In this document: positions 1 to 64,000 of the stretch, in pieces
Position numbering within the stretch: position 1 is the stretch's first letter
Layout: every line of letters starts with the position of its first letter
Assembly (NCBI GenBank): GCA_010015805.1
Contig: ML978130.1
Location: forward strand, 1 to 64,000
Length of the DNA: 64,000 nt
Source: Rhizodiscina lignyota
Taxonomy: Eukaryota
Reading direction: 5' to 3'
Made by a program: the position numbers and the translations under genes
Notes under the pieces: generated by a model
Databases searched by the model: none
What the model was told of the DNA's origin: nothing
The model's input: the letters and a program-made list of their open reading frames with translations, nothing else

Positions 1-95
1 AACCCTAACCCTAACCCTAACCCTAACCCTAACCCTAACCCTAACCCTAACCCTAACCCTAACCCTAACCCTAACCCTAACCCTAACCCTAACCC
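1..95. repeat. Telomeric repeat (CCCTAA)n, i.e. TTAGGG on the minus strand; chromosome end
   Basis: Perfect CCCTAA array from base 1 to 95, then unique sequence. Confidence 0.99.
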
Positions 96-3000
96 ACCAG
101 GGCTGAGCAAGACAGCAGCGACGTCTAAGGGGTGCGGGGTCCCGGTCTTGTTGCCTGATACGAGGTAGAGGTCGTCGCGCATAATCTCGGACAGGTACTC
201 GTAGTAGAACGGCTGTAGGCCCTGGACCGCGCGCTCGTAGTGCTCCTCCAGCACCTGCTTACGGGCCATGCTAATAACGTCGGCGCGGAGCTGCTGCAAG
301 CAGATGTGCGCCAGCTAGCGTACTATGCGTCCTACTATCTCCTCGTTGCGCCGGTGCTCTCTAGCCCACGATAGCGCTAGCTCCGCCTGTACACGCGCGT
401 TGAAGAAGTCCTGTACGCGGCCGCCGCGCTGGAGGTACTTCCTACGCAGCATGCTGCCGCTGAACAGCACATAGTCCGTCACGTCCGACCGGAAGGCTAG
501 ACTAGCCTACTTGAACCGTGGCTCTAGCTAGTAGTAGCCGTATTGCGGCAGCGTATTGCAGAAGCCTAGCCCTACCTACACCCTCTGCCGCCTGTTCTGC
601 TTATCGCCTACTACCCGCTCACGGCGGCTCTACTATAGCGACGACTCCCTCCGCAGTTGGTAGCCGCCGAGCACGAAGCGGAGGCAGCGTAGGAACATAG
701 TTATTATCTTCGTCTGTTCCCATAGTATCGACCTACCGTAGTACTGCGCTAGGACTATTTCGAAGCCGGCGGCGAACTTATTAGCGCAGTGTCGGACGAA
801 GCCTAGGTAGACGTCAGTCCTGATCGGCCACGCGTACGGCGGGCAGTCTGCAAGCAGGAGCTCTCCCTTTTGCTACTACTGCTACTACCGCTACTCCCTC
901 TCCTCTTGTAGCTAGGGGCCTTATACGGCCTCGTAGAGCTCTAGGCGGTCGATAAGGCCCTGGAACAGCGACTAGCGTATCTAGTGCTCTTCGCGGATGC
1001 TGAAAGACTTTTGCGCAGAGTCTTAAAGCGCGGTGTCGGTACGGTGCTTGCTAGCGTAGTACGCATCCCTTAGCATAGCTGCGTCCCTAGAACGGCCTCC
1101 TATAGCGCTACGGGCCCCCTAGAGGACTACTAGGTCTATGGCCAGGTCCTCGAGGTCGCTGTTAGTGAATGGCATCTGCTTTGCAGCGTCCTACACCTCC
1201 TTCACCGACGCGTAGAACTGGCTGTAGACAAGGCCTCCCTAGCGGAGCTTAGAGCGCGCTAGCGGCACGCTTGTGAGGCTGTAGGCATCGCGGAGCATGT
1301 TCAGCTTAAAGTACTGCTGCCTACTAGTCCTAGTAGCTGGAGGGCGGCCGTCGTACATCTAGTGCGTGTAGCGCTCTAGGCAGTACTGCTTCTAGCAGTA
1401 TACCTGCGCCTCGTCGTCGATGTGCTGCCGCTATAACCGAAGCAGGCTCACTTCTAGGCAGATCTCCTTCGCGAGGTCGACATAGAAGCGGTCCCTATAT
1501 ATAAAGGCGAGGTCGAGGGCGCGCTCGATGTATGCCTCGAAGTGGCGCATCGCGTCTAGTAGTACAGGCTGCGCCGTGCTTGTCTTAAAGCGTAGCTTTG
1601 TCCCCTTTGCAGAGAAGAAGAGCTGTAGATCGCGGAAGTTGCTAAGCTGCGGCGAGCCTCTAATAGTGTCCTAGACAGTAGCCTAGATGCGGTTAAGGTA
1701 CAGTGGCTGGATATAGTAGCTGATACTCTGCTGCGTCCGGTACCCCTTCCCTCTCACGCTTCGGGCCTCTGTCTAGTAGGCCCGCGCGCTCGCTCGCGAG
1801 TGCGCGGCGCTAGCGGGCAGGTGCTAGACGTAGTATGCACTACAGTGCTCGTGAACTGCGGGAAGAAGGACGTCGTCGAGCTAGAGCGAGTACTAGCTGC
1901 TAGTCAGCGACGTAAACTTCCCCTCGTACGCGTGCTGCATATATAGGAACAGTATATGCACGGTAATCTCATCTGCGCCAGATACGCGGCCAAGCTGGAA
2001 GTGGGGGACGTCGCGGAGCATGGCGAGATGGGACTATAGAGCGTAGGCAGTGTCGTACTCGTCCTACTACCCTGTGAATACAGGCGTCTTTAAATGGATA
2101 TCGGTAGTAATGTTCTGCGTTGGCATTAGTGCTAGCTGTAGCAGAAGCCTACCACGGGCTGCAGCGAGGCTACTACCGAATCCTAGGAAGCTATTAATGT
2201 CAAAGGCAACCTAGGCGCCGATAGCGCGTGTCTCCTCTGCGTGCAGGCAGACGCGCGCTAGGAGGGCCAGACGGCGCCGGCTACGTCCCTAGCGGATCCG
2301 CTAGAGGCCTACGAGCTGCTGCTGCTAGTCCTGTTGCGATATAATGCCGTAGAAGGTAGCCTGCTACTACGCTTCTATTAGCTGCTCCTACTACGCGAGG
2401 CGGTCTGGCGTGATGATATCGGGCAGTGAGAGCACGTTAGGAAAGGCCCCGTCGTTGGATAGGTCCCTTAGGCTGTAGTGCTTGCTGCTAACAGCTACTA
2501 CTGCTGCTTCGTGCTTGCGGCGCTCGTCTGCGTGCTCCTCTTCTATATAGCTATAGAAGCCGTGTTATAGCTGGTCGTATAGCTTCTAGACTGTATAATC
2601 GTGTGCTAGGAGCTCCTCGTCCCCCTCCTCTTCTCCTCTCTCCTGTATACTACCTGCTAGTATACTAAGATCCGCGCCTAACGCTACGTCTGCAGCGTCT
2701 ACGGCGTCTACGGCTGCTACAACCGCTGCTACTACACTAGTATTAGCATCTTAACCTAAAGCTACGTCTGCTACTACCGCCCTAGGATCTTCCGCTAGTA
2801 CTACTAGCCCCGCCGCTACTACAACCTGTACTATATCTGCTACTATACCTTATTTATCTACTACGCGTATGTTAAGGTCTATATCTACTAGTATATCGTT
2901 AGTACCTAGTGTGTCTACTACGCCTAATACGTCTAATATCCTAGTTTATGGCGGGCTAGCGGAGCTAGTAACTTTAGTAGTAGGGGGAGGGCGCTATAGC

Positions 3001-3419
3001 GTGTAGGGTACAGTTAGGACGGTAAGGTTTAGTCGACGCGAAGGTAGGTTAGGTAGAGGAGAGATCTATAGCGTAGGGAGGATACTAGCGGCTATACTTG
3101 TAGCTATACTTATAGCTAGTAGTAGTAATAGTACTAGTAGTAGTGCTAGTAGTAGTACTAGTAGTAGTACTAGTAGTATAGTAGACGAGGACGCTACAGC
3201 GGGTAAGAGGGCTTAGAAGAACTAGCAGATACTATGCTATCCTACTATTAGTAGGGACTTTGACTTTGACTTTAACTTTAACCTCGACTTTAACTCTAGC
3301 CTTAGCTTTTCCCTAGCTTTAGCCCTAGTCTTAGTTCTAACGGGCCTACGCGCCGCTACTACTTCTAAGTGTAGTAGGTTTAGGTAAGTAGAAAGGTACG
3401 TTTACGCTGTCGCTATTAT

Positions 3420-3465
<46 letters not shown>

Positions 3466-3870
3466 TCCTCTACTACTATTATTAATAACGACAGTAATAA
3501 TAACGACGGTAATAGCTACTATCGCTAGTATAGCTAGCTATGCTCCTTTACCTCCTCTACCTCCTTCTTCCTATCCTACTACCGCTACTCCTACGCATTA
3601 AGGCTAAGGCTAAGGCCTTATAGCTGCTAGCCAACGCTAGTAATGCTACTAAGCGTACGCGTAGCGTCTAGTTCGTTAAACGGGCGCTTAGCGATAGTAT
3701 TAGCCTACTACGACTACTCTATAGTCTAGTATAGCTATTACGCCTCCTCCTCCTGTTATAGCTCCCTCTTCTCCCTCTAGCGCGCCTAGTACCGCCGTAC
3801 GCGCTCTGCGACACCCCTACGCAGACTAAGGGCGTACAGGTTAGTAGTATTAGTCGATAGGGGCCGTCCC
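96..3870 (-). pseudogene. RIP-mutated subtelomeric hypothetical gene, truncated by the telomere
   Basis: Minus-strand translation stays protein-like in one frame (e.g. AMRHFEAYIERALDLAF, RFYVDLAKEIC, GGLVYSQFYASVKEV, MPFTNSDLEDLA) with transition-type damage; 5' limit approximate. Confidence 0.7.
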
Positions 3871-4159
3871 CTCTTAGGGCCTAAGGCTAGTAGCACTACT
3901 ACTAGTACTAGTACTAGTACTAGTACTAGTACTACTAGTACTACTAGTACTACTAGTACTACTAGTACTAGTAGTAGTACTATCTCTCCTTTTATAGCTG
4001 CCCTACTCCCCTCCTACCCTCTATATATATAGCGTCTCTAACCCTCTATCTATCTATAGCGTATAGCGTAATAAAAGAGATAGTAGAGGACGAGCGATTA
4101 AAGAGGGGAGAGAGAGGATAGGAGACGGGTAGATAGCTACTACTACTACTACTACTATA

Positions 4160-5077
4160 CTCGTCACGTAGGTATTACAATCTAAAATTGGATTAGAGCG
4201 CCTACCCCTACTACCCTACTCTACAAGTAGCGTAGTAGTAGCGTCGTAGTAGTAGTAGTAGTAGCAACAGGTAATAGAAGAGGCTAAGAAATACTACGTT
4301 AAAATTAGAGAGGGAGGCGGAGGAGGGTATAAAGTAGCTACTTACGCCTTTATTTCCGCTCTATTAACGCTACGCGCGCGTGCTAGTAAGACTTTACGCT
4401 CTACTATAGCGCTTAATTACGTAGGCGTTACAATTTAGCGCTAGCCCTCCGCCCTTCTACTCTACAAGTAGTAAAAGCAGCGCTAGGCGGCGCGAGCCCT
4501 TAAATAGAGCGAGAATTAAAGGCGCGCATAGCTACTCTACGCCCTCCCCTACTCTTCTCTCTAATTATTATATAGATATAGTATATACTATCTCTCTCTT
4601 ACGCGCGCGCGCGCGTACTAAGCTATACTCTTAACCCTAGCTTATAGTCACGTAGGCGTTACAATTTAGCGCTAGACCTCTACCCTAAAAGTAGCGCTAG
4701 GCGGCGCGAGGCCTTAGATAGAGCGAGAATTAAAGGCGCGCGTAGCTACTCTATACCCTCCTCCTCTACTCTTCTCTCTCTAATTATTATATAGTATATA
4801 CTCTCTCTCTCGCGCGCGCGCGCGTAGCGAGCTACACTCTTATCTTAACCCCTAGCTTGTAGTTACGTAAGTGTTACAATTTACCCCCTACGCCTTACCC
4901 TCTCTACTAGCGACCTCTCTAACTTTGCTATACTTACTATACTACTACGCTACGAGCTATTTAGTAAATAAGACCTACCCTCTACTACTTACACCTACCG
5001 CTCGCTATCCCGCTCTTTTTTCCCCCCTATTTAGGCCCGCTACGCGCCTAAGCCCTAACCTAAATCCGAGCTATAGA
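4160..5077 (+). repeat. Degenerate tandem subtelomeric repeats, ~215-250 bp units
   Basis: Unit-start motif (t/c)acgtag(g/a)ygttacaat recurs near 4165, 4418, 4648 and 4863; shared gagcgagaattaaaggcgcg and (cg)n tracts. Confidence 0.8.
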
Positions 5078-5097
5078 CGCGCAACTGCCGCTCCCTT

Positions 5098-8066
5098 ATA
5101 ACTCTGTCTACTATCTACTTACTACTATCGACACTGCTAAACGCCTTTCTATTCCGCTTATCGTCTATAAAACTCTACTTAACCCTTATCTCCGCTATAT
5201 TATCTACTATCTAGTCTATCTTTACTAGCGGCAACCGCGTCGTTATATCCGCGCTATTAGGCCGGCCCTTATCGTCAATATGTAATAATAACAACCTCCT
5301 CTTAAACCTTAACTATAATATATATACTAACCTATAGATTATCGCCCGTAAATCTAGTATGCTAAAACTAATATAGCTGTATAACAACCTGTCGCTAACC
5401 TAATCTACTACTCTATCTACTACTATACTATAATATACCTTTAACCTATACGTCCTTAATATTAAAACCTAATTTATTAGCGTCGGCTTACTACTAAATA
5501 TAGTTAATATTATAAACCTATATACTATCTCCTACGCTAACTAGAAATAGGTCGGCGCCTTCTTTAATACCTCTACCCGGCTAAAACCTTGCTCTTCCCT
5601 TATCTCTTTAATTACTACTTCCCTTATTAACTTTATACGGTATAAAACTAATATCCTAGCGACTATAACAACTGCTAATAATACTTATATTACCCTAGAC
5701 GGCCCTTTCTACGTATAATCCTTATCTAACCCTAAAACCGCCAATCTACTAACGATACTATTTATATATACGTCGTCCTATATATTATAGTTTAATAATA
5801 CGATTAAAAACTCTAATATCGCTGCTTCTACCTTACTATCTTCTTTATCTCCTTTCTTCTCTTCCTCTCCTTACTCCTACTCTTACTCCTACTCTTACCC
5901 CTACCCCTATACCTTCTTACCCTACTCCTCTTTACGCTTAATAGCCTATCTAACCTATATTAATACTCTAACCTATCTACTAGTTAATCTATACAGTAGT
6001 CTTTTCTACCTAATACTATTTTCTACCTTTTCTCTCCTATCCCTCCTTCCTTACCTTCTTCCCTCTTACCTAGCCCTTTTAATCTCTATACACATCTCTT
6101 TATCTAACCCTAAATCCCTTTCTAAATCTTCCTCTAAATCCTCTTCTACTAGCCCTATCGACGCGTCTCTTAACCTACTATTACTATCGCTACTACTACT
6201 ACTCCTACTACTCCTCCTCCTCCTCCCCCCTTTTATCGCCTTTAGTAAACCCTACGTCCTCTAAATATAATAAACTACTTTATACTAAACCTTAGCGTAC
6301 CTCTTAATCGTCTTACCCTACTACCTTACGTTTAATAGCTTCTTATTTAATATCTTACCTATCTCTCTCTTATTTATATAATATATAGCTATAAAACCTA
6401 TAACTTCTAGCTATACTACCTTTTACGCCTCCTAAATAACTATCTATACTATATTATATACCCTAACTAACTCCTACTCTCTTTTTACATCTATTATACT
6501 ACTACTTTTACTATTACTTTCGCTATTACTTTTACTATTACTACTTTTACTACTACTATCGTTACTACTATTATCGCTACTACTACTATTACTATCGCTA
6601 TCACTCCTATCTCTATCTACTAGTATCTCTACTATCTTAACTAACTACCTATAGTTAAACCCCTTTAAATACCTCGCCTATCCTGCCCTTCTTAACTACG
6701 TCTATAGTACATATCTATTTATATTAGCCTAAACTATTACCCTCTCCTCTTTAGCCTCTTACTTTAACTACTTATCTACTAATATAAAAACCCTCTCTAT
6801 CTACTGCCTTATAACACGCTATATCTACTTATCTCTATTAACTATACTTTCTCCTTTATCTCCCTTACCCTTACCCCTTAGCCTTACTATTACCTTAAAT
6901 AACTACTACTACCCTCCTATCCTAAAAAACTACTAGTAATATATACCTGCTATTTATATCTCGTACTCTTATACCTCTATAATAGCTAACCTTATCGCCC
7001 TACCGCAGCCGCGCCTATTCGCCTACTTATACTCTCGCCTATAATATTTCTACATATCCTCCTACATACGGCGTATATATCTACACTTATTATACTAATA
7101 ACTATCGTCTTATAACTATAAACTAGCTAATAGCGCTAATATAGGCTCTAGATACTAGACCTCCTTACGCGTGACTACGATGTCTTCTACTACGATACTA
7201 CTTACCTCTACTATAATCGCCCTACGCGTGTCTACTATTAACTTACTCTTATACTTCTAGCTTAAATGTAAACCTATACTACTCCTAATAATAGTGTATC
7301 TATACCTCCTGTAAATAATCGCCTTGTACTACGGTAAATACTTGAAATAATTGCTAAAACCTACTATCTCTCCCCTAATCTTTTAATCTCCCTCCCTCCT
7401 TAGTTCTACTATAGGTTCTTCCTTAACTAATAACTAGGGCAACTATTAAATGGCCTTCTAAACTTAATAATACGTTTTATTATCTACTTAAATCCCTAAT
7501 CTTCTCCCCCTTTTCTTATTTCGTAGCTTTAACGCTTTAGCCCCTAGCTATACTACGCGCGCACGCCTACCTACCTACCCTACTTAAAACACACGACTAC
7601 GAAACTACTTTCGTACTACGGAAATAGGCGTGTACTACCCTATTAACCTACTATATTCAACTATAGCTTACCCGCCTTTAACTATAATATACTACCTACT
7701 ATCCTACCTACCTACTACGTCCGACTACGACTTGTTTTACTCACTACATACTATACTAAACTACTAATCCTACTCAGATCACGTGACCGCGAACACGAAA
7801 ACTCCTATACACTACGGACTACGGCTATAACGTAATAATATACTATAACCCTAATAGTTCTAACTATATAGCCGGGTTAGGCGCGGCTAAGACTATATTT
7901 CTATACGTTTAAAACCCGCCTTTAGGCGCTACTTTGCTACTTTCTCGCAAATTAGGTTCGACTTTAAACCCTAAATCGGTCCGACCCCCTCCTTATCCTA
8001 CTAGCGCTAAATTTATTAGCAGGTTTAAATTAGTTCGACTCGAACTAGTTGTATAGTATAAGTTAG
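5098..8066 (-). pseudogene. TLH: Partial copy (upstream region plus N-terminal half) of a telomere-linked RecQ helicase gene, RIP-mutated
   Basis: Colinear with 10413-13381 at an offset of ~5315 bp; near 7250-7360 the de-RIP reading gives F-x-Y-L-P-Q-Y-K-A-I-I-C-x-x-C..H..H (DUF3505-like N-terminus). Confidence 0.8.
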
Positions 8067-11000
8067 CTCCTATCCTCTTATATAACCTTACCCGTCCTCT
8101 AATCGACCTTAACCGCCTATAATACGATTAACTCGTACGCCCTTTTATCCCTACCTGCCTTACTACTCTTTTATACGAAACTCCTTAACTTCTTTACCTT
8201 ACCTACGTATATAACTACCCTAATTGTTAGTGTATTAACCCCTAATCCTAACGCGTTTATCGCTGTAAAAACCTACTCTATACTTTCTTTTAACACTTAT
8301 AACAACTTTACCTTTTCTTCTTTACTGCCTACTACTCTATAGAAATACTTATACCCTAAAACCTTTACTAACCTTTCTATCTTCTTAACTATATCGTAAT
8401 ATACTATAATCTAGCCTAGTATCGCATACTACGCCCTCTTCTCCTCTACTAATCTAACTACTATCTCCTCCTCTTCCGCCTAGCTATAAAAAATTACCTA
8501 GTATTTAATATTCTTCTTTATAGTTAGCGCCTTAAACTAATACTCTCCCTCTCCCTTTTCTTCTCTCTTTTCCTTTATACTCTCTCTTTTACTACTACTA
8601 CTACTCTTTTTATTACTACTACTATTACTCTCCTTACTACTACTACTACTACTACTACCTCTTTTCTTACTATTACTACTACTAAACCCTATTAATCTTT
8701 TAAACTTTAGCTCGTCTACTAGTAGTAATATTACTATTAAAAATACTATCTATATCTCTACCCTAATTAACTCCCTTAACTGTAAAACCTAACTCCTCTA
8801 CCTACTCCCCTTACTCGAATCTAATACTACGTAATACTTATTAATTACTACCTAATCTAACTAGCCTATTACCTTCTACCTATTTAAAAACTAGCTAAAC
8901 GCTATACCTACTACTAACTCTAGCGTTACGAATACAATTAACGCCTACTTATATAGCCTTATACTACTCTACTCTATATACTCTATCCCTACTACCTTAT
9001 ATCTAGCCGCTATATCCTGCCTTAATATAATTAATAGTACTACTACTACTATTATACCCGTAGAATAAAACGCTAGTAATATAAATAATAAACTCTTACC
9101 CTCTCCTATTACTATAATCGCTACTACTAGGCTTCTCTACTATATAATTACCTTAATTACTAGCTCTTATAACTCTTTAAACTCTACGTCTAGCCTAACT
9201 AACTTCTGCAACTACTTCCTTATATCTGTCTTCTATATTACTACCTACTTCCTAAACTCTTTTTCCTCTGCCTACTACCTCCTATAGGCTACTACTAAAC
9301 CCTACTTAGCTAGCTCTTATAACGCTAATTTAAATATTAAAAACTTATACTACTCTTTACTAACCTTCTAAAATATAACCTACTATACTATAGTATAGAA
9401 TAGCGACTTATCGACGCCTTTACTATATATACCCTCTCTTATCTACGCGTTATAGCCTGTCTACAAATAGAATCTAACCTCTCTTTAATTAAACCTATTA
9501 ATATACTACCTCTTCCTCCTCTTATCCTCTCCCTACTACCTACTATCCTTATCTCCTCTCGTAATAGCTTGGATAATAGCCTTATTATTAATATACTACC
9601 TATAAATCGCCTTACTACTATGCCTTTAATATATAATATTTATCCTTACCCCTAAATATGTTATACTAGCCTTTTAGATCGCCTTTTTAACCCTATCTAT
9701 ATCCTAATATACTATCTTTATTAATAGTAGCTACTATCTATCCTCTTTATTATCCCTTTCTTCTTTTCTTCCTCCTTCTTACCGTTTTCTCCCTCTTATC
9801 TTTAGGCCCTACTACGCCTATTCTAGCTTTAGCTCTTATAAAAACAGGCTACGGCTGCTTCTACTACTACTAGCGATATTTCTACTATTGTTACTAGCGA
9901 TATTACTACTACTATCTCCTTTAACCTCTACTACTACTACTACCGCCGCTACTATTAATATAATAGTAGAAATACTCTCTAACCTGTCCTAAAACGGCCT
10001 TACTAACTATAAATCGTATAATAACAACGACCCGACCTTGTATAGCAAATACTAGTAGATTACCTTCTTTCTACTACTAAACCCTACGCCCTTATAGTAC
10101 TATACTACGTATACTACTATCCTATCCTCTACGAAAATACCTCTACCCGCGCTATCTATACTATTCTTATACTATACTATAATAATCTCTATACCCCTAG
10201 CTAGCTATCCTCCTATTATATATATTAATACTAATAAATCCTGCCTATACGCGTCTAAATCCTTCTTATACTACTAGATCCTATCTTTCTTCTATATAAC
10301 TAGATCGCTACTATTCTACTACTACCGCCGCCGCTACTACTACTAGCTTCTATAGATTATATCGTACGTAGCCTTAGTATTAACAAACTCCTCGTATAAC
10401 TACTACTCCCCTATAACTCTGTCTACTATCTACTTACTACTATTAACGCTACTAAACGCCTCTCTATTCCGCCTATTATCTACGAAACTCTACCTAACCC
10501 TTATCTCCGCTATATTATCTACTATCTAGTCTATTTTTACTAGTAGTAACCGTATTATTATATCCGCGCTATTAGGCCGGCCCTTATCGTCGATATATAA
10601 TAATAATAACCTCCTCTTAAACCTTAACTATAACGCGTATACTAACCTATAGATTATCGCCTGTAAATCTAGTATGCTAAAACTAATATAGCTGTATAAT
10701 AATCTATTACTAACTTAATCTACTACTCTATCTACTACTATACTATAATATACCTTTAACCTATATATCCTTAACATTAAAACCTAATTTATTAGCGTTA
10801 GCTTACTACTAAATACGGTTAATGTTATAAACTTATATACTATCTCCTACGCTAACTAGAAATAGGTTAGCGCCTTCTTTAATACCTTTACCTAGCTAAA
10901 ACCTTACTTTTCCCTTATCTCTTTAATTACTACTTCTCTTATTAACTTCGTGCGGTATAAAACTAATATCCTAGCGACTATAACAACTACTAATAATACT

Positions 11001-12680
11001 TACGTCGCCTTAGACGGCCCTTTCTACGCGTAATCCTTATCTAACCCTAAAACCGCCAATCTATTAACGATACTATTTATATATACGTCGTCTTATACGT
11101 TATAGTCTAATAATATAATTAAAAACTCTAATATTACTACTTCTACCTTACTATCTTCTTTATCTCCTTCTCTTTTTTCCTCTCTTTACTCCTACTCTTA
11201 CTTCTACTCTTGCCTCTACCCCTATACCTTCTTACCCTACTCCTCTTTACGCTTAATAGCCTATTTAACCTATATTAATACTCTAACCTATCTACTAGTT
11301 AATTTATATAGTAGTCTTTTCTACTTAATACTATTTTCTACCTTTTCTCTTCTATTCTTCCCTTTTTACCTTCTTCCCTCTTACCTAGCCCTTTTAATCT
11401 CTATATACATCTCCTTATCTAACCTTAAATCCCTTTCTAAATCTTCCTCTAAATCCTCTTCTACTAGCCCTATTAACACGTCCCCTAACCTACTATTACT
11501 ATTACTACTACTACTACTTCTACTACTTCTCCTCCCTCTCCCCCCTTTTATCGCCTTTAGTAAACCCTATATCCTCTAAATATAATAAACTACCTTATAC
11601 TAAACCTTAGCGTACCTTTTAATTATCTTACCCTACTATTTTACGTTTAATAGCTTCTTATTTAATATCTTACCTATCTCTCTCCTATTTATATAATATA
11701 TAGCTATAAAACCTATAACTTCTAGCTATACTACCTTTTACGCCTCTTAAATAACTATTTATACTATATTATATACTTTAACTAACTCCTACTCTCTTCT
11801 TACATCTATTATACTACTACTTTTACTATTACTTTCGCTATTACTTTTACTATTACTACTTTTACTACTACTATCATTACTACTATTATCGCTACTACTA
11901 CTATTACTATTACTATCGCTTTTATTTCTATCTACTAGTATCTCTACTATCTTAACTAACTACTTATAGTTAAACCCTTTTAAATACCTTACTTATCCTA
12001 CCCTTCTTAACTATATTTATAGTATATATCTATTCGTATTAGCCTAGACTATTACCCTCTCCTCCTTAGCCTCTTACTTTAACTACTTATCTACTAATAT
12101 AAAAACCCTCTCTATCTACTACCTTATAACGCGCTATATCTACTTATCCCTATTAACTATACTTTCTCTTTTATCTCCTTTACTCTTACCCCCTAGCCTT
12201 ACTATTACCTTAAATAACTACTACTACCCTCCTATCCTAAAAAACTACTAGTAATATACGCCTACTATCTATATCTTATACTCTTATACCTTTATAATAG
12301 CTAACCTTATCGCCCTATTACGGCTACGCCTATTTACCTACTTATACTCTTACCTATAATACTTCTACATATCCTCCTATATATAGCGTATATATCTATA
12401 CTCGTTATACTAATAACTATCGTTCTATAACTATAAACTAGCTAATAGCGCTAACGTAGGCTCTAAATACTAGACCTCCTTACGCGTAACTACAATATCT
12501 TCTACTACGATACTACTTACCTCTACTATAATTACCCTACGCGCGTCTACTATTAACTTACTCTTATACTTCTAGCTTAAATATAAACTTATACTACTTC
12601 TAATAATAGCGTACCTATACCTCCTATAAATAATCGCTTTATACTATAGTAAATACTCGAAATAATCGCTAAAACCTACT
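8067..12680 (-). pseudogene. TLH: Near full-length telomere-linked RecQ helicase relic, RIP-mutated
   Basis: Minus-strand motifs in order after reversing transitions: GEGKSLLF (I, ~9090), VVVV(P)LI (Ia), AAT AAG TAT TAC = DECH (II, ~8835), L(T)A(T)L (III), (T)NALGLGV(D) (V, ~8245), (Q)(E)S(G)(R)AGRD (VI, ~8155). Confidence 0.88.
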
Positions 12681-13379
12681 ATCTCTCCCCTAGTCTTTTA
12701 ATCTCCCTCCCTCCTTAGTTCTACTATAGGTTCTTTCTTAACTAATAACTAGGGCAACTATTAAATAGCCTTCTAAACTTAATAATACGTCTTATTATCT
12801 ACTTAAATCCCTAATCTTCTCCTCTTTTTCTTATTTCGTAGCTTTAACGCTTTAGCCCCTAGCTATACTATACGCGCATGCCCGCCCGCCCGCCCTACTT
12901 AAAACACGCGACTATAAAACTACTTTCGTACTACGGAAATAGGCGTATACTACCCTATTAACCTACTATATTTAACTATAGCTTACCCGCCTTTAACTAT
13001 AATATACTACCTACTATCCTACCTACCTACTATATCTGACTACGACTTATTTTACTTACTACATACTACGCTAAACTACTAATCCTACTCAGATTACGTG
13101 ACCGCGAATACGAAAACTCCTATATACCGCAGACTACGGCTATAACGTAACAATATACTATAACCCTAATAGTTCTAACTATATAGCCGGGTTAGGCGCG
13201 GCTAGGACTATATTTCTATATACTTAAAACCTACCCCTAGGCGCTACTTTACTACTTTCTCACAAATTAGGTTCGACTTTAAACCTTAAATTAGTCCGAC
13301 CCCCTCCTTATCCTACTAGCGCTAAATTTATTAGTAGGCTTAAATCGGTTCGACTCGAACTGGTCGTATAGTACGAGTT

Positions 13380-13818
13380 AGTTATATAAGCGTTATAATT
13401 TAACGCTAGACTTTTACTTTAAAAAGTAGTACTAAGTAGTATAAAGCTAAGGCCTTAAATAGAGCGAGAATTAAAGGCGTATATAGCTACTTTAATACCC
13501 TTTTCTACTCTTTTCCTCTCTAATTATTATATAGTATATACTATCTCTTTTTTATACGTATATACGTAGTAAGCTATACTCTTATCTTAACTCTTAGCTT
13601 ATAGTTATATAGGTATTATAATTTACTCTTATACTCTTACTCTTTTTACTAGTAACCTCTCTAACTTTACTATACTTACTATACTACTATACTATAAGCT
13701 ATTTAGTAAATAAGACTTACCTTTTACTACTTATACTTACTACTTACTATCCTACTCTTTTTTTCCCTTATTTAAGCCTACTATATACTTAAGCCCTAAG
13801 CTAAATTTAAGCTATAGA
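13380..13818 (+). repeat. More heavily RIP-mutated copy of block 4646-5077
   Basis: Colinear match including agagcgagaattaaaggcg, taattattatatagtatata, tttagtaaataagac and aagccctaa(c/g)ctaaat. Confidence 0.85.
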
Positions 13819-14179
13819 ATAGCGCCTATAATTATACTTTAAGTAACTAAGTAGCTAGTTAAGTCTAGCCTTATAAGGCCTTTTAACTTTAAGAGTTATT
13901 CTACTCTAAAAAAGCTAACGCTTTATCTTTTTACTTTATAAAAGTATCCTAAAAGGCGTTTATTTTCTAAGTACTAAGCTAAAATATAATAACTTCTTTT
14001 ACTTTAAGCTACTTTAAGTACCTTAAAATACTATTAAAGACTTGTTATTTACCTAAGCTTAATACTTAAGGGCTATTTTAAGTTATACGCTTTAAACTAA
14101 TAGTTTTAAAACGCTTAAAGTCGTTTTAAGTTATTTACTTAAGGTAAAAGGTTATAAACGCTTATACTATACTTAAGCT

Positions 14180-14425
14180 ACTTAAAGGACTTTACTACCT
14201 ACTTTATAGCTTAAGTAAACGCTTTAAGCCTATAAAAGACTAAGACTAAAAGTACTTAAGTAGTACTTAAAGGACTTTTATACCTACTCTATAGCTTAAG
14301 TAAATACTTTTAAGCCTATAAGAGACTAAGACTAAAAGTACCTAAGTAGTACTTAAAAGACTTTATAAATACTTACTTTATAGCTTAAGACAACGCTTTA
14401 AGCCTATAAAAGTAAGACTAAGTAG
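14180..14425 (+). repeat. Three tandem ~85 bp AT-rich units
   Basis: acttaaa(g/a)gactt...tatagcttaag...ctttaagcctataa...gactaag starting near 14180, 14264 and 14351. Confidence 0.75.
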
Positions 14426-14659
14426 TAACAATCTATTTATTCTAATATAAGAGATTAAGCTTTAGAAATTAAGATAGTATATACTTAATAATAGAGTATA
14501 ATAGCTATTTAACTATTATTTTAAAGCTATTCTTATAATTATATATAGATAAAAACCTTTTAAAAGAGGAGAATACTAAGACGCTATTCCTAATTAGGAA
14601 TCTTAGGATAGTAGTACTACCCTAGTATTTAAGAATAGAGTATAGCCTAAAACTATTAT

Positions 14660-15000
14660 AATAAAAGCGTATATAGCTACTTTATACCCTTTTCTACTCT
14701 TTTTTCTAATTATTATATAGTATATACTATCTTTTATATATATATATATAGTAAGCTATACTTTTATCTTAACTCTTAGCTTATAGTTATATAAGTATTA
14801 TAATTTACCCCTATATTTTACCCTTTCTACTAGTAACCTCTTTAACTTTACTATACTTACTATACTACTATACTATAAATTATTTAGTAAATAGGACCTA
14901 TTCTCTACTACCTATACCTACTACTTACTATCCTACTCTTTTTTCCCCCTATTTAAGCTTACTACGCGCTTAAGCCCTAAGCTAAATCTAAGTAATAGAA
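14660..15000 (+). repeat. Third, partial copy of block 4646-5077
   Basis: Colinear with ~4725-5077 and with 13470-13818. Confidence 0.8.
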
Positions 15001-15247
15001 TTTATTTCGTAATATATTCTTAAGAGAGTAGTAAATTATAACGCGATCTATATATATAATATAGGGGTAGTTAGTAGAAATTAGGAATGTAACGCGTTTT
15101 ATAGTAGTAGGGTTAGGGTTAAATAAGCGAAAGGGTAGGAATATGTTATATTCTAGAGTAGAATACTTGAGTAGTAAGTTACAACATATCTATCGAATTG
15201 TTTATTCTAGGCTTAAAAATATATTACTATTATCTACAAAGACGACT

Positions 15248-16129
15248 ATGCCGCTAAGTTCGGTCACGTTGATACTCTCGCCTTACCACGTCGGCAACTA
15301 CAATGTGGATGTGGGAGCCGGGCCATTGCGCGTTCTAAACCATGGACTCATCTCTGCTCTCGAAGAACTTGGCGTTAAAGTGAAAGTTGAAGAGATTCCT
15401 CGCGCCGACACCCTTATTGGAGAGATTGGAAAGAGCTTTGAATTGCTACGTCGAACCTCTAAGCTTGTGAGGCAAGCAAAAATGGCCAACTCTTTTCCGA
15501 TCATTCTCTCTGGAAATTGTATGGCAACTGTAGGCGTAGCTGCTGGAATCGGAGCCGCTGACCTTGGGTGCGTCTGGTTCGATGCGCATGACGATTACCA
15601 TACACCAGACACGATGATGAGCGGATATCTCGATTCGACCGGCGTGTCAATGATGTCGGGCGAGAGCTTCAAAGCACTCATGGGCACAGTTCCAGGACAT
15701 GAAGTGTTTGATCTCCAGCGCTTTATCTTTTGCGGTATTCGCGATGTCACGGGAGTGGAAAGGAAGAGAGTCCAAGAGGGAGGAATGGGCGCGGTTTGGG
15801 GAGGGACGGATGTCGTGGTGGACTTCGCGCAAGAACTTGGGAAAGCTATTGATCGGCGACCCAGCAAAGCAACGATGATACATCTGGATCTCGATGTCTT
15901 GGATGATTCCTTGGGGAAGGTCAACCGGTTCTCCGCACCGGGAGGCTTGTTCGAAGCTGATCTCCAGGCCTGTTTGCGTACAATCGTGGAGAAGACTATT
16001 CCGGCCTCTTTGACTGTGGCATCCTTTGATCCCAGTCTGGACGGCGGAGATGTGATTGTGAACGTCGCTGTAAATGCCATCACGACTGTGATAAAGTCAC
16101 TGTTGGAGAAGAAGTTGCTGACTGTCTAA
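15248..16129 (+). CDS. Arginase/ureohydrolase-family protein (arginase-like subfamily), intronless
   Basis: GAGP, WFDAHDD, GIRDV and HLDLDVLD motifs; ATG at 15248 preferred because the upstream ORF extension lies in RIP-type sequence. Confidence 0.88.
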   Translation: MPLSSVTLILSPYHVGNYNVDVGAGPLRVLNHGLISALEELGVKVKVEEIPRADTLIGEIGKSFELLRRTSKLVRQAKMANSFPIILSGNCMATVGVAAGIGAADLGCVWFDAHDDYHTPDTMMSGYLDSTGVSMMSGESFKALMGTVPGHEVFDLQRFIFCGIRDVTGVERKRVQEGGMGAVWGGTDVVVDFAQELGKAIDRRPSKATMIHLDLDVLDDSLGKVNRFSAPGGLFEADLQACLRTIVEKTIPASLTVASFDPSLDGGDVIVNVAVNAITTVIKSLLEKKLLTV

Positions 16130-16339
16130 GACTCTGAATCACGGAGTTACAGGAGGATCAAGAAGTAAATTGGAAAACAATGCGAGTATATATCGCGTCA
16201 AAGATGGCAGTAAGGGCATGTTGGGCGGATGTCGTCCGAATGCTGTCGGGCTACTTGAACGGTGATTTTGAGCGATTCTTTAGATGGACATGACACACTA
16301 AACAGTAATACTGACCGTACAACCGAGCGAAGTCGTGTT

Positions 16340-17457
16340 TTATTTGCCGTCATAGCTATAAAAGCCAGAGCCAGATTTCACTCCGAGATTACCTTCTGCA
16401 ATCATCTTTTTGAGGAACTCACGAGGGAGCTGCGGCAAACCCTCGCGCTCCGCCGCGTAATGCTCTTCGATATCCAAAACGACGTCAAGACCAACGATGT
16501 CCATTTGCTCACAGGGTCCTTTCGGAGTCTTAAGCACTTCCTTGAATATTGCGTCCAGCTCGGCGGGAGATGCGACCCCTTCCGCAACGGTCAAAAGCGC
16601 CTCGCGTTTGATGGCAGCCCATATCCTTCCATAATCGTTAGCGAAACTCTTACAATGTTGTGTGTAATGTTTACCTGTTGTAGATGTAGCCCGTTGACGT
16701 TCGTTGGACATGGAAAGGCTGGAATCCGTGGAGCTTACACTGCTCCATCACGAGGGCGATCACGTCTGGGGACGTATCGGCTGTGCCCATCACTTCGATC
16801 GCTTTGAAAAGTAAGCGTGTCAATCCCGTATTCGTTCTTGGGCATATCGGACTTGTTATGCTTACCAGCTGTTTCTGGAGGCCAATCTAAGAACGTCAGT
16901 TACTTCCGCAGTAGTGCTGAAGTGCAATGGGGCAATACATGAATGAAGACTGAGGAACCTTGAGCCATTTCGTAATTCCAGTCCATTTATAATCTCCGTG
17001 ATTGTATAGCTGCTGGAATTCGACGCGATGATCGTTTCTTGCGGTGCAACATCGTTCAAGCCCTGCACGACTTTCCTCTTGAGCTCCAGTTTCTCAGGGA
17101 CACACTGAACTAGTCAGTGAGGACGCCGATATGCCGGAAAGACTAGTTTTACTTCAACTACCATCCAAGATGAAGATGCTGCCTTCTCAAGCTCCTTGGA
17201 ATCAAGAAGACGGATCTCCCCCCATTTATGCGGAGATGGATCACTGCCACGTCGGAATGTCTCGATCCGAGTGTATGCAGAATCCAATTGCTTCTCATTC
17301 GGATCAACAAGGTGTACCCGCCGTCCGAGTTTTGACCACTGTGAATATCAATTGGAAGAATTCGAGGCCCCTTTCCAAATTTGAGACGTACCATGAATGC
17401 AAGGCGCGCTCCCTGCGTGCCCGCGCCGAGGAGAGTCACGGCCTTGTTTCTCAGCAT
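16340..17457 (-). CDS. 3-hydroxyacyl-CoA dehydrogenase family protein (multi-exon)
   Basis: LLGAGTQG Rossmann motif, VVE|CVPEKLELK, IIASNSSS, G|YIYNR|IWAAIKRE, GPCEQMDIVGLD, LGVKSGSGFYSY; GT-AG introns join the ORF pieces. Confidence 0.9.
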
Positions 17458-18746
17458 GATCTACTATGTACAACGTATCCAATAAATCAAATGTCGGTGT
17501 CACATATCGAGAAATATGTACAAATGAATGGGAGGCTCGCAGGAGGAGCAAGTGGATTGGAACCATCGTTCGGCGGCCCGCCTCGGCTCATTCTCAAAGC
17601 CACGTACGGACCTAAACGATCTTTATGATTGTCATATTTAATAAAATCATTAAGATAAACCCTCAACATTGACTATCAGAGCTCAAGCTCGGTATGCGAA
17701 ACTGGGCAAATGTCATATCGAGGACCCAAATAGTAGTCACTAACTGCCACCTCCAAATTCTGTTTCGGAGCTCACCCGCTGTCGAACGATCTTCGAAGGC
17801 ATGTGTTTCTCCGCCATCTTGACCTTTCTTCACCACATGTCCACATCGCGAGGCAGTTCAATCTCGTTGTAGTCTTTACTTTGAAACGCTCATTCCTTAC
17901 CTTTGATATCTGCTACTGGTGTAAAGTGGCTCTTGTACTCCCGCGCCGCTACCGTCGTCGAACTATCCGGCCTGGTCCAATGTCAGTTGTAAACATGTCA
18001 CCGTTGTTCCACAAATCCGTCGGCTCATTGCTAAAATACCAACCTGAGATTCTGATAGTCATACCTACACACGAGCTTCTATCGCGTTCAAGACCTTGCT
18101 GCTAAGAACGATGCCTTTCAGTAGTTGTTGCGCGTCCTTCATTGGTCCCGAGGCTCCTTGTTGAACCCTTTTGTTTGTTGTGCCAGGAAAACGCTACGCA
18201 CAATTCACCCTGAGTCTTACACCATGTTGATACTAATGAGTGGATATACACAGAGCTCACTTAGAACTTTCGCGAGCGAAGACGTCTCAACGAAGCGATC
18301 AGTCATCGACCCAGCCATCCCTGAACGATCCACTGCTCCCATCCTCCCTCGAATATCTGTATACTTGGTTGATCTACTGTTTTGAGAAGAGCAGACACAC
18401 ATTGGATGCGTGGGCACGCTTCCTCACGAGCTTGGCTCAGGCCATGGAGGCTGCTGCCACTCTCACGGCCTGCATAGTTAATTTCACTTGGCTATCAGCG
18501 TACGGAGTTGAACGGTACTCCATAAATATTACGGTTTATCTGCAGGCCCAATTCTTCACCCTGCTCCGTCGGAGCATCGCAAATGAACGACGAACAGAAC
18601 AATACGTGTGCAACGACATCGTGCCAATGCTTCGTATCTCCACTCTCGCCTGCTGCTGGAGATCTGTCGTACCAGCGTTCATACCTCATGTCGGCAGCGC
18701 AAGAGTGTTATTTCAATTCTCACAGCCCTGAGTGGACATAACTCTG

Positions 18747-19714
18747 TTAGCCATCCTGGTGCCACGGGTCTGCCGAGTGCTGAAGGAAGAACTTCGTGAC
18801 GGCATCCCAATTCCTACACTTGTACTCGCCACCGTAGGCGTCGAGGTCGTTGGCCAGCTTGCCATTCTCCACGCTAGCTGGAAGCAATGTCAGATCGGCC
18901 GAGCATCGCACGGACTTTTGAAGACGCTGTCAGCGATCCGGTTGATGGAGACCTGATGTACGAGCCGTGCTGACCTGATAGATAAAGTCGACAAAGTGGT
19001 CAATGTGGCCAGCCGCGATGTTACCGATGTCATCCGGCAGCATGTCTGAATGATTGCGCCATTCATCGGATATGTGACCGGAAGTGGCTCGAAGGTAATT
19101 GAGGTTTCGGCGGAGAAGTACCTTCAAGACTGTCAGAAGTTTCAGTAACCGATCCATACCGTGCCTTACCAAGCAATGCATTTGGTGGAGTACCGCAACA
19201 CCATACTCCTCACCATCTAGGCCTGTCTTTTGTGTCTTTGGCCATCCTGCGGGGAGTCCGATATTTTCTCCGTTTTCGACGAGTAATGCGCGATACCCTT
19301 GCTGCCTCCATCAGCTTCTCGATTTTCTCAGCTGGCGAAGACGGGGACGATGAAGGCCCACCTGGGTTTTCTGGGCCTCTTCCCGGTTGAAATCTGGTAA
19401 CTTCTGTTGGAACTGAACTGGTCAGCGGTCACATTTCTCGACGAACGGGATCGACTCCGTTGCTAAGTAGACGAACATTCGGGGAAGAATTTGTCTGAGG
19501 GCGTCTGTGGATTCCACCACGACCAATCCCAGTAATGAAGCTTTAGAGTGATGAAGCCGCACACGTTCAGAGTGAGCAGGAGGTAGAAGAGGACCTGAAA
19601 TGTCAGTTTAATGCGTTTCGATTTCACATCCCCTCGCTTCACTAAGCTACCGTCCTCATCGAGGAACGGAGTTCCCTCGTCATCGAATTTCGTCACGGTC
19701 TTCTTTGAAAACAT
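18747..19714 (-). CDS. UstYa-family/DUF3328 oxidase (copy A), 5 exons; second HxxHC motif reads HIDHF
   Basis: N-terminal TM helix, then spliced YGVAVLHQMHCL...GHIDHFVDFIYQ|SVRCSADLTL...YKCRNWDAV. Confidence 0.85.
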
Positions 19715-20103
19715 TGTTAACGTGAAGAGTGTGAAGTTTTGCAGGAAATGAAAAGAGATGTAAGCGGATAAAGATGTAGCTAAATAAGGCTGTCAGTAAT
19801 CGGTTCCATCCTTTGGGGCGCATTTCCAGAGAATAATCTCGTGGATTGCAGCGAATTTTTGACTTGTTCATGTCCGTCTGACTCAGACAAGCACGAATCC
19901 GTAAGCATAATTCTCAATTTTTGTTCAGAGGGAATAGCTCTTGGAGCGGTTCGTATGTACCCCTCAGCGTGTAGTTGCGCGTCTTCACAGCATTATGCTA
20001 CTCACTCAAGGCTGTGAAAAGGATGATTTCACTGCTATCTATAATCTCTGCATCCTCAGTCCATTGCTTCTATGCTCATTCCGTAATCTATCATACACCA
20101 CTT

Positions 20104-21068
20104 TCACACAAAGCCGCTTCTCGCCATTGCCCACTTGTGTATCTCCTCAAAATTCCGGCACGTATGCACTGCACCGAACTTTGGAATGCCAGTATTGTAC
20201 TTGTCCGACCAGTAGTACGTCAACGGTGTTAAATCGCCGTGACATTGGATCGCTTGTCTCAAGTAGTCAATGCAATGATCTATCTCGCATTAATTTCGGT
20301 ATGATCACGATCGAAGTACGGATGTTTGCCACCAGGATGGTAGTAGTCAAAGTCGACCGCCTTTCTGACCATGTTCTGTTGCATTTAAGCAGGAAGTTCC
20401 ACACTATACCGCAAGACCTTACCACGCAATGTAGCGAATGATAAACGTCAACGCTAGAAGTCCGGTGAGTGATTCCTGTGTCATTTATGTCCAGCCACTA
20501 ACTGACCTTAGCCGCAAGCCTCTTCCGTCAGGATCTCTGATGGTATCACCTTCAATGGTACTTGCCTCGACCCCGCTGAGAACGACTTCAAGGCCTTTGC
20601 TCACCATTAGCTTGAGAAAACATACACCAAAACTGTGGACTTACCGAGCACCATCTTGTCCCAGTTACGGTCGATCTCTACGCTCGGCGTGCCGGCGTAC
20701 TGCGGTCCTGATGTGTCCCGAACAAGTGTGTCATTCTCGTTCAGCTCCAGGCCTCCCGTAAATCGGTACGGTACCAGGCCGACGGATGATCTTGCTGGCG
20801 CTTTCAGAATGTCAGTGAAGCATTTGATAGGGATATGATCACGAAGAGAGTTTCAAACCCAAATCAGTCGCAAACCCGGTCTCGTAGGTGTCCTGTTTCT
20901 GGAGGATCAAAGATCGAAGGGCGAAACCAAGACTGATTCCGCAGAGAAGCGTCACGATGTGTGAAATCCACGGATGGAGATACCAAGGCCGTGTTTCTAA
21001 AATCTGTTTTCTCTCTGTCTCGTCCTCCTTATCCAGAGGAGCAATTGAGAATATTGAAAACGTGCCAT
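20104..21068 (-). pseudogene. UstYa-family/DUF3328 oxidase (copy B), probable pseudogene
   Basis: Spliced GFATDL|APAR..FTGGL..YAGTPSVEIDRNWD..|VDVYHSLHCV|NMVRKA..HT(D)HCIDYLRQAIQCHGDLTP..HTCRNFEEIHKWA; frameshift just after MARFQYSQL; last intron lacks a donor. Confidence 0.85.
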
Positions 21069-21375
21069 CTAGGTTGTCGAAGGTATGAGAATACAACCGC
21101 TGGTTGTCCGAGATGTAGAAATGGATGATTGAATTTGATGGAAAGAACTCAAATCGTGGACTCACTCTGCAAGGACATGGTCAAGGGTCGTAAGCGCAAG
21201 CTAAGGGTTGCATGCTATAAGCATTACCCTGTGCAGATTCGATGCTCGATCCTGCGTTTACTGCTTAGGTCAGATCGGATATCTATGCGGAGCCACCTGC
21301 TACCGCCATCTGCAATCGCTCGTGGTCTTTCATCTTAATTCCACGTACTTTCGAGTCTCCACCAGCAGTTGCACC

Positions 21376-21785
21376 ATGGAAGATGAACCAAAAACTAATC
21401 ATTCATCCGAGTACGGCCTCCTCACAGGATTGAGAACGAGTCACGCAACATTGAAGTTCCTTCGAGGAGACATCAGACCATCAATAGGGAGTGCAATTTG
21501 CCTCAGTATCGCACTTATTCTGACCTTCGTCAACTTTCTCCTTCTTTCACTTCGGTTTGGTTGGAGAGCCGAAGTGCAATCGCTTTGGTATTCGACGGAA
21601 TTAGGTGTGCAATTCGAATCTTGAAAATCCGGTGCGCAGAAAGGCTAATAAAAGAAGGGCCCGCTCGCTCCATCGTCCAGACTGAGACGAGAAGATTCAC
21701 TGGGGGTCTGAAGTTATACGATAATGGCACTTTCTACATGGACTTCTGGCAAGGGGAATTGCGGTCTTTCTCGTGGATATCTTAA
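21376..21785 (+). pseudogene. UstYa-family/DUF3328 oxidase (copy C), only the 5' part remains
   Basis: TM helix then YSTEL|GPARSIVQTETRRFTGGLKLYDNGT, parallel to copy B with the same intron position; stops before any HxxHC motif. Confidence 0.75.
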
Positions 21786-22214
21786 AAGTATTGGCCTTGG
21801 AGTTTTATAGTCGGATTCGTATACAAAATACAATAGAGCACTTGCACTCTTACCCCTTTACCGTCGTCGAGCCGCCCTGCGCGATCTAGTATCAGCTATA
21901 ATCCAGTCAACCTCAGGCTACGAACCCATAAACATATTGCTAAGAAGCGACCTGATGTGTGGATGCCTCGGCCAGGGAAACTATCGATTCACTATTGCAT
22001 AAAGGTACAAATATCATTTTTCTGAATCGATTAAGTGGGGGTATTAAATTGTACTGTCGCGACCTCGTGTGCGATAACATGAAATCTTCCAAAATTTCCG
22101 TTCTTCCCCAATCTTGAAATGACTCCCGCTATTTCGTATCTTCAATTTCATTCCCGATCTAGCTTCAGGTTCGGGAGTGATGGAGAAGACAATGGTAGTA
22201 AAGTTTGTCCTCCG

Positions 22215-24020
22215 CTAACACTTGTTAAACTTTAACATCACCGCCTTGTCATGATTACATGTAAGCTCAAACCTGAATTTCAGCTTCTCATGTCCGCCCT
22301 CCCTCTCTATACTCCGAAATTTCTGCAAGATTTTGACAATTGTATACGACATGGCAACCATGGCAAATTCTTGTCCAATGCAAACTCTCGGTCCCGCGCT
22401 GAACGGTATATAATAAGTACTGTTGGGCTTCCAATATGCCCAACGCTGCGGCTCGAACGTGTTGATGCTTGGAAAAGTTTTCTGATCATCGACTCCAACT
22501 TGAGATCTCCTGTAGAGATCTTCCCGCAAGTGCATCACCAAGGACGAAAAGATTATGCTCTGACCCTTCAGAATAGCAACGGGCCGTAAGCCGTCTGGTC
22601 CGCCACCGACAGGTAGTGTGGTATCCTTCAGTGCTGTACGCATGTTCACAGGCGCAGAGGGATAGAGTCGGAGTGTCTCGTGGAGGCACCAATTCAGATA
22701 GGGTAACTTGTTCTTCAACGTGTTGTAGTCTGAGGGACTACTGTCACCGATGACAGACTGGATCTCTGCGCGGAGATTGGCAACCACATCTGGTCGAGTA
22801 GAGATCTCGTGGAAAAACCAAGCAAGCGAGGACGCGGTCGTGTCACGGGACCCAATCAGCATGGTCAGCAGCTGATCGCGGATGAATTTGCGAGACCTTC
22901 GCATAGAGGCCAATGCGTGAAGGAATGTGTAATCCGTGGCAGTTGTTCTGGCCGACACCTCGGATGGGGGAAGGGAGAGAACTTTGGAAACGTAGGGTTC
23001 GATAAAGGCATCGAGAATTCTGATGCTACTGCGATAGGATGGATGGTAACGGAGGATCCATTTGAATGGACTGAAGTGTTCCACCAAAGAAGTGAAGTTA
23101 GCGACATTCGAATACTGACGGTGACGGAGTCTGGATCAGGGTTAGGCCTTACCCTGCTCGCCATATCAAACATTGAAGTCGTTGTGCCGTACTAAATGCC
23201 TCTGAAATGGCGTCATTGCCTGCATGGCTCAGGCTGTCTATGCTTTCGCCAAATATGAAATGTGTTGTAACATCCATAGCATATCTATCATCTTTAGGCG
23301 GGAATGCTAGAATTGACGGGAATCCCGGCTTACCGATAGATCAGATCTTTAATGTCAACGGCCTTCGCCTCAAGATTCAATTTGTTGACGAGCTTCGATG
23401 AATGTAGCTCGAAAATCCTGAGATCGGAGACTCTCTGCTTCGAAAGTTGCCCTTTAAGGAGTGAACGACTTTCTGACCAGGCATGACCATCGGTGGTCCA
23501 AATAGCATCTCCCAGGAATGGAGAGGTGTTTCTGTGGAACTCCTCTCCTTTACCAAAGTCGCGGAACTTGTCGACAAGGACAGCTCTGATGTTTTCAGGG
23601 TCGGCTGTGAAAATAAACCTGGTACCGATAAAGTTCACTTCGGCTGTGTAACCGTGGTCAGCGTTATTATTGTTGATTTGTGGCCGACATCCGTAGGTTC
23701 GGAAGATATTGAGGTAGAACTCATAGCTCTTCCAGTGCGTCAGCTGCCGTTGTGTGAGAGAGGGTCATGGTTAAACATCTTACTTGATGTGACCTGTAAG
23801 ATTTGATGGACTTGAGCACATAATCAAAACCTTTGCGTCATGGTAAGCATCTCTACCAAAAGAGAGTAAAGCATAACATACCTCCAGGTAATGTAGTTTT
23901 CACGATAGGGGCATGAGTGCCACCCGTGCCAAGCAAACGTTGATTCTGAGAGTGTCTGTGAACAACTATCAAGACCAAGGCAAGAATAGAAGACAAGAGA
24001 AGTAGCAACATTGTTGCCAT
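22215..24020 (-). CDS. Cytochrome P450, CYP52 clan (5 exons)
   Basis: N-terminal TM, FTADPENIRAVL, GSRDTTAS (I helix), ETLRLYP, PQRW, YIPFSAGPRVCIG heme motif; introns restore the frame. Confidence 0.93.
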
Positions 24021-24355
24021 GACTATTCTGACGACTAAGTGATTCGTGAAGTTCTGGTGTTGTCGAGATTCTGATGGTTTAAGTTCTTATCACATCGTGG
24101 TCTCCAGCCTAGACTGTACGTACGTACTCACCGAGAGGCTCCCATGTTTAGTGCTTATCAGACATATTTGGAACCACAGAATGAGAAATCCTGGCTTGCA
24201 AGGACTAAGGTGGCCATGGCTAGCACTCACCGGAATTTCAAACACTAGCAATCTATGACGAAACATCGTGGGGCCGCAGCATTGTGGGTGCTATAAGAAC
24301 CATCATTTGCCATCAATTCACCCTTCTCCCATGGATATTAGCAAAATACAGAAAT

Positions 24356-25193
24356 ATGGTCTGGTTACAGGTCTCGGTGCTGGCGATTGTTGCCATTGGA
24401 ACTCTGAACTGGAAGGTTCTCCCCTTTGTCTGGCACGTAAGATGGCTCAGCCTCTGAGAAGATATTGAAACCCAGACTCATACTCTCACAGCTCAAAGTT
24501 TTCAAGGCGATCTACGATGCGTTTTCCTCAAACTTGCTCTTGCCCAAGCCAGGACAGCAATTTGCCGAGTTCATCACGCCATCTCGATCACCATTTGGAG
24601 AATGTGACCTGTACATGCATAAGTCTAATAGTACTTACTTCAGTGATCTTGACGTTGCTCGAGCGAAACTACTTGCAAATGTATTTCGACCAGCCTGGGT
24701 ATTTTATCAGCAGCAAGGAGAGGTACCACCACATCCGATCTTGGGTGGAGTTGTGTGCCTATTCAAGAAGGAAATACCTCTGTACCAAAGATATGAAATT
24801 CGATCGCGAATTCTGTGTTGGGATCGCAAGTGGCTCTGGATTGTTAGTCATTTTGTGGAAACAGGGCACACTGCAGGCCGTCCACGCGGCCTCTATGCGT
24901 CCTGTCTGTCAAAACTGGTGTTCAAGCAGAAGGGGAGAACGATACCGCCAGAGGAGATCTTCAAGAATGCTGGCTATCTTCCTCCAGGCTATCAAGCGAC
25001 AAAGAAACAGCCGTGGGCAGCTCCGAATTGCCGAAGTTCCAATACTGACCCAGCGCCGCCATCTAGATCAAAGCGTTCGGGTGATTGGGGTTCCGCAGAG
25101 ATAGAAGAAGAAAGGCTCATAGGCTGTGACTGTGCTTTTTTCATGGAATCTCTGGATAGTCTGCATCATAAGCTGATCCCGAACGAGGCTTGA
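24356..25193 (+). CDS. Hotdog-fold thioesterase of the YBR096W/THEM6/LcsJ-AtnL type (1 intron)
   Basis: Spliced MVWLQ..LNWKVLPFVWH|LKVF..ECDLYMHKSNSTYFSDLD..FKKEI..RILCWDRKW. Confidence 0.85.
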
Positions 25194-25270
25194 CTCATCA
25201 GAGGGGAACAACAATCTTACCCACAACAACTAATAGCAGAGGAGTACGTGATAAGTTTTATCGCGCTTAG

Positions 25271-25682
25271 ACTATCGTCTGAATGAAGGAGATACTTGAG
25301 CAGGAAGTTACTTGACTAAGAAATTACCTAATCAGGAAGGCACACTATTGAGGTGCACTCCAGGGACTCTCCGCAGCTTCTCGGTCCGAGGGATACTTCA
25401 CGCAGACGCAATCTTACGCACAAGGCCGAAATTTGAGTATTTTATTTCAATAGCCCTCTTTCTTGGTTGGTTCTTCTCCTTATACTATCGTCTGACCGGG
25501 GAAGATACTTGACCAGGAAATGCCTTGACTAAGAAATTACTCAACCAGGAGAGCACTTTATGGAGACATACTCTCTACAGCTTCTGAGGACACTTTATCG
25601 ACACGCAATCTTACGCAAGAAGCCGAAATTTGAGGCTTTTGTTCGATTAGCCCTCTCTCCTGGTTGGCCCTTCTGCAATGAT
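25271..25682. repeat. Diverged tandem duplication, two ~200-213 bp units
   Basis: actatcgtctga, cttgactaagaaattac, cgcaatcttacgca, gccgaaatttgag and tagccctct each occur twice in order (units start at 25271 and 25484). Confidence 0.85.
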
Positions 25683-26016
25683 ATCTCCATGTCGTTAGCG
25701 GAGGCGACGGTCCATTTCTTCGCAGAAGCATTACACACATACATATAATCCCGCCCTTCTTTATCCAAGGATGAGACTCAATCAACGTTCATCCCCCGTT
25801 CTATCCCATTGCTTTAGGGGCTTACACGGAAAGATTGCCAATGTGTTATGGTTTCACAATGTTTTAGCCTTTAGACTGGAGAACCAGCCAGACTCGTTAC
25901 ATCCACGGCAGATTATCTACTACATATACTACTGAATAATTGTCTTATAAACCTTATCTTTGTCTTCTTATCGTAATTTTGCGGCTTTACTTCACCCTCA
26001 GTTCTGTCTCAGCAAC

Positions 26017-28180
26017 ATGACTGCTCTGAATCATCCTGGAAGAGAACTAGAAGCTCCAGCTCAAGAGTCAGAAGTGCTATCAACAAAATTACAACCCCTC
26101 ACAGCCTCAATCTCAAAAACATGCTACTCTGATCTGGAAGTCGTGATGGAACAAGGACACGCTACAGAATGGAAACCTCAACGGCAGGAGTATCTCGTGA
26201 TTCTCACCTTGACGATGGTCTCGTTAATGGCTGCACTCGACGCTGCCATCTTAGTGTCCGCCCTTGAGGTGAGTTGATCTTCACTCGTGTGTGGTAAATG
26301 ATTAATGTCTCCTCTAGACAATTGCGACAAAACTCCATGGCAAAGCCATCGACACCTTCTGGGTCGGAACATCGTATCTGTTGGCATGTACGGTTTGTCA
26401 GCCTTTTATTTCTGCATTGTCCGACATCTTTGGCCGTCAAGAGCTCCTCCTCCCATCACTGGTATTATTCACGATCGGCGCCTTGATTTGCAGCCTCGCT
26501 CAGAACTTCACCGTTTTACTCATTGGGCGAAGCATCCGTACGTACTTTGCAGACTTCTGTCATCTACTGTTGATTGAGCTGACTGCTAAAACTCCCAGAG
26601 GGCATTGGGGGCGGCGGTATCATCACAATGGTGCAGGTCATCTTCGCGGACATGTATGGAATCTCTCTGAGTTATTGCTGTCTGCTCTCTGCTTACCCCG
26701 AAGTTTTCAGTGTTCCTTTGAGGCAAAGACCGAAGTATTGGTCCATAGTTCTGGCTGGGTGGAGTATAGGTTCCCTTATGGGTCCGCTGACGGGTGCACT
26801 GTTTGCTCAGGAGGCAACATGGCGATGGGTTTGCTATCCAGTCATACCAGTCTCAAGAAAGATGGCTAATATCGTCGTCGCAGGTTTTCTATATTAACTT
26901 CCCGTTTTGTGGCCTCGGATTTCTCATGATCCCTCTCTTCGTCAAGCTGGAAACTACCAAAACCTCCTTCGTCGAGAGGCTCATGCGCGTGGATTGGATG
27001 GGTGGTTTCCTCTTTATTGGCGGCCTGACCACCTTCTTAATCCCCATTACTGTATGTACTATTCCACCCGGACCTGGGATCCGGAATGCTGACTCAAGAA
27101 TCACAGTGGGGCGGCATCCAATTTCCCTGGAACAGCGCATCTACGATCGTTCCTCTTGTCCTCGGCACTATTGGCGTATTCGGATCTCTGGTCTGGGAAA
27201 AGTATAAAGCGAAAGAACCATTCCTACGGAAGTCCCTATTCAACAACGTCTCCGCTATCGCCGCCTATATCTGCGCTCTATGCCAGGGCTTGATTGTTAG
27301 TAATGTTCCATATAAGGTCACAATGAATTCATCTTCCCTTCATTCCTCCATTCTATCAATCATCGACACTGCTTCCCTCTATTTGTTCTCTTCACGGCTA
27401 ACTATTCCACCGCGTTAACCTATAGCTCTTCTGCGGCCTCTACTACGTCCCTTTCTACTTTATCTCTGTAAAATTTACAAGTACCGTCGCTTCAGGTGTC
27501 AACTTCTTCCCTGTGACAGCCTTCCTCCTTCCTGGCGCCGCCGTGACATCATCCCTGATCACGCGGTTGGGTCGCTTTCGCTGGGCCTTGGTACGGAACA
27601 ATTTTACGACATCTACCTCTCTCTGTTTTGCATAATATGCTGATTGCCGGCTACTCAGTGGCTTGGCTGGACCTTCGCAACGACAGGTGCCGGCCTCTTC
27701 ATACTACTGGACGTTAACACGCGCACGGCCGTGTGGGCAACCAGCTTCGTTGTATATGGCCTGGGGCACGGCATGATCCTCAGCGCAGTCAACTTCGCCA
27801 TCCAGACCATCGCCGATCCAGTGGACGCAGGCCGTGCAGCCAGCATGTATGCCTTTGTCCGTACGCTGGGCATGAGCATCGGAGTCGCAGTGGGAGGCTC
27901 TGTCTTCCAGAACCAGCTGAATGCCCGGCTACACGACCTCGGCGTCTCGGACGCGGACCATATTGCTAGGAATGCTGAGGCGTATGTTAAAGTGCTCACT
28001 GGCCTGAAGCGGAATGATCCTACGCGCGTGGTGGTTGTCGCGGCCTATGCCCATGGATTCCGTGGCGTCTGGATCGTTATGACTGGCATTTCGGCATTGG
28101 GTTTGTTGGCAAGCGTTTGTGTTCGAAGGCATAGCATGGATAAGGAGTTGGAAACTGAATATCAGTTAAGTCGGCGATAA
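26017..28180 (+). CDS. MFS drug:H+ antiporter-type (14-TMS/DHA2-like) efflux transporter, 8 exons
   Basis: SLMAALD, WVGTSYLL, LSDIFGR, GRSIQGIGGGG, WRW|VFYINFP, RVDWMG, FVRTLGMSIG; frame intact after splicing. Confidence 0.92.
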
Positions 28181-28749
28181 AGATAAAAAAAAGGGCTATA
28201 GAAGAGATAACCCGACTTTTCTTCCGCTAATAGCTGTAAAGTAGCATTGTTATATGCATTGTATAGTCTCCAGTGCTAGAACTCTTTAATAGAAAGCAGC
28301 ATAATTTACTTAGGTCTTTGTATGACTCGACTTTATAGAAGGTCTTTTCGTAATCGTGATTAGAGTAAGGCGAATTCGCCATGTCCAAAGTAGTTTGACA
28401 CAACGCGGCAAAATGTTCACATCCACTTGTTCAGATACTGATGGTGGATACAGTTTAAACGCATTTGTATCACATTCGAATTGTGCAAGGAAGCGCTACA
28501 CTGCTCCCGGAAATTGTTGCACTTGAGACGATTGCGGGCGAACTTCGGACGGAACGAAACGTTGAACGTTGAGCCGCATGTGCAATTGTCTCCAGCTTCC
28601 CAGTTTTTCATCAGTGTATGAGCGATATCAAGCATTTTGATCGTATCGTTGCGAGGTTTAAGCAGCGATATTCTGGAAAATAAAGCAGCTTTGAAACCGA
28701 TTGAGCTGAAGCAAAAGGGTGGTTGGCCCACCAAGCAGTTGTATGTACC

Positions 28750-29933
28750 ATGGCTGGGCGCAAACTGACTATAGAAGAGCTTGGAGTAGATCCTCTAAAC
28801 GATCAAGCAGAGGCATCGAAGTCATCCAGCGCAGTTTCAAATAGCCTGAATCCTATTTCCACTAAAGTTGAGTCGGATTCGGTTTCTCAGGACCCAGCTG
28901 ACCACCGGCCTGGCCGTCTCTACGCCATTGCCGACATTCATCTCTCGTTCCCCACGAACCGAGAAGCACTCGAGAAATTAGGTCAAGATGGGCAGCACAA
29001 GAGCGATGGTCTCATACTCTGTGGTGATATTGGTGAAACGCATGACCATCTTGAATTGGGCTTCAGAATCGCGACACAACGCTTCCGCACTGTCTGGTGG
29101 TGCCCGGGAAATCACGAACTCTACACGATGCCGGTTACCGACGCCTCTGCTGATGCCAGCGTGGCTAGAGGAGAGGCCAAATATGATGAATGCGTGCGGA
29201 TTGCCCGACAATACGGAGTCCTGACGCCCGAGGATCCATTCGTGATGTGGGAAGGTGAAGGCGGGCCCGTTGTCGTCACCCCAATATTCACATTGTACGA
29301 CTACTCATTCCGCCCAGATAATGTATCGCTTGATGAAGCGGTCGACTGGGCGAGAGAAACCGACGTTGAAGCAACAGATGAGCATCTATTACACTTCGAG
29401 CCTTACACAAGTCGACAGGACTGGTGCAATGTCCTGGTCTCAAAGTTTCATCAGAGGCTTTCAGAAGCCCAGGCAACTCACCCTGGAGTGCCGATGGTGA
29501 TTGCTAATCACTGGCCTTTACGTCAAGATCTCGTCTACCTCCGTCACATCCCAAGATTCAGCATCTGGTGCGGGACAACGTTAACGTCGAACTGGCACAA
29601 AGAATTTGAGGCAAAGGTAGTTGTGAGCGGACATTTGCACATTCGAAGAACAGACTGGAAAGACGGGACAAGGTTTGAGGAAAGCAGCTTGGGATATCCG
29701 CGCCAGTAAGTGAAGTCCGTGTTATGTTGGCGAGATGCTTATATTCAACGAGATGGAAGGACTGCATGGACATGGGAATGGACATCAATGGGTTCTTGCG
29801 GGAGATACTGCCAGGACCGCCAGCTCCGGAAGGCGGTAATGCGCCTACGCTCTGGAGAAGATGTGATCAAGCATCGTACAATCCGGCCGAACTGTTTGTG
29901 AAGAAACCGAAGACTTCAAGCGGAATCACATAG
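28750..29933 (+). CDS. Calcineurin-like metallophosphoesterase, PptH (phosphopantetheinyl hydrolase)-like; intron 29706-29752
   Basis: DIH, GD, PGNHELYT, NHWP and GHLH metal motifs plus GVLTPEDPF, LYDYSF, ATDE, FSIWCGT, RFEESSLGYPRQ|W and LREILP. Confidence 0.85.
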
Positions 29934-31559
29934 GCGCAGACAATTCATGGAAATGTCAAACCGTCCTTGCTCAATCACGATAATTATTGCAGTTCTTCAC
30001 TTCTGTACCAGCCGTATCCCTTTGTCTCCTGCTTTCCATTTCGTCCACGCCTCAAGACTGTAGCCTCGAGAAAGTTGTGCGTTGCAAGGAGTAAACGATG
30101 TGATCGAAAGAGATGTCTTCATATTCCGATGTAAAGAAATGATTCGCGTTCAACATTCGTAATTGCGGAGGATGATAAGAACGTATCCCTGCCTCGAAAT
30201 TACAGTTAGCGCCTAATATCAGCATATTTGCGCCATCTGCTTCCATCGAAGGCGGTGAGGAGGTTTGGCCATGGCTTCAAGGCATTGAACGACTGTGATG
30301 TATGTCCATTACCAACCAGTCATTGGTGTCATTCGACGGTTTGCTGCCGTTGCATACACTGCAAAGAGTGAAGAGCAAGCTTTCGAGATAGTCTCGATTA
30401 CCCCGAGTGCAAAAGGTGCTCGACCTCCGGTACTGTAGCTTCATGTTGGCGAGCGGCCAGACTCCATTTGTGGGTGCCAGCCTCTGCTTCTGCCTTAAGT
30501 GTCGCTCTGAGCAGTCATCATGGAGAAGATGCTTTGGATATAGTAGCGGCCGCTGCTCCCGCTCGTGCAATGTACTGTTCGAAGAAGGTCTATGGGTCGG
30601 TTCGACGCATCTACGGTTGGAGTCCGTTTCGGCGAGCGGTGTAAGGGATGACAGGCTGTGTGGACGATGTGGAGGATCGAGTGTGAGATTTTAATGGCAA
30701 GGTGGGTCTTAAAGCCTCCATTGTATACGCCGAGGCTATAATTTCGAGCAATTGATCAATATTGTCAGTTCGTCGTGTGTCCATCACGTCGAATCGCGAC
30801 CACAGCAAAGCACGTGAGCACGCGCATCCGGCCCGGGAAAACAAAAGACCGACTCAAGAAACACGTCGTCTCATCTTCTAGACATTTCATAATGGAGAAC
30901 ATTGCATGAGATAATTCGTTTTCCGTAGAAAAGAACGTGAACTCAATTTAAAATGTCCGTCGTTTGCATTGAAGTGCAGTTGGACGGATAGGGACAGATT
31001 ACGATACCGTAAGCAAAGCGCTTTTGGGGAGAGGCAAGTAGCTCGAAGTCGAGAACAACGATTCATATTGTCAGTTGTCAGTGAGATAGAGATCCCATAA
31101 AGTGAGACGTGGAAAAGCTTGGGTAGAATCATCGCCATGGTCTGGTGTGGAAGAAGTGGCGGATTCAGCGAGGTTGGAAGGTTTTCCTTCGGCATCACCA
31201 ATCAACATCAAACGAAACGCGATTTCCATGGAACATACCATCTCCTCTAATTCTTTAGCTATCGTCCTTGGATCATGCCTGACGAAGTCACTTTGATGGC
31301 CAGCAAGAGTTTGAGTACTACACGTGGAATACCCGCCACAGCCTGGCACTTTCACAGCGGCTTCAAATGATATTAATGAGACACAACACCACTAAACACA
31401 CAGTGGCGCTGTCTGGGACAACTTCGGCTTCTTTATTCCCAGAGAAATCTGCGGCCCGACGCACCACAGGCGCATATTTAAACTTCGCTGCCCATCCTAG
31501 ATTCGTAAACTTTGCTCGCACGAAATTTCACCGCCCACACAAAGCATCTGCTCAACAAA

Positions 31560-32240
31560 ATGGGTAACTCCTCCTCCACTACATCCTCCTCTCAAGCAGG
31601 AGAAGATTCCATGTCCAGTAACGCGGATACGCCTCACGTTGACCAGTCATCACAGCCTGTGCCCAGCGCTGTCGTTCCCTCTTCTCTTGACGGTCGGGAT
31701 ACCTCTGCAACATCTGGTCAACCAACTTCGGTTGACCAACTTCCCGACGAACAGCAAGCTATGCTCAAAAAGTGGATGCGTAGCACCATGATGAAACTCC
31801 ATCGCCGTCTTCGTGTTGAGAGCCAAGCCTTCCACACCAAACACACAAACTCCTTGCGCCAACTTCGGAACCGTCTTCGCACTGGGATGGAATCTCTGCG
31901 CACAGATTTTGAAACAGGCTTGCGCGAACTTCGGGACCTTCTCCACTCCGAAACGGAATCTCGCCGCACTGAGGTCGCAACCGTCCAGCGCGAACTTCAG
32001 GACCATTTTCGCACCGAGATCGAAACTATCCGTGCCGAAGTCACAACCTCACTGCGCAAGGACATTGATGAACTCGAGGATCGGCTACCCAAAATCATCA
32101 ACGACCAAACCCATGCACATCAGGAGCGCTCGGCGGAGCAATCACAGATCATCACAAGTCTGCTTCTCGAGATGCAGCGTTTGAAGACCCAGGTGCAGCG
32201 CTTGTCCGCTGCATTGGAGAAGAATGGTGGAGATGCCTAA
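31560..32240 (+). CDS. Hypothetical helical/coiled-coil protein with four 22-aa repeats and an N-myristoylation-like start
   Basis: Clean intronless ORF, start context aaaATGG, N-terminus MGNSSS, visible 66-nt periodicity. Confidence 0.75.
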   Translation: MGNSSSTTSSSQAGEDSMSSNADTPHVDQSSQPVPSAVVPSSLDGRDTSATSGQPTSVDQLPDEQQAMLKKWMRSTMMKLHRRLRVESQAFHTKHTNSLRQLRNRLRTGMESLRTDFETGLRELRDLLHSETESRRTEVATVQRELQDHFRTEIETIRAEVTTSLRKDIDELEDRLPKIINDQTHAHQERSAEQSQIITSLLLEMQRLKTQVQRLSAALEKNGGDA

Positions 32241-33112
32241 AGTCTCATTTTGCCCTTTATTTGCCAACACATTGCAAATCGACAACCACCAACCGCTTCT
32301 TGGTATTTCTTGTGAATTTTCTTGCTCTTGGCACCATTTCTTTCGCTTGCAGTGAACGGACACGACTTTTCTTGATCACTGCAAGCGCGAGGGGAGATTT
32401 CTCCCCTCGGCCCGGCGATGAGATAGCACCTTCACGCGGTGCCGGGCGTCAGTAGCCTCATTGAGGCGAAGCTAAGACTATCTCAATGACTTCTAATTTG
32501 CCATCCCGATGAACCGCCTCTCAAAGTCGCCCTCGACGCCATCGTACTGTACAGGTAACAGTCACCTCGATTCGAGTCACTACCCCCATCGAATGCCTCA
32601 TCGTTGATACAGCGTTGCCCGAAGACTCATAAGGATTGGAAGGAAGCGCATCATGGCGGATGAGGAAGTAGCGGATGAGAATTGGTGGAGCAAGACAATG
32701 TTGGAGCATGTAATTAGAGCTTTTGAAGGAAGCGCGTGTAGTGCGGAAGAAGAATTGGTGGTTTCAGGTACTTGAAATGACTAGGCTATTCTCGCAATTA
32801 ATTTTCATGTGCCATCTGACAATTGACCGGTTGCAAGTCGTGCTGCTCTGCTATGATGCTGCACTATTTCGATAACCATCAGTCTCTTCTATTCTGAACC
32901 TTTCTTCACCTTGTGAGAGCGTGTCCCCAAATTTTTTGGACTCTATTCTATTCCCTCATTCGCTTCCAAGGCCGTATAGCAAAATTATCGGGGAGAATCT
33001 TGCTCCCTTTCAAGTACATGACCTGATCGCCCTTATCGTTGGCATTCTAGCTTCCCAAAGGGCCGACGAATTTCTCACCCTGAAACTTCAACAATGTGCT
33101 CTATGGATTCTA

Positions 33113-33646
33113 TTACAATGAAGGTTTTGCAGCAACGAATAAAGACTTTGCACTCGCGTAAACATGTCCCTCACCATCTTCTATCACGGCTTTAACCCAA
33201 ACCTTCCGCCGATCAATCTCTATCACCCACGCACGAGAGAAGATAACGCAAGGTGTATTGATGGGCGCTTTGAAATCTACCGTGATTGTTGCGGTCGCCG
33301 GCGGATTTGGATCAGGTTTCATGTGATGCGAAGCAGAACCGGAAACTTGATCGAGAACGAGCGCATTGAAGCCGCCATGCGCCCTTCCTCTCTTCCCGTC
33401 TAAGCCGTTCCCGATAGACATGAGAAAGCAAGCTTCAGTCCCTTCTATAGCGTCGGGCTCTTCGCTCGGTCTGCTGAATGCAAGGTGTGCGCGGATTCCA
33501 TGCTCTGTGTATAGCGTCTGCTCGAACATGGCATTTGTGACGGTTTTGCCATGATATCTGTCGGGGACTTGTTCTCTCCATTTGAGGTTCGGGTCCGCAA
33601 GGAGCTTTTTACACCAGGGTGTGTCAAAGTCAGGATGAATTGTCAT
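33113..33646 (-). CDS. Hotdog-fold (PaaI/THEM4-like) thioesterase
   Basis: GRAHGGFNALVLDQ, TATITVDFKAPINTP, RKVWVKAVIEDGEG. Confidence 0.88.
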   Translation of the reverse strand: MTIHPDFDTPWCKKLLADPNLKWREQVPDRYHGKTVTNAMFEQTLYTEHGIRAHLAFSRPSEEPDAIEGTEACFLMSIGNGLDGKRGRAHGGFNALVLDQVSGSASHHMKPDPNPPATATITVDFKAPINTPCVIFSRAWVIEIDRRKVWVKAVIEDGEGHVYASAKSLFVAAKPSL

Positions 33647-34260
33647 CGTGCGGATATGATTGTGCGGATATGATTGCGTTGTTGGATTGTAGCAGTGCTG
33701 AGAATGTAGTCGTCCTCGAACAGATATCGAGAGCTGGGATTGAAGGGTGCTCGACTGGAGATATTGAAGTTAAACAAATGCTCCTTGATCTCTATGCGCC
33801 AATCGCTGTTCTATGACAGTGTCCCTTAACAATCAGCCAATACCAAAAATTCAAAGAGGCTCGCGAATCAAACACCTGTTGAAGCAATTGCCCGAAATTG
33901 CCGATGGAGTGATACGTAGGACGATGAGCCGAGGTTGCTCTCAGACGGGGCAAGAACTGTGACATTCGACCATTTCAGGTAGCGTCACAAATACACAATA
34001 TCTCATGATTTTAGAGCAAAGCTATAATGTTAGCTCTTATAAAAAGTGGCAATGTGGTAATTAACGCTGCGCGCATTGAGCAGTCCTTCTTGGAGATTTC
34101 CTACGTTAAGGAGAACCCAGTTGTAATGGTGTGAGAATTCCGACCGACACTCCAAATGCACCAGATATCCCTCTCCATATTCGCCTCAAGCCCCTGGCGT
34201 CCTTTCTGGTAGGAGTTAGCCTTGTGCAGCATCGCATACGATAGCATTCCTTCGCTCAAT

Positions 34261-35216
34261 ATGTCACGGCGACGCGCACTCGGCCATTTTACCGCCCAGA
34301 TCGCTCGTCCTTCAGGCTTCAGCGACAGGCGTTCAAGCTCAAATTCCTACAAAGTTTACTCATGCAGCACCTCCCTCATAGACAGATGTCAGCGAAGCAT
34401 CGGATGCCCATACTCTGTACGAAATAAATGCACTTATGGATGACCTTGATTTCTTGTCGCAAAGTCCGGCCGCGTTTACCTACGATCGCATCCTTCAGGT
34501 TGTCTGAGCGGCACCTCAGGCTTGTTCAAGTATTCGCGCGTAATGACAGAGAAGTCGCCAGGGAGTTGATCTCAGGGGACCAGAGTTGTACCAAATCGAG
34601 CCTTGCTGACAAGCAGATCCGCAGAAAGAATCTAATGTGTCATATGCTACTTAGCGCTGCTAGCGAGGCTGGAGATCACCTTGCAAGACTTGATCATGCC
34701 CTTGAACGTTTACTTATTTTAAGATTGCACATCCTTCGCTGGACGATACTGAGGCGGCTCAGCGAGCTTGTGCCGTACTCGAGAGGCTACCCGCAGAATA
34801 TCAAGAGTACCACGGCTCAAAACGGTTGCCTTCGATATTGCAAAGCCTCTGAACAGACAATGTCAATATCGCACGTATGCATCGATAGACTTTGCAGCAA
34901 TCCGAACCATCTCGACGATATAGCAGGCATTGGTAAATGTTTGCACGAGAAATTTTGCACATTGTGTCTGGAACTGGGATACGATTCGTATTGGATCAAT
35001 ACTGCCTGCGTGCCAACGAACACGGTAGTGTTAAAAGAGGCTTTGAGTCACACTAATTCAATCTTTGAACGCAGTAAATTGACTCTCATTTGTCATCGAG
35101 ACATATTGAGTACAGAAGCACCTGGATCGAAGGAGACCGAGATCAATTCTATAGAAAACTTTCTAGCTATTAGCGGAAAGACCTGCAACATCCCCACCAC
35201 TATATCTTCTAAGTAA
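34261..35216 (+). pseudogene. HET-domain-like gene relic (copy 1), 3'-truncated
   Basis: LRYCKASEQTMSISHV, GYDSYWINTACVP, TNSIFERSKLTLICHRD; upstream frame breaks. Confidence 0.65.
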
Positions 35217-35249
35217 GCCGGAACCACGAGGATCACTTGGCAATGCCAC

Positions 35250-36953
35250 TTAGTCACCCTTGTGGGCGGCATACTTGCTAAACTGCCTGACCTTTGGTCC
35301 CCAGATGTACAGCACATACGGGATTGGAGTCAGCGCCGCGGCGATGCATGCCATAATGGTGAGCGTGTATTGCGGACCCAAGTTGCCATAGAACGGAATG
35401 CCGACAACAGTCATGCCGCCGGCTGCCAGATAGCGCACGAGTGCGACGAATGTCAGCGCCGAGGCGGCGTAGATCTCGTAGCTGTCGATGATGTACATGT
35501 AGCCGCAGAGGAAGATGCTGATGGCACCATAACCGAATATGGTCGAGGCGATGATGGGAGACCAGATGGAGATGCGCGCAACGTTGGTCCAAGCCATCCA
35601 GAACAGGCTGACGGGTAGCGAGAGGGAGCCGCCGATCATAGCGAACCACAAACGCTGCTCGGGGGCGATGCCTGCCTTTCCCTCGCCCTGACGCTGCTCA
35701 AGATGCTTCTTTGTCCAGAAGTAAAGAATCGGAACGAGCAAGGAACCGAGCAGGATGCCGACAAGCATGGCGGCGAATATGGTAAAGGTGAGACCTTGCG
35801 AGATGCCGTAAACGTCGCCAAAAATGCTCGGATAGCCCACGAAGAGGACAATGTAGAGGACAGCAAAGTGCAGTGTCATGAGTGCGACGATGAGCTCGAC
35901 CAGGACGAAGGGCCGCGCCAGCGCAACCTTGATCTTTGTGAAGAATGTCTGGTGAATAATCTCCGTCTCGGAAAGGAATCGGCTGTCGCCAGTGATTTTG
36001 CGGAGATGCTGCGCTCGCCATTTCAGAATAATAGGGCCGTACGGTTCTGGCTGGAAGAGGACCACAACGGCTAGCATGAATCCGCCAGCGATCAAAGACT
36101 CAGCCCAACGTTAGCTCACGCTGGAGGGACTAATCCATGCGGAGACGACTGGTCCCAGCATGGGACCGCTAAAGGTCCGCAACCGTGCCACCCGATAGTG
36201 TGAGGATTGGTGATCCACTGAGGCCGGCTAGGAAACGAAAGGTAATCTGCGCACCGATATTGGGAGCCAGTCTGACGCCATGATCCAGATAAGGAACGAC
36301 ACCAAAAACCCGAGATAGACTGGGTTGCGACCATATGTCTCGGAAAGGGGGCCGGCCAGTAGTGTTCCCAGTCCGAAGCCGATCAGATAATTTGCGGTAG
36401 CCAGAGACTCCACGACATCGCTGACGCCGAATTCCTGTGCCGCCTGTGGTAAGACTGCAGAGTCTATCGACGATGCCATGGTGATGACGAGGCCCACAAA
36501 GCCGACGGTGAGGACCATGCGGGCTTTCTTGAAGGCGCCGAAGCTATGTGGTTTGTGAGGGTGGTCTTCTCCGTTCCAGCCGACGACAAAGACACGACCA
36601 CCCATGCCCTCGTGTGTGGCACGGTAGCGAGCGTCCACACCATCCAAAGCGTGGCCCAGCGTATTCCGTTCGGCCTCGTGTGTCGTAACACGTTCCGCCG
36701 AAAGACTCTGGTGGAAATGGTTCAGTGCCTCGTCCTCGACGGGCGCCTCGCTTGATATGGAGCCGGCTTGATTAGATCTCAGCCTGTCGAAGGCTTCTTC
36801 CTCTGGACTTTCTTCTGCCTCTTTTTGAGGTCGCTCACCTTCACTTGACGTATCGCTTGCAAGTTCCGGATGCACAGGAGGCTTCTCTTCATCGTTTCCA
36901 ATTTGCTTTTGAACAGCTTGACCGAGCCGGCGGTAGCCCAGAAACGACTGCAT
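35250..36953 (-). pseudogene. MFS DHA1-type (12-TMS) transporter pseudogene
   Basis: GPLSETYGR, PEQRLW, YIIDSYEIYAASAL; frameshift near 36270, TAG plus deletion near 36170, TAA replacing Trp at 36111-36113. Confidence 0.88.
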
Positions 36954-37399
36954 GATGTTCGATCAATCGACGCACGTCTTGGTGGAGTGGATCGGACGCG
37001 ACCGAACTGGTGCTGGATTTTGTATCAACAAAGTGATGGCTGAGGATGCTGAGCATGTTGGACTTCTGTCAACCATTGTGGTCCGCTTGATATATATGGC
37101 CCAGTAACGTGATGGCAGCTATGACGCGGAGAGAATCCGACTGGGGTCTCATGGTGTTGATGATTGAATTTCCAATGCCAGAAAAGTAGACTGCATGTTT
37201 CGTACGGGAGCCGCCAAAGTTGCAGCTCGCAGCATCGCGGCGTCAAAACTTAAGTGGAGCACAATTTCGTCACGCACGTGATCGGTTAACCTGATGGAGA
37301 TTCTAGTCGTCTTGCCGCACTGCGGCATCGTTCAACACGCCAGGGAAGCTTTTTTGACTTTGCAGGTCCTGGTTGATCCTGCTACTGGACTCTCGCACG

Positions 37400-38760
37400 A
37401 TATGCAGTCCGGACCATCAGGTTATTAAGCAGCCTTGCATCATCTACTGCGGCACTATTGCGGCACGCCGAATACGTACTGGCTGGACATGATCTGTGGC
37501 TTCTCAGACCGAAAAGACCTTGATATCGGCGCTACATTCCACTCCTTTCCTAGATTAGGAATCCACGAGATTCGCCACTTCGTGTTCTCTATGTGCTCTA
37601 ACATCTATCCAATACTCGGAAAGAGATCCTGAACTAGGTGAGATCGAAGACAGACGACTTTGTCAGAAGCTTGCAGGGGTTGCAAACGCTTGATCTAGGA
37701 CAAAGGGCTACTTGAAAGTTTCGGGTAGTAGAGCCGTTGATGTTTCTCGTTGTTCATCGAAGATCGAATACTGCAGAGCGGACAAGCGGACTCTTGCAAT
37801 ATCACACGTCTGGAGTCATGGCCAGGGAGGGAGACCCGGCACCGGCATCAACGAGTGTCCATAGACACGGATACAAATCATATTGGATCGATACAGCCTG
37901 CATCACAGAGGACCACAACCTTCGGAAAGAGACGACCACTCATATCAACGATATTTTTGCATAGAGCACTCTCATCTGCGATCGAGATCTGTCTTCGCTG
38001 AGACCCCCCCAAAACAAAACAAAAAGGGATGAAGACGATGTTACGCAGGCGGAGCGGCTATTAGTGACACTGCTAGTCTGCGATTGATGTGAGAGCTTGG
38101 ACTCTGCTGGAATCACTTCGAGGAGAGCACATACACATCCTGTGTGCAAAAACCAGCTGGTATCGGTCAGAGGACGCAAAGAATATCCTTGAGAGGTGTG
38201 CTGTGGACGTTGCGGTCCTTGCCTTAACTCCCAAGCACTTCTGTCGAGCTACTCAGATGAGATTCAAGACCACGGAAGCTAGTGCCACGCTTAGCCATAG
38301 ATATGCTACAAGAGAAGGAGATGATGTCGTGATATGGAGCCTTTTGTGCGTACGACGAACCTCAGATATTACACTCTACCCATCGGTCTTTTGGAAGTCA
38401 ATGATGGGCGCGTATCTTAACACCGGTTACTTGATGTCCAGTACGCCGCGTCTGGAAGGCGTTAAGGGCTTCGGCTGGGCGCCATGCAGTCCAAATATAC
38501 GGCCACTCGGACACCAAATCTACCGACGCTCCAGCTATTCCCTAACAATGATGTTGACGCTGCCATGTACACGAGGTCGTGTGAGTCGGATGGTGATTGT
38601 ACGGGGCGAAGGAAAGCGCAGGAACATTGTCCAAGGTGGCATACAAAGCATGTGCAAGGAGGTTAATCAAAGCCTGGACGACCGGTTTCTTTACTATCAA
38701 TTCAAGAGGCGCAGATTTATGTTCCAATGTGAAGGGTATACTCTGTCCTTCTGTTGAGTA
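37400..38760 (+). pseudogene. HET-domain-like gene relic (copy 2)
   Basis: IEYCRADKRTLAISHVWSHGQGGRP, then frameshifted HGYKSYWIDTACI..HINDIF*, LLVTLLVCD*, RAWTLLES, LSHRYATREGDDVVIWSLL; limits approximate. Confidence 0.72.
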
Positions 38761-39132
38761 GACTTTGAACGGGCATTGATTTGCTAATTTGTAGCTGCAT
38801 ATCGGCTAAGCTTTGGCCTACTACGAGGAATTTCATGACTAAATTACGTCCACTATTTTAGGGAACCCTCTGTCATTTTCAAATCCAATCAAGAATTAAT
38901 CATGCTTATATACAGGAGTGCAGGGGGCGGACTCGGCGGAGATTACATGCCATTTCTGACAGTTTAGGATAATTCCAATAGTAGTGTTTAAACATGTAAC
39001 CTCTCTATTTCTATTTTTCTATTTTAAAGGCCACGTCTTACTCCGCGGTTCCTACCTCTTTGTCAACAACCTCTCCCTCCATATTTTGAGCCTACACCAC
39101 TGCACTCCTCATTTACCGCAGGAGCCATTAGC

Positions 39133-40119
39133 ATGAGTTCAAGCGCTATACGTCCAGTTGAGATGCAGGTAGGTAGCAGCAAGAATAGCCACGATTGTCT
39201 TACTGGCTACCGAACCACGACTAACAGTGCCTTCCTTTCAGGTGATAGGTGCTGGCATCGGCCGGACAGGAACAACATGTATGTTGTGCCTAAGGCCCGT
39301 TCAGGTAACAACACGATTACTTACTCTTCGCCACTTCGCAGCTCTTAGTGCCGCATTGGAAATACTGGGGATCTCTCCGACGTACAACTGGGCCGCACTG
39401 GAGGCATCCTCCGACTATGCTATTGATTTCTGGGTCCGTCAACTGAATATAAAGAGAAGTGGCAAATATCAAGCTTCGGATGGCATATGCAGAAATGCTA
39501 CTGTATGGGACGAAATTCTCCGCGACTATGCAGCCATCGCCGATGCACCAGGCAATGAGTTTGCTACAGACTTAGCGCATGCATATCCCAACGCAAAAGT
39601 TATCCTCACCGTGCGTGACTCGCCAGAAGCGTGGCTGGCGAGCTGGAATAAAACGATATACGCGCAGCAACTGACCTGGCGCGACTCTTGGAGCATGCGT
39701 GTGATGAGGGCGATTGATGAATTCACAGGCCGCGAAAGTAAAACCGACAGAATTATGGTCCCATTATCAGGCGGAAATTGGTTGCTTATGAACCGCAGCT
39801 TGCGTGGTACAACGATTTCCAGGAACATGTACACAAGAACGTACCGGCCGATAGATTGCTGGAATACAACGTCAAAGAGGGATGGGAGCCTCTATGTCAC
39901 TTCCTTGGCAAGGAGATTCCAGATGTAGCGTTCCCTCACGTCAACGATGCGGCTGCATTCCATGACGGAACTGAAAATGCAATGCGCAAGCAGCAGGAAC
40001 GGCTTCAGTGGCTTGTGCTCGGAACCTGTTTATTTATAGTCGCCCCTGGCGCGTTGATGTTGGGATCTTTGACAAGGTTTCTGGGCACGGCGCTTCATCT
40101 CGCTATGCTCAGTTCATAA
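39133..40119 (+). CDS. P-loop sulfotransferase-like protein (Sulfotransfer_4 type) with C-terminal TM; one apparent -1 frameshift near 39761
   Basis: Spliced MQ|VIGAGIGRTGTT|SLSAALEILG, AYPNAKVILTVRDSPEAW; then in the shifted frame VPADRLLEYNVKEGWEPLCHFLG..FPHVND. Confidence 0.8.
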
Positions 40120-40206
40120 CCATCGATAACATGAAATAGTTCAAACACGACGCTCTCAAAGCTGGTTCAAACAGCCTGTATCTGCTAGAATTCGACCGAG
40201 TATTTC

Positions 40207-42262
40207 CTATTTCGGGCAAATTCGAAAGCGCACCAAAGTTCCGAACGCAAAGCCGAGGAGTTGTGGCAATTCTCCCAGACACCACCACCAGTTCCATTGC
40301 TCAATCCTATACTCGGGTTTCGGGAGCCGAGGCTGAATTCTGCCATCGAAAGATGAATGTCGCTCCAGAAGCTCTCGTCGAGGAGGCACAGTGGGTGGCA
40401 GCACGGCGTAAGCCAGTGGAGCAAGCAAGTCGAAATAATCCTCCAGATCCATGCCGGGGGCCAGAGTATGAGTCCAAATGTGTCGGCATACTGCTTCCTG
40501 ATCAACAGAGTCTCGGGCAGTCGATATTGCTCTGCCAACGAACCCAAGAACAAGAGTCACGACGAGAATATGGTACCACAAGCCTTGATGGAGCACCATA
40601 GTACTCAAACGCCGCAGAAGTGACGGCCTTGACGGTTTATCCCTCTCCCTGAGTGACGAATCTAGCATACCTGTCGGAATAAACGTGATAGGCGTGCCTG
40701 CTAAGGCACGTGGCAGAAGTTCTCGTACAGTGCCCATGGAAATGTATGGACTGAGCCACACGTATCCTTGCTTTCTACGCTTGACCTCACGATAGCCGCA
40801 GTAGCTGCCAGCGACCAAGCTTTCTAGGCGGTAGAGCAGGCTGATAAGCCATGCTATGGCGATCATATGCTCAAGATCATTTTTATTCTTCGCGATGACC
40901 AGTGGCTTTTCGGAGGACATAAGCAGTAGGATAGCCCAGCTCCGGAGAGTTCTATTGATTGCCGAAAGATACGGGCTCAATGTCCAAGAGAGTTGTACAG
41001 CACGCTGTTGCCAGGTTACATGCGGCAACAGTGCAGTATTGAAGCCGAAGCCGAGGATTTTGCCGGCACGTATTGTCCCCACATTCTGCCGACGTCAGAA
41101 GATGTAAGATTCATATCAAGAAACTTTAATATCGCTTACCCATTTCAAACGCTGACCGATATAGCCAGCTATTGTGTCGGGTACGAGACCCCATTGTAAT
41201 TGCTCGTGGCAAAGAATCGTATGCCATCCACGTCCATTCAGAAGCATACCGCATAGTACATCTTCCATCAATGCCCGTGTGTTAAAGCCGCCGATATCGA
41301 CAAGCGCTTTCCGGCGAAACAATACCCCCGGCCCAGTCTCCCATGCTGCTCCAATACTATCACGCTGTAGTTGATCCGAGTGGTTGAAAACGTACATCGA
41401 TTGAAAGAGAGGGTCATTGGTCGGTAAATTGTAGTAGCTCTGAGGGACGATAGCAACACCACCGTCTGGATCGAGCAGTAAGTGACCCAGACAGGCGCGG
41501 AGGAAGTCTGCTTCTAGAATCATGTCGGCATCTGTGAAGGCGCAAAACTCTGTACGGTCGCCAAGGGTGTCCAAATGGCTAAGCGCTGCGTTCATGTTGC
41601 CGGCTTTGTAGCCCATTTTGGAACCTGCTCTCCCAGGTCGGCGATAGTATAGCAGCTCGCAAGGCGCATCCTTCTTCAAGGCATGTATGGCCTCCTGCAG
41701 CGAATCATCGTTGCCGTCGTCGGATACGAGCACCCTGAATCGGTCGGATGGATAGTTCTGTGCACACGCGGCTCGGGCGGTGTCCAAGATTACGTCGATG
41801 TTTTCGCCACAGGTAACAATTATGACATCCACTGCCGGTACTGTGTCGCCTACCAGCCGTGTTTTTCGTCTTGTTCGACTCGGTTGCAGGGTGCAAAAAC
41901 GCCAACCCTCTTCGGAAACAAGGGCGACTGCGGTACTCTCAGTTACGTTCAGGCAGGCAGTTTGGGTTGCACGTACGCAGTAGAGAAACCTGCGTCCCAA
42001 TGAATCCCCAAGCCACTGCTGCCTGGCCGGGCTGCGCGTGATGTGCGGCCTTTGCCAGCAAGCGAATCAAATAGACCTGCAATAGCCATAGAAGAATTGT
42101 CAATGGTCTCCACACGACCTCAGCGACTGCTCTAGTCCATCTTTGCGTGGCCGACGTGGGTGGTAAGACTTCAACCGACTGCTGGATCGTGTACTTGCAG
42201 TCTGGCGACTCTGGCCCGGCAACGAATGTGACGGTTTCGTGCGAAGGCATGCGTGAAAGCAT
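40207..42262 (-). CDS. Processive cellulose-synthase-like glycosyltransferase family 2 (introns 41928-41976 and 41086-41139)
   Basis: Two N-terminal TMs, DVIIVTCGE, DDG, KAGNMN, DAD, PQSYYN, MED, QRLKW (QxxRW variant), FIPTG, multiple C-terminal TMs. Confidence 0.9.
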
Positions 42263-43205
42263 TCTTCATATCGCGTTTGAGGAATATATGCCCCAAGCAT
42301 GTGTATTATATACAACATTTATTGCTCAAAGGACTTGGTTTCCTATTTTGAAAGTGCGATGAGAGGCAACTGTAAACCGCTCCACTTATTACGTTGCTAA
42401 TATTTTAATTAATGCCCTAACTATTCGTTTGCTTACAATTTTGTTCTCGTGGGTTAAATGGCGAGGAATTTTACAACAACACGCATAAACAGCTTTGGAA
42501 TGCAGCGGCCTTTCTAGTTCTAAAATGCCTTATTTCGAAACATTATTCTAACCCTTCCTACCACCCTCTAGTTGGGGTCGTCTTACTGCTTATTCGATGT
42601 TAAACATACATCATCTTATAAATACACGGTATTCCGTTTCGTGGCAAAATACTAAGGAAAGGCGGTCTTTATTGCTAAACAACATAAAATTCTTAGATTA
42701 GAATATTCTACTTTCTCTCTTCTAGCGATTGGTAATTCCCACTTCTGGAAAAGATTTAATGGAGCTAACCCAAATTAGTCCATAGCTGACCCCAACCCGC
42801 TTTATTTGTTTATGAAGCATTCCCTCCTAACCAGGGCAAATTCCTTATCAAATGATGAATTTGGATTGCTCGGGGTGGCGATATCATTTCGGTTGTCTCT
42901 GCTAGCTGCCATCTGACATGATAGAGGTTATATCACGTCACTTTACAACCGGTTATTACCACATCGGTGGTGCGGCCGCATATAATTATGGAGTGGAGAT
43001 AAATTCGGCGACCAGATGAAGTCGGTTAAGGCATCCTCACCGAACCGATGCTGGTAAGCCCAGACGTCTAGCCAAGTCAAATCTTACTCACATATGATAC
43101 TAATTATGTTTACTTGGCTCAGATACAAAAAGAACCGCAAAAATCGCCCACTAGCACACTACATACGCCGTCTCTCATATGTAGATCAGGTTTTAAGGCG
43201 TAACG

Positions 43206-44265
43206 ATGAATGGAATAAGTCCTAAGCACCGCGTCCTCGTAACCGGGGGGGCTGGCTTCCTTGGATCGAGACTGGTGTCGTCTCTACTTAGAAGGGGACA
43301 TGAAGTCATTGTATTGGACAATTTCTGCACAAGCTTTCCGTCTTCTCTCGCAGAGTTCCAAGATAACCCGGCCTTCTCTTTCGTACAGTAAGTGGGATCC
43401 AAATGTCAACATCAGCAAAATTCTCGCCATACTAATGAACTTCAGAGCCAACGTTACGGAGCCACTTTCAGACTCTCTCAAAGTTTCTCGCATATATCAC
43501 CTCGCCTGTCCCGCCAGCCCTGTGCTTTTTACGCAACAGCCACTCGAAATCCTAGACACATGTTACCAAGGTACCCGGAACATTCTCGAGGCGGCGCACA
43601 GATGGGGTGCACGGGTCTTGCTAGCAAGCACGTCGGAAGTGTATGGACAGGCCGAACGAAACCCGCAGGACGAGAAGTATCGGGGCAATGTAAATTGCTT
43701 TGGCCCACGCGCCTGTTACGACGAAGGAAAACGTGTGGCTGAGGCACTGGCCTATGCGTACCGGACGCAGCGCTCCCTAGAAATTCGTATTGCTCGGATC
43801 TTCAATACCTATGGACCCGGCATGCATGCCAGTGACGGTCGTGTAGTTTGCAGTTTTGTTGGTGCCGCTATCGAGGGAAAGGACTTGATCATCAAAGGGG
43901 ATGGCAAATCCACTAGATGTTTTCAGTTCGTTGATGATTGTATCACAGGCCTCGAGAGTCTGATGGAGAGCAATTGGTCAGGCGGTCCGGTTAATATTGG
44001 AAGTGAAAAGGAGACGACGGTATATGAGCTGGCTGAGGCCGTCATCAACGCGGTATCAGCACTGACAGGGCGTCCAAAAGCGAGGATAGTGTACAGTGAA
44101 GCCCTTCCTGATGATCCAGTCCAAAGGAGGCCTAACTGTACATTGGCGAGGAAGATTCTAGGATGGGAAGCCCGGACACCTCTATCAGAAGGGTTGTCTC
44201 ACACGATCGATTGGCATCTAAACCTTTACTTTATAAGAGACTATAGAATAAAGCTAGTTAACTGA
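43206..44265 (+). CDS. UXS1: UDP-glucuronate decarboxylase (UDP-xylose synthase); intron 43388-43445
   Basis: [69 protein letters not shown]. Confidence 0.92.
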
Positions 44266-44559
44266 GATAATAAAGTCTTAAGAAATTGTAAAAAATTTTC
44301 ATGATATTGAGACTTTTTAACGCCCCACTACTTAGGGGGACAGGATGTAATATTATTAAAGTTTACCGAGAATGTACTCTACCTGGCTAGTCGGAATTGC
44401 TACTTGAAATCCCTGAAGCACACGTCAGATAAGCTTCCCCCCACTCGTCAGTGGACGTGGCCAGTAGGGACTGATGGCCTTGGGTACTAAAGCTCAACCA
44501 CACTCCCATTTGAAATTTGAAGAGAAATTCCGCGACGCTTGTCGGCCACGACCAAAAGA

Positions 44560-45858
44560 ATGCAGCGAATACAATGGGTCGATGGTTTGAGAGGCATTGC
44601 CGCTTTTCTCGTCACTTTCAATCATTTTTTCAATGGGGAGATTGAAGCACCCTTCCGGTCTTTCTGGGCACACCCCAGCGATGCCAACCGCCATCTCATC
44701 CAGCTGCCCCCGATCCGCATTCTCTGGGCTATGGATGCGATGGTGCCTCTGTTCATGGTCATCTCAGGATATTCCATTTCTCGCAGCCTCATACATACCC
44801 GAGAGACGCGACCAGACCGACTGACGGCACATTTCCGGTCCTCCTTCTGCCGTCGTCCCTTCCGGCTATTTCTCCCGGTCCTGCTCCTTTCCATTACAAC
44901 CCAGATACTTTTCTTCTTCGACATTTTTCACCATATATTCAGGCCCAGAATCTACCAACTGGTCCAGCCGGGCGTTGCACCCTGTCGTCATGTTGGCTTC
45001 CTGATCGAGTATATGATGGACTCGTTAAATCTGTTCGACCCTCAATGGAACGACGGTATCAACGAGCCGTTATGGACAATGCCTATAGAATATCGCGGAT
45101 CCTGCATCATATACTTCATCATCATTATCCAAGCCTCGTGGAAGCCAGTCCCTCGGATCTGGAGCTTAGCATGTCTCATGTTGTACATATGGTGGTATGC
45201 TTACTGGGCCGTGTTACCCTTCGTGGGAGGGCTGATGCTGGCTGAGATCCAGACAGCATTCCCTAGTTGTTTGACCATCCGCCGGGGAACTGGGCGTTGT
45301 GCACAGGTCGTCGCACTCACCGTGGGCTTGTATCTTCTCTGTCTTCAATCCTCGGATGGCTATCCCCCTGGATACGGGTTCCTTGTAAAGGCTCAGACGT
45401 GGCACTGGACGCAGTACTCCACCTGGCTCGATACGCAGCGCATGTGGCACGGAGTGGGCGCAATTCTCTTTTTCCTGGGAGCCTTAGACGCCCTGTGGAT
45501 CCATCGGCTGCTCTGTACCGGGCCTGTGCAAACGATGGGTCGGCTTTCGTATGCTGTTTACTTGGTGCACTTCGCAATTTATCTTCTTTGGCGAGCCCCA
45601 CTTCGTGACGCTCTCTGGCGGGGCATCACGAAGTCCGAGTATCCTGGGGTCGAAACGGCAACGGCTGAACGTCTGGGACTGTTTCTCTGTGTGTATGTGG
45701 TCGCGGGCCTAATATTGGGCTCCGTGGTTGTTCTGACAGCGCAACTGTATATGGAATATGTTGACGGGAAGGTCGTTCGTCTTTCGAGGGCTATTGATCA
45801 ATGGCTGAATAGCAGGGACTTGAAGGAGCCTAACCAGATAAGAGACAAGTCCTCTTAG
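44560..45858 (+). CDS. Membrane O-acyltransferase, acyltransferase-3 (OafA-like) family, intronless
   Basis: WVDGLRGIAAFLVTFNH, FMVISGY, RRPFRL, LWTMPIEYRGS, GRLSYAVYLVH; many hydrophobic segments. Confidence 0.92.
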   Translation: MQRIQWVDGLRGIAAFLVTFNHFFNGEIEAPFRSFWAHPSDANRHLIQLPPIRILWAMDAMVPLFMVISGYSISRSLIHTRETRPDRLTAHFRSSFCRRPFRLFLPVLLLSITTQILFFFDIFHHIFRPRIYQLVQPGVAPCRHVGFLIEYMMDSLNLFDPQWNDGINEPLWTMPIEYRGSCIIYFIIIIQASWKPVPRIWSLACLMLYIWWYAYWAVLPFVGGLMLAEIQTAFPSCLTIRRGTGRCAQVVALTVGLYLLCLQSSDGYPPGYGFLVKAQTWHWTQYSTWLDTQRMWHGVGAILFFLGALDALWIHRLLCTGPVQTMGRLSYAVYLVHFAIYLLWRAPLRDALWRGITKSEYPGVETATAERLGLFLCVYVVAGLILGSVVVLTAQLYMEYVDGKVVRLSRAIDQWLNSRDLKEPNQIRDKSS

Positions 45859-46628
45859 GATTAGATCGTATAGTAATTAAACTACGAATCTACGTCGGCG
45901 TTTAATATGTAAACTTCGTCGGACTTAGTAATAGCTTGTTGCTAACTACTTAAGTATTCCACCTTAGAACGCGTTGCGTTCCTGCTATTTCACCTATTTA
46001 CCTCTCTTATTACTAGCCCGGAACGCGTCGTAATTCTATAGAGGGGATTCTGCTTATAGAAACCTGTGAAGATAAATGAACTTGGCAGGTGTCTACGAAT
46101 GGCTATCGCAAATACTTACTATTGCCGGAGATGGAATGGGAGAAGATTTGTCTGTTGTAAGGGGAAGAAGTTTCTGCATGTTAGTGGTAGACTCTCTTAG
46201 CGAATTTTGTTCCTTCTGAGGAATATGCTTGTATTTCATGTAAAGCCGCTACTAGGTTCTGTGAAGCTTGTAATAATTCTTGAGAACTAATTGCACAGAA
46301 AGGTGTAAGAGAGAAACATGCGCAGAGTACAAGAAGTGCTTGCAACCGCAGCACGCACTGCATCTGAAAGACAGAGCAGCTTGTTTAAAACTATAAGATA
46401 CCGAGGCTTTTTTCTCTCTCAAATTGGATATTTGGCTTGCAACGGGCAGTATCATGCACAATGTCGCTGACTGTCTGTTACCCCTCAACTCTCCGCATTT
46501 GATCGGTAGGTATTCGGTGGCGCCGAAGCTGTCTACGCGACAATCGTAACATCTTGCAATTCACTCAGAAACGACAGTGGACTCTTATCTAATTGAGCCG
46601 TAATTGAACTTCGTATCCTGCATCAAAT

Positions 46629-48068
46629 ATGACAGCAAATGGAGAGTCATTCACGATCCCAAGGACATACAAGGCTGTAGAGTATGACAAGCCAGGCACC
46701 ATTAGCACAAAGGTAGTTGAGAGGCAAACGCCGGAGCCGCGGACGGGAGAAGTGCTTGTTCGATTGTAAGATTAATTGCTTTAAACTATGAGAGATGTAG
46801 CTAAAATTGCGGCAGAACACATTCTGGGTATGCATAACGAAGCCGTATGGTTCCGACGCCAATCGCTATATTATTTTCCCAAACATCATGAGATGGAATC
46901 TGAGGTCTGCGCACATCACACTAATCTGCGTCCATGATACAGAGTCTGCCACTCCGATGCCGCCATCATGGTGAGTAAACGACAGAAAGCTATGCGCTGT
47001 GTGCGACGAAACCGATCCTTGGGAAATAATCTGACATTTCCGAACAGCAAAATCTATGGAAGGGCTTCCAGCCAACGCAGCCAGGCCATATCGGAGGTCA
47101 CGAGGGCGTTGGAATCGTTCATAAGATGGGGCCTGGGACTGAAATGAGCTCCATTCAAGTCGGTAATCGTGTCGGAATCAAGTGGGTCGCATCAATGTGC
47201 GGCTCGTGCCGTGCGTTCTCCTCCGCGGCGCTGTTTATTGTTCTCAATTAACAGACTTCAGCGGCATGCATTGAAGGTCTTGAATCGCGCTGTGCGAACG
47301 GAAAGAAGAGTGGATATACTGGACCAGGAACATTTCAACAATATCTGACAAGGTAAATACAGCTTTCACGCTGCATGAACAGTATCGATTGACCCGAGTA
47401 GCCCCGCAAACTATGTCACGCCAATTCCGGATGGACTCGACTCTGCTGACGCTGCACCAATGCTGTGTGCCGGGATAACGGTCTATACTGGACTGAAGAA
47501 GACCAACGCTCAGCCAGGACAGTGGGTCGTAATTACAGGTGCTGGCGGAGGACTTGGCCACATAGCCACTCAGCTTGGGTCCCACGGCATGGCACTTCGT
47601 ATCATTGGAGTGGACCATGGGTCAAAAAAAGACCTTGTGCTGGAGAGCGGTGCCGAAGCCTTCGTAGACATCACTCAGTTCGATGATACCTCCATCGTCG
47701 AGGAGGTGAAACGCATTACTGGAGGACGCGGAGCTCGCGCCGCAGTTGCTTGCACGGGCAACAATCGCGCGTATGCTCAAGCGCTCGCGATGCTAGGTCT
47801 CAATGGAACGCTAGTTTGTGTCGGCGTGCCGGAGGGAGATGCGGTGTTGATTCCTGGTTCGGATCCAAGATCGATCATTTTCCGAGGCCTGAACATTACG
47901 TACACGTCTGTTGGGAATAGGAGAGATGCGATTGAGGTGCTTGATTTTGCGAAGAGAGGGGTTGTGAAGAGCCATTCAAGAGTCGAGAAGATGGAGGATT
48001 TGACAAAGGTGTTTGAAGAGATGAGTCAGGGGAAACTGCAAGGGAGAGTCGTGCTAGATTTAGAGTAG
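46629..48068 (+). CDS. Zinc-dependent alcohol dehydrogenase (6 exons, including a 12-nt microexon)
   Basis: Spliced [48 protein letters not shown]. Confidence 0.92.
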
Positions 48069-48309
48069 AATAGCCACTTCGAAGCACCTGATACAGTAAC
48101 TAGTCAGGTCGCAATAGCGACAGATAGCGGTGAGTTCGTTCAATTAATCATTGAACACTCCGTGGGCGAGTAGGATACCGGCTCAAAATGGAAATTTTCA
48201 ACCAATGTCAAACTGGCACAACGCTGCTCTACATGTGACTTTCAGTGCTGAAATTTGAATGAACTAGCTTCGGTGTCGATGATCGTAGTGGAAGACTGAA
48301 GGGCTGTGC

Positions 48310-48310
<1 letters not shown>

Positions 48311-48343
<33 letters not shown>
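48311..48343. repeat. (AG)n microsatellite
   Basis: About 16 AG units. Confidence 0.95.
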
Positions 48344-48349
<6 letters not shown>

Positions 48350-48937
48350 CTCGCATAAACCTCGGAGATGCTGGATCATTCGGAGATTTTAGAGATACCG
48401 AATGTTTCCGGGCCGCCAGCTTCCGTTACTCTACGATAATGTCGTCTGCCCTTCCCTGCCATCGAACCGAGAATAGTTTACCAATGCTTCGAATGCCCAG
48501 CTTCAAAGAATACATCACGTTCTTTTTAGACGCTGGGAACTTCTGCTTCCAAAGCCTCCTCAAAAGTGCAGAAACCTCCTCCGCCTTCCGCTTCAGCTTT
48601 TCCGACGGGAATATCCGTGGACGACTAAACAACAATAGGTACTCTGTGCAGATTATGGAATCAGCTCCAATCCGGAAAAGATAAGAAGAATTCGAAAACA
48701 TTGCCAAGATGCGCGTCGGCAGCCCACAGTTCTTAAGCATAATGGTAAGAACTAACTCCGCCAATTAAGCTCGTGATTGGTGGGTTTCTTCCCGAGATAC
48801 TAGGCACAGCGATCTGAATAGCCGCAACGAAACCGTCTGACATGGTTCGGACCTCCATTCTTAACAGTCGAAATTGCAACTCTTGAACAACCCCCATTGC
48901 GATTGTTGCCGCAATAAGAGAACCATACTAATTCGAC

Positions 48938-50437
48938 ATGGCTCAAATTAACGGGTCAGCCAGTCCTCGGAAGCTGAAGAATCCATCCCTCTTCATCACC
49001 AAGGGCTTCATCAATGGAGAATGGGTAGACGCAAAATCAGGAAAGACGTTCGACGTCTTCAACCCTTCAACAGGCGAAAAGATTGCCACTTTTCCCGAGA
49101 TGGACCCTGGAGATGTCGCAGAAGCAGCAAAGCACGCTGCAGCAGCCTTTCAATCCTGGAGAGCAATCAGCCCGAAGAAGAGAGCAGACATCATCCGCAA
49201 GTGGGCCAACTTGATGATAGAAAATGCCGATGATATTGGCACGCTTATGACGATGGAGAACGGCAAGCCGTTCCCTGAAGCAAAGGGCGAGGCCATCTTT
49301 GCCGCCAACTACCTAGAATTCTACGCTGGCGAGGCAGAGCGAGCGTACGGCGACGTCATCCCCACAGCAAACACCTCAACTCGAGCATTCGCATTGAAGC
49401 AGCCGATTGGTGTTGTCGCTTGCTTGTGCCCGTGGAACTTTCCTGCAGCAATGATCACGAGAAAGGCCGGAGGAGCACTTGCGGCAGGCTGCACGACAGT
49501 TGTCAAGCCTGCCGGCGAGACGCCGCTCACTGCAAATGCAATCACGTATCTGGCTGCTCAAGCAGGCATTCCAAAGGGCGCAATCAACGTGATTCACTGC
49601 ATGGCAAACTTGATCGACGTCGGCAAAGCGTTATGCGAGAACAAGGACATCCGCAAACTCTCGTTTACTGGCTCTACGGCTGTCGGAAAACTCCTCATGT
49701 CTCAATGCTCTTCCACTCTCAAGAAACTGTCTATGGAACTTGGCGGAAACAGCCCGTTCATTGTCTTCGACGACTGCCCCGTCGGAACGGCAATCCAGAC
49801 GTTGATAGGAGCAAAGATTCGGAATTCTGGTCAGACTTGTGTTTCCGCAAATCGTGTGTACGTTCAACGAGGCGTCTATGATGCTCTGGGTAAAGCACTT
49901 GCTGCAAAGTTCAAGACCCTCAAGACTGGAGATGGCTTTGAAGCAGGCGTTCAAGTTGGACCATTGACGGTTGATCGGGGAATTCAAAAGGTCGAGCGAC
50001 ACGTCCAGGATGCAGTCAGCAAGGGCGCAAAACTCCTCCAGGGCGGAAAGCGCATCGAGGGCAAAGGCAATTTCTTCGAACCGTCTGTCCTTGTCGACAT
50101 GAAGCCCAACATGATCTCTTACAGCGAAGAGTTCTTTGCACCAGTTGTCGCTCTTTACCCATTCGACACCGAAGAAGAAGTGATCCAGCTTGCGAACAAT
50201 GCTGACGTCGGTTTGGGAAGCTACATCTGCACCAACGATATTGCGCGGATGTGGAGAGTTGCAGAACGACTTGAAACTGGCATGGTTGGTGTCAACACTG
50301 GCATGCTTGCTTCCGGAGAGCTGCCATTCGGAGGCGTCAAGCACAGTGGGTTTGGCAATGAGGGCGGAAAATGGGGCGTCGAAGAGTTCATGGTTGTCAA
50401 GACAATAGTTGTATCTGTTCCGCAAGCAAAGATTTGA
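48938..50437 (+). CDS. Succinate-semialdehyde dehydrogenase (ALDH5 family), intronless
   Basis: PWNFPAAMITRK, KPAGETP, SFTGST, ELGGNSP, RNSGQTCVSANR, EEFFAP, PFGGVKHSG. Confidence 0.93.
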   Translation: MAQINGSASPRKLKNPSLFITKGFINGEWVDAKSGKTFDVFNPSTGEKIATFPEMDPGDVAEAAKHAAAAFQSWRAISPKKRADIIRKWANLMIENADDIGTLMTMENGKPFPEAKGEAIFAANYLEFYAGEAERAYGDVIPTANTSTRAFALKQPIGVVACLCPWNFPAAMITRKAGGALAAGCTTVVKPAGETPLTANAITYLAAQAGIPKGAINVIHCMANLIDVGKALCENKDIRKLSFTGSTAVGKLLMSQCSSTLKKLSMELGGNSPFIVFDDCPVGTAIQTLIGAKIRNSGQTCVSANRVYVQRGVYDALGKALAAKFKTLKTGDGFEAGVQVGPLTVDRGIQKVERHVQDAVSKGAKLLQGGKRIEGKGNFFEPSVLVDMKPNMISYSEEFFAPVVALYPFDTEEEVIQLANNADVGLGSYICTNDIARMWRVAERLETGMVGVNTGMLASGELPFGGVKHSGFGNEGGKWGVEEFMVVKTIVVSVPQAKI

Positions 50438-50566
50438 GCTGGGATTTTAAAAGTCAGTCATCTGGGTAGCACTCGAAAAATTGAAATCGAATCTTGTACT
50501 CCGCTGAGCTCGCCGCTGCATACTCCATATATGCCGAGAAAAGTAAACTGATGCTACTTTGACAGA

Positions 50567-52657
50567 TCATACAGACCCATTCGCCGACCCATTCGCATGC
50601 GTCAGCTGATCCCTGGACAGTACGTGATCGAGAACATGCTGCAACTTGGCTTTGCAATCCGGAATCATCTTCTTCGATCGCCATGCAACATACCGATCTG
50701 GTCGAACGAGAACACAGCCGTCTTCACCAACCTCCCGTCTCTTGATCCACTCACGATACTTGTCGTTGTAGTCCAGTCCCCATCCGATACTGTACGACTT
50801 GATCGGAATCCCGGTGGACTTGCTTATCTCCGCAGCAGCCTCTTTCCACGCATCTCCGCCGTGCCCGGTGAATATGCAAAACGCACCTTTTCCAGCAATG
50901 TCAATGGTTGAGACAGGCTTGCTCGGAACCTTCGCAGTAAGCCAGGCGTGTGGAAGACGGTTTCCAGGATATGTGCTAATGTAAATGTCCAGAATGTAGT
51001 CTTTGGCGAATTCCGCCCGTGGTTCCTCATCGTCGAGATATACCGCCGATGATGTGTACCACTGATTCATGTTGAAACCGAAACTTTCTCCTTCACGTCT
51101 CTTCCCTTCCAATGCTTGATATAGTTGTTCGCGGCGGACTGTGCCTGCCTCCGTTGACTGCGACAGCTCTGCAATTTGTCGAGCGCCATCTTCAGGCGTT
51201 TCGGCGAACATTCCCAGTGCTGCCCACACTGCGGCATGACGATCCATGCATTCGTTTGATTCTCTTACGAGACGAGCTCCGACTGGCTGACGTTCGGTGG
51301 AGTAACTTTCCAACAACGCAGGTCCCGCAAGTCCTTTCGAGACGTACAAGACCTTCCATCCGAGGTTGTAGGCGTCTTGCATAGACGTGTTGCTTCCCAG
51401 ACTGGCAATTCAAGTTAGCTGTCGTTCATCCTTTCGTCTCATAGGGCTTACCCATAAGCAGGCGGGTGTCTGTGAGCAGCATCACCCAACTAATTGCAGT
51501 CAGAAACTAGAAAATGGTAAGTGAACGTGGGTTGCGTGTCTCACAAGGTAAACATTCCCGGGTTTCGAATACTTATCCGCCACAGTCTCGCGAATATTCC
51601 ACGGTTCCAGCCTCTTGACCTTAATCTCGATAGACTCATCGCCGATTGCCTCCTTCAGATACTCAAGCAACTCAGGACTTGTTGGAGTGAGGTGTCTGAA
51701 CGGGTCTTCCTTCAGCCCTGGTGAAAAGGCAACCAGCATCCAATCCGTGTACGGGCGAATCATACGAATAATGGGCGCAATACCGAACCTCGTCCTCGCA
51801 TCTGGCTTCATGATAACGTGAAGCTGAGCATCGCGATCACTCATTCGTCTATCCAGATCAGCAGTAAAGTGGACATTGCAGGCAACACCGCCAGATGGCT
51901 CCACCAAGAATTCGAAGCCACCGGAGCGTCCGACTACACTTCGGCCGCCATCGGCGCCAAAGAGGTATCGAGAGCGGATTTGGTATGTATTTTGTGAAAT
52001 GCGGTCTTTGACGGTGCTGACGATTCCCTTCCCATCATGTTCGAAAGACACGAGTTCTGTATCAAAGCGACACGTGATCCCATTAGTGCTTGCATACCGT
52101 AGCAAGATGGGCTCGAGATAGGATTGCGGACAGTCAAGAAATCGAGATGGAGTCGAAGATACAACGTCGGCCTTTTAGACGAAATTGAAAGTAAGCTTGC
52201 GTTTCGAATTCCTAATATTGCAGCCCGTGGGAAGTCGTACCTTGGTCGAAGGAGCGCCTCCCCATGCGTAAATCTTCCCGTATTCCTCACCGACCATGCT
52301 GTAGCACCACCGCATATATTCGAGGGGTGGTCCAGTGACACCCATTCGTACAGCATCATCTTCAAGCCCAAGTTCGCGGAGACATTCTACACAGACATTA
52401 GTGAGAACAGACCGTACCTGAGTATATCCCACTTACCCATTGCCATTGGATTCAGAAGATGCGCGCGAGGCGTATCGGCAGTACCAGGCGCACTGGAAAT
52501 CATCATTGCCTTCAAACCTTTGAAAATTAGGTCAGCATGCAGAGACATACATATCAAAGTCAAGAACAGAAATTGCTGTCTTACCATACTCGGCTAGAAA
52601 GCAAGCCAGCGTGGCCCCCGCTGGGCCTGCCCCCACTATGAGATATTCTATGTCCAT
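50567..52657 (-). CDS. FAD-dependent aromatic monooxygenase (PheA/TfdB-like), multi-exon
   Basis: IVGAGPAG, PRAH, PQSYLEP, GADGGRS, LGDAAHRHPP, QDAYNLGWK, PGNRLPHAW, LVRPDRYVAWR. Confidence 0.92.
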
Positions 52658-53098
52658 TGACGAAAGAATTAATCTGGACTTTGAAGATGAAAAGAAGAAC
52701 TCCTGAGAGAAGAAGTAATTCAACTGAAATACTTGAAAAGTGGATGAGCGGATGTATTTACAGGCGGAGTCCGATTCAATTGGGCAGTGGTGAGATTCGC
52801 AGTAGTGCTGATGGACCCTTGCACCAAAGGGGGTAAGCAGATCTTCCTCTCAGGGACAAACACTGTCAGAATTGTGGCTTAGCGCCAATGCGGCTATAGT
52901 AGGTAAGCTATCTGAAAACAAATCTGAGCATCGTTATTGCTTTAAAAAAGATGCGGACGGTCTGTTTGTTGATCGGTGAAGCGCTAAATGCCGTGGCGAT
53001 AGGGTTCGCGTTTGGTGTGGGAGCGCGACTTCCGGCTCTCCGAGCTGGATGTGAATTATTATTACTAGGAACACCGACAATCCCACCAACGAAACATT

Positions 53099-54761
53099 CT
53101 ATAATTGCGCTCTTTGATGGGCGCTGGATCCCTTTCGGACGTGCTCCGCACGTGCAGCCGCCTTCTTCCTAGCGATTCTTCCCAGAACAGTGCCCATCAT
53201 CAGACCGCTTCCTCCTGGATAGTTGTCCCAGAGCAGGCCACCGAGGATCGCCTATCTGCTCGCTTCGCTAATAACACCTCCGGTGGTTGACTCGACGGCC
53301 AGTCCGCCGAATGTGAATGTAATTCCCGTGGTGGCCTCGACGGCGGTAAAATGGGGTCTTTAATGATGTCGCCCAGCTCGACTTTGCAGGCATGATCTGT
53401 CGCGACTGCGACTGCGTAGACATGCCATCGCGGATGGCTGGATCAAACTTGTGGTGTGGTTTCTCGCGCGAAAAGGCATCGACCGCCTCGTTATATTCCG
53501 AAATTGTAGCGAGGAACTGTGCCTTATCCTTCAGGCCCTTTGCAACCAGTTTGTCTGCTAGTTCGTCTAGAGTGTTTGTTCGAATATTCTGAGTGACATC
53601 GTCTGCATATTCCTCAATCCTCAGCCATTTTGCTTGTTCCGCATCCCAAATCTGAAACGCAATGCCCTGCGGCTGTTTGAGAAATCTCCTTTCCAAAGAT
53701 AGCGTACGTGAAATTCTTCAAGTCGAATCCTTCATCGACGAAGCGCTTGCCTACCGTATTGAGCATGAGCCCCAGTGGATAACCTGATTTCGTGTATTGG
53801 TTTGTAATTGTGTGGTTTCCTTCCTCCACCGGTGAATTTGCATCCCAAGCGACAGAATGACAGCCATAAGCTTTACTCCAGCTGCTCGGGCCATCATGTG
53901 GCCGTCACCTGTGTTGTATCTGCAGCCTCGGACATGCGCAAAGATCCCATCCAGGTCCGAGATATTTGGATCGCAAAGCTGGAGATGCTTGAAAACCACC
54001 GCTGGCGAGAACAACTCCGCCGCTTGCTCCAAATCTGCGATATCGGCCGTGCTGCAGCGCCTTGATGCCAGTAATATCGCCTGCCGAATCATCGGTGAGA
54101 AGCTCGATGGCGGGCGAGCAGTAGAATATCGTGACACTAGTCTTTCTCGTCCATTCATTGTGGAGTTTAAACAGCTCTTTTCCTTGGCCTGTGGCGGGTA
54201 AGGTTCTGTTAAGCAAGTTGGCAATGGAGAACGATACCGATCATATTCATCACCATGCCACCCCAAAACTTGGATTTGTCGTCAACATTGAAAGCCTGTC
54301 GATTGAATGAAAGCATGAATTTCGCTCCCTGGCCTACCAACCACTGAATGGCATCTCTCGAGTTATCCACCAGGACGTTCGCTAGCACCGGATCTGCACG
54401 ACCTTTCGTGACGCGATTGATATCCTGGTGCAATCAGCGATCAATGTGTACTGTCAGATGATCGTAATGAACCGCATGGAAGTCCTCCTTTGTGTACGGT
54501 GCCATTTCGATTCTCTTGACAAGGTCGTCCGATAGGCTCTTCGTACCATTGGACTGATACAGGAAAGGGAGAAGATCCGGTAGTCCATCAAAACAGCATC
54601 GAAATCCAGCAGGTGTGAAATAGGTGTTCCGCCCTGCGTTATCTTCTGGTGCCTTTTCAACCAAAGCTACACGAGCTCGATTTTTCGCAGCTGTCGTTGC
54701 GGCGGAACCCTGCATTGCCTCCACCAACTACGATAACATCAAAGACTTGATCAAAGAACAT
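53099..54761 (-). pseudogene. TcuA/CobZ-like FAD-dependent (tricarballylate) dehydrogenase pseudogene
   Basis: FDVIVVGGGNAG, KFWGG, VVLASGGF, VRGCRYNTGDG, RFVDEG..FTYA.FG, GITFTFGGL and NYPGGSGL spread over several frames, with stops and deletions. Confidence 0.85.
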
Positions 54762-55454
54762 GATGAGCGACTACATTTGGAGCACATAGTCACATTGGAG
54801 AGAGTTATAAATGGAATTAGCGGAAATATACCTTATTTAGCATTCTCAGTACTCAAGACGGGGCGCCGAGGCATTGAGACAGCGGAGATGCATATCCCGC
54901 AGAGTGGAGAGGAAAGTCGAAGAATCCCACTCCATCTGAGTATTGCCATTCGACTTTATAATACACCGCAGATGGCTGCTCTGTTGTCGAGTGCGAAACA
55001 AGCCCAATGGACATGAAAGCGTGGAGTTGAAGAAGAGATGGCGGTCTTCGCGATAAGGTAGGTAGGTTACTCATGGCGCGACAATCACGTGTCCGGACGT
55101 AAACTGAGTCAATGTCTCGAAAAATTGATTTCTCCTCTTTATAAAGTCGCCCAAATCCTGTTTCATAGTTGATACAATGAAGATATACAAGGCAATTGTC
55201 TTCAGTGTCAAGTTGAAGGTGCGATATATATCTACCGCTTGAAGCTTCTTTGAACTCTCCACTTTTATTCGATACAAAGTTACAGTACAAGGATCCATAC
55301 AGCTTGCATCATACGCGGAGATTTTTCCGACGTCAAAGATGAATATCTTCAGGAAAAGAAGTTGATCACCTGCTTCATCAGAAGTAATAACTAGCAGCTC
55401 ATATCTCTCACAGGGCATTCTCAACTTCGATCTTCATTCAGCTCTGGAAACAGG

Positions 55455-56679
55455 ATGGCAGCGCTCAATCCATTCAGGGTTGGAATGATCGGCTATGGGC
55501 TGTCCGCAAAAATATTCCATATTCCGTATATTCAGGCAATACCAAGTTTCAAGCTTCAAGCCATCTGTCAACGGAATCCTTCAAATGACGATGATGCGGC
55601 AAAAGACCATCCAGATGTGACTATTCATCGTACTCCGGAAGAGTTGATCAAAGATTCGGAAGTGGACGTTGTCATTATTGGAACACCTCCGGTGACTCAT
55701 CTCACTCTTACAAAGCAGGCGCTCGAAGCAGGAAAGCACGGTAAGTGCCATTGTCCCTTTCTGAATGGTTCATTCTGACACTCAACAGTTGTCGTCGAAA
55801 AGCCATTCTGTCCAACCGCCGCAGAGTGTGACGAGCTCATCAAGTGTGCAAAGGATAACGACAAAGTCCTTACCGTCTTCCAAAGTTTGCAGATTGTCTC
55901 TTAAAATGCATGCACAGCCATACTGACGTACGCAGATCGCAGATGGGATACCGACTTTCTCACGCTTGTAGAGCTTCTGCGGCACGAAAGCCTCGGGCGC
56001 ATCGTTGAATTCGAAACGCATTTCGATCGATGGTCACCTCACGCACCTCAAGGTTGGAAAGGTGACCAGAATCCAGGCCAAGGCGTTGTGTACGATCTCG
56101 GTTCGCATCTGATCGATCAGGTCGTTAATTTGTTCGGAATGCCAAAGAAAATTACCGGCTTCATTCATCGTCAACGTCAGCCGCCCACGGACCTCGAGGA
56201 CTCATGTACTGTCCTGTTGCATTACAATGGAATGCTCGCCATTGTAAAAGCGAGCGTGATGAGCTTGCAGTTGAAGCAGCTAAGATTCAAAGTGCGCGGG
56301 GACAGCGGAGGGTACAAGAAGGTATGCAGCATGTTCTTTTCATTCCAATGCTAGCGTATGCTAATCGCATCAGTATCATCTGGATCCGCAAGAGCCTCAG
56401 CTCAAAGCGGGCATGAAGCTCGACCACCCGCACTTTGGTCGTGAGCCAGAAGAGGATTATGGCATTCTAACCGTCGTCGACAAAGACAAGGAGATCGTGG
56501 AACGGCGGTATCCGAGCCTGGATCCTGTGACGTATCTTGGATTCTACAAGTCGCTCGCGAGCGCATTGCTTGGACAGTCTCCGGTTCCGGTTGAGGCGAA
56601 GGATGCCCGAGATGTGATCTACTTGATCGAGCTGGCAAGGAAGAGCGCCCAAGAAGGCCGTACGTTGGATGTGGAATGA
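55455..56679 (+). CDS. Gfo/Idh/MocA-family oxidoreductase (YhhX/YdgJ-like), 4 exons
   Basis: GMIGYGLSAKIFH, GKH|VVVEKP, FQN|RRWD, YDLGSHLIDQ, HLDPQE. Confidence 0.9.
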
Positions 56680-57771
56680 AACTGCTTACGGAGTATTCCT
56701 GCACTTCACACTATGTTCATGATACTTTGGAGCTCTGGCAAGCAGGAAGATAACGACTTTTGCGTCCGAAATGTGTCCGTAGTGTGCGGCTTTGTTCAGC
56801 CTATTGGTTAATGTGACATATCATGGTCTGCCTCGTTCGAGGGTTCTTTTTCAGACCCCACGCTATTTGTTCGGCACCTTGGTGCAGGTGAGCTTTTTAC
56901 TTTTCCGTCACAGTGCTTAGGGGGTAGGATTCGCTGCCGATGGTCGGGTTGTGGTTGGGACTGCGCGGTATGCTCCGCAGTCACGATCCTTCGTTTCATC
57001 ACAAAGAGCGTGGGACACTCCGACAGATCTTCTGGAAGCAGAAGAGGCCCGATGTCGCCAACGGACTCCAGCAGTTTACAGATGCAGAGTATAAAGCAAT
57101 CCAGATGAGACGGAGAACAGGGAATCGAAGGATCAGGGGTTCGCGGTACGCGTCTTCCGCTCCCGTCTTACGTGTCAGCGCTATTCAGCCTTACCAGCCA
57201 TCTCCCGCTCCCCACGATCATCCCCTCGTCTCAAACGTCAGCGAACGCATCAACATGAGACATTTGCAGTTTTCACGCCTTCCAAAGTTCTTACAAAAGA
57301 ATTGGGGCCAGGGACTTGTCAGCGGAGAGATGGCATCGGTCGATGAACCGTGGAAACACCGGCCTTCAAGCTTATTCCCTCCAGGCTCCACGCAGCCCGA
57401 AATGAACCTGAACGCTTCGATGGCGGATCGCAAACGTTGCCCAGTTCATATGGATAAAAGGCCCCATAGACTTGGCCTGCAGCGGGAGCAACATCCGACA
57501 TTCAGGGACATTTGTAGGGCTGCCTAGTTGTAAGTCACTTCAGCCTTTCCTTTAAATGCCGCGAGTCAGAGTCTTGCATGTCCTTCTCGACTTTTCCATG
57601 GCTTTGCGTGTGAGCCCATGTATCAGAGCGGCGCTCTCCTTCGCTGTTATCGGTTCATAAGTATCTGTCGTCATCACGATCTCTTCGTCTGTTCCCAAGC
57701 ACCCTCCAGGTCAGGCTCCACCTGGCGGTCCAATTGGAGGTCCACCAGATGAAGATAGTCCGCATGGCATC

Positions 57772-59242
57772 ATGCACTACAACGGACTAACAACGCTTGC
57801 CCTCACGTGGGTCTTTACCGCACTCTCACTCATCGTCCTTCTTCTCCGTCTGTATACGCGATTCTTCTTTGCTCGGAACTCGAGCTACGAGGATTGGGTG
57901 ATAATCTTGGCTGGTGTAAGGGCGCTCTGAAGCTTGAAGGCCATCAGATCTAATGCATTATAGCTAAGCACATTGACATTGAGTGTGATCATATACGAAG
58001 GTAAGTCGGCGAGCACTGCTTTCGAATGTTTGAGACTAACAACAACTATAGAAGTCGCACACGGCTTTGGAAATGACATATCGACTCTCAACCAGGGGAG
58101 AAGGGTTAATGCAGTTCAGGTAAGCATCAATAGTACAACCGCTTTGCGTACAAGGTCGATTGACTCTTTCAGTTATGGTGGATTAGCCTGTTTGTCTATT
58201 ATCTGTGTTTGTTCCTCGTCAAGATCTCAATCCTCCTCCAATACCTCCGAGTCTGTCTGAAACCAAGATTCCGGCTCGCGTGTATCATTATCTTGAGCTT
58301 CTGTGTAAGCTTCTCGGTCTGGTCCTTCATCAGCAACTTCATTCTGTGCACGCCGGTGCAATGGTTCTGGGATAGATTCTCCTCCGGGACCGCAACTGGC
58401 CACTGCATCAAGGAAAATATTTTATGTTACACTAATGCTGCCATCGACATTGCTACCGACATTGCAATAGTTATCCTCCCAATTTCAGCGATCCGAGCTT
58501 TGAAGCTCCCCTGGAGGCAAAATATTGCTTTGATACTTGTGTTTGCATTGGCAGGCTTGTAATTCTCACTCCCGATCTGCTTCCGAAGCACCGATATTCT
58601 TATTGCGAGGACGTTACTAATCATAGTTTTAGTGTTTGCGTTGCATCAATCCTCCGACTCCAAGCGTTGATTGCGGCTGGCAATTCCAACGATCCATCTT
58701 GGGATCAAACACCCGCTGCTGTGTGGTCGTCTATCGAAGTCAATCTTGGAATAATATGCGCTTCCCTGCCACCTCTGCGACCACTCATCGCACATTGCGG
58801 AACGTATATCATACCAGAAACGATTCACAGTCTTAATACGAATACCGCTACCGCTGGAGGCACAGCTGGTTCTGGAGCGCTACCAACACACCCAGTCTCA
58901 AAAAGCAATCCCAATTCTCGAAAGAAGAACCGCAGTAGTAAACGATTTTCATTTCGCTCACGTCCCGACAACGAGGGAGACATGGTTGGCCTCAACAAAC
59001 CAGAGTTTGCACCAGGGAATTATGTCACGATCATGTCGCGTTCTGGCAGTGTTACCCAGAAACCTCACATGCCGGGGGGCGTATTCGATGGCAGATTTGC
59101 CCAGTCAGAGACAAAGGGCAAAGCGATTGAGGTGGTGACGAACGTACAGCGGAGTAGTGCGACCTCGCCGGAATCATCGCCGTTGTCAACAGTTCGTTCG
59201 AAATCACTGTCATCCCAGAATAGGCGGGTCTGGCCGAGATGA
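57772..59242 (+). CDS. PTH11-like/fungal rhodopsin-domain integral membrane protein (true start may lie further upstream)
   Basis: LRLYTR..EDW, HGFG, KISILLQYLR, CTPV..FWD, DIATDIAIVILPI, WSSIEVNLGIICASLP, disordered C-terminal tail. Confidence 0.88.
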
Positions 59243-60307
59243 TGTATTGATGAAGACCAAGTGCGATGAGATTCACGAGGAAAAGCACTGGCATTTCGGA
59301 AGGGAAAAGATACCAATTGGCAGATAAAATCTTCCACATTTCATAGCCTTCTGTACAGCTCTGGATTTTGATGCAGCTCTATTGCCTGCGCGACAAAATA
59401 GGGCATATCAAAAGCCCACGGCAGTCCGTGCAAAGTCTAGATTGTCTCTGCAGGGAGTCCCCTGAATCTCACACTTCTCCGACTACAGAACATTCTGTTC
59501 CTGGGGTCGGACAGGGTAAATACTGAGACAAGACGCCGTAAGCAACCTCACAAGAGGCCAAGATAGGAATGTGTTTCAAGTTCGGGCAGGAAAGATGACG
59601 GCTGATGCTTTGTTTCATCGGCGCTCGATCTCAAGTTTCATTTATTACGGTCCCTTCTGCCTCATTGAGCTCGCTGCATATATCCCCCACTCAGCACAAC
59701 ACTTGGTGCAGGTTGCTATCTTCGGCGTCACTTTTGCCATCGAGAGATATCACGGCTAATTGAAAAGACGGAATTATGAACTTGGAAGCGTCTGCACATG
59801 ATTTTGGACATATTGCGGGCCACCCCGCTCCGCCGAACGTCGCTTTAACATGAAATTGTTCAACGCAACCAGCTTGTGCTCGAAGACCCATCTTGATGAA
59901 ATTAGCATATTCTATTCCTACTGCATGATTGATACCATGAATTGCCATATGATTCCATAATCCATGTATCATTGCACCTTCAAATGGATGGACGGCTTCC
60001 CTCGGCTCTGCCCGTTGGAAAGAAAGCCGTCCGACTTCGGGGATTTAGCATCCATTCAACGTCAGCGCTGGACAAAAATCTCATAGAGCCAAAATACTGC
60101 AAAGTTAAAGGTTTCGATGATCGTTTCGGTATATTGGTATTTACAATTGGTCCATCTTAATACATTTTTGTTTGCTCTGAGCAAGTCTCTCTCTGCTTGC
60201 ACTATCAGATATTGAAAGGCAAACGGCACTCCAATTCTGCCCTGACTGAATATTCAAAACCCCCTCAAAGATTGAGAAATTTCTTATTCAGTCACTCTCA
60301 ATCCACA

Positions 60308-61735
60308 ATGGTCGGCTCAGTCAGCGCAATCGACTCGGTCATCTTCCGGAACCTCTTTGGAACAGAAGAAATCCGCAAAGCAAGTGCCTCACTCCAAACC
60401 ATTACTTACACAATCCAATCAGACATGACAGTCTAACATGTCCCCCAGATATTTTCCGACGAAGCCTACATAGCCCGCTGCGTACAAGTCGAGGTCGCAC
60501 TCGCCATTGCTCAAGCAAAAGTAGGCATCATCCCGCAGGAAGCCGCGCAAACCATTGCTGCAAAAGCAGATGCATCCGCATTAGATCTTGAGCGCCTCGG
60601 CGCTGAAACCGAAATCGTAGGCTATCCCATCCTCCCGCTCATCCGGCAGCTTGTCCCACAATGCGGTGACGCGGGCAAGTACATCCACTGGGGCGCGACG
60701 ACGCAAGACATCCAAGACACCGCGTGGATGCTGCAGATGAAAGCCGGTCTGGACGTCGTCGAAAGGGAAATGAACGCTGTGATAGCCGACCTGGAGAAGC
60801 TGTCTAAGCGCTACAGAGACACCGCAATGGCGGGCCGAACGCATCTTCAGCACGCGCTTCCCGTGACGTTCGGGTACAAGTGCGCGGTGTGGCTATCCGG
60901 CCTCCTCCGACACCGCGAACGACTCGCTCAGCTAAAGCCACGATGCCTACTCGTTCAGTCCGGAGGAGCTGCAGGAACGCTTGCAAGCTTGGGCGACGGA
61001 GAAGAAGGCGTCAAGGCAAGGCGTCAATTGGCAGAAGATCTAGGACTCAACGACGCACCAATCACATGGCACGTCGCCCGCGATGTCGTGTGTGAGATCA
61101 CGAACTTCCTCGCTCTCGTCGGTGGGACGCTGGGCAAGGTCGCGCTGGATCTGATCCTCATGTCATCGAACGAGCTGAGCGAAGTCGCGGAGCCATTCGT
61201 TCCCCACCGCGGAGCATCGTCGACGATGCCGCAGAAGCGCAATCCGATATCAAGCGAAGTTATCCTCGCGGCGTCAAAACAATTACGTTCGCACGCGAGC
61301 CTTGCCCTGGACAGTATGGTCGCCGATTTTGAGCGCGCGTCGGGGCCGTGGCACTTGGAATGGGTTGCAATACCAGAGGCGTTTGTCATTGCTGTTGGTG
61401 CTCTACATCAAGCAGATTTCGCACTTGCCGGATTAGTTGTGAATGAGCAGCAGCTATTAAACAATCTGCACTCTACAAAAGGGCTCATTGTTGGAGAGGC
61501 TGTCATGATGGGGCTTGCGCCGTATATTGGACGGCAGCAGGCGCATGATGTGGTATATGACGGGTGTAAGAAGGCCATCGAGGAAAACAAATCACTGTTC
61601 GATGCGCTTGTAGACGTGAAGGAAATCTCGAGTGCGATCAGTCAAGAGGAACTGAAGAAGTTGTGCGACCCGGTCAATTACCTCGGGTCAGCTCAAAGAC
61701 AAGTAGACAGCACACTCGCACTCTTGGGACGGTGA
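60308..61735 (+). CDS. Fumarase/aspartase-superfamily lyase, PcaB (3-carboxy-cis,cis-muconate cycloisomerase)/Tad1-like; GC-AG intron 60380-60448
   Basis: YIHWGATTQDIQDT, MAGRTHLQHALP, GGAAGTLASL, GASSTMPQKRNP, ERASGPWHLEW. Confidence 0.88.
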
Positions 61736-61805
61736 TTGGTAAATGAATAGAATTTCTTGCTTTTGCGTTTGGACAGTGAATCCGCACTTCTGCTTTGTCC
61801 AGACT

Positions 61806-63520
61806 CTATAAACTGGCCTTACCCATAGGCTCAAACGGCAGAGCAAAGCTGAGGAAGCCCGCAGCCATGTACAAGCTGGCAGATACAAATACGGGCACGC
61901 TGGTGAAGCCAACGTACGTCGCAATGATCGGAGCCATGAGACCGCAGATACGATTGAACGCTGCAGCGATACCAGTGCCTGTGCCACGGTGAACGGATGG
62001 AATGACCTCGGGGGTGTAGCAGTACAATGCTCCCCACATACTGGCAGATCATTAGCATTGTGGTGTGATTATTTAAAGAAGTCAGAGCTGGGGATTAGAG
62101 ACTTACATGTACTGCACAAACGTCGCCACGCAATTGAACGCCAGGATCTGAGCTTGGTTCCTCGCCGCAGTGAAGGCAAAGAGGAAGATGGCTGATACAA
62201 TGAGCGCGCCTCCAAGGGTTCCTTTGCGGCCAATGTGTTTGATATTGATCAGCCAGCCACCGATCAGCGTTCCAGGGATACTGCAAACGATAATGATGAG
62301 GTTGTTACGGTATGTGATTGCGACGCTGGTGGAACCCGCTTCCGCTCCCTTTGTTGCAAGATATTCTGGCAAGAAATTGCTGTACAACGGCGAGGCCAAT
62401 CCGATCATACCCCAGATCAAGATAATGAGAGACATGCTGTACGCGAGTTTTGGTGTCGCAAACAGCGCCTTAACATGGGGGAATCCGGTCGGTTTGAGAG
62501 AAGTCGTGATGGCTCGCTTTACCGCAGTTCTGCGATCCACAGGCGTGACCTCATGAGTGATGCTGAAATCCCGCTCGACTTGCTCCAGATCGTTGAGTGT
62601 AAGCGGCTGCGTGATACCGTTGAATGTTGCAACCGAATTCAGCACGTCGATAGCTTCTTGATACCGACCTTGGCCGATCAAATACTTTGGCGACTCCCGT
62701 AACCGGAAGAAGAAAAAGCGGATGATCCAGAGGACCATGGTGAACGAGCCCATGGTGTACATGAGATATCGCCATCCCATGTTATCGGCCTTCTTGCATT
62801 GTCCCACTGGCGTGTCAGCCGAGCAGGAGAAATTGGGCAGGAATCCCCATGCTGTGACTGCAGGAATGACCTGACCAATAGACCACCATACGCTCAGAAT
62901 TTCGAGCAGATACTGATGCGAGGCAGGTAAAAATTCTAAGAAGATGGCACCGTCAACTGGTAGATTACCGCCTACGCCGAAGCCGATAAATGCGCAAAGT
63001 ACGGCGCAGCAGACGAAAGAATTCGCCGCACCAGCAGCAATACCGAAGACACCGGCGATGAAGAGCGTTGTGTTGAATACAAGACGGCGGCCAATCAGGT
63101 CAGCGCCAAAGCCCCAGAAACCTGCACCGCAGACAAGACCGGCAATGAGAGCCAGAGAGAGGAACGCAGAATGCTGTGGAGTGAACTCGACTCCGACCTG
63201 AGGAAGCGCATCGGACACGGTGGTTTGCCAGAGCTATTCAATTTGCATTAGTCTTTGAGATGCGATATGCCGAAAGGGAAATGTACCTGATCGCACAGCC
63301 AGCCGTAACCCGCAAGGACGAACAATCCCCACTGGTACTTTCCCATGCCCATCTTCTGAACGGCATGATTGACCAACGCTGCCTGGGCCTCGAACACAAG
63401 ATTGTCGCCACTCTCTTTAAGAGTTATCAGCTCCGGTCGAACGGATTCCAGTTCGCCTCTCGCGACATCGTTGTCACGTGGAGAGGCATCAACAGCAGTC
63501 TCGTCCTTCTTGATGTCCAT
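61806..63520 (-). CDS. MFS transporter, SV2/organic-ion-like (3 exons)
   Basis: GMGKYQW, ADLIGRR, GGNLPVDG, GWRY, ESPKYL, IGRKG, YTPEVIP..RGTG. Confidence 0.92.
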
Positions 63521-64000
63521 CTTGCAGGTGGAGTACGCTCTCAGGGTATTGGATGGGATAAAGTTTAGCTGCAGGTCCCGAATCTACGGTTCTCCTGAAG
63601 AAAGAGCCAGGAGAGACGTTCGATCGCCATCGTCGAGCAATGGAATTCGCTTTATACTCTGCTCGGAAATAGACTGATAAGGGCGGGGACGCGTTCGCAT
63701 CGCTCCAGAACCCAGGCGGGTGGTCACATCCGTCGAGGATCCAGAGTCTCGTCCATGTCTATCCTCGCCATGGTCAGAAAAGTGGTGTTCTTATCTCGCA
63801 AGAGGGGTCAGATAGTATGACAGGCACGAAAGGGAAGCTGTGACTACGACATAATAACCGTGATCCGCCAGGACGGTCAGGAATCCAAGGCAGCGCACGG
63901 AGAAAGTGTGGCAAGCAAATGTGATGCGGACGGCAGAATTGGAATCCAAGGAGGTGAGGCTGACACGTGGAGTCTAACATGAAAAGGGCAATTCTGTCCT

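Follow-up and report, generated by a model that had tools for sequence, protein, structure and literature searches.

A UDP-xylose synthase gene paired with a divergent TFT1/CelA-family GT2 gene in a subtelomeric region of Rhizodiscina lignyota: a candidate module for a xylose-containing polymer

Introduction

The sole characterised enzyme of the fungal TFT1/CelA family makes a pure glucan and, to our knowledge, xylose is not expected as a backbone sugar in ascomycete walls. In humans and in Cryptococcus, UDP-xylose supplies Golgi xylosyltransferases. Barley CslF3 and CslF10 are reportedly (1,4)-β-glucoxylan synthases, the expression of which gives a glucose-xylose polymer, and we know of no clustering of either with a gene for UDP-xylose synthase (UXS). 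On pSymB of Sinorhizobium meliloti, uxs, galE/uxe and GT2 genes lie in a row, in a locus that we take to be APS. The characterised fungal enzyme, TFT1 of Aspergillus fumigatus or CelA of A. nidulans, is a (1,3;1,4)-β-glucan synthase (bioRxiv 10.64898/2026.09.17.752320; PMC5519750). AfTFT1 alone gives mixed-linkage glucan in K. phaffii, and members of the TFT1 lineage share 70–96 % identity with it (bioRxiv 10.64898/2026.09.17.752320). A pentose is inserted by the arabinoglucan synthase of Physcomitrium (AGlcS, Pp3c12_24670), which is described as a CslO protein closely related to the Tft1 clade (PMC9915684; PMC7997180; PMC10374906).

Layout of the locus

The window analysed here is the first 64 000 nucleotides of contig ML978130.1 of the wood-dwelling fungus R. 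lignyota (GenBank assembly GCA_010015805.1). It opens with a telomere repeat (AACCCT ×15.8 at the contig end, positions 1..95, + strand), used for context only, and the GT2/UXS locus lies 39–46 kb from this repeat, which agrees with the subtelomeric position given in the original prediction. Four contiguous genes span positions 39133..45858, separated by gaps of 87, 955 and 294 bp. The GT2 and UXS genes diverge from a common upstream region of 955 bp (42251..43205, 40 % GC), or 943 bp if counted from an alternative ATG for the GT2 at 42262, close to the ~940 bp first noted, and we infer that they are co-regulated through it. The AT3 gene follows UXS in the same direction after 294 bp (predicted, ~295 bp). 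The predicted gap of 87 bp between the GT2 and sulfotransferase-like genes also stands if measured from the stop of the second sulfotransferase-like frame, but the latter gene is not one reading frame (see below). UDP-glucuronate had been expected to come from outside the window, and the only UDP-glucose dehydrogenase (UGD) gene found in the genome is indeed on the same contig, 1.09 Mb away, where it adjoins a nucleotide-sugar-transporter-like ORF.

The GT2 gene

The GT2 gene (40207..42250, − strand), part of the core of the locus, was identified by its gene model and matches to Pfam GT2 families. It has three exons (42250-41977, 41927-41140 and 41085-40207) without internal stops, and encodes a protein of 646 aa that is identical over 539 aa to NCBI KAF2095781.1 and shares 68 % identity over 642 aa with a protein of Lecanicillium saksenae. 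There is a profile match to BcsA (E 1e-42), and homology to the fungal TFT1/CelA-like GT2 family extends over the full length, C-terminal membrane region included. The original description of the product as a cellulose-synthase-like GT2 had missed its placement in the TFT1/CelA family, one member of which is biochemically characterised.

The window GT2 is 36–38 % identical to TFT1-type proteins (the comparators were TFT1-type proteins and not AfTFT1 itself), and its subclade is separate from the TFT1-type clade in the tree (support 100/99). The combination that marks the TFT1 orthologue group, namely 70–96 % identity, WCTGSG, QRTRW and a TFT1-like switch motif, was not found in it. Three paralogues of the family, including the window copy, are present in the genome. 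One of them, C1, on another contig, is TFT1-type, with QRTRW, WCTGSG and a TFT1-like switch motif, and the window copy would thus be free to differ. No match to UXS, UGD, AT3 or sulfotransferase (SULT) was found in the 20 kb around a further paralogue, C9. Judged by its sequence, the window GT2 is a divergent copy, additional to the TFT1-type gene, within the TFT1/CelA family of fungal mixed-linkage glucan synthases. A recent bacterial origin is unsupported, as a scan of prokaryote genomes gave a single locus (30 % identity), near which there is no UXS.

In the motif alignment, the catalytic aspartates (D, D, DxD and xED) are all present, and the processive D,D,D pattern, MED and QRLKW reported originally were each found. 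QRLKW keeps the Q and W of the QxxRW that is characteristic of processive GT2 synthases. The lysine is common to the subclade of the window GT2, and QxxKW can be regarded as a conservative variant, so that the fold and the likely mechanism stand. Lysine alone is also no sign of a new donor, as an R-to-K change in QXXRW is known in the Arabidopsis CesA3 mutant ixr1-4 (PMC8306620). MED had been read as a departure from TED, but the family shows free variation at the residue preceding ED (AED, CED, SED, TED and MED), and MED is not a meaningful departure. From the alignment, the informative changes are QxxKW together with the change from GSG to GPG, which had not been remarked on earlier. The GPG and QxxKW sites align with the FFCGS and QxxRW motifs of BcsA; GPG and QxxKW co-occur in 8 of 165 aligned rows, and GSG with QxxRW is found in most of the family.

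The UXS gene

The second core gene (43206..44265, + strand) is intact, with two exons (43206-43387 and 43446-44265), and is predicted by its gene model to encode a UDP-glucuronate decarboxylase (UDP-xylose synthase) of 333 aa (NCBI KAF2095782.1). It is present in a single copy, the next-best matches in the genome being only 25–28 % identical. The closest solved structure is human UXS1 (PDB 2b69; E 2e-87). The motifs [14 protein letters not shown] and DDPxxRxP, which we take to be catalytic, are kept, and the motifs that define family membership, GGAGFx[15 protein letters not shown] and DDPxxRxP, are both present. Going by its family, the enzyme would turn UDP-glucuronate into UDP-xylose.

The GT2–UXS pair in other fungi

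A synteny search across fungi had been suggested as a check, and the part of it that concerns GT2 and UXS bore the pairing out. The two have consecutive accessions in three Cercospora species (C. berteroae, PPJ52086/87; C. kikuchii, GIZ47251/50; C. beticola, CAK1366399/400), which together count as one independent event. They are arranged head-to-tail there and divergently in the window; the pair has thus been kept in two orientations at ~50 % GT2 identity. The C. beticola entry PIA92130 (955 aa) presents UXS followed by GT2 as one fused gene model. However, the C-terminus of its UXS is cut off and the other annotation has two proteins, and we treat the fusion as a gene-model artefact. The GT2 and UXS trees are congruent, both window genes falling in a supported clade with copies from Cercospora and Pseudocercospora. 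Suggestive only are the presence of GT2 and UXS on one contig of 255 625 bp in Pseudocercospora fuligena, and Logan contigs of 4512 bp in which UXS and a subclade GT2 are each present.

At the canonical loci of the family, UXS, UGD, AT3 or SULT was found in the flanks of none of 75, among which 21 distinct loci have at least 3 kb on both sides. Five metagenomic loci of the window GT2 subclade, from two related organisms, had no UXS within reach, the flanks of the best two being 10/10 kb and 5.5/10 kb. Fulvia fulva, L. saksenae and Collybiopsis luxurians have the GT2, and UXS from these species is absent among the 120 UXS matches listed, which would miss fused or partial UXS models. In homologue searches, UXS was widespread in Aspergillus, Penicillium, Fusarium and Colletotrichum and the window GT2 subclade was not found there, indicating that fungal UDP-xylose has other uses. 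A literature search, which covered few subscription journals, found no description of a fungal GT2–UXS pair.

Proposed function of the pair

The probable product of the pair is a polymer of the wall or slime that contains xylose. The reading that we favour, with modest confidence and from sequence comparisons, is that GT2 and UXS are a two-gene accessory module in which the processive GT2 uses UDP-xylose to produce a glucoxylan- or xylan-type wall or EPS polymer. UDP-glucuronate would be provided by the housekeeping UGD elsewhere on the chromosome, and decarboxylated to UDP-xylose by a cytosolic UXS. The GT2, having neofunctionalised as a paralogue of the mixed-linkage glucan synthase of fungi, would polymerise on the cytosolic side and push the chain out through its own membrane pore, as its family membership suggests. 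Linkage, paralogy and the altered active-site motifs point to UDP-xylose as donor, either alone or alternating with UDP-glucose, and, by the same reasoning, to a linear β-linked glucoxylan or xylan destined for the wall or the extracellular matrix. The AT3 gene and the broken sulfotransferase-like gene would be subtelomeric neighbours of the module.

A wider version is tentative, and we hold it to be possible but doubtful. In it, a GT2 of the GPG/QxxKW clade would by itself suffice for processive xylan synthesis in ascomycetes, with UDP-xylose as its main donor, extruding xylan or mixed-linkage xylan/glucoxylan unaided. As a two-gene cassette with UXS it would have moved between Dothideomycetes and Sordariomycetes and reached a basidiomycete, giving leaf-spot fungi and wood fungi a coat of polymer similar to that of plants.

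Alternatively, the GT2 uses glucose only, making a mixed-linkage or 1,4-glucan of different fine structure, UXS feeds another xylosyltransferase or one that decorates the glucan, and co-regulation or co-transfer accounts for the linkage. This would accord with glucose use by the only characterised fungal member of the family, with the occurrence of subclade GT2s that have no UXS nearby, and with the transporter-like ORF next to UGD, which points to Golgi consumers of UDP-sugars. We consider it unlikely, as the single UXS adjoins this one of the three paralogues, in two orientations and in distant lineages, and none of the 75 canonical loci, and as the window ORFs that were scanned yielded no other glycosyltransferase.

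The AT3 gene

The AT3 gene (44560..45858, + strand) is intact and has one exon encoding a stand-alone membrane acyltransferase of 432 aa (PF01757, E 3e-23). It includes the R-X10-H and RxxR motifs described for AT3 proteins (PMC9558356), and the features of the family, R/K-X10-H in TM1, RxxR and a multi-pass fold, are all present. The Atlas model has a TM of 0.77 to a bacterial AT3. The best relatives of the window AT3 come from Aspergillus, with Aspergillus multicolor the closest (57 %), and seven matches in the genome show that this is a multi-copy family. None of 117 AT3 matches was named from Cercospora, Pseudocercospora, Fulvia or Lecanicillium, and AT3 and UXS were adjacent in none of the five genomes with a match to both. 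In these indirect comparisons, the AT3 part of the suggested synteny check found no support, AT3 showing neither co-distribution nor linkage with the pair in other fungi. From these comparisons, AT3 is probably a subtelomeric neighbour outside the core, though it may have been recruited locally to the pair. A three-gene version, with the glucoxylan- or xylan-type polymer O-acylated by an AT3 that this lineage added recently, would suit an intact gene with both motifs downstream of UXS, and bacterial AT3 proteins do acylate exported glycans (PMC9558356). Given the distribution and copy number of AT3, we regard it as quite unlikely.

AT3 proteins acylate small glycosides too (PMC9558356), and plant CslM enzymes are reported to act on saponin aglycones (PMC11775392). 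By analogy, the GT2 could be non-processive and transfer xylose to a lipid or secondary metabolite, with AT3 acylating the glycoside. The subtelomeric position and the other window ORFs (P450, thioesterases, MFS transporters and FAD monooxygenase) would be in keeping with this, as would the membrane region of the GT2, which is less hydrophobic than that of a TFT1-like protein (5 vs 6 hydropathy peaks; of those of the window GT2, two are N-terminal and two C-terminal, and the fifth falls within the first catalytic-domain strand). However, members of the subclade all retain the full layout of a synthase, with the switch-motif region and the C-terminal membrane part, the ORFs scanned included no PKS, NRPS or terpene cyclase, and the conserved unit in Cercospora is the GT2–UXS pair, which together make such a role very improbable.

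The sulfotransferase-like gene

In the remaining gene (39133..40119, + strand), a Sulfotransfer_4 domain (PF17784) is split over two frames by a frameshift near 39772-39780. The N-terminal frame runs to a stop at 39928; from ~39778 on, the final third of the domain is in the other frame, so that no single frame holds the complete domain. The letters are identical in a separate assembly (depth 154). A read-through with X scores as one domain. Ten intron models were tried and rejected; one runs into a stop, and the other nine depend on non-consensus donors and score as two domains, although their summed scores are close (up to 137.2 vs 139.6 bits). On its reading frames, the gene is a probable pseudogene outside the core, a non-consensus intron being the less likely alternative. 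PF17784 is multi-copy in the genome (13 matches at 8 or so loci), and none of 80 family loci had a PF17784-like match nearby. With no signal anchor ahead of its domain, the protein would face the cytosol.

Judged from accessions and family-locus flanks, AT3 and a sulfotransferase do not appear to form a conserved four-gene cluster with GT2 and UXS. The GT2–UXS core and, as the best reading, a xylose-containing glycan are what survives of the four-gene system originally predicted. An O-acylated, sulfated version of the polymer is unlikely, and the full four-gene system making such a xylan or glucoxylan, which has the contiguity of the genes in its favour, is extremely improbable in view of the frameshift in two assemblies, the copy number and distribution of PF17784, and the expected cytosolic orientation of the sulfotransferase-like protein.

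Significance

If the favoured reading is true, a UDP-xylose-using paralogue would define a new fungal polymer, and one use would be explained for the many unassigned UXS genes of ascomycetes. TFT1 and the GPG/QxxKW clade would be a natural pair for the study of hexose/pentose donor choice in cellulose-synthase-like enzymes. As crop pathogens, Cercospora and Pseudocercospora, in which the genes occur, present their surface glycans to plant immunity. The published K. phaffii assay for AfTFT1 makes a direct test of the GT2 product feasible.

Comparison with known systems

The window GT2 resembles TFT1/CelA in D,D,D, KAGN, PQ, xED, an SPY-type switch-motif region and the C-terminal membrane part. 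It differs in having GPG and QxxKW in place of GSG and QxxRW, in its linkage to UXS, and in its position in a separate clade outside the 70–96 % identity range. Moss AGlcS, as described, is like the window GT2 as proposed here, namely a Tft1-related GT2 that adds a pentose to a mixed-linkage backbone. However, it is a plant enzyme, the pentose is arabinose rather than xylose, and the comparison is with its published description; we know of no nucleotide-sugar gene linked to it. Barley CslF3 and CslF10 are also cellulose-synthase-like GT2s, but belong to the distantly related plant CesA/Csl lineage (the profile match of the window GT2 to CslF6 has E 4e-23). The window UXS is of the same enzyme family as human UXS1 and, presumably, Cryptococcus Uxs1, but unlike them it is an accessory gene adjoining a membrane synthase. 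The Sinorhizobium locus shares with the window pair the direct linkage of UXS to a GT2 of processive type in which QxxRW is altered (to QEFQW in this case), but is a bacterial operon with epimerase, GH26 and DUF995 genes. The GT2 of that operon and the window GT2 share only 25 % identity, so that the pairing arose independently.

Gene organization

Contig C10 of the 33.4-Mb fungal genome of Rhizodiscina lignyota begins with a telomere repeat, and its first 64 kb form the window. Gene models built with GT-AG introns are intact for the processive glycosyltransferase GT2 (42250-40207, minus strand, 646 aa), the UDP-xylose synthase UXS (43206-44265, 333 aa) and the acyltransferase AT3 (44560-45858, 432 aa). 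NCBI entries KAF2095781.1 and KAF2095782.1, both listed under Rhizodiscina lignyota, are identical to the GT2 and UXS, respectively. The intergenic spacings of 955, 294 and 87 bp are near those of the original prediction, which joined these genes and a sulfotransferase-like gene in one glycan system. The rest of the window is an ordinary subtelomeric gene mix (MFS transporters, P450, thioesterases and dehydrogenases).

At 4001-14400 lies an AT-rich subtelomeric block in which GC skew is strong (about -0.6) and dinucleotide use is RIP-like (TpA/ApT 2.18). Two of its ORFs (5791-6264 and 11106-11579) nearly duplicate each other, and therefore represent a duplicated, mutated repeat; a single long arginase/agmatinase-family ORF (PF00491; 15071-16129, plus strand) borders the block. 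The coiled-coil-like ORF at 31509-32240 (plus strand) contains a 66-bp tandem repeat (31853-32004). A 226-aa open frame without a Pfam match (38077-38757, plus strand) directly precedes the sulfotransferase-like gene; we take it to resemble a HET-domain protein tail, possibly a remnant.

GT2 belongs to the TFT1/CelA family

Sequence comparison places the window GT2 in the fungal TFT1/CelA family. AfTFT1 expressed alone in K. phaffii yields mixed-linkage glucan (bioRxiv 10.64898/2026.09.17.752320), and CelA is termed its orthologue (PMC5519750). Three family genes are present in the R. lignyota genome. Contig C1 carries a paralogue with QRTRW and WCTGSG whose switch motif almost equals the one published for AfTFT1, and these TFT1-type motifs make it the likely AfTFT1 orthologue. 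The third paralogue, locus L089 (G000:C9:1078648-1079910), is more divergent, with DDT for xED and QAAKW for QxxRW; no UXS, UDP-glucose dehydrogenase (UGD) or AT3 match was found in the 20 kb around it.

The window GT2 shares 36-38 % identity with TFT1-type proteins and falls in a separate 13-row clade (100/99) of a 38-row tree. It has GPG and QxxKW where most of the family has GSG and QxxRW. This proline and lysine occur together in 8 of 165 aligned rows, whereas proline alone is found in 1 and lysine alone in 2 (gaps at these sites in 19). The two sites align to the BcsA FFCGS and QxxRW motifs, and in the latter the arginine serves to coordinate UDP and the tryptophan provides a stacking surface for the acceptor (PMC8306620). 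MED, which the original prediction also listed as a departure, is uninformative because the residue preceding ED varies in the family.

Lecanicillium saksenae, a Sordariomycete, has the closest protein (68 % identity across 642 aa; support 100/98), and further relatives occur in Fulvia, Pseudocercospora, Cercospora and, among basidiomycetes, Collybiopsis. Such a scattered distribution is suggestive of horizontal transfer. The relatives P0419 and P0126 of 40207-42250 (the sister protein from L. saksenae and a same-subclade protein from Collybiopsis luxurians) hint at transfers between fungal classes, with the 22-kb Lecanicillium contig a possible contaminant.

UXS and UDP-sugar supply

The window UXS matches human UXS1 (2b69, E 2e-87) and retains a 14-residue motif and the DDPxxRxP motif, both with catalytic roles. 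It is the sole UXS of the genome, two further matches being just 25-28 % identical. Among the matches listed, Pezizomycotina are rich in UXS relatives; in a 51-row tree, the window copy lies with Cercospora and Pseudocercospora in a 12-row clade (99/98), nested in a 21-row clade that includes Ramularia, Zasmidium and Cladosporium.

The only UGD match is at C10:1,132,057, outside the window, in agreement with the expectation that UDP-glucuronate comes from elsewhere. Upstream are an adjoining ORF and a 552-aa ORF, which read as nucleotide-sugar-transporter-like and glycosyltransferase-like, respectively (region features: 2505-4163 and 6102-7039 of locus L005, both minus strand, and 61-1509 of locus L006, plus strand). 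With UGD, these may perhaps form a loose Golgi UDP-glucuronate module.

Linkage of GT2 and UXS

In Cercospora berteroae, C. kikuchii and C. beticola, the accessions of UXS and GT2 follow one another directly; the three species count as one independent case. One C. beticola annotation merges both as UXS then GT2, implying a head-to-tail layout there, as opposed to head-to-head in the window. Linkage is thereby established in two lineages. In Pseudocercospora fuligena, a single 255,625-bp contig carries both genes; their accessions differ by 15, which does not imply adjacency. A UXS and a subclade GT2 fragment each come from a Logan contig of 4,512 bp, and we infer that this is the same contig. 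The 120 UXS matches listed include none named from Fulvia, Lecanicillium or Collybiopsis.

As a control, a metagenome scan retained 80 of 124 family loci. UXS, UGD, AT3 or sulfotransferase was found in the flanks of none of 75 canonical loci (21 distinct loci flanked by 3 kb or more on each side) and of none of five GPG/KW loci, which represent two related organisms on a deeper branch. The latter result counts against use of xylose. A glucose-only synthase, which AfTFT1 would exemplify, is the less likely reading. The GT2-UXS link is real yet not obligatory.

AT3 and the sulfotransferase-like gene

AT3 has the R-X10-H and RxxR motifs of its family (PMC9558356). Its best match of 117 is from Aspergillus multicolor (57 %), and none of the species-named rows belongs to a genus in which the GT2 subclade is known. 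Co-conservation stands for GT2 and UXS but is not seen for AT3, which is on a different contig from UXS or far from it in all five genomes with both matches (P. nucicola, P. argentinense, A. nanangensis, A. sergii and S. elegans). The R. lignyota genome holds seven AT3 matches. O-acylation of the product by the intact window copy is doubtful.

The sulfotransferase-like gene, from 39133, was proposed as a fourth member, but its PF17784 domain is broken over two frames (positions 15-135 and 158-215, 57 bases between). In a separate Logan assembly of run X1, the entire 8-kb stretch recurs at depth 154 with no differing letters or gaps, which argues against assembly error; X1 may be the source of the R. 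lignyota assembly itself, and is then silent on other strains. A read-through translation that places X at the break gives one domain (138.9 bits) against a profile built from three paralogues. Of ten candidate introns across the break, one leaves a stop and nine have non-consensus donors; these nine cut the paralogue match in two, with summed scores close to read-through. A frameshift appears the better reading than an unusual intron. The genome has 13 PF17784 matches.

Proposed pathway and precedents

UGD would provide UDP-glucuronate, UXS would convert it to cytosolic UDP-xylose, and the GT2 would polymerize xylose, with or without glucose, and export the chain. On balance we lean, by a small measure, towards incorporation of xylose. 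A small-molecule xylosyltransferase is improbable. The full sulfated system has hardly any standing with PF17784 broken.

A literature search of partial coverage found no published account of a fungal GT2-UXS pair, though the supplementary tree of the TFT1 preprint may include the clade. The system is a candidate for a known synthase family with a new donor, and pentose use by the GT2 is plausible because there are three precedents. Barley CslF members reportedly make glucoxylan. Sinorhizobium pSymB carries consecutive genes for UXS, an epimerase and a QEFQW-bearing GT2, in what we take to be the APS locus, with an arabinose-containing product; this GT2 is 25 % identical to the window GT2. The moss arabinoglucan synthase belongs to a group that is a close relative of the Tft1 clade (PMC9915684, PMC7997180, PMC10374906).
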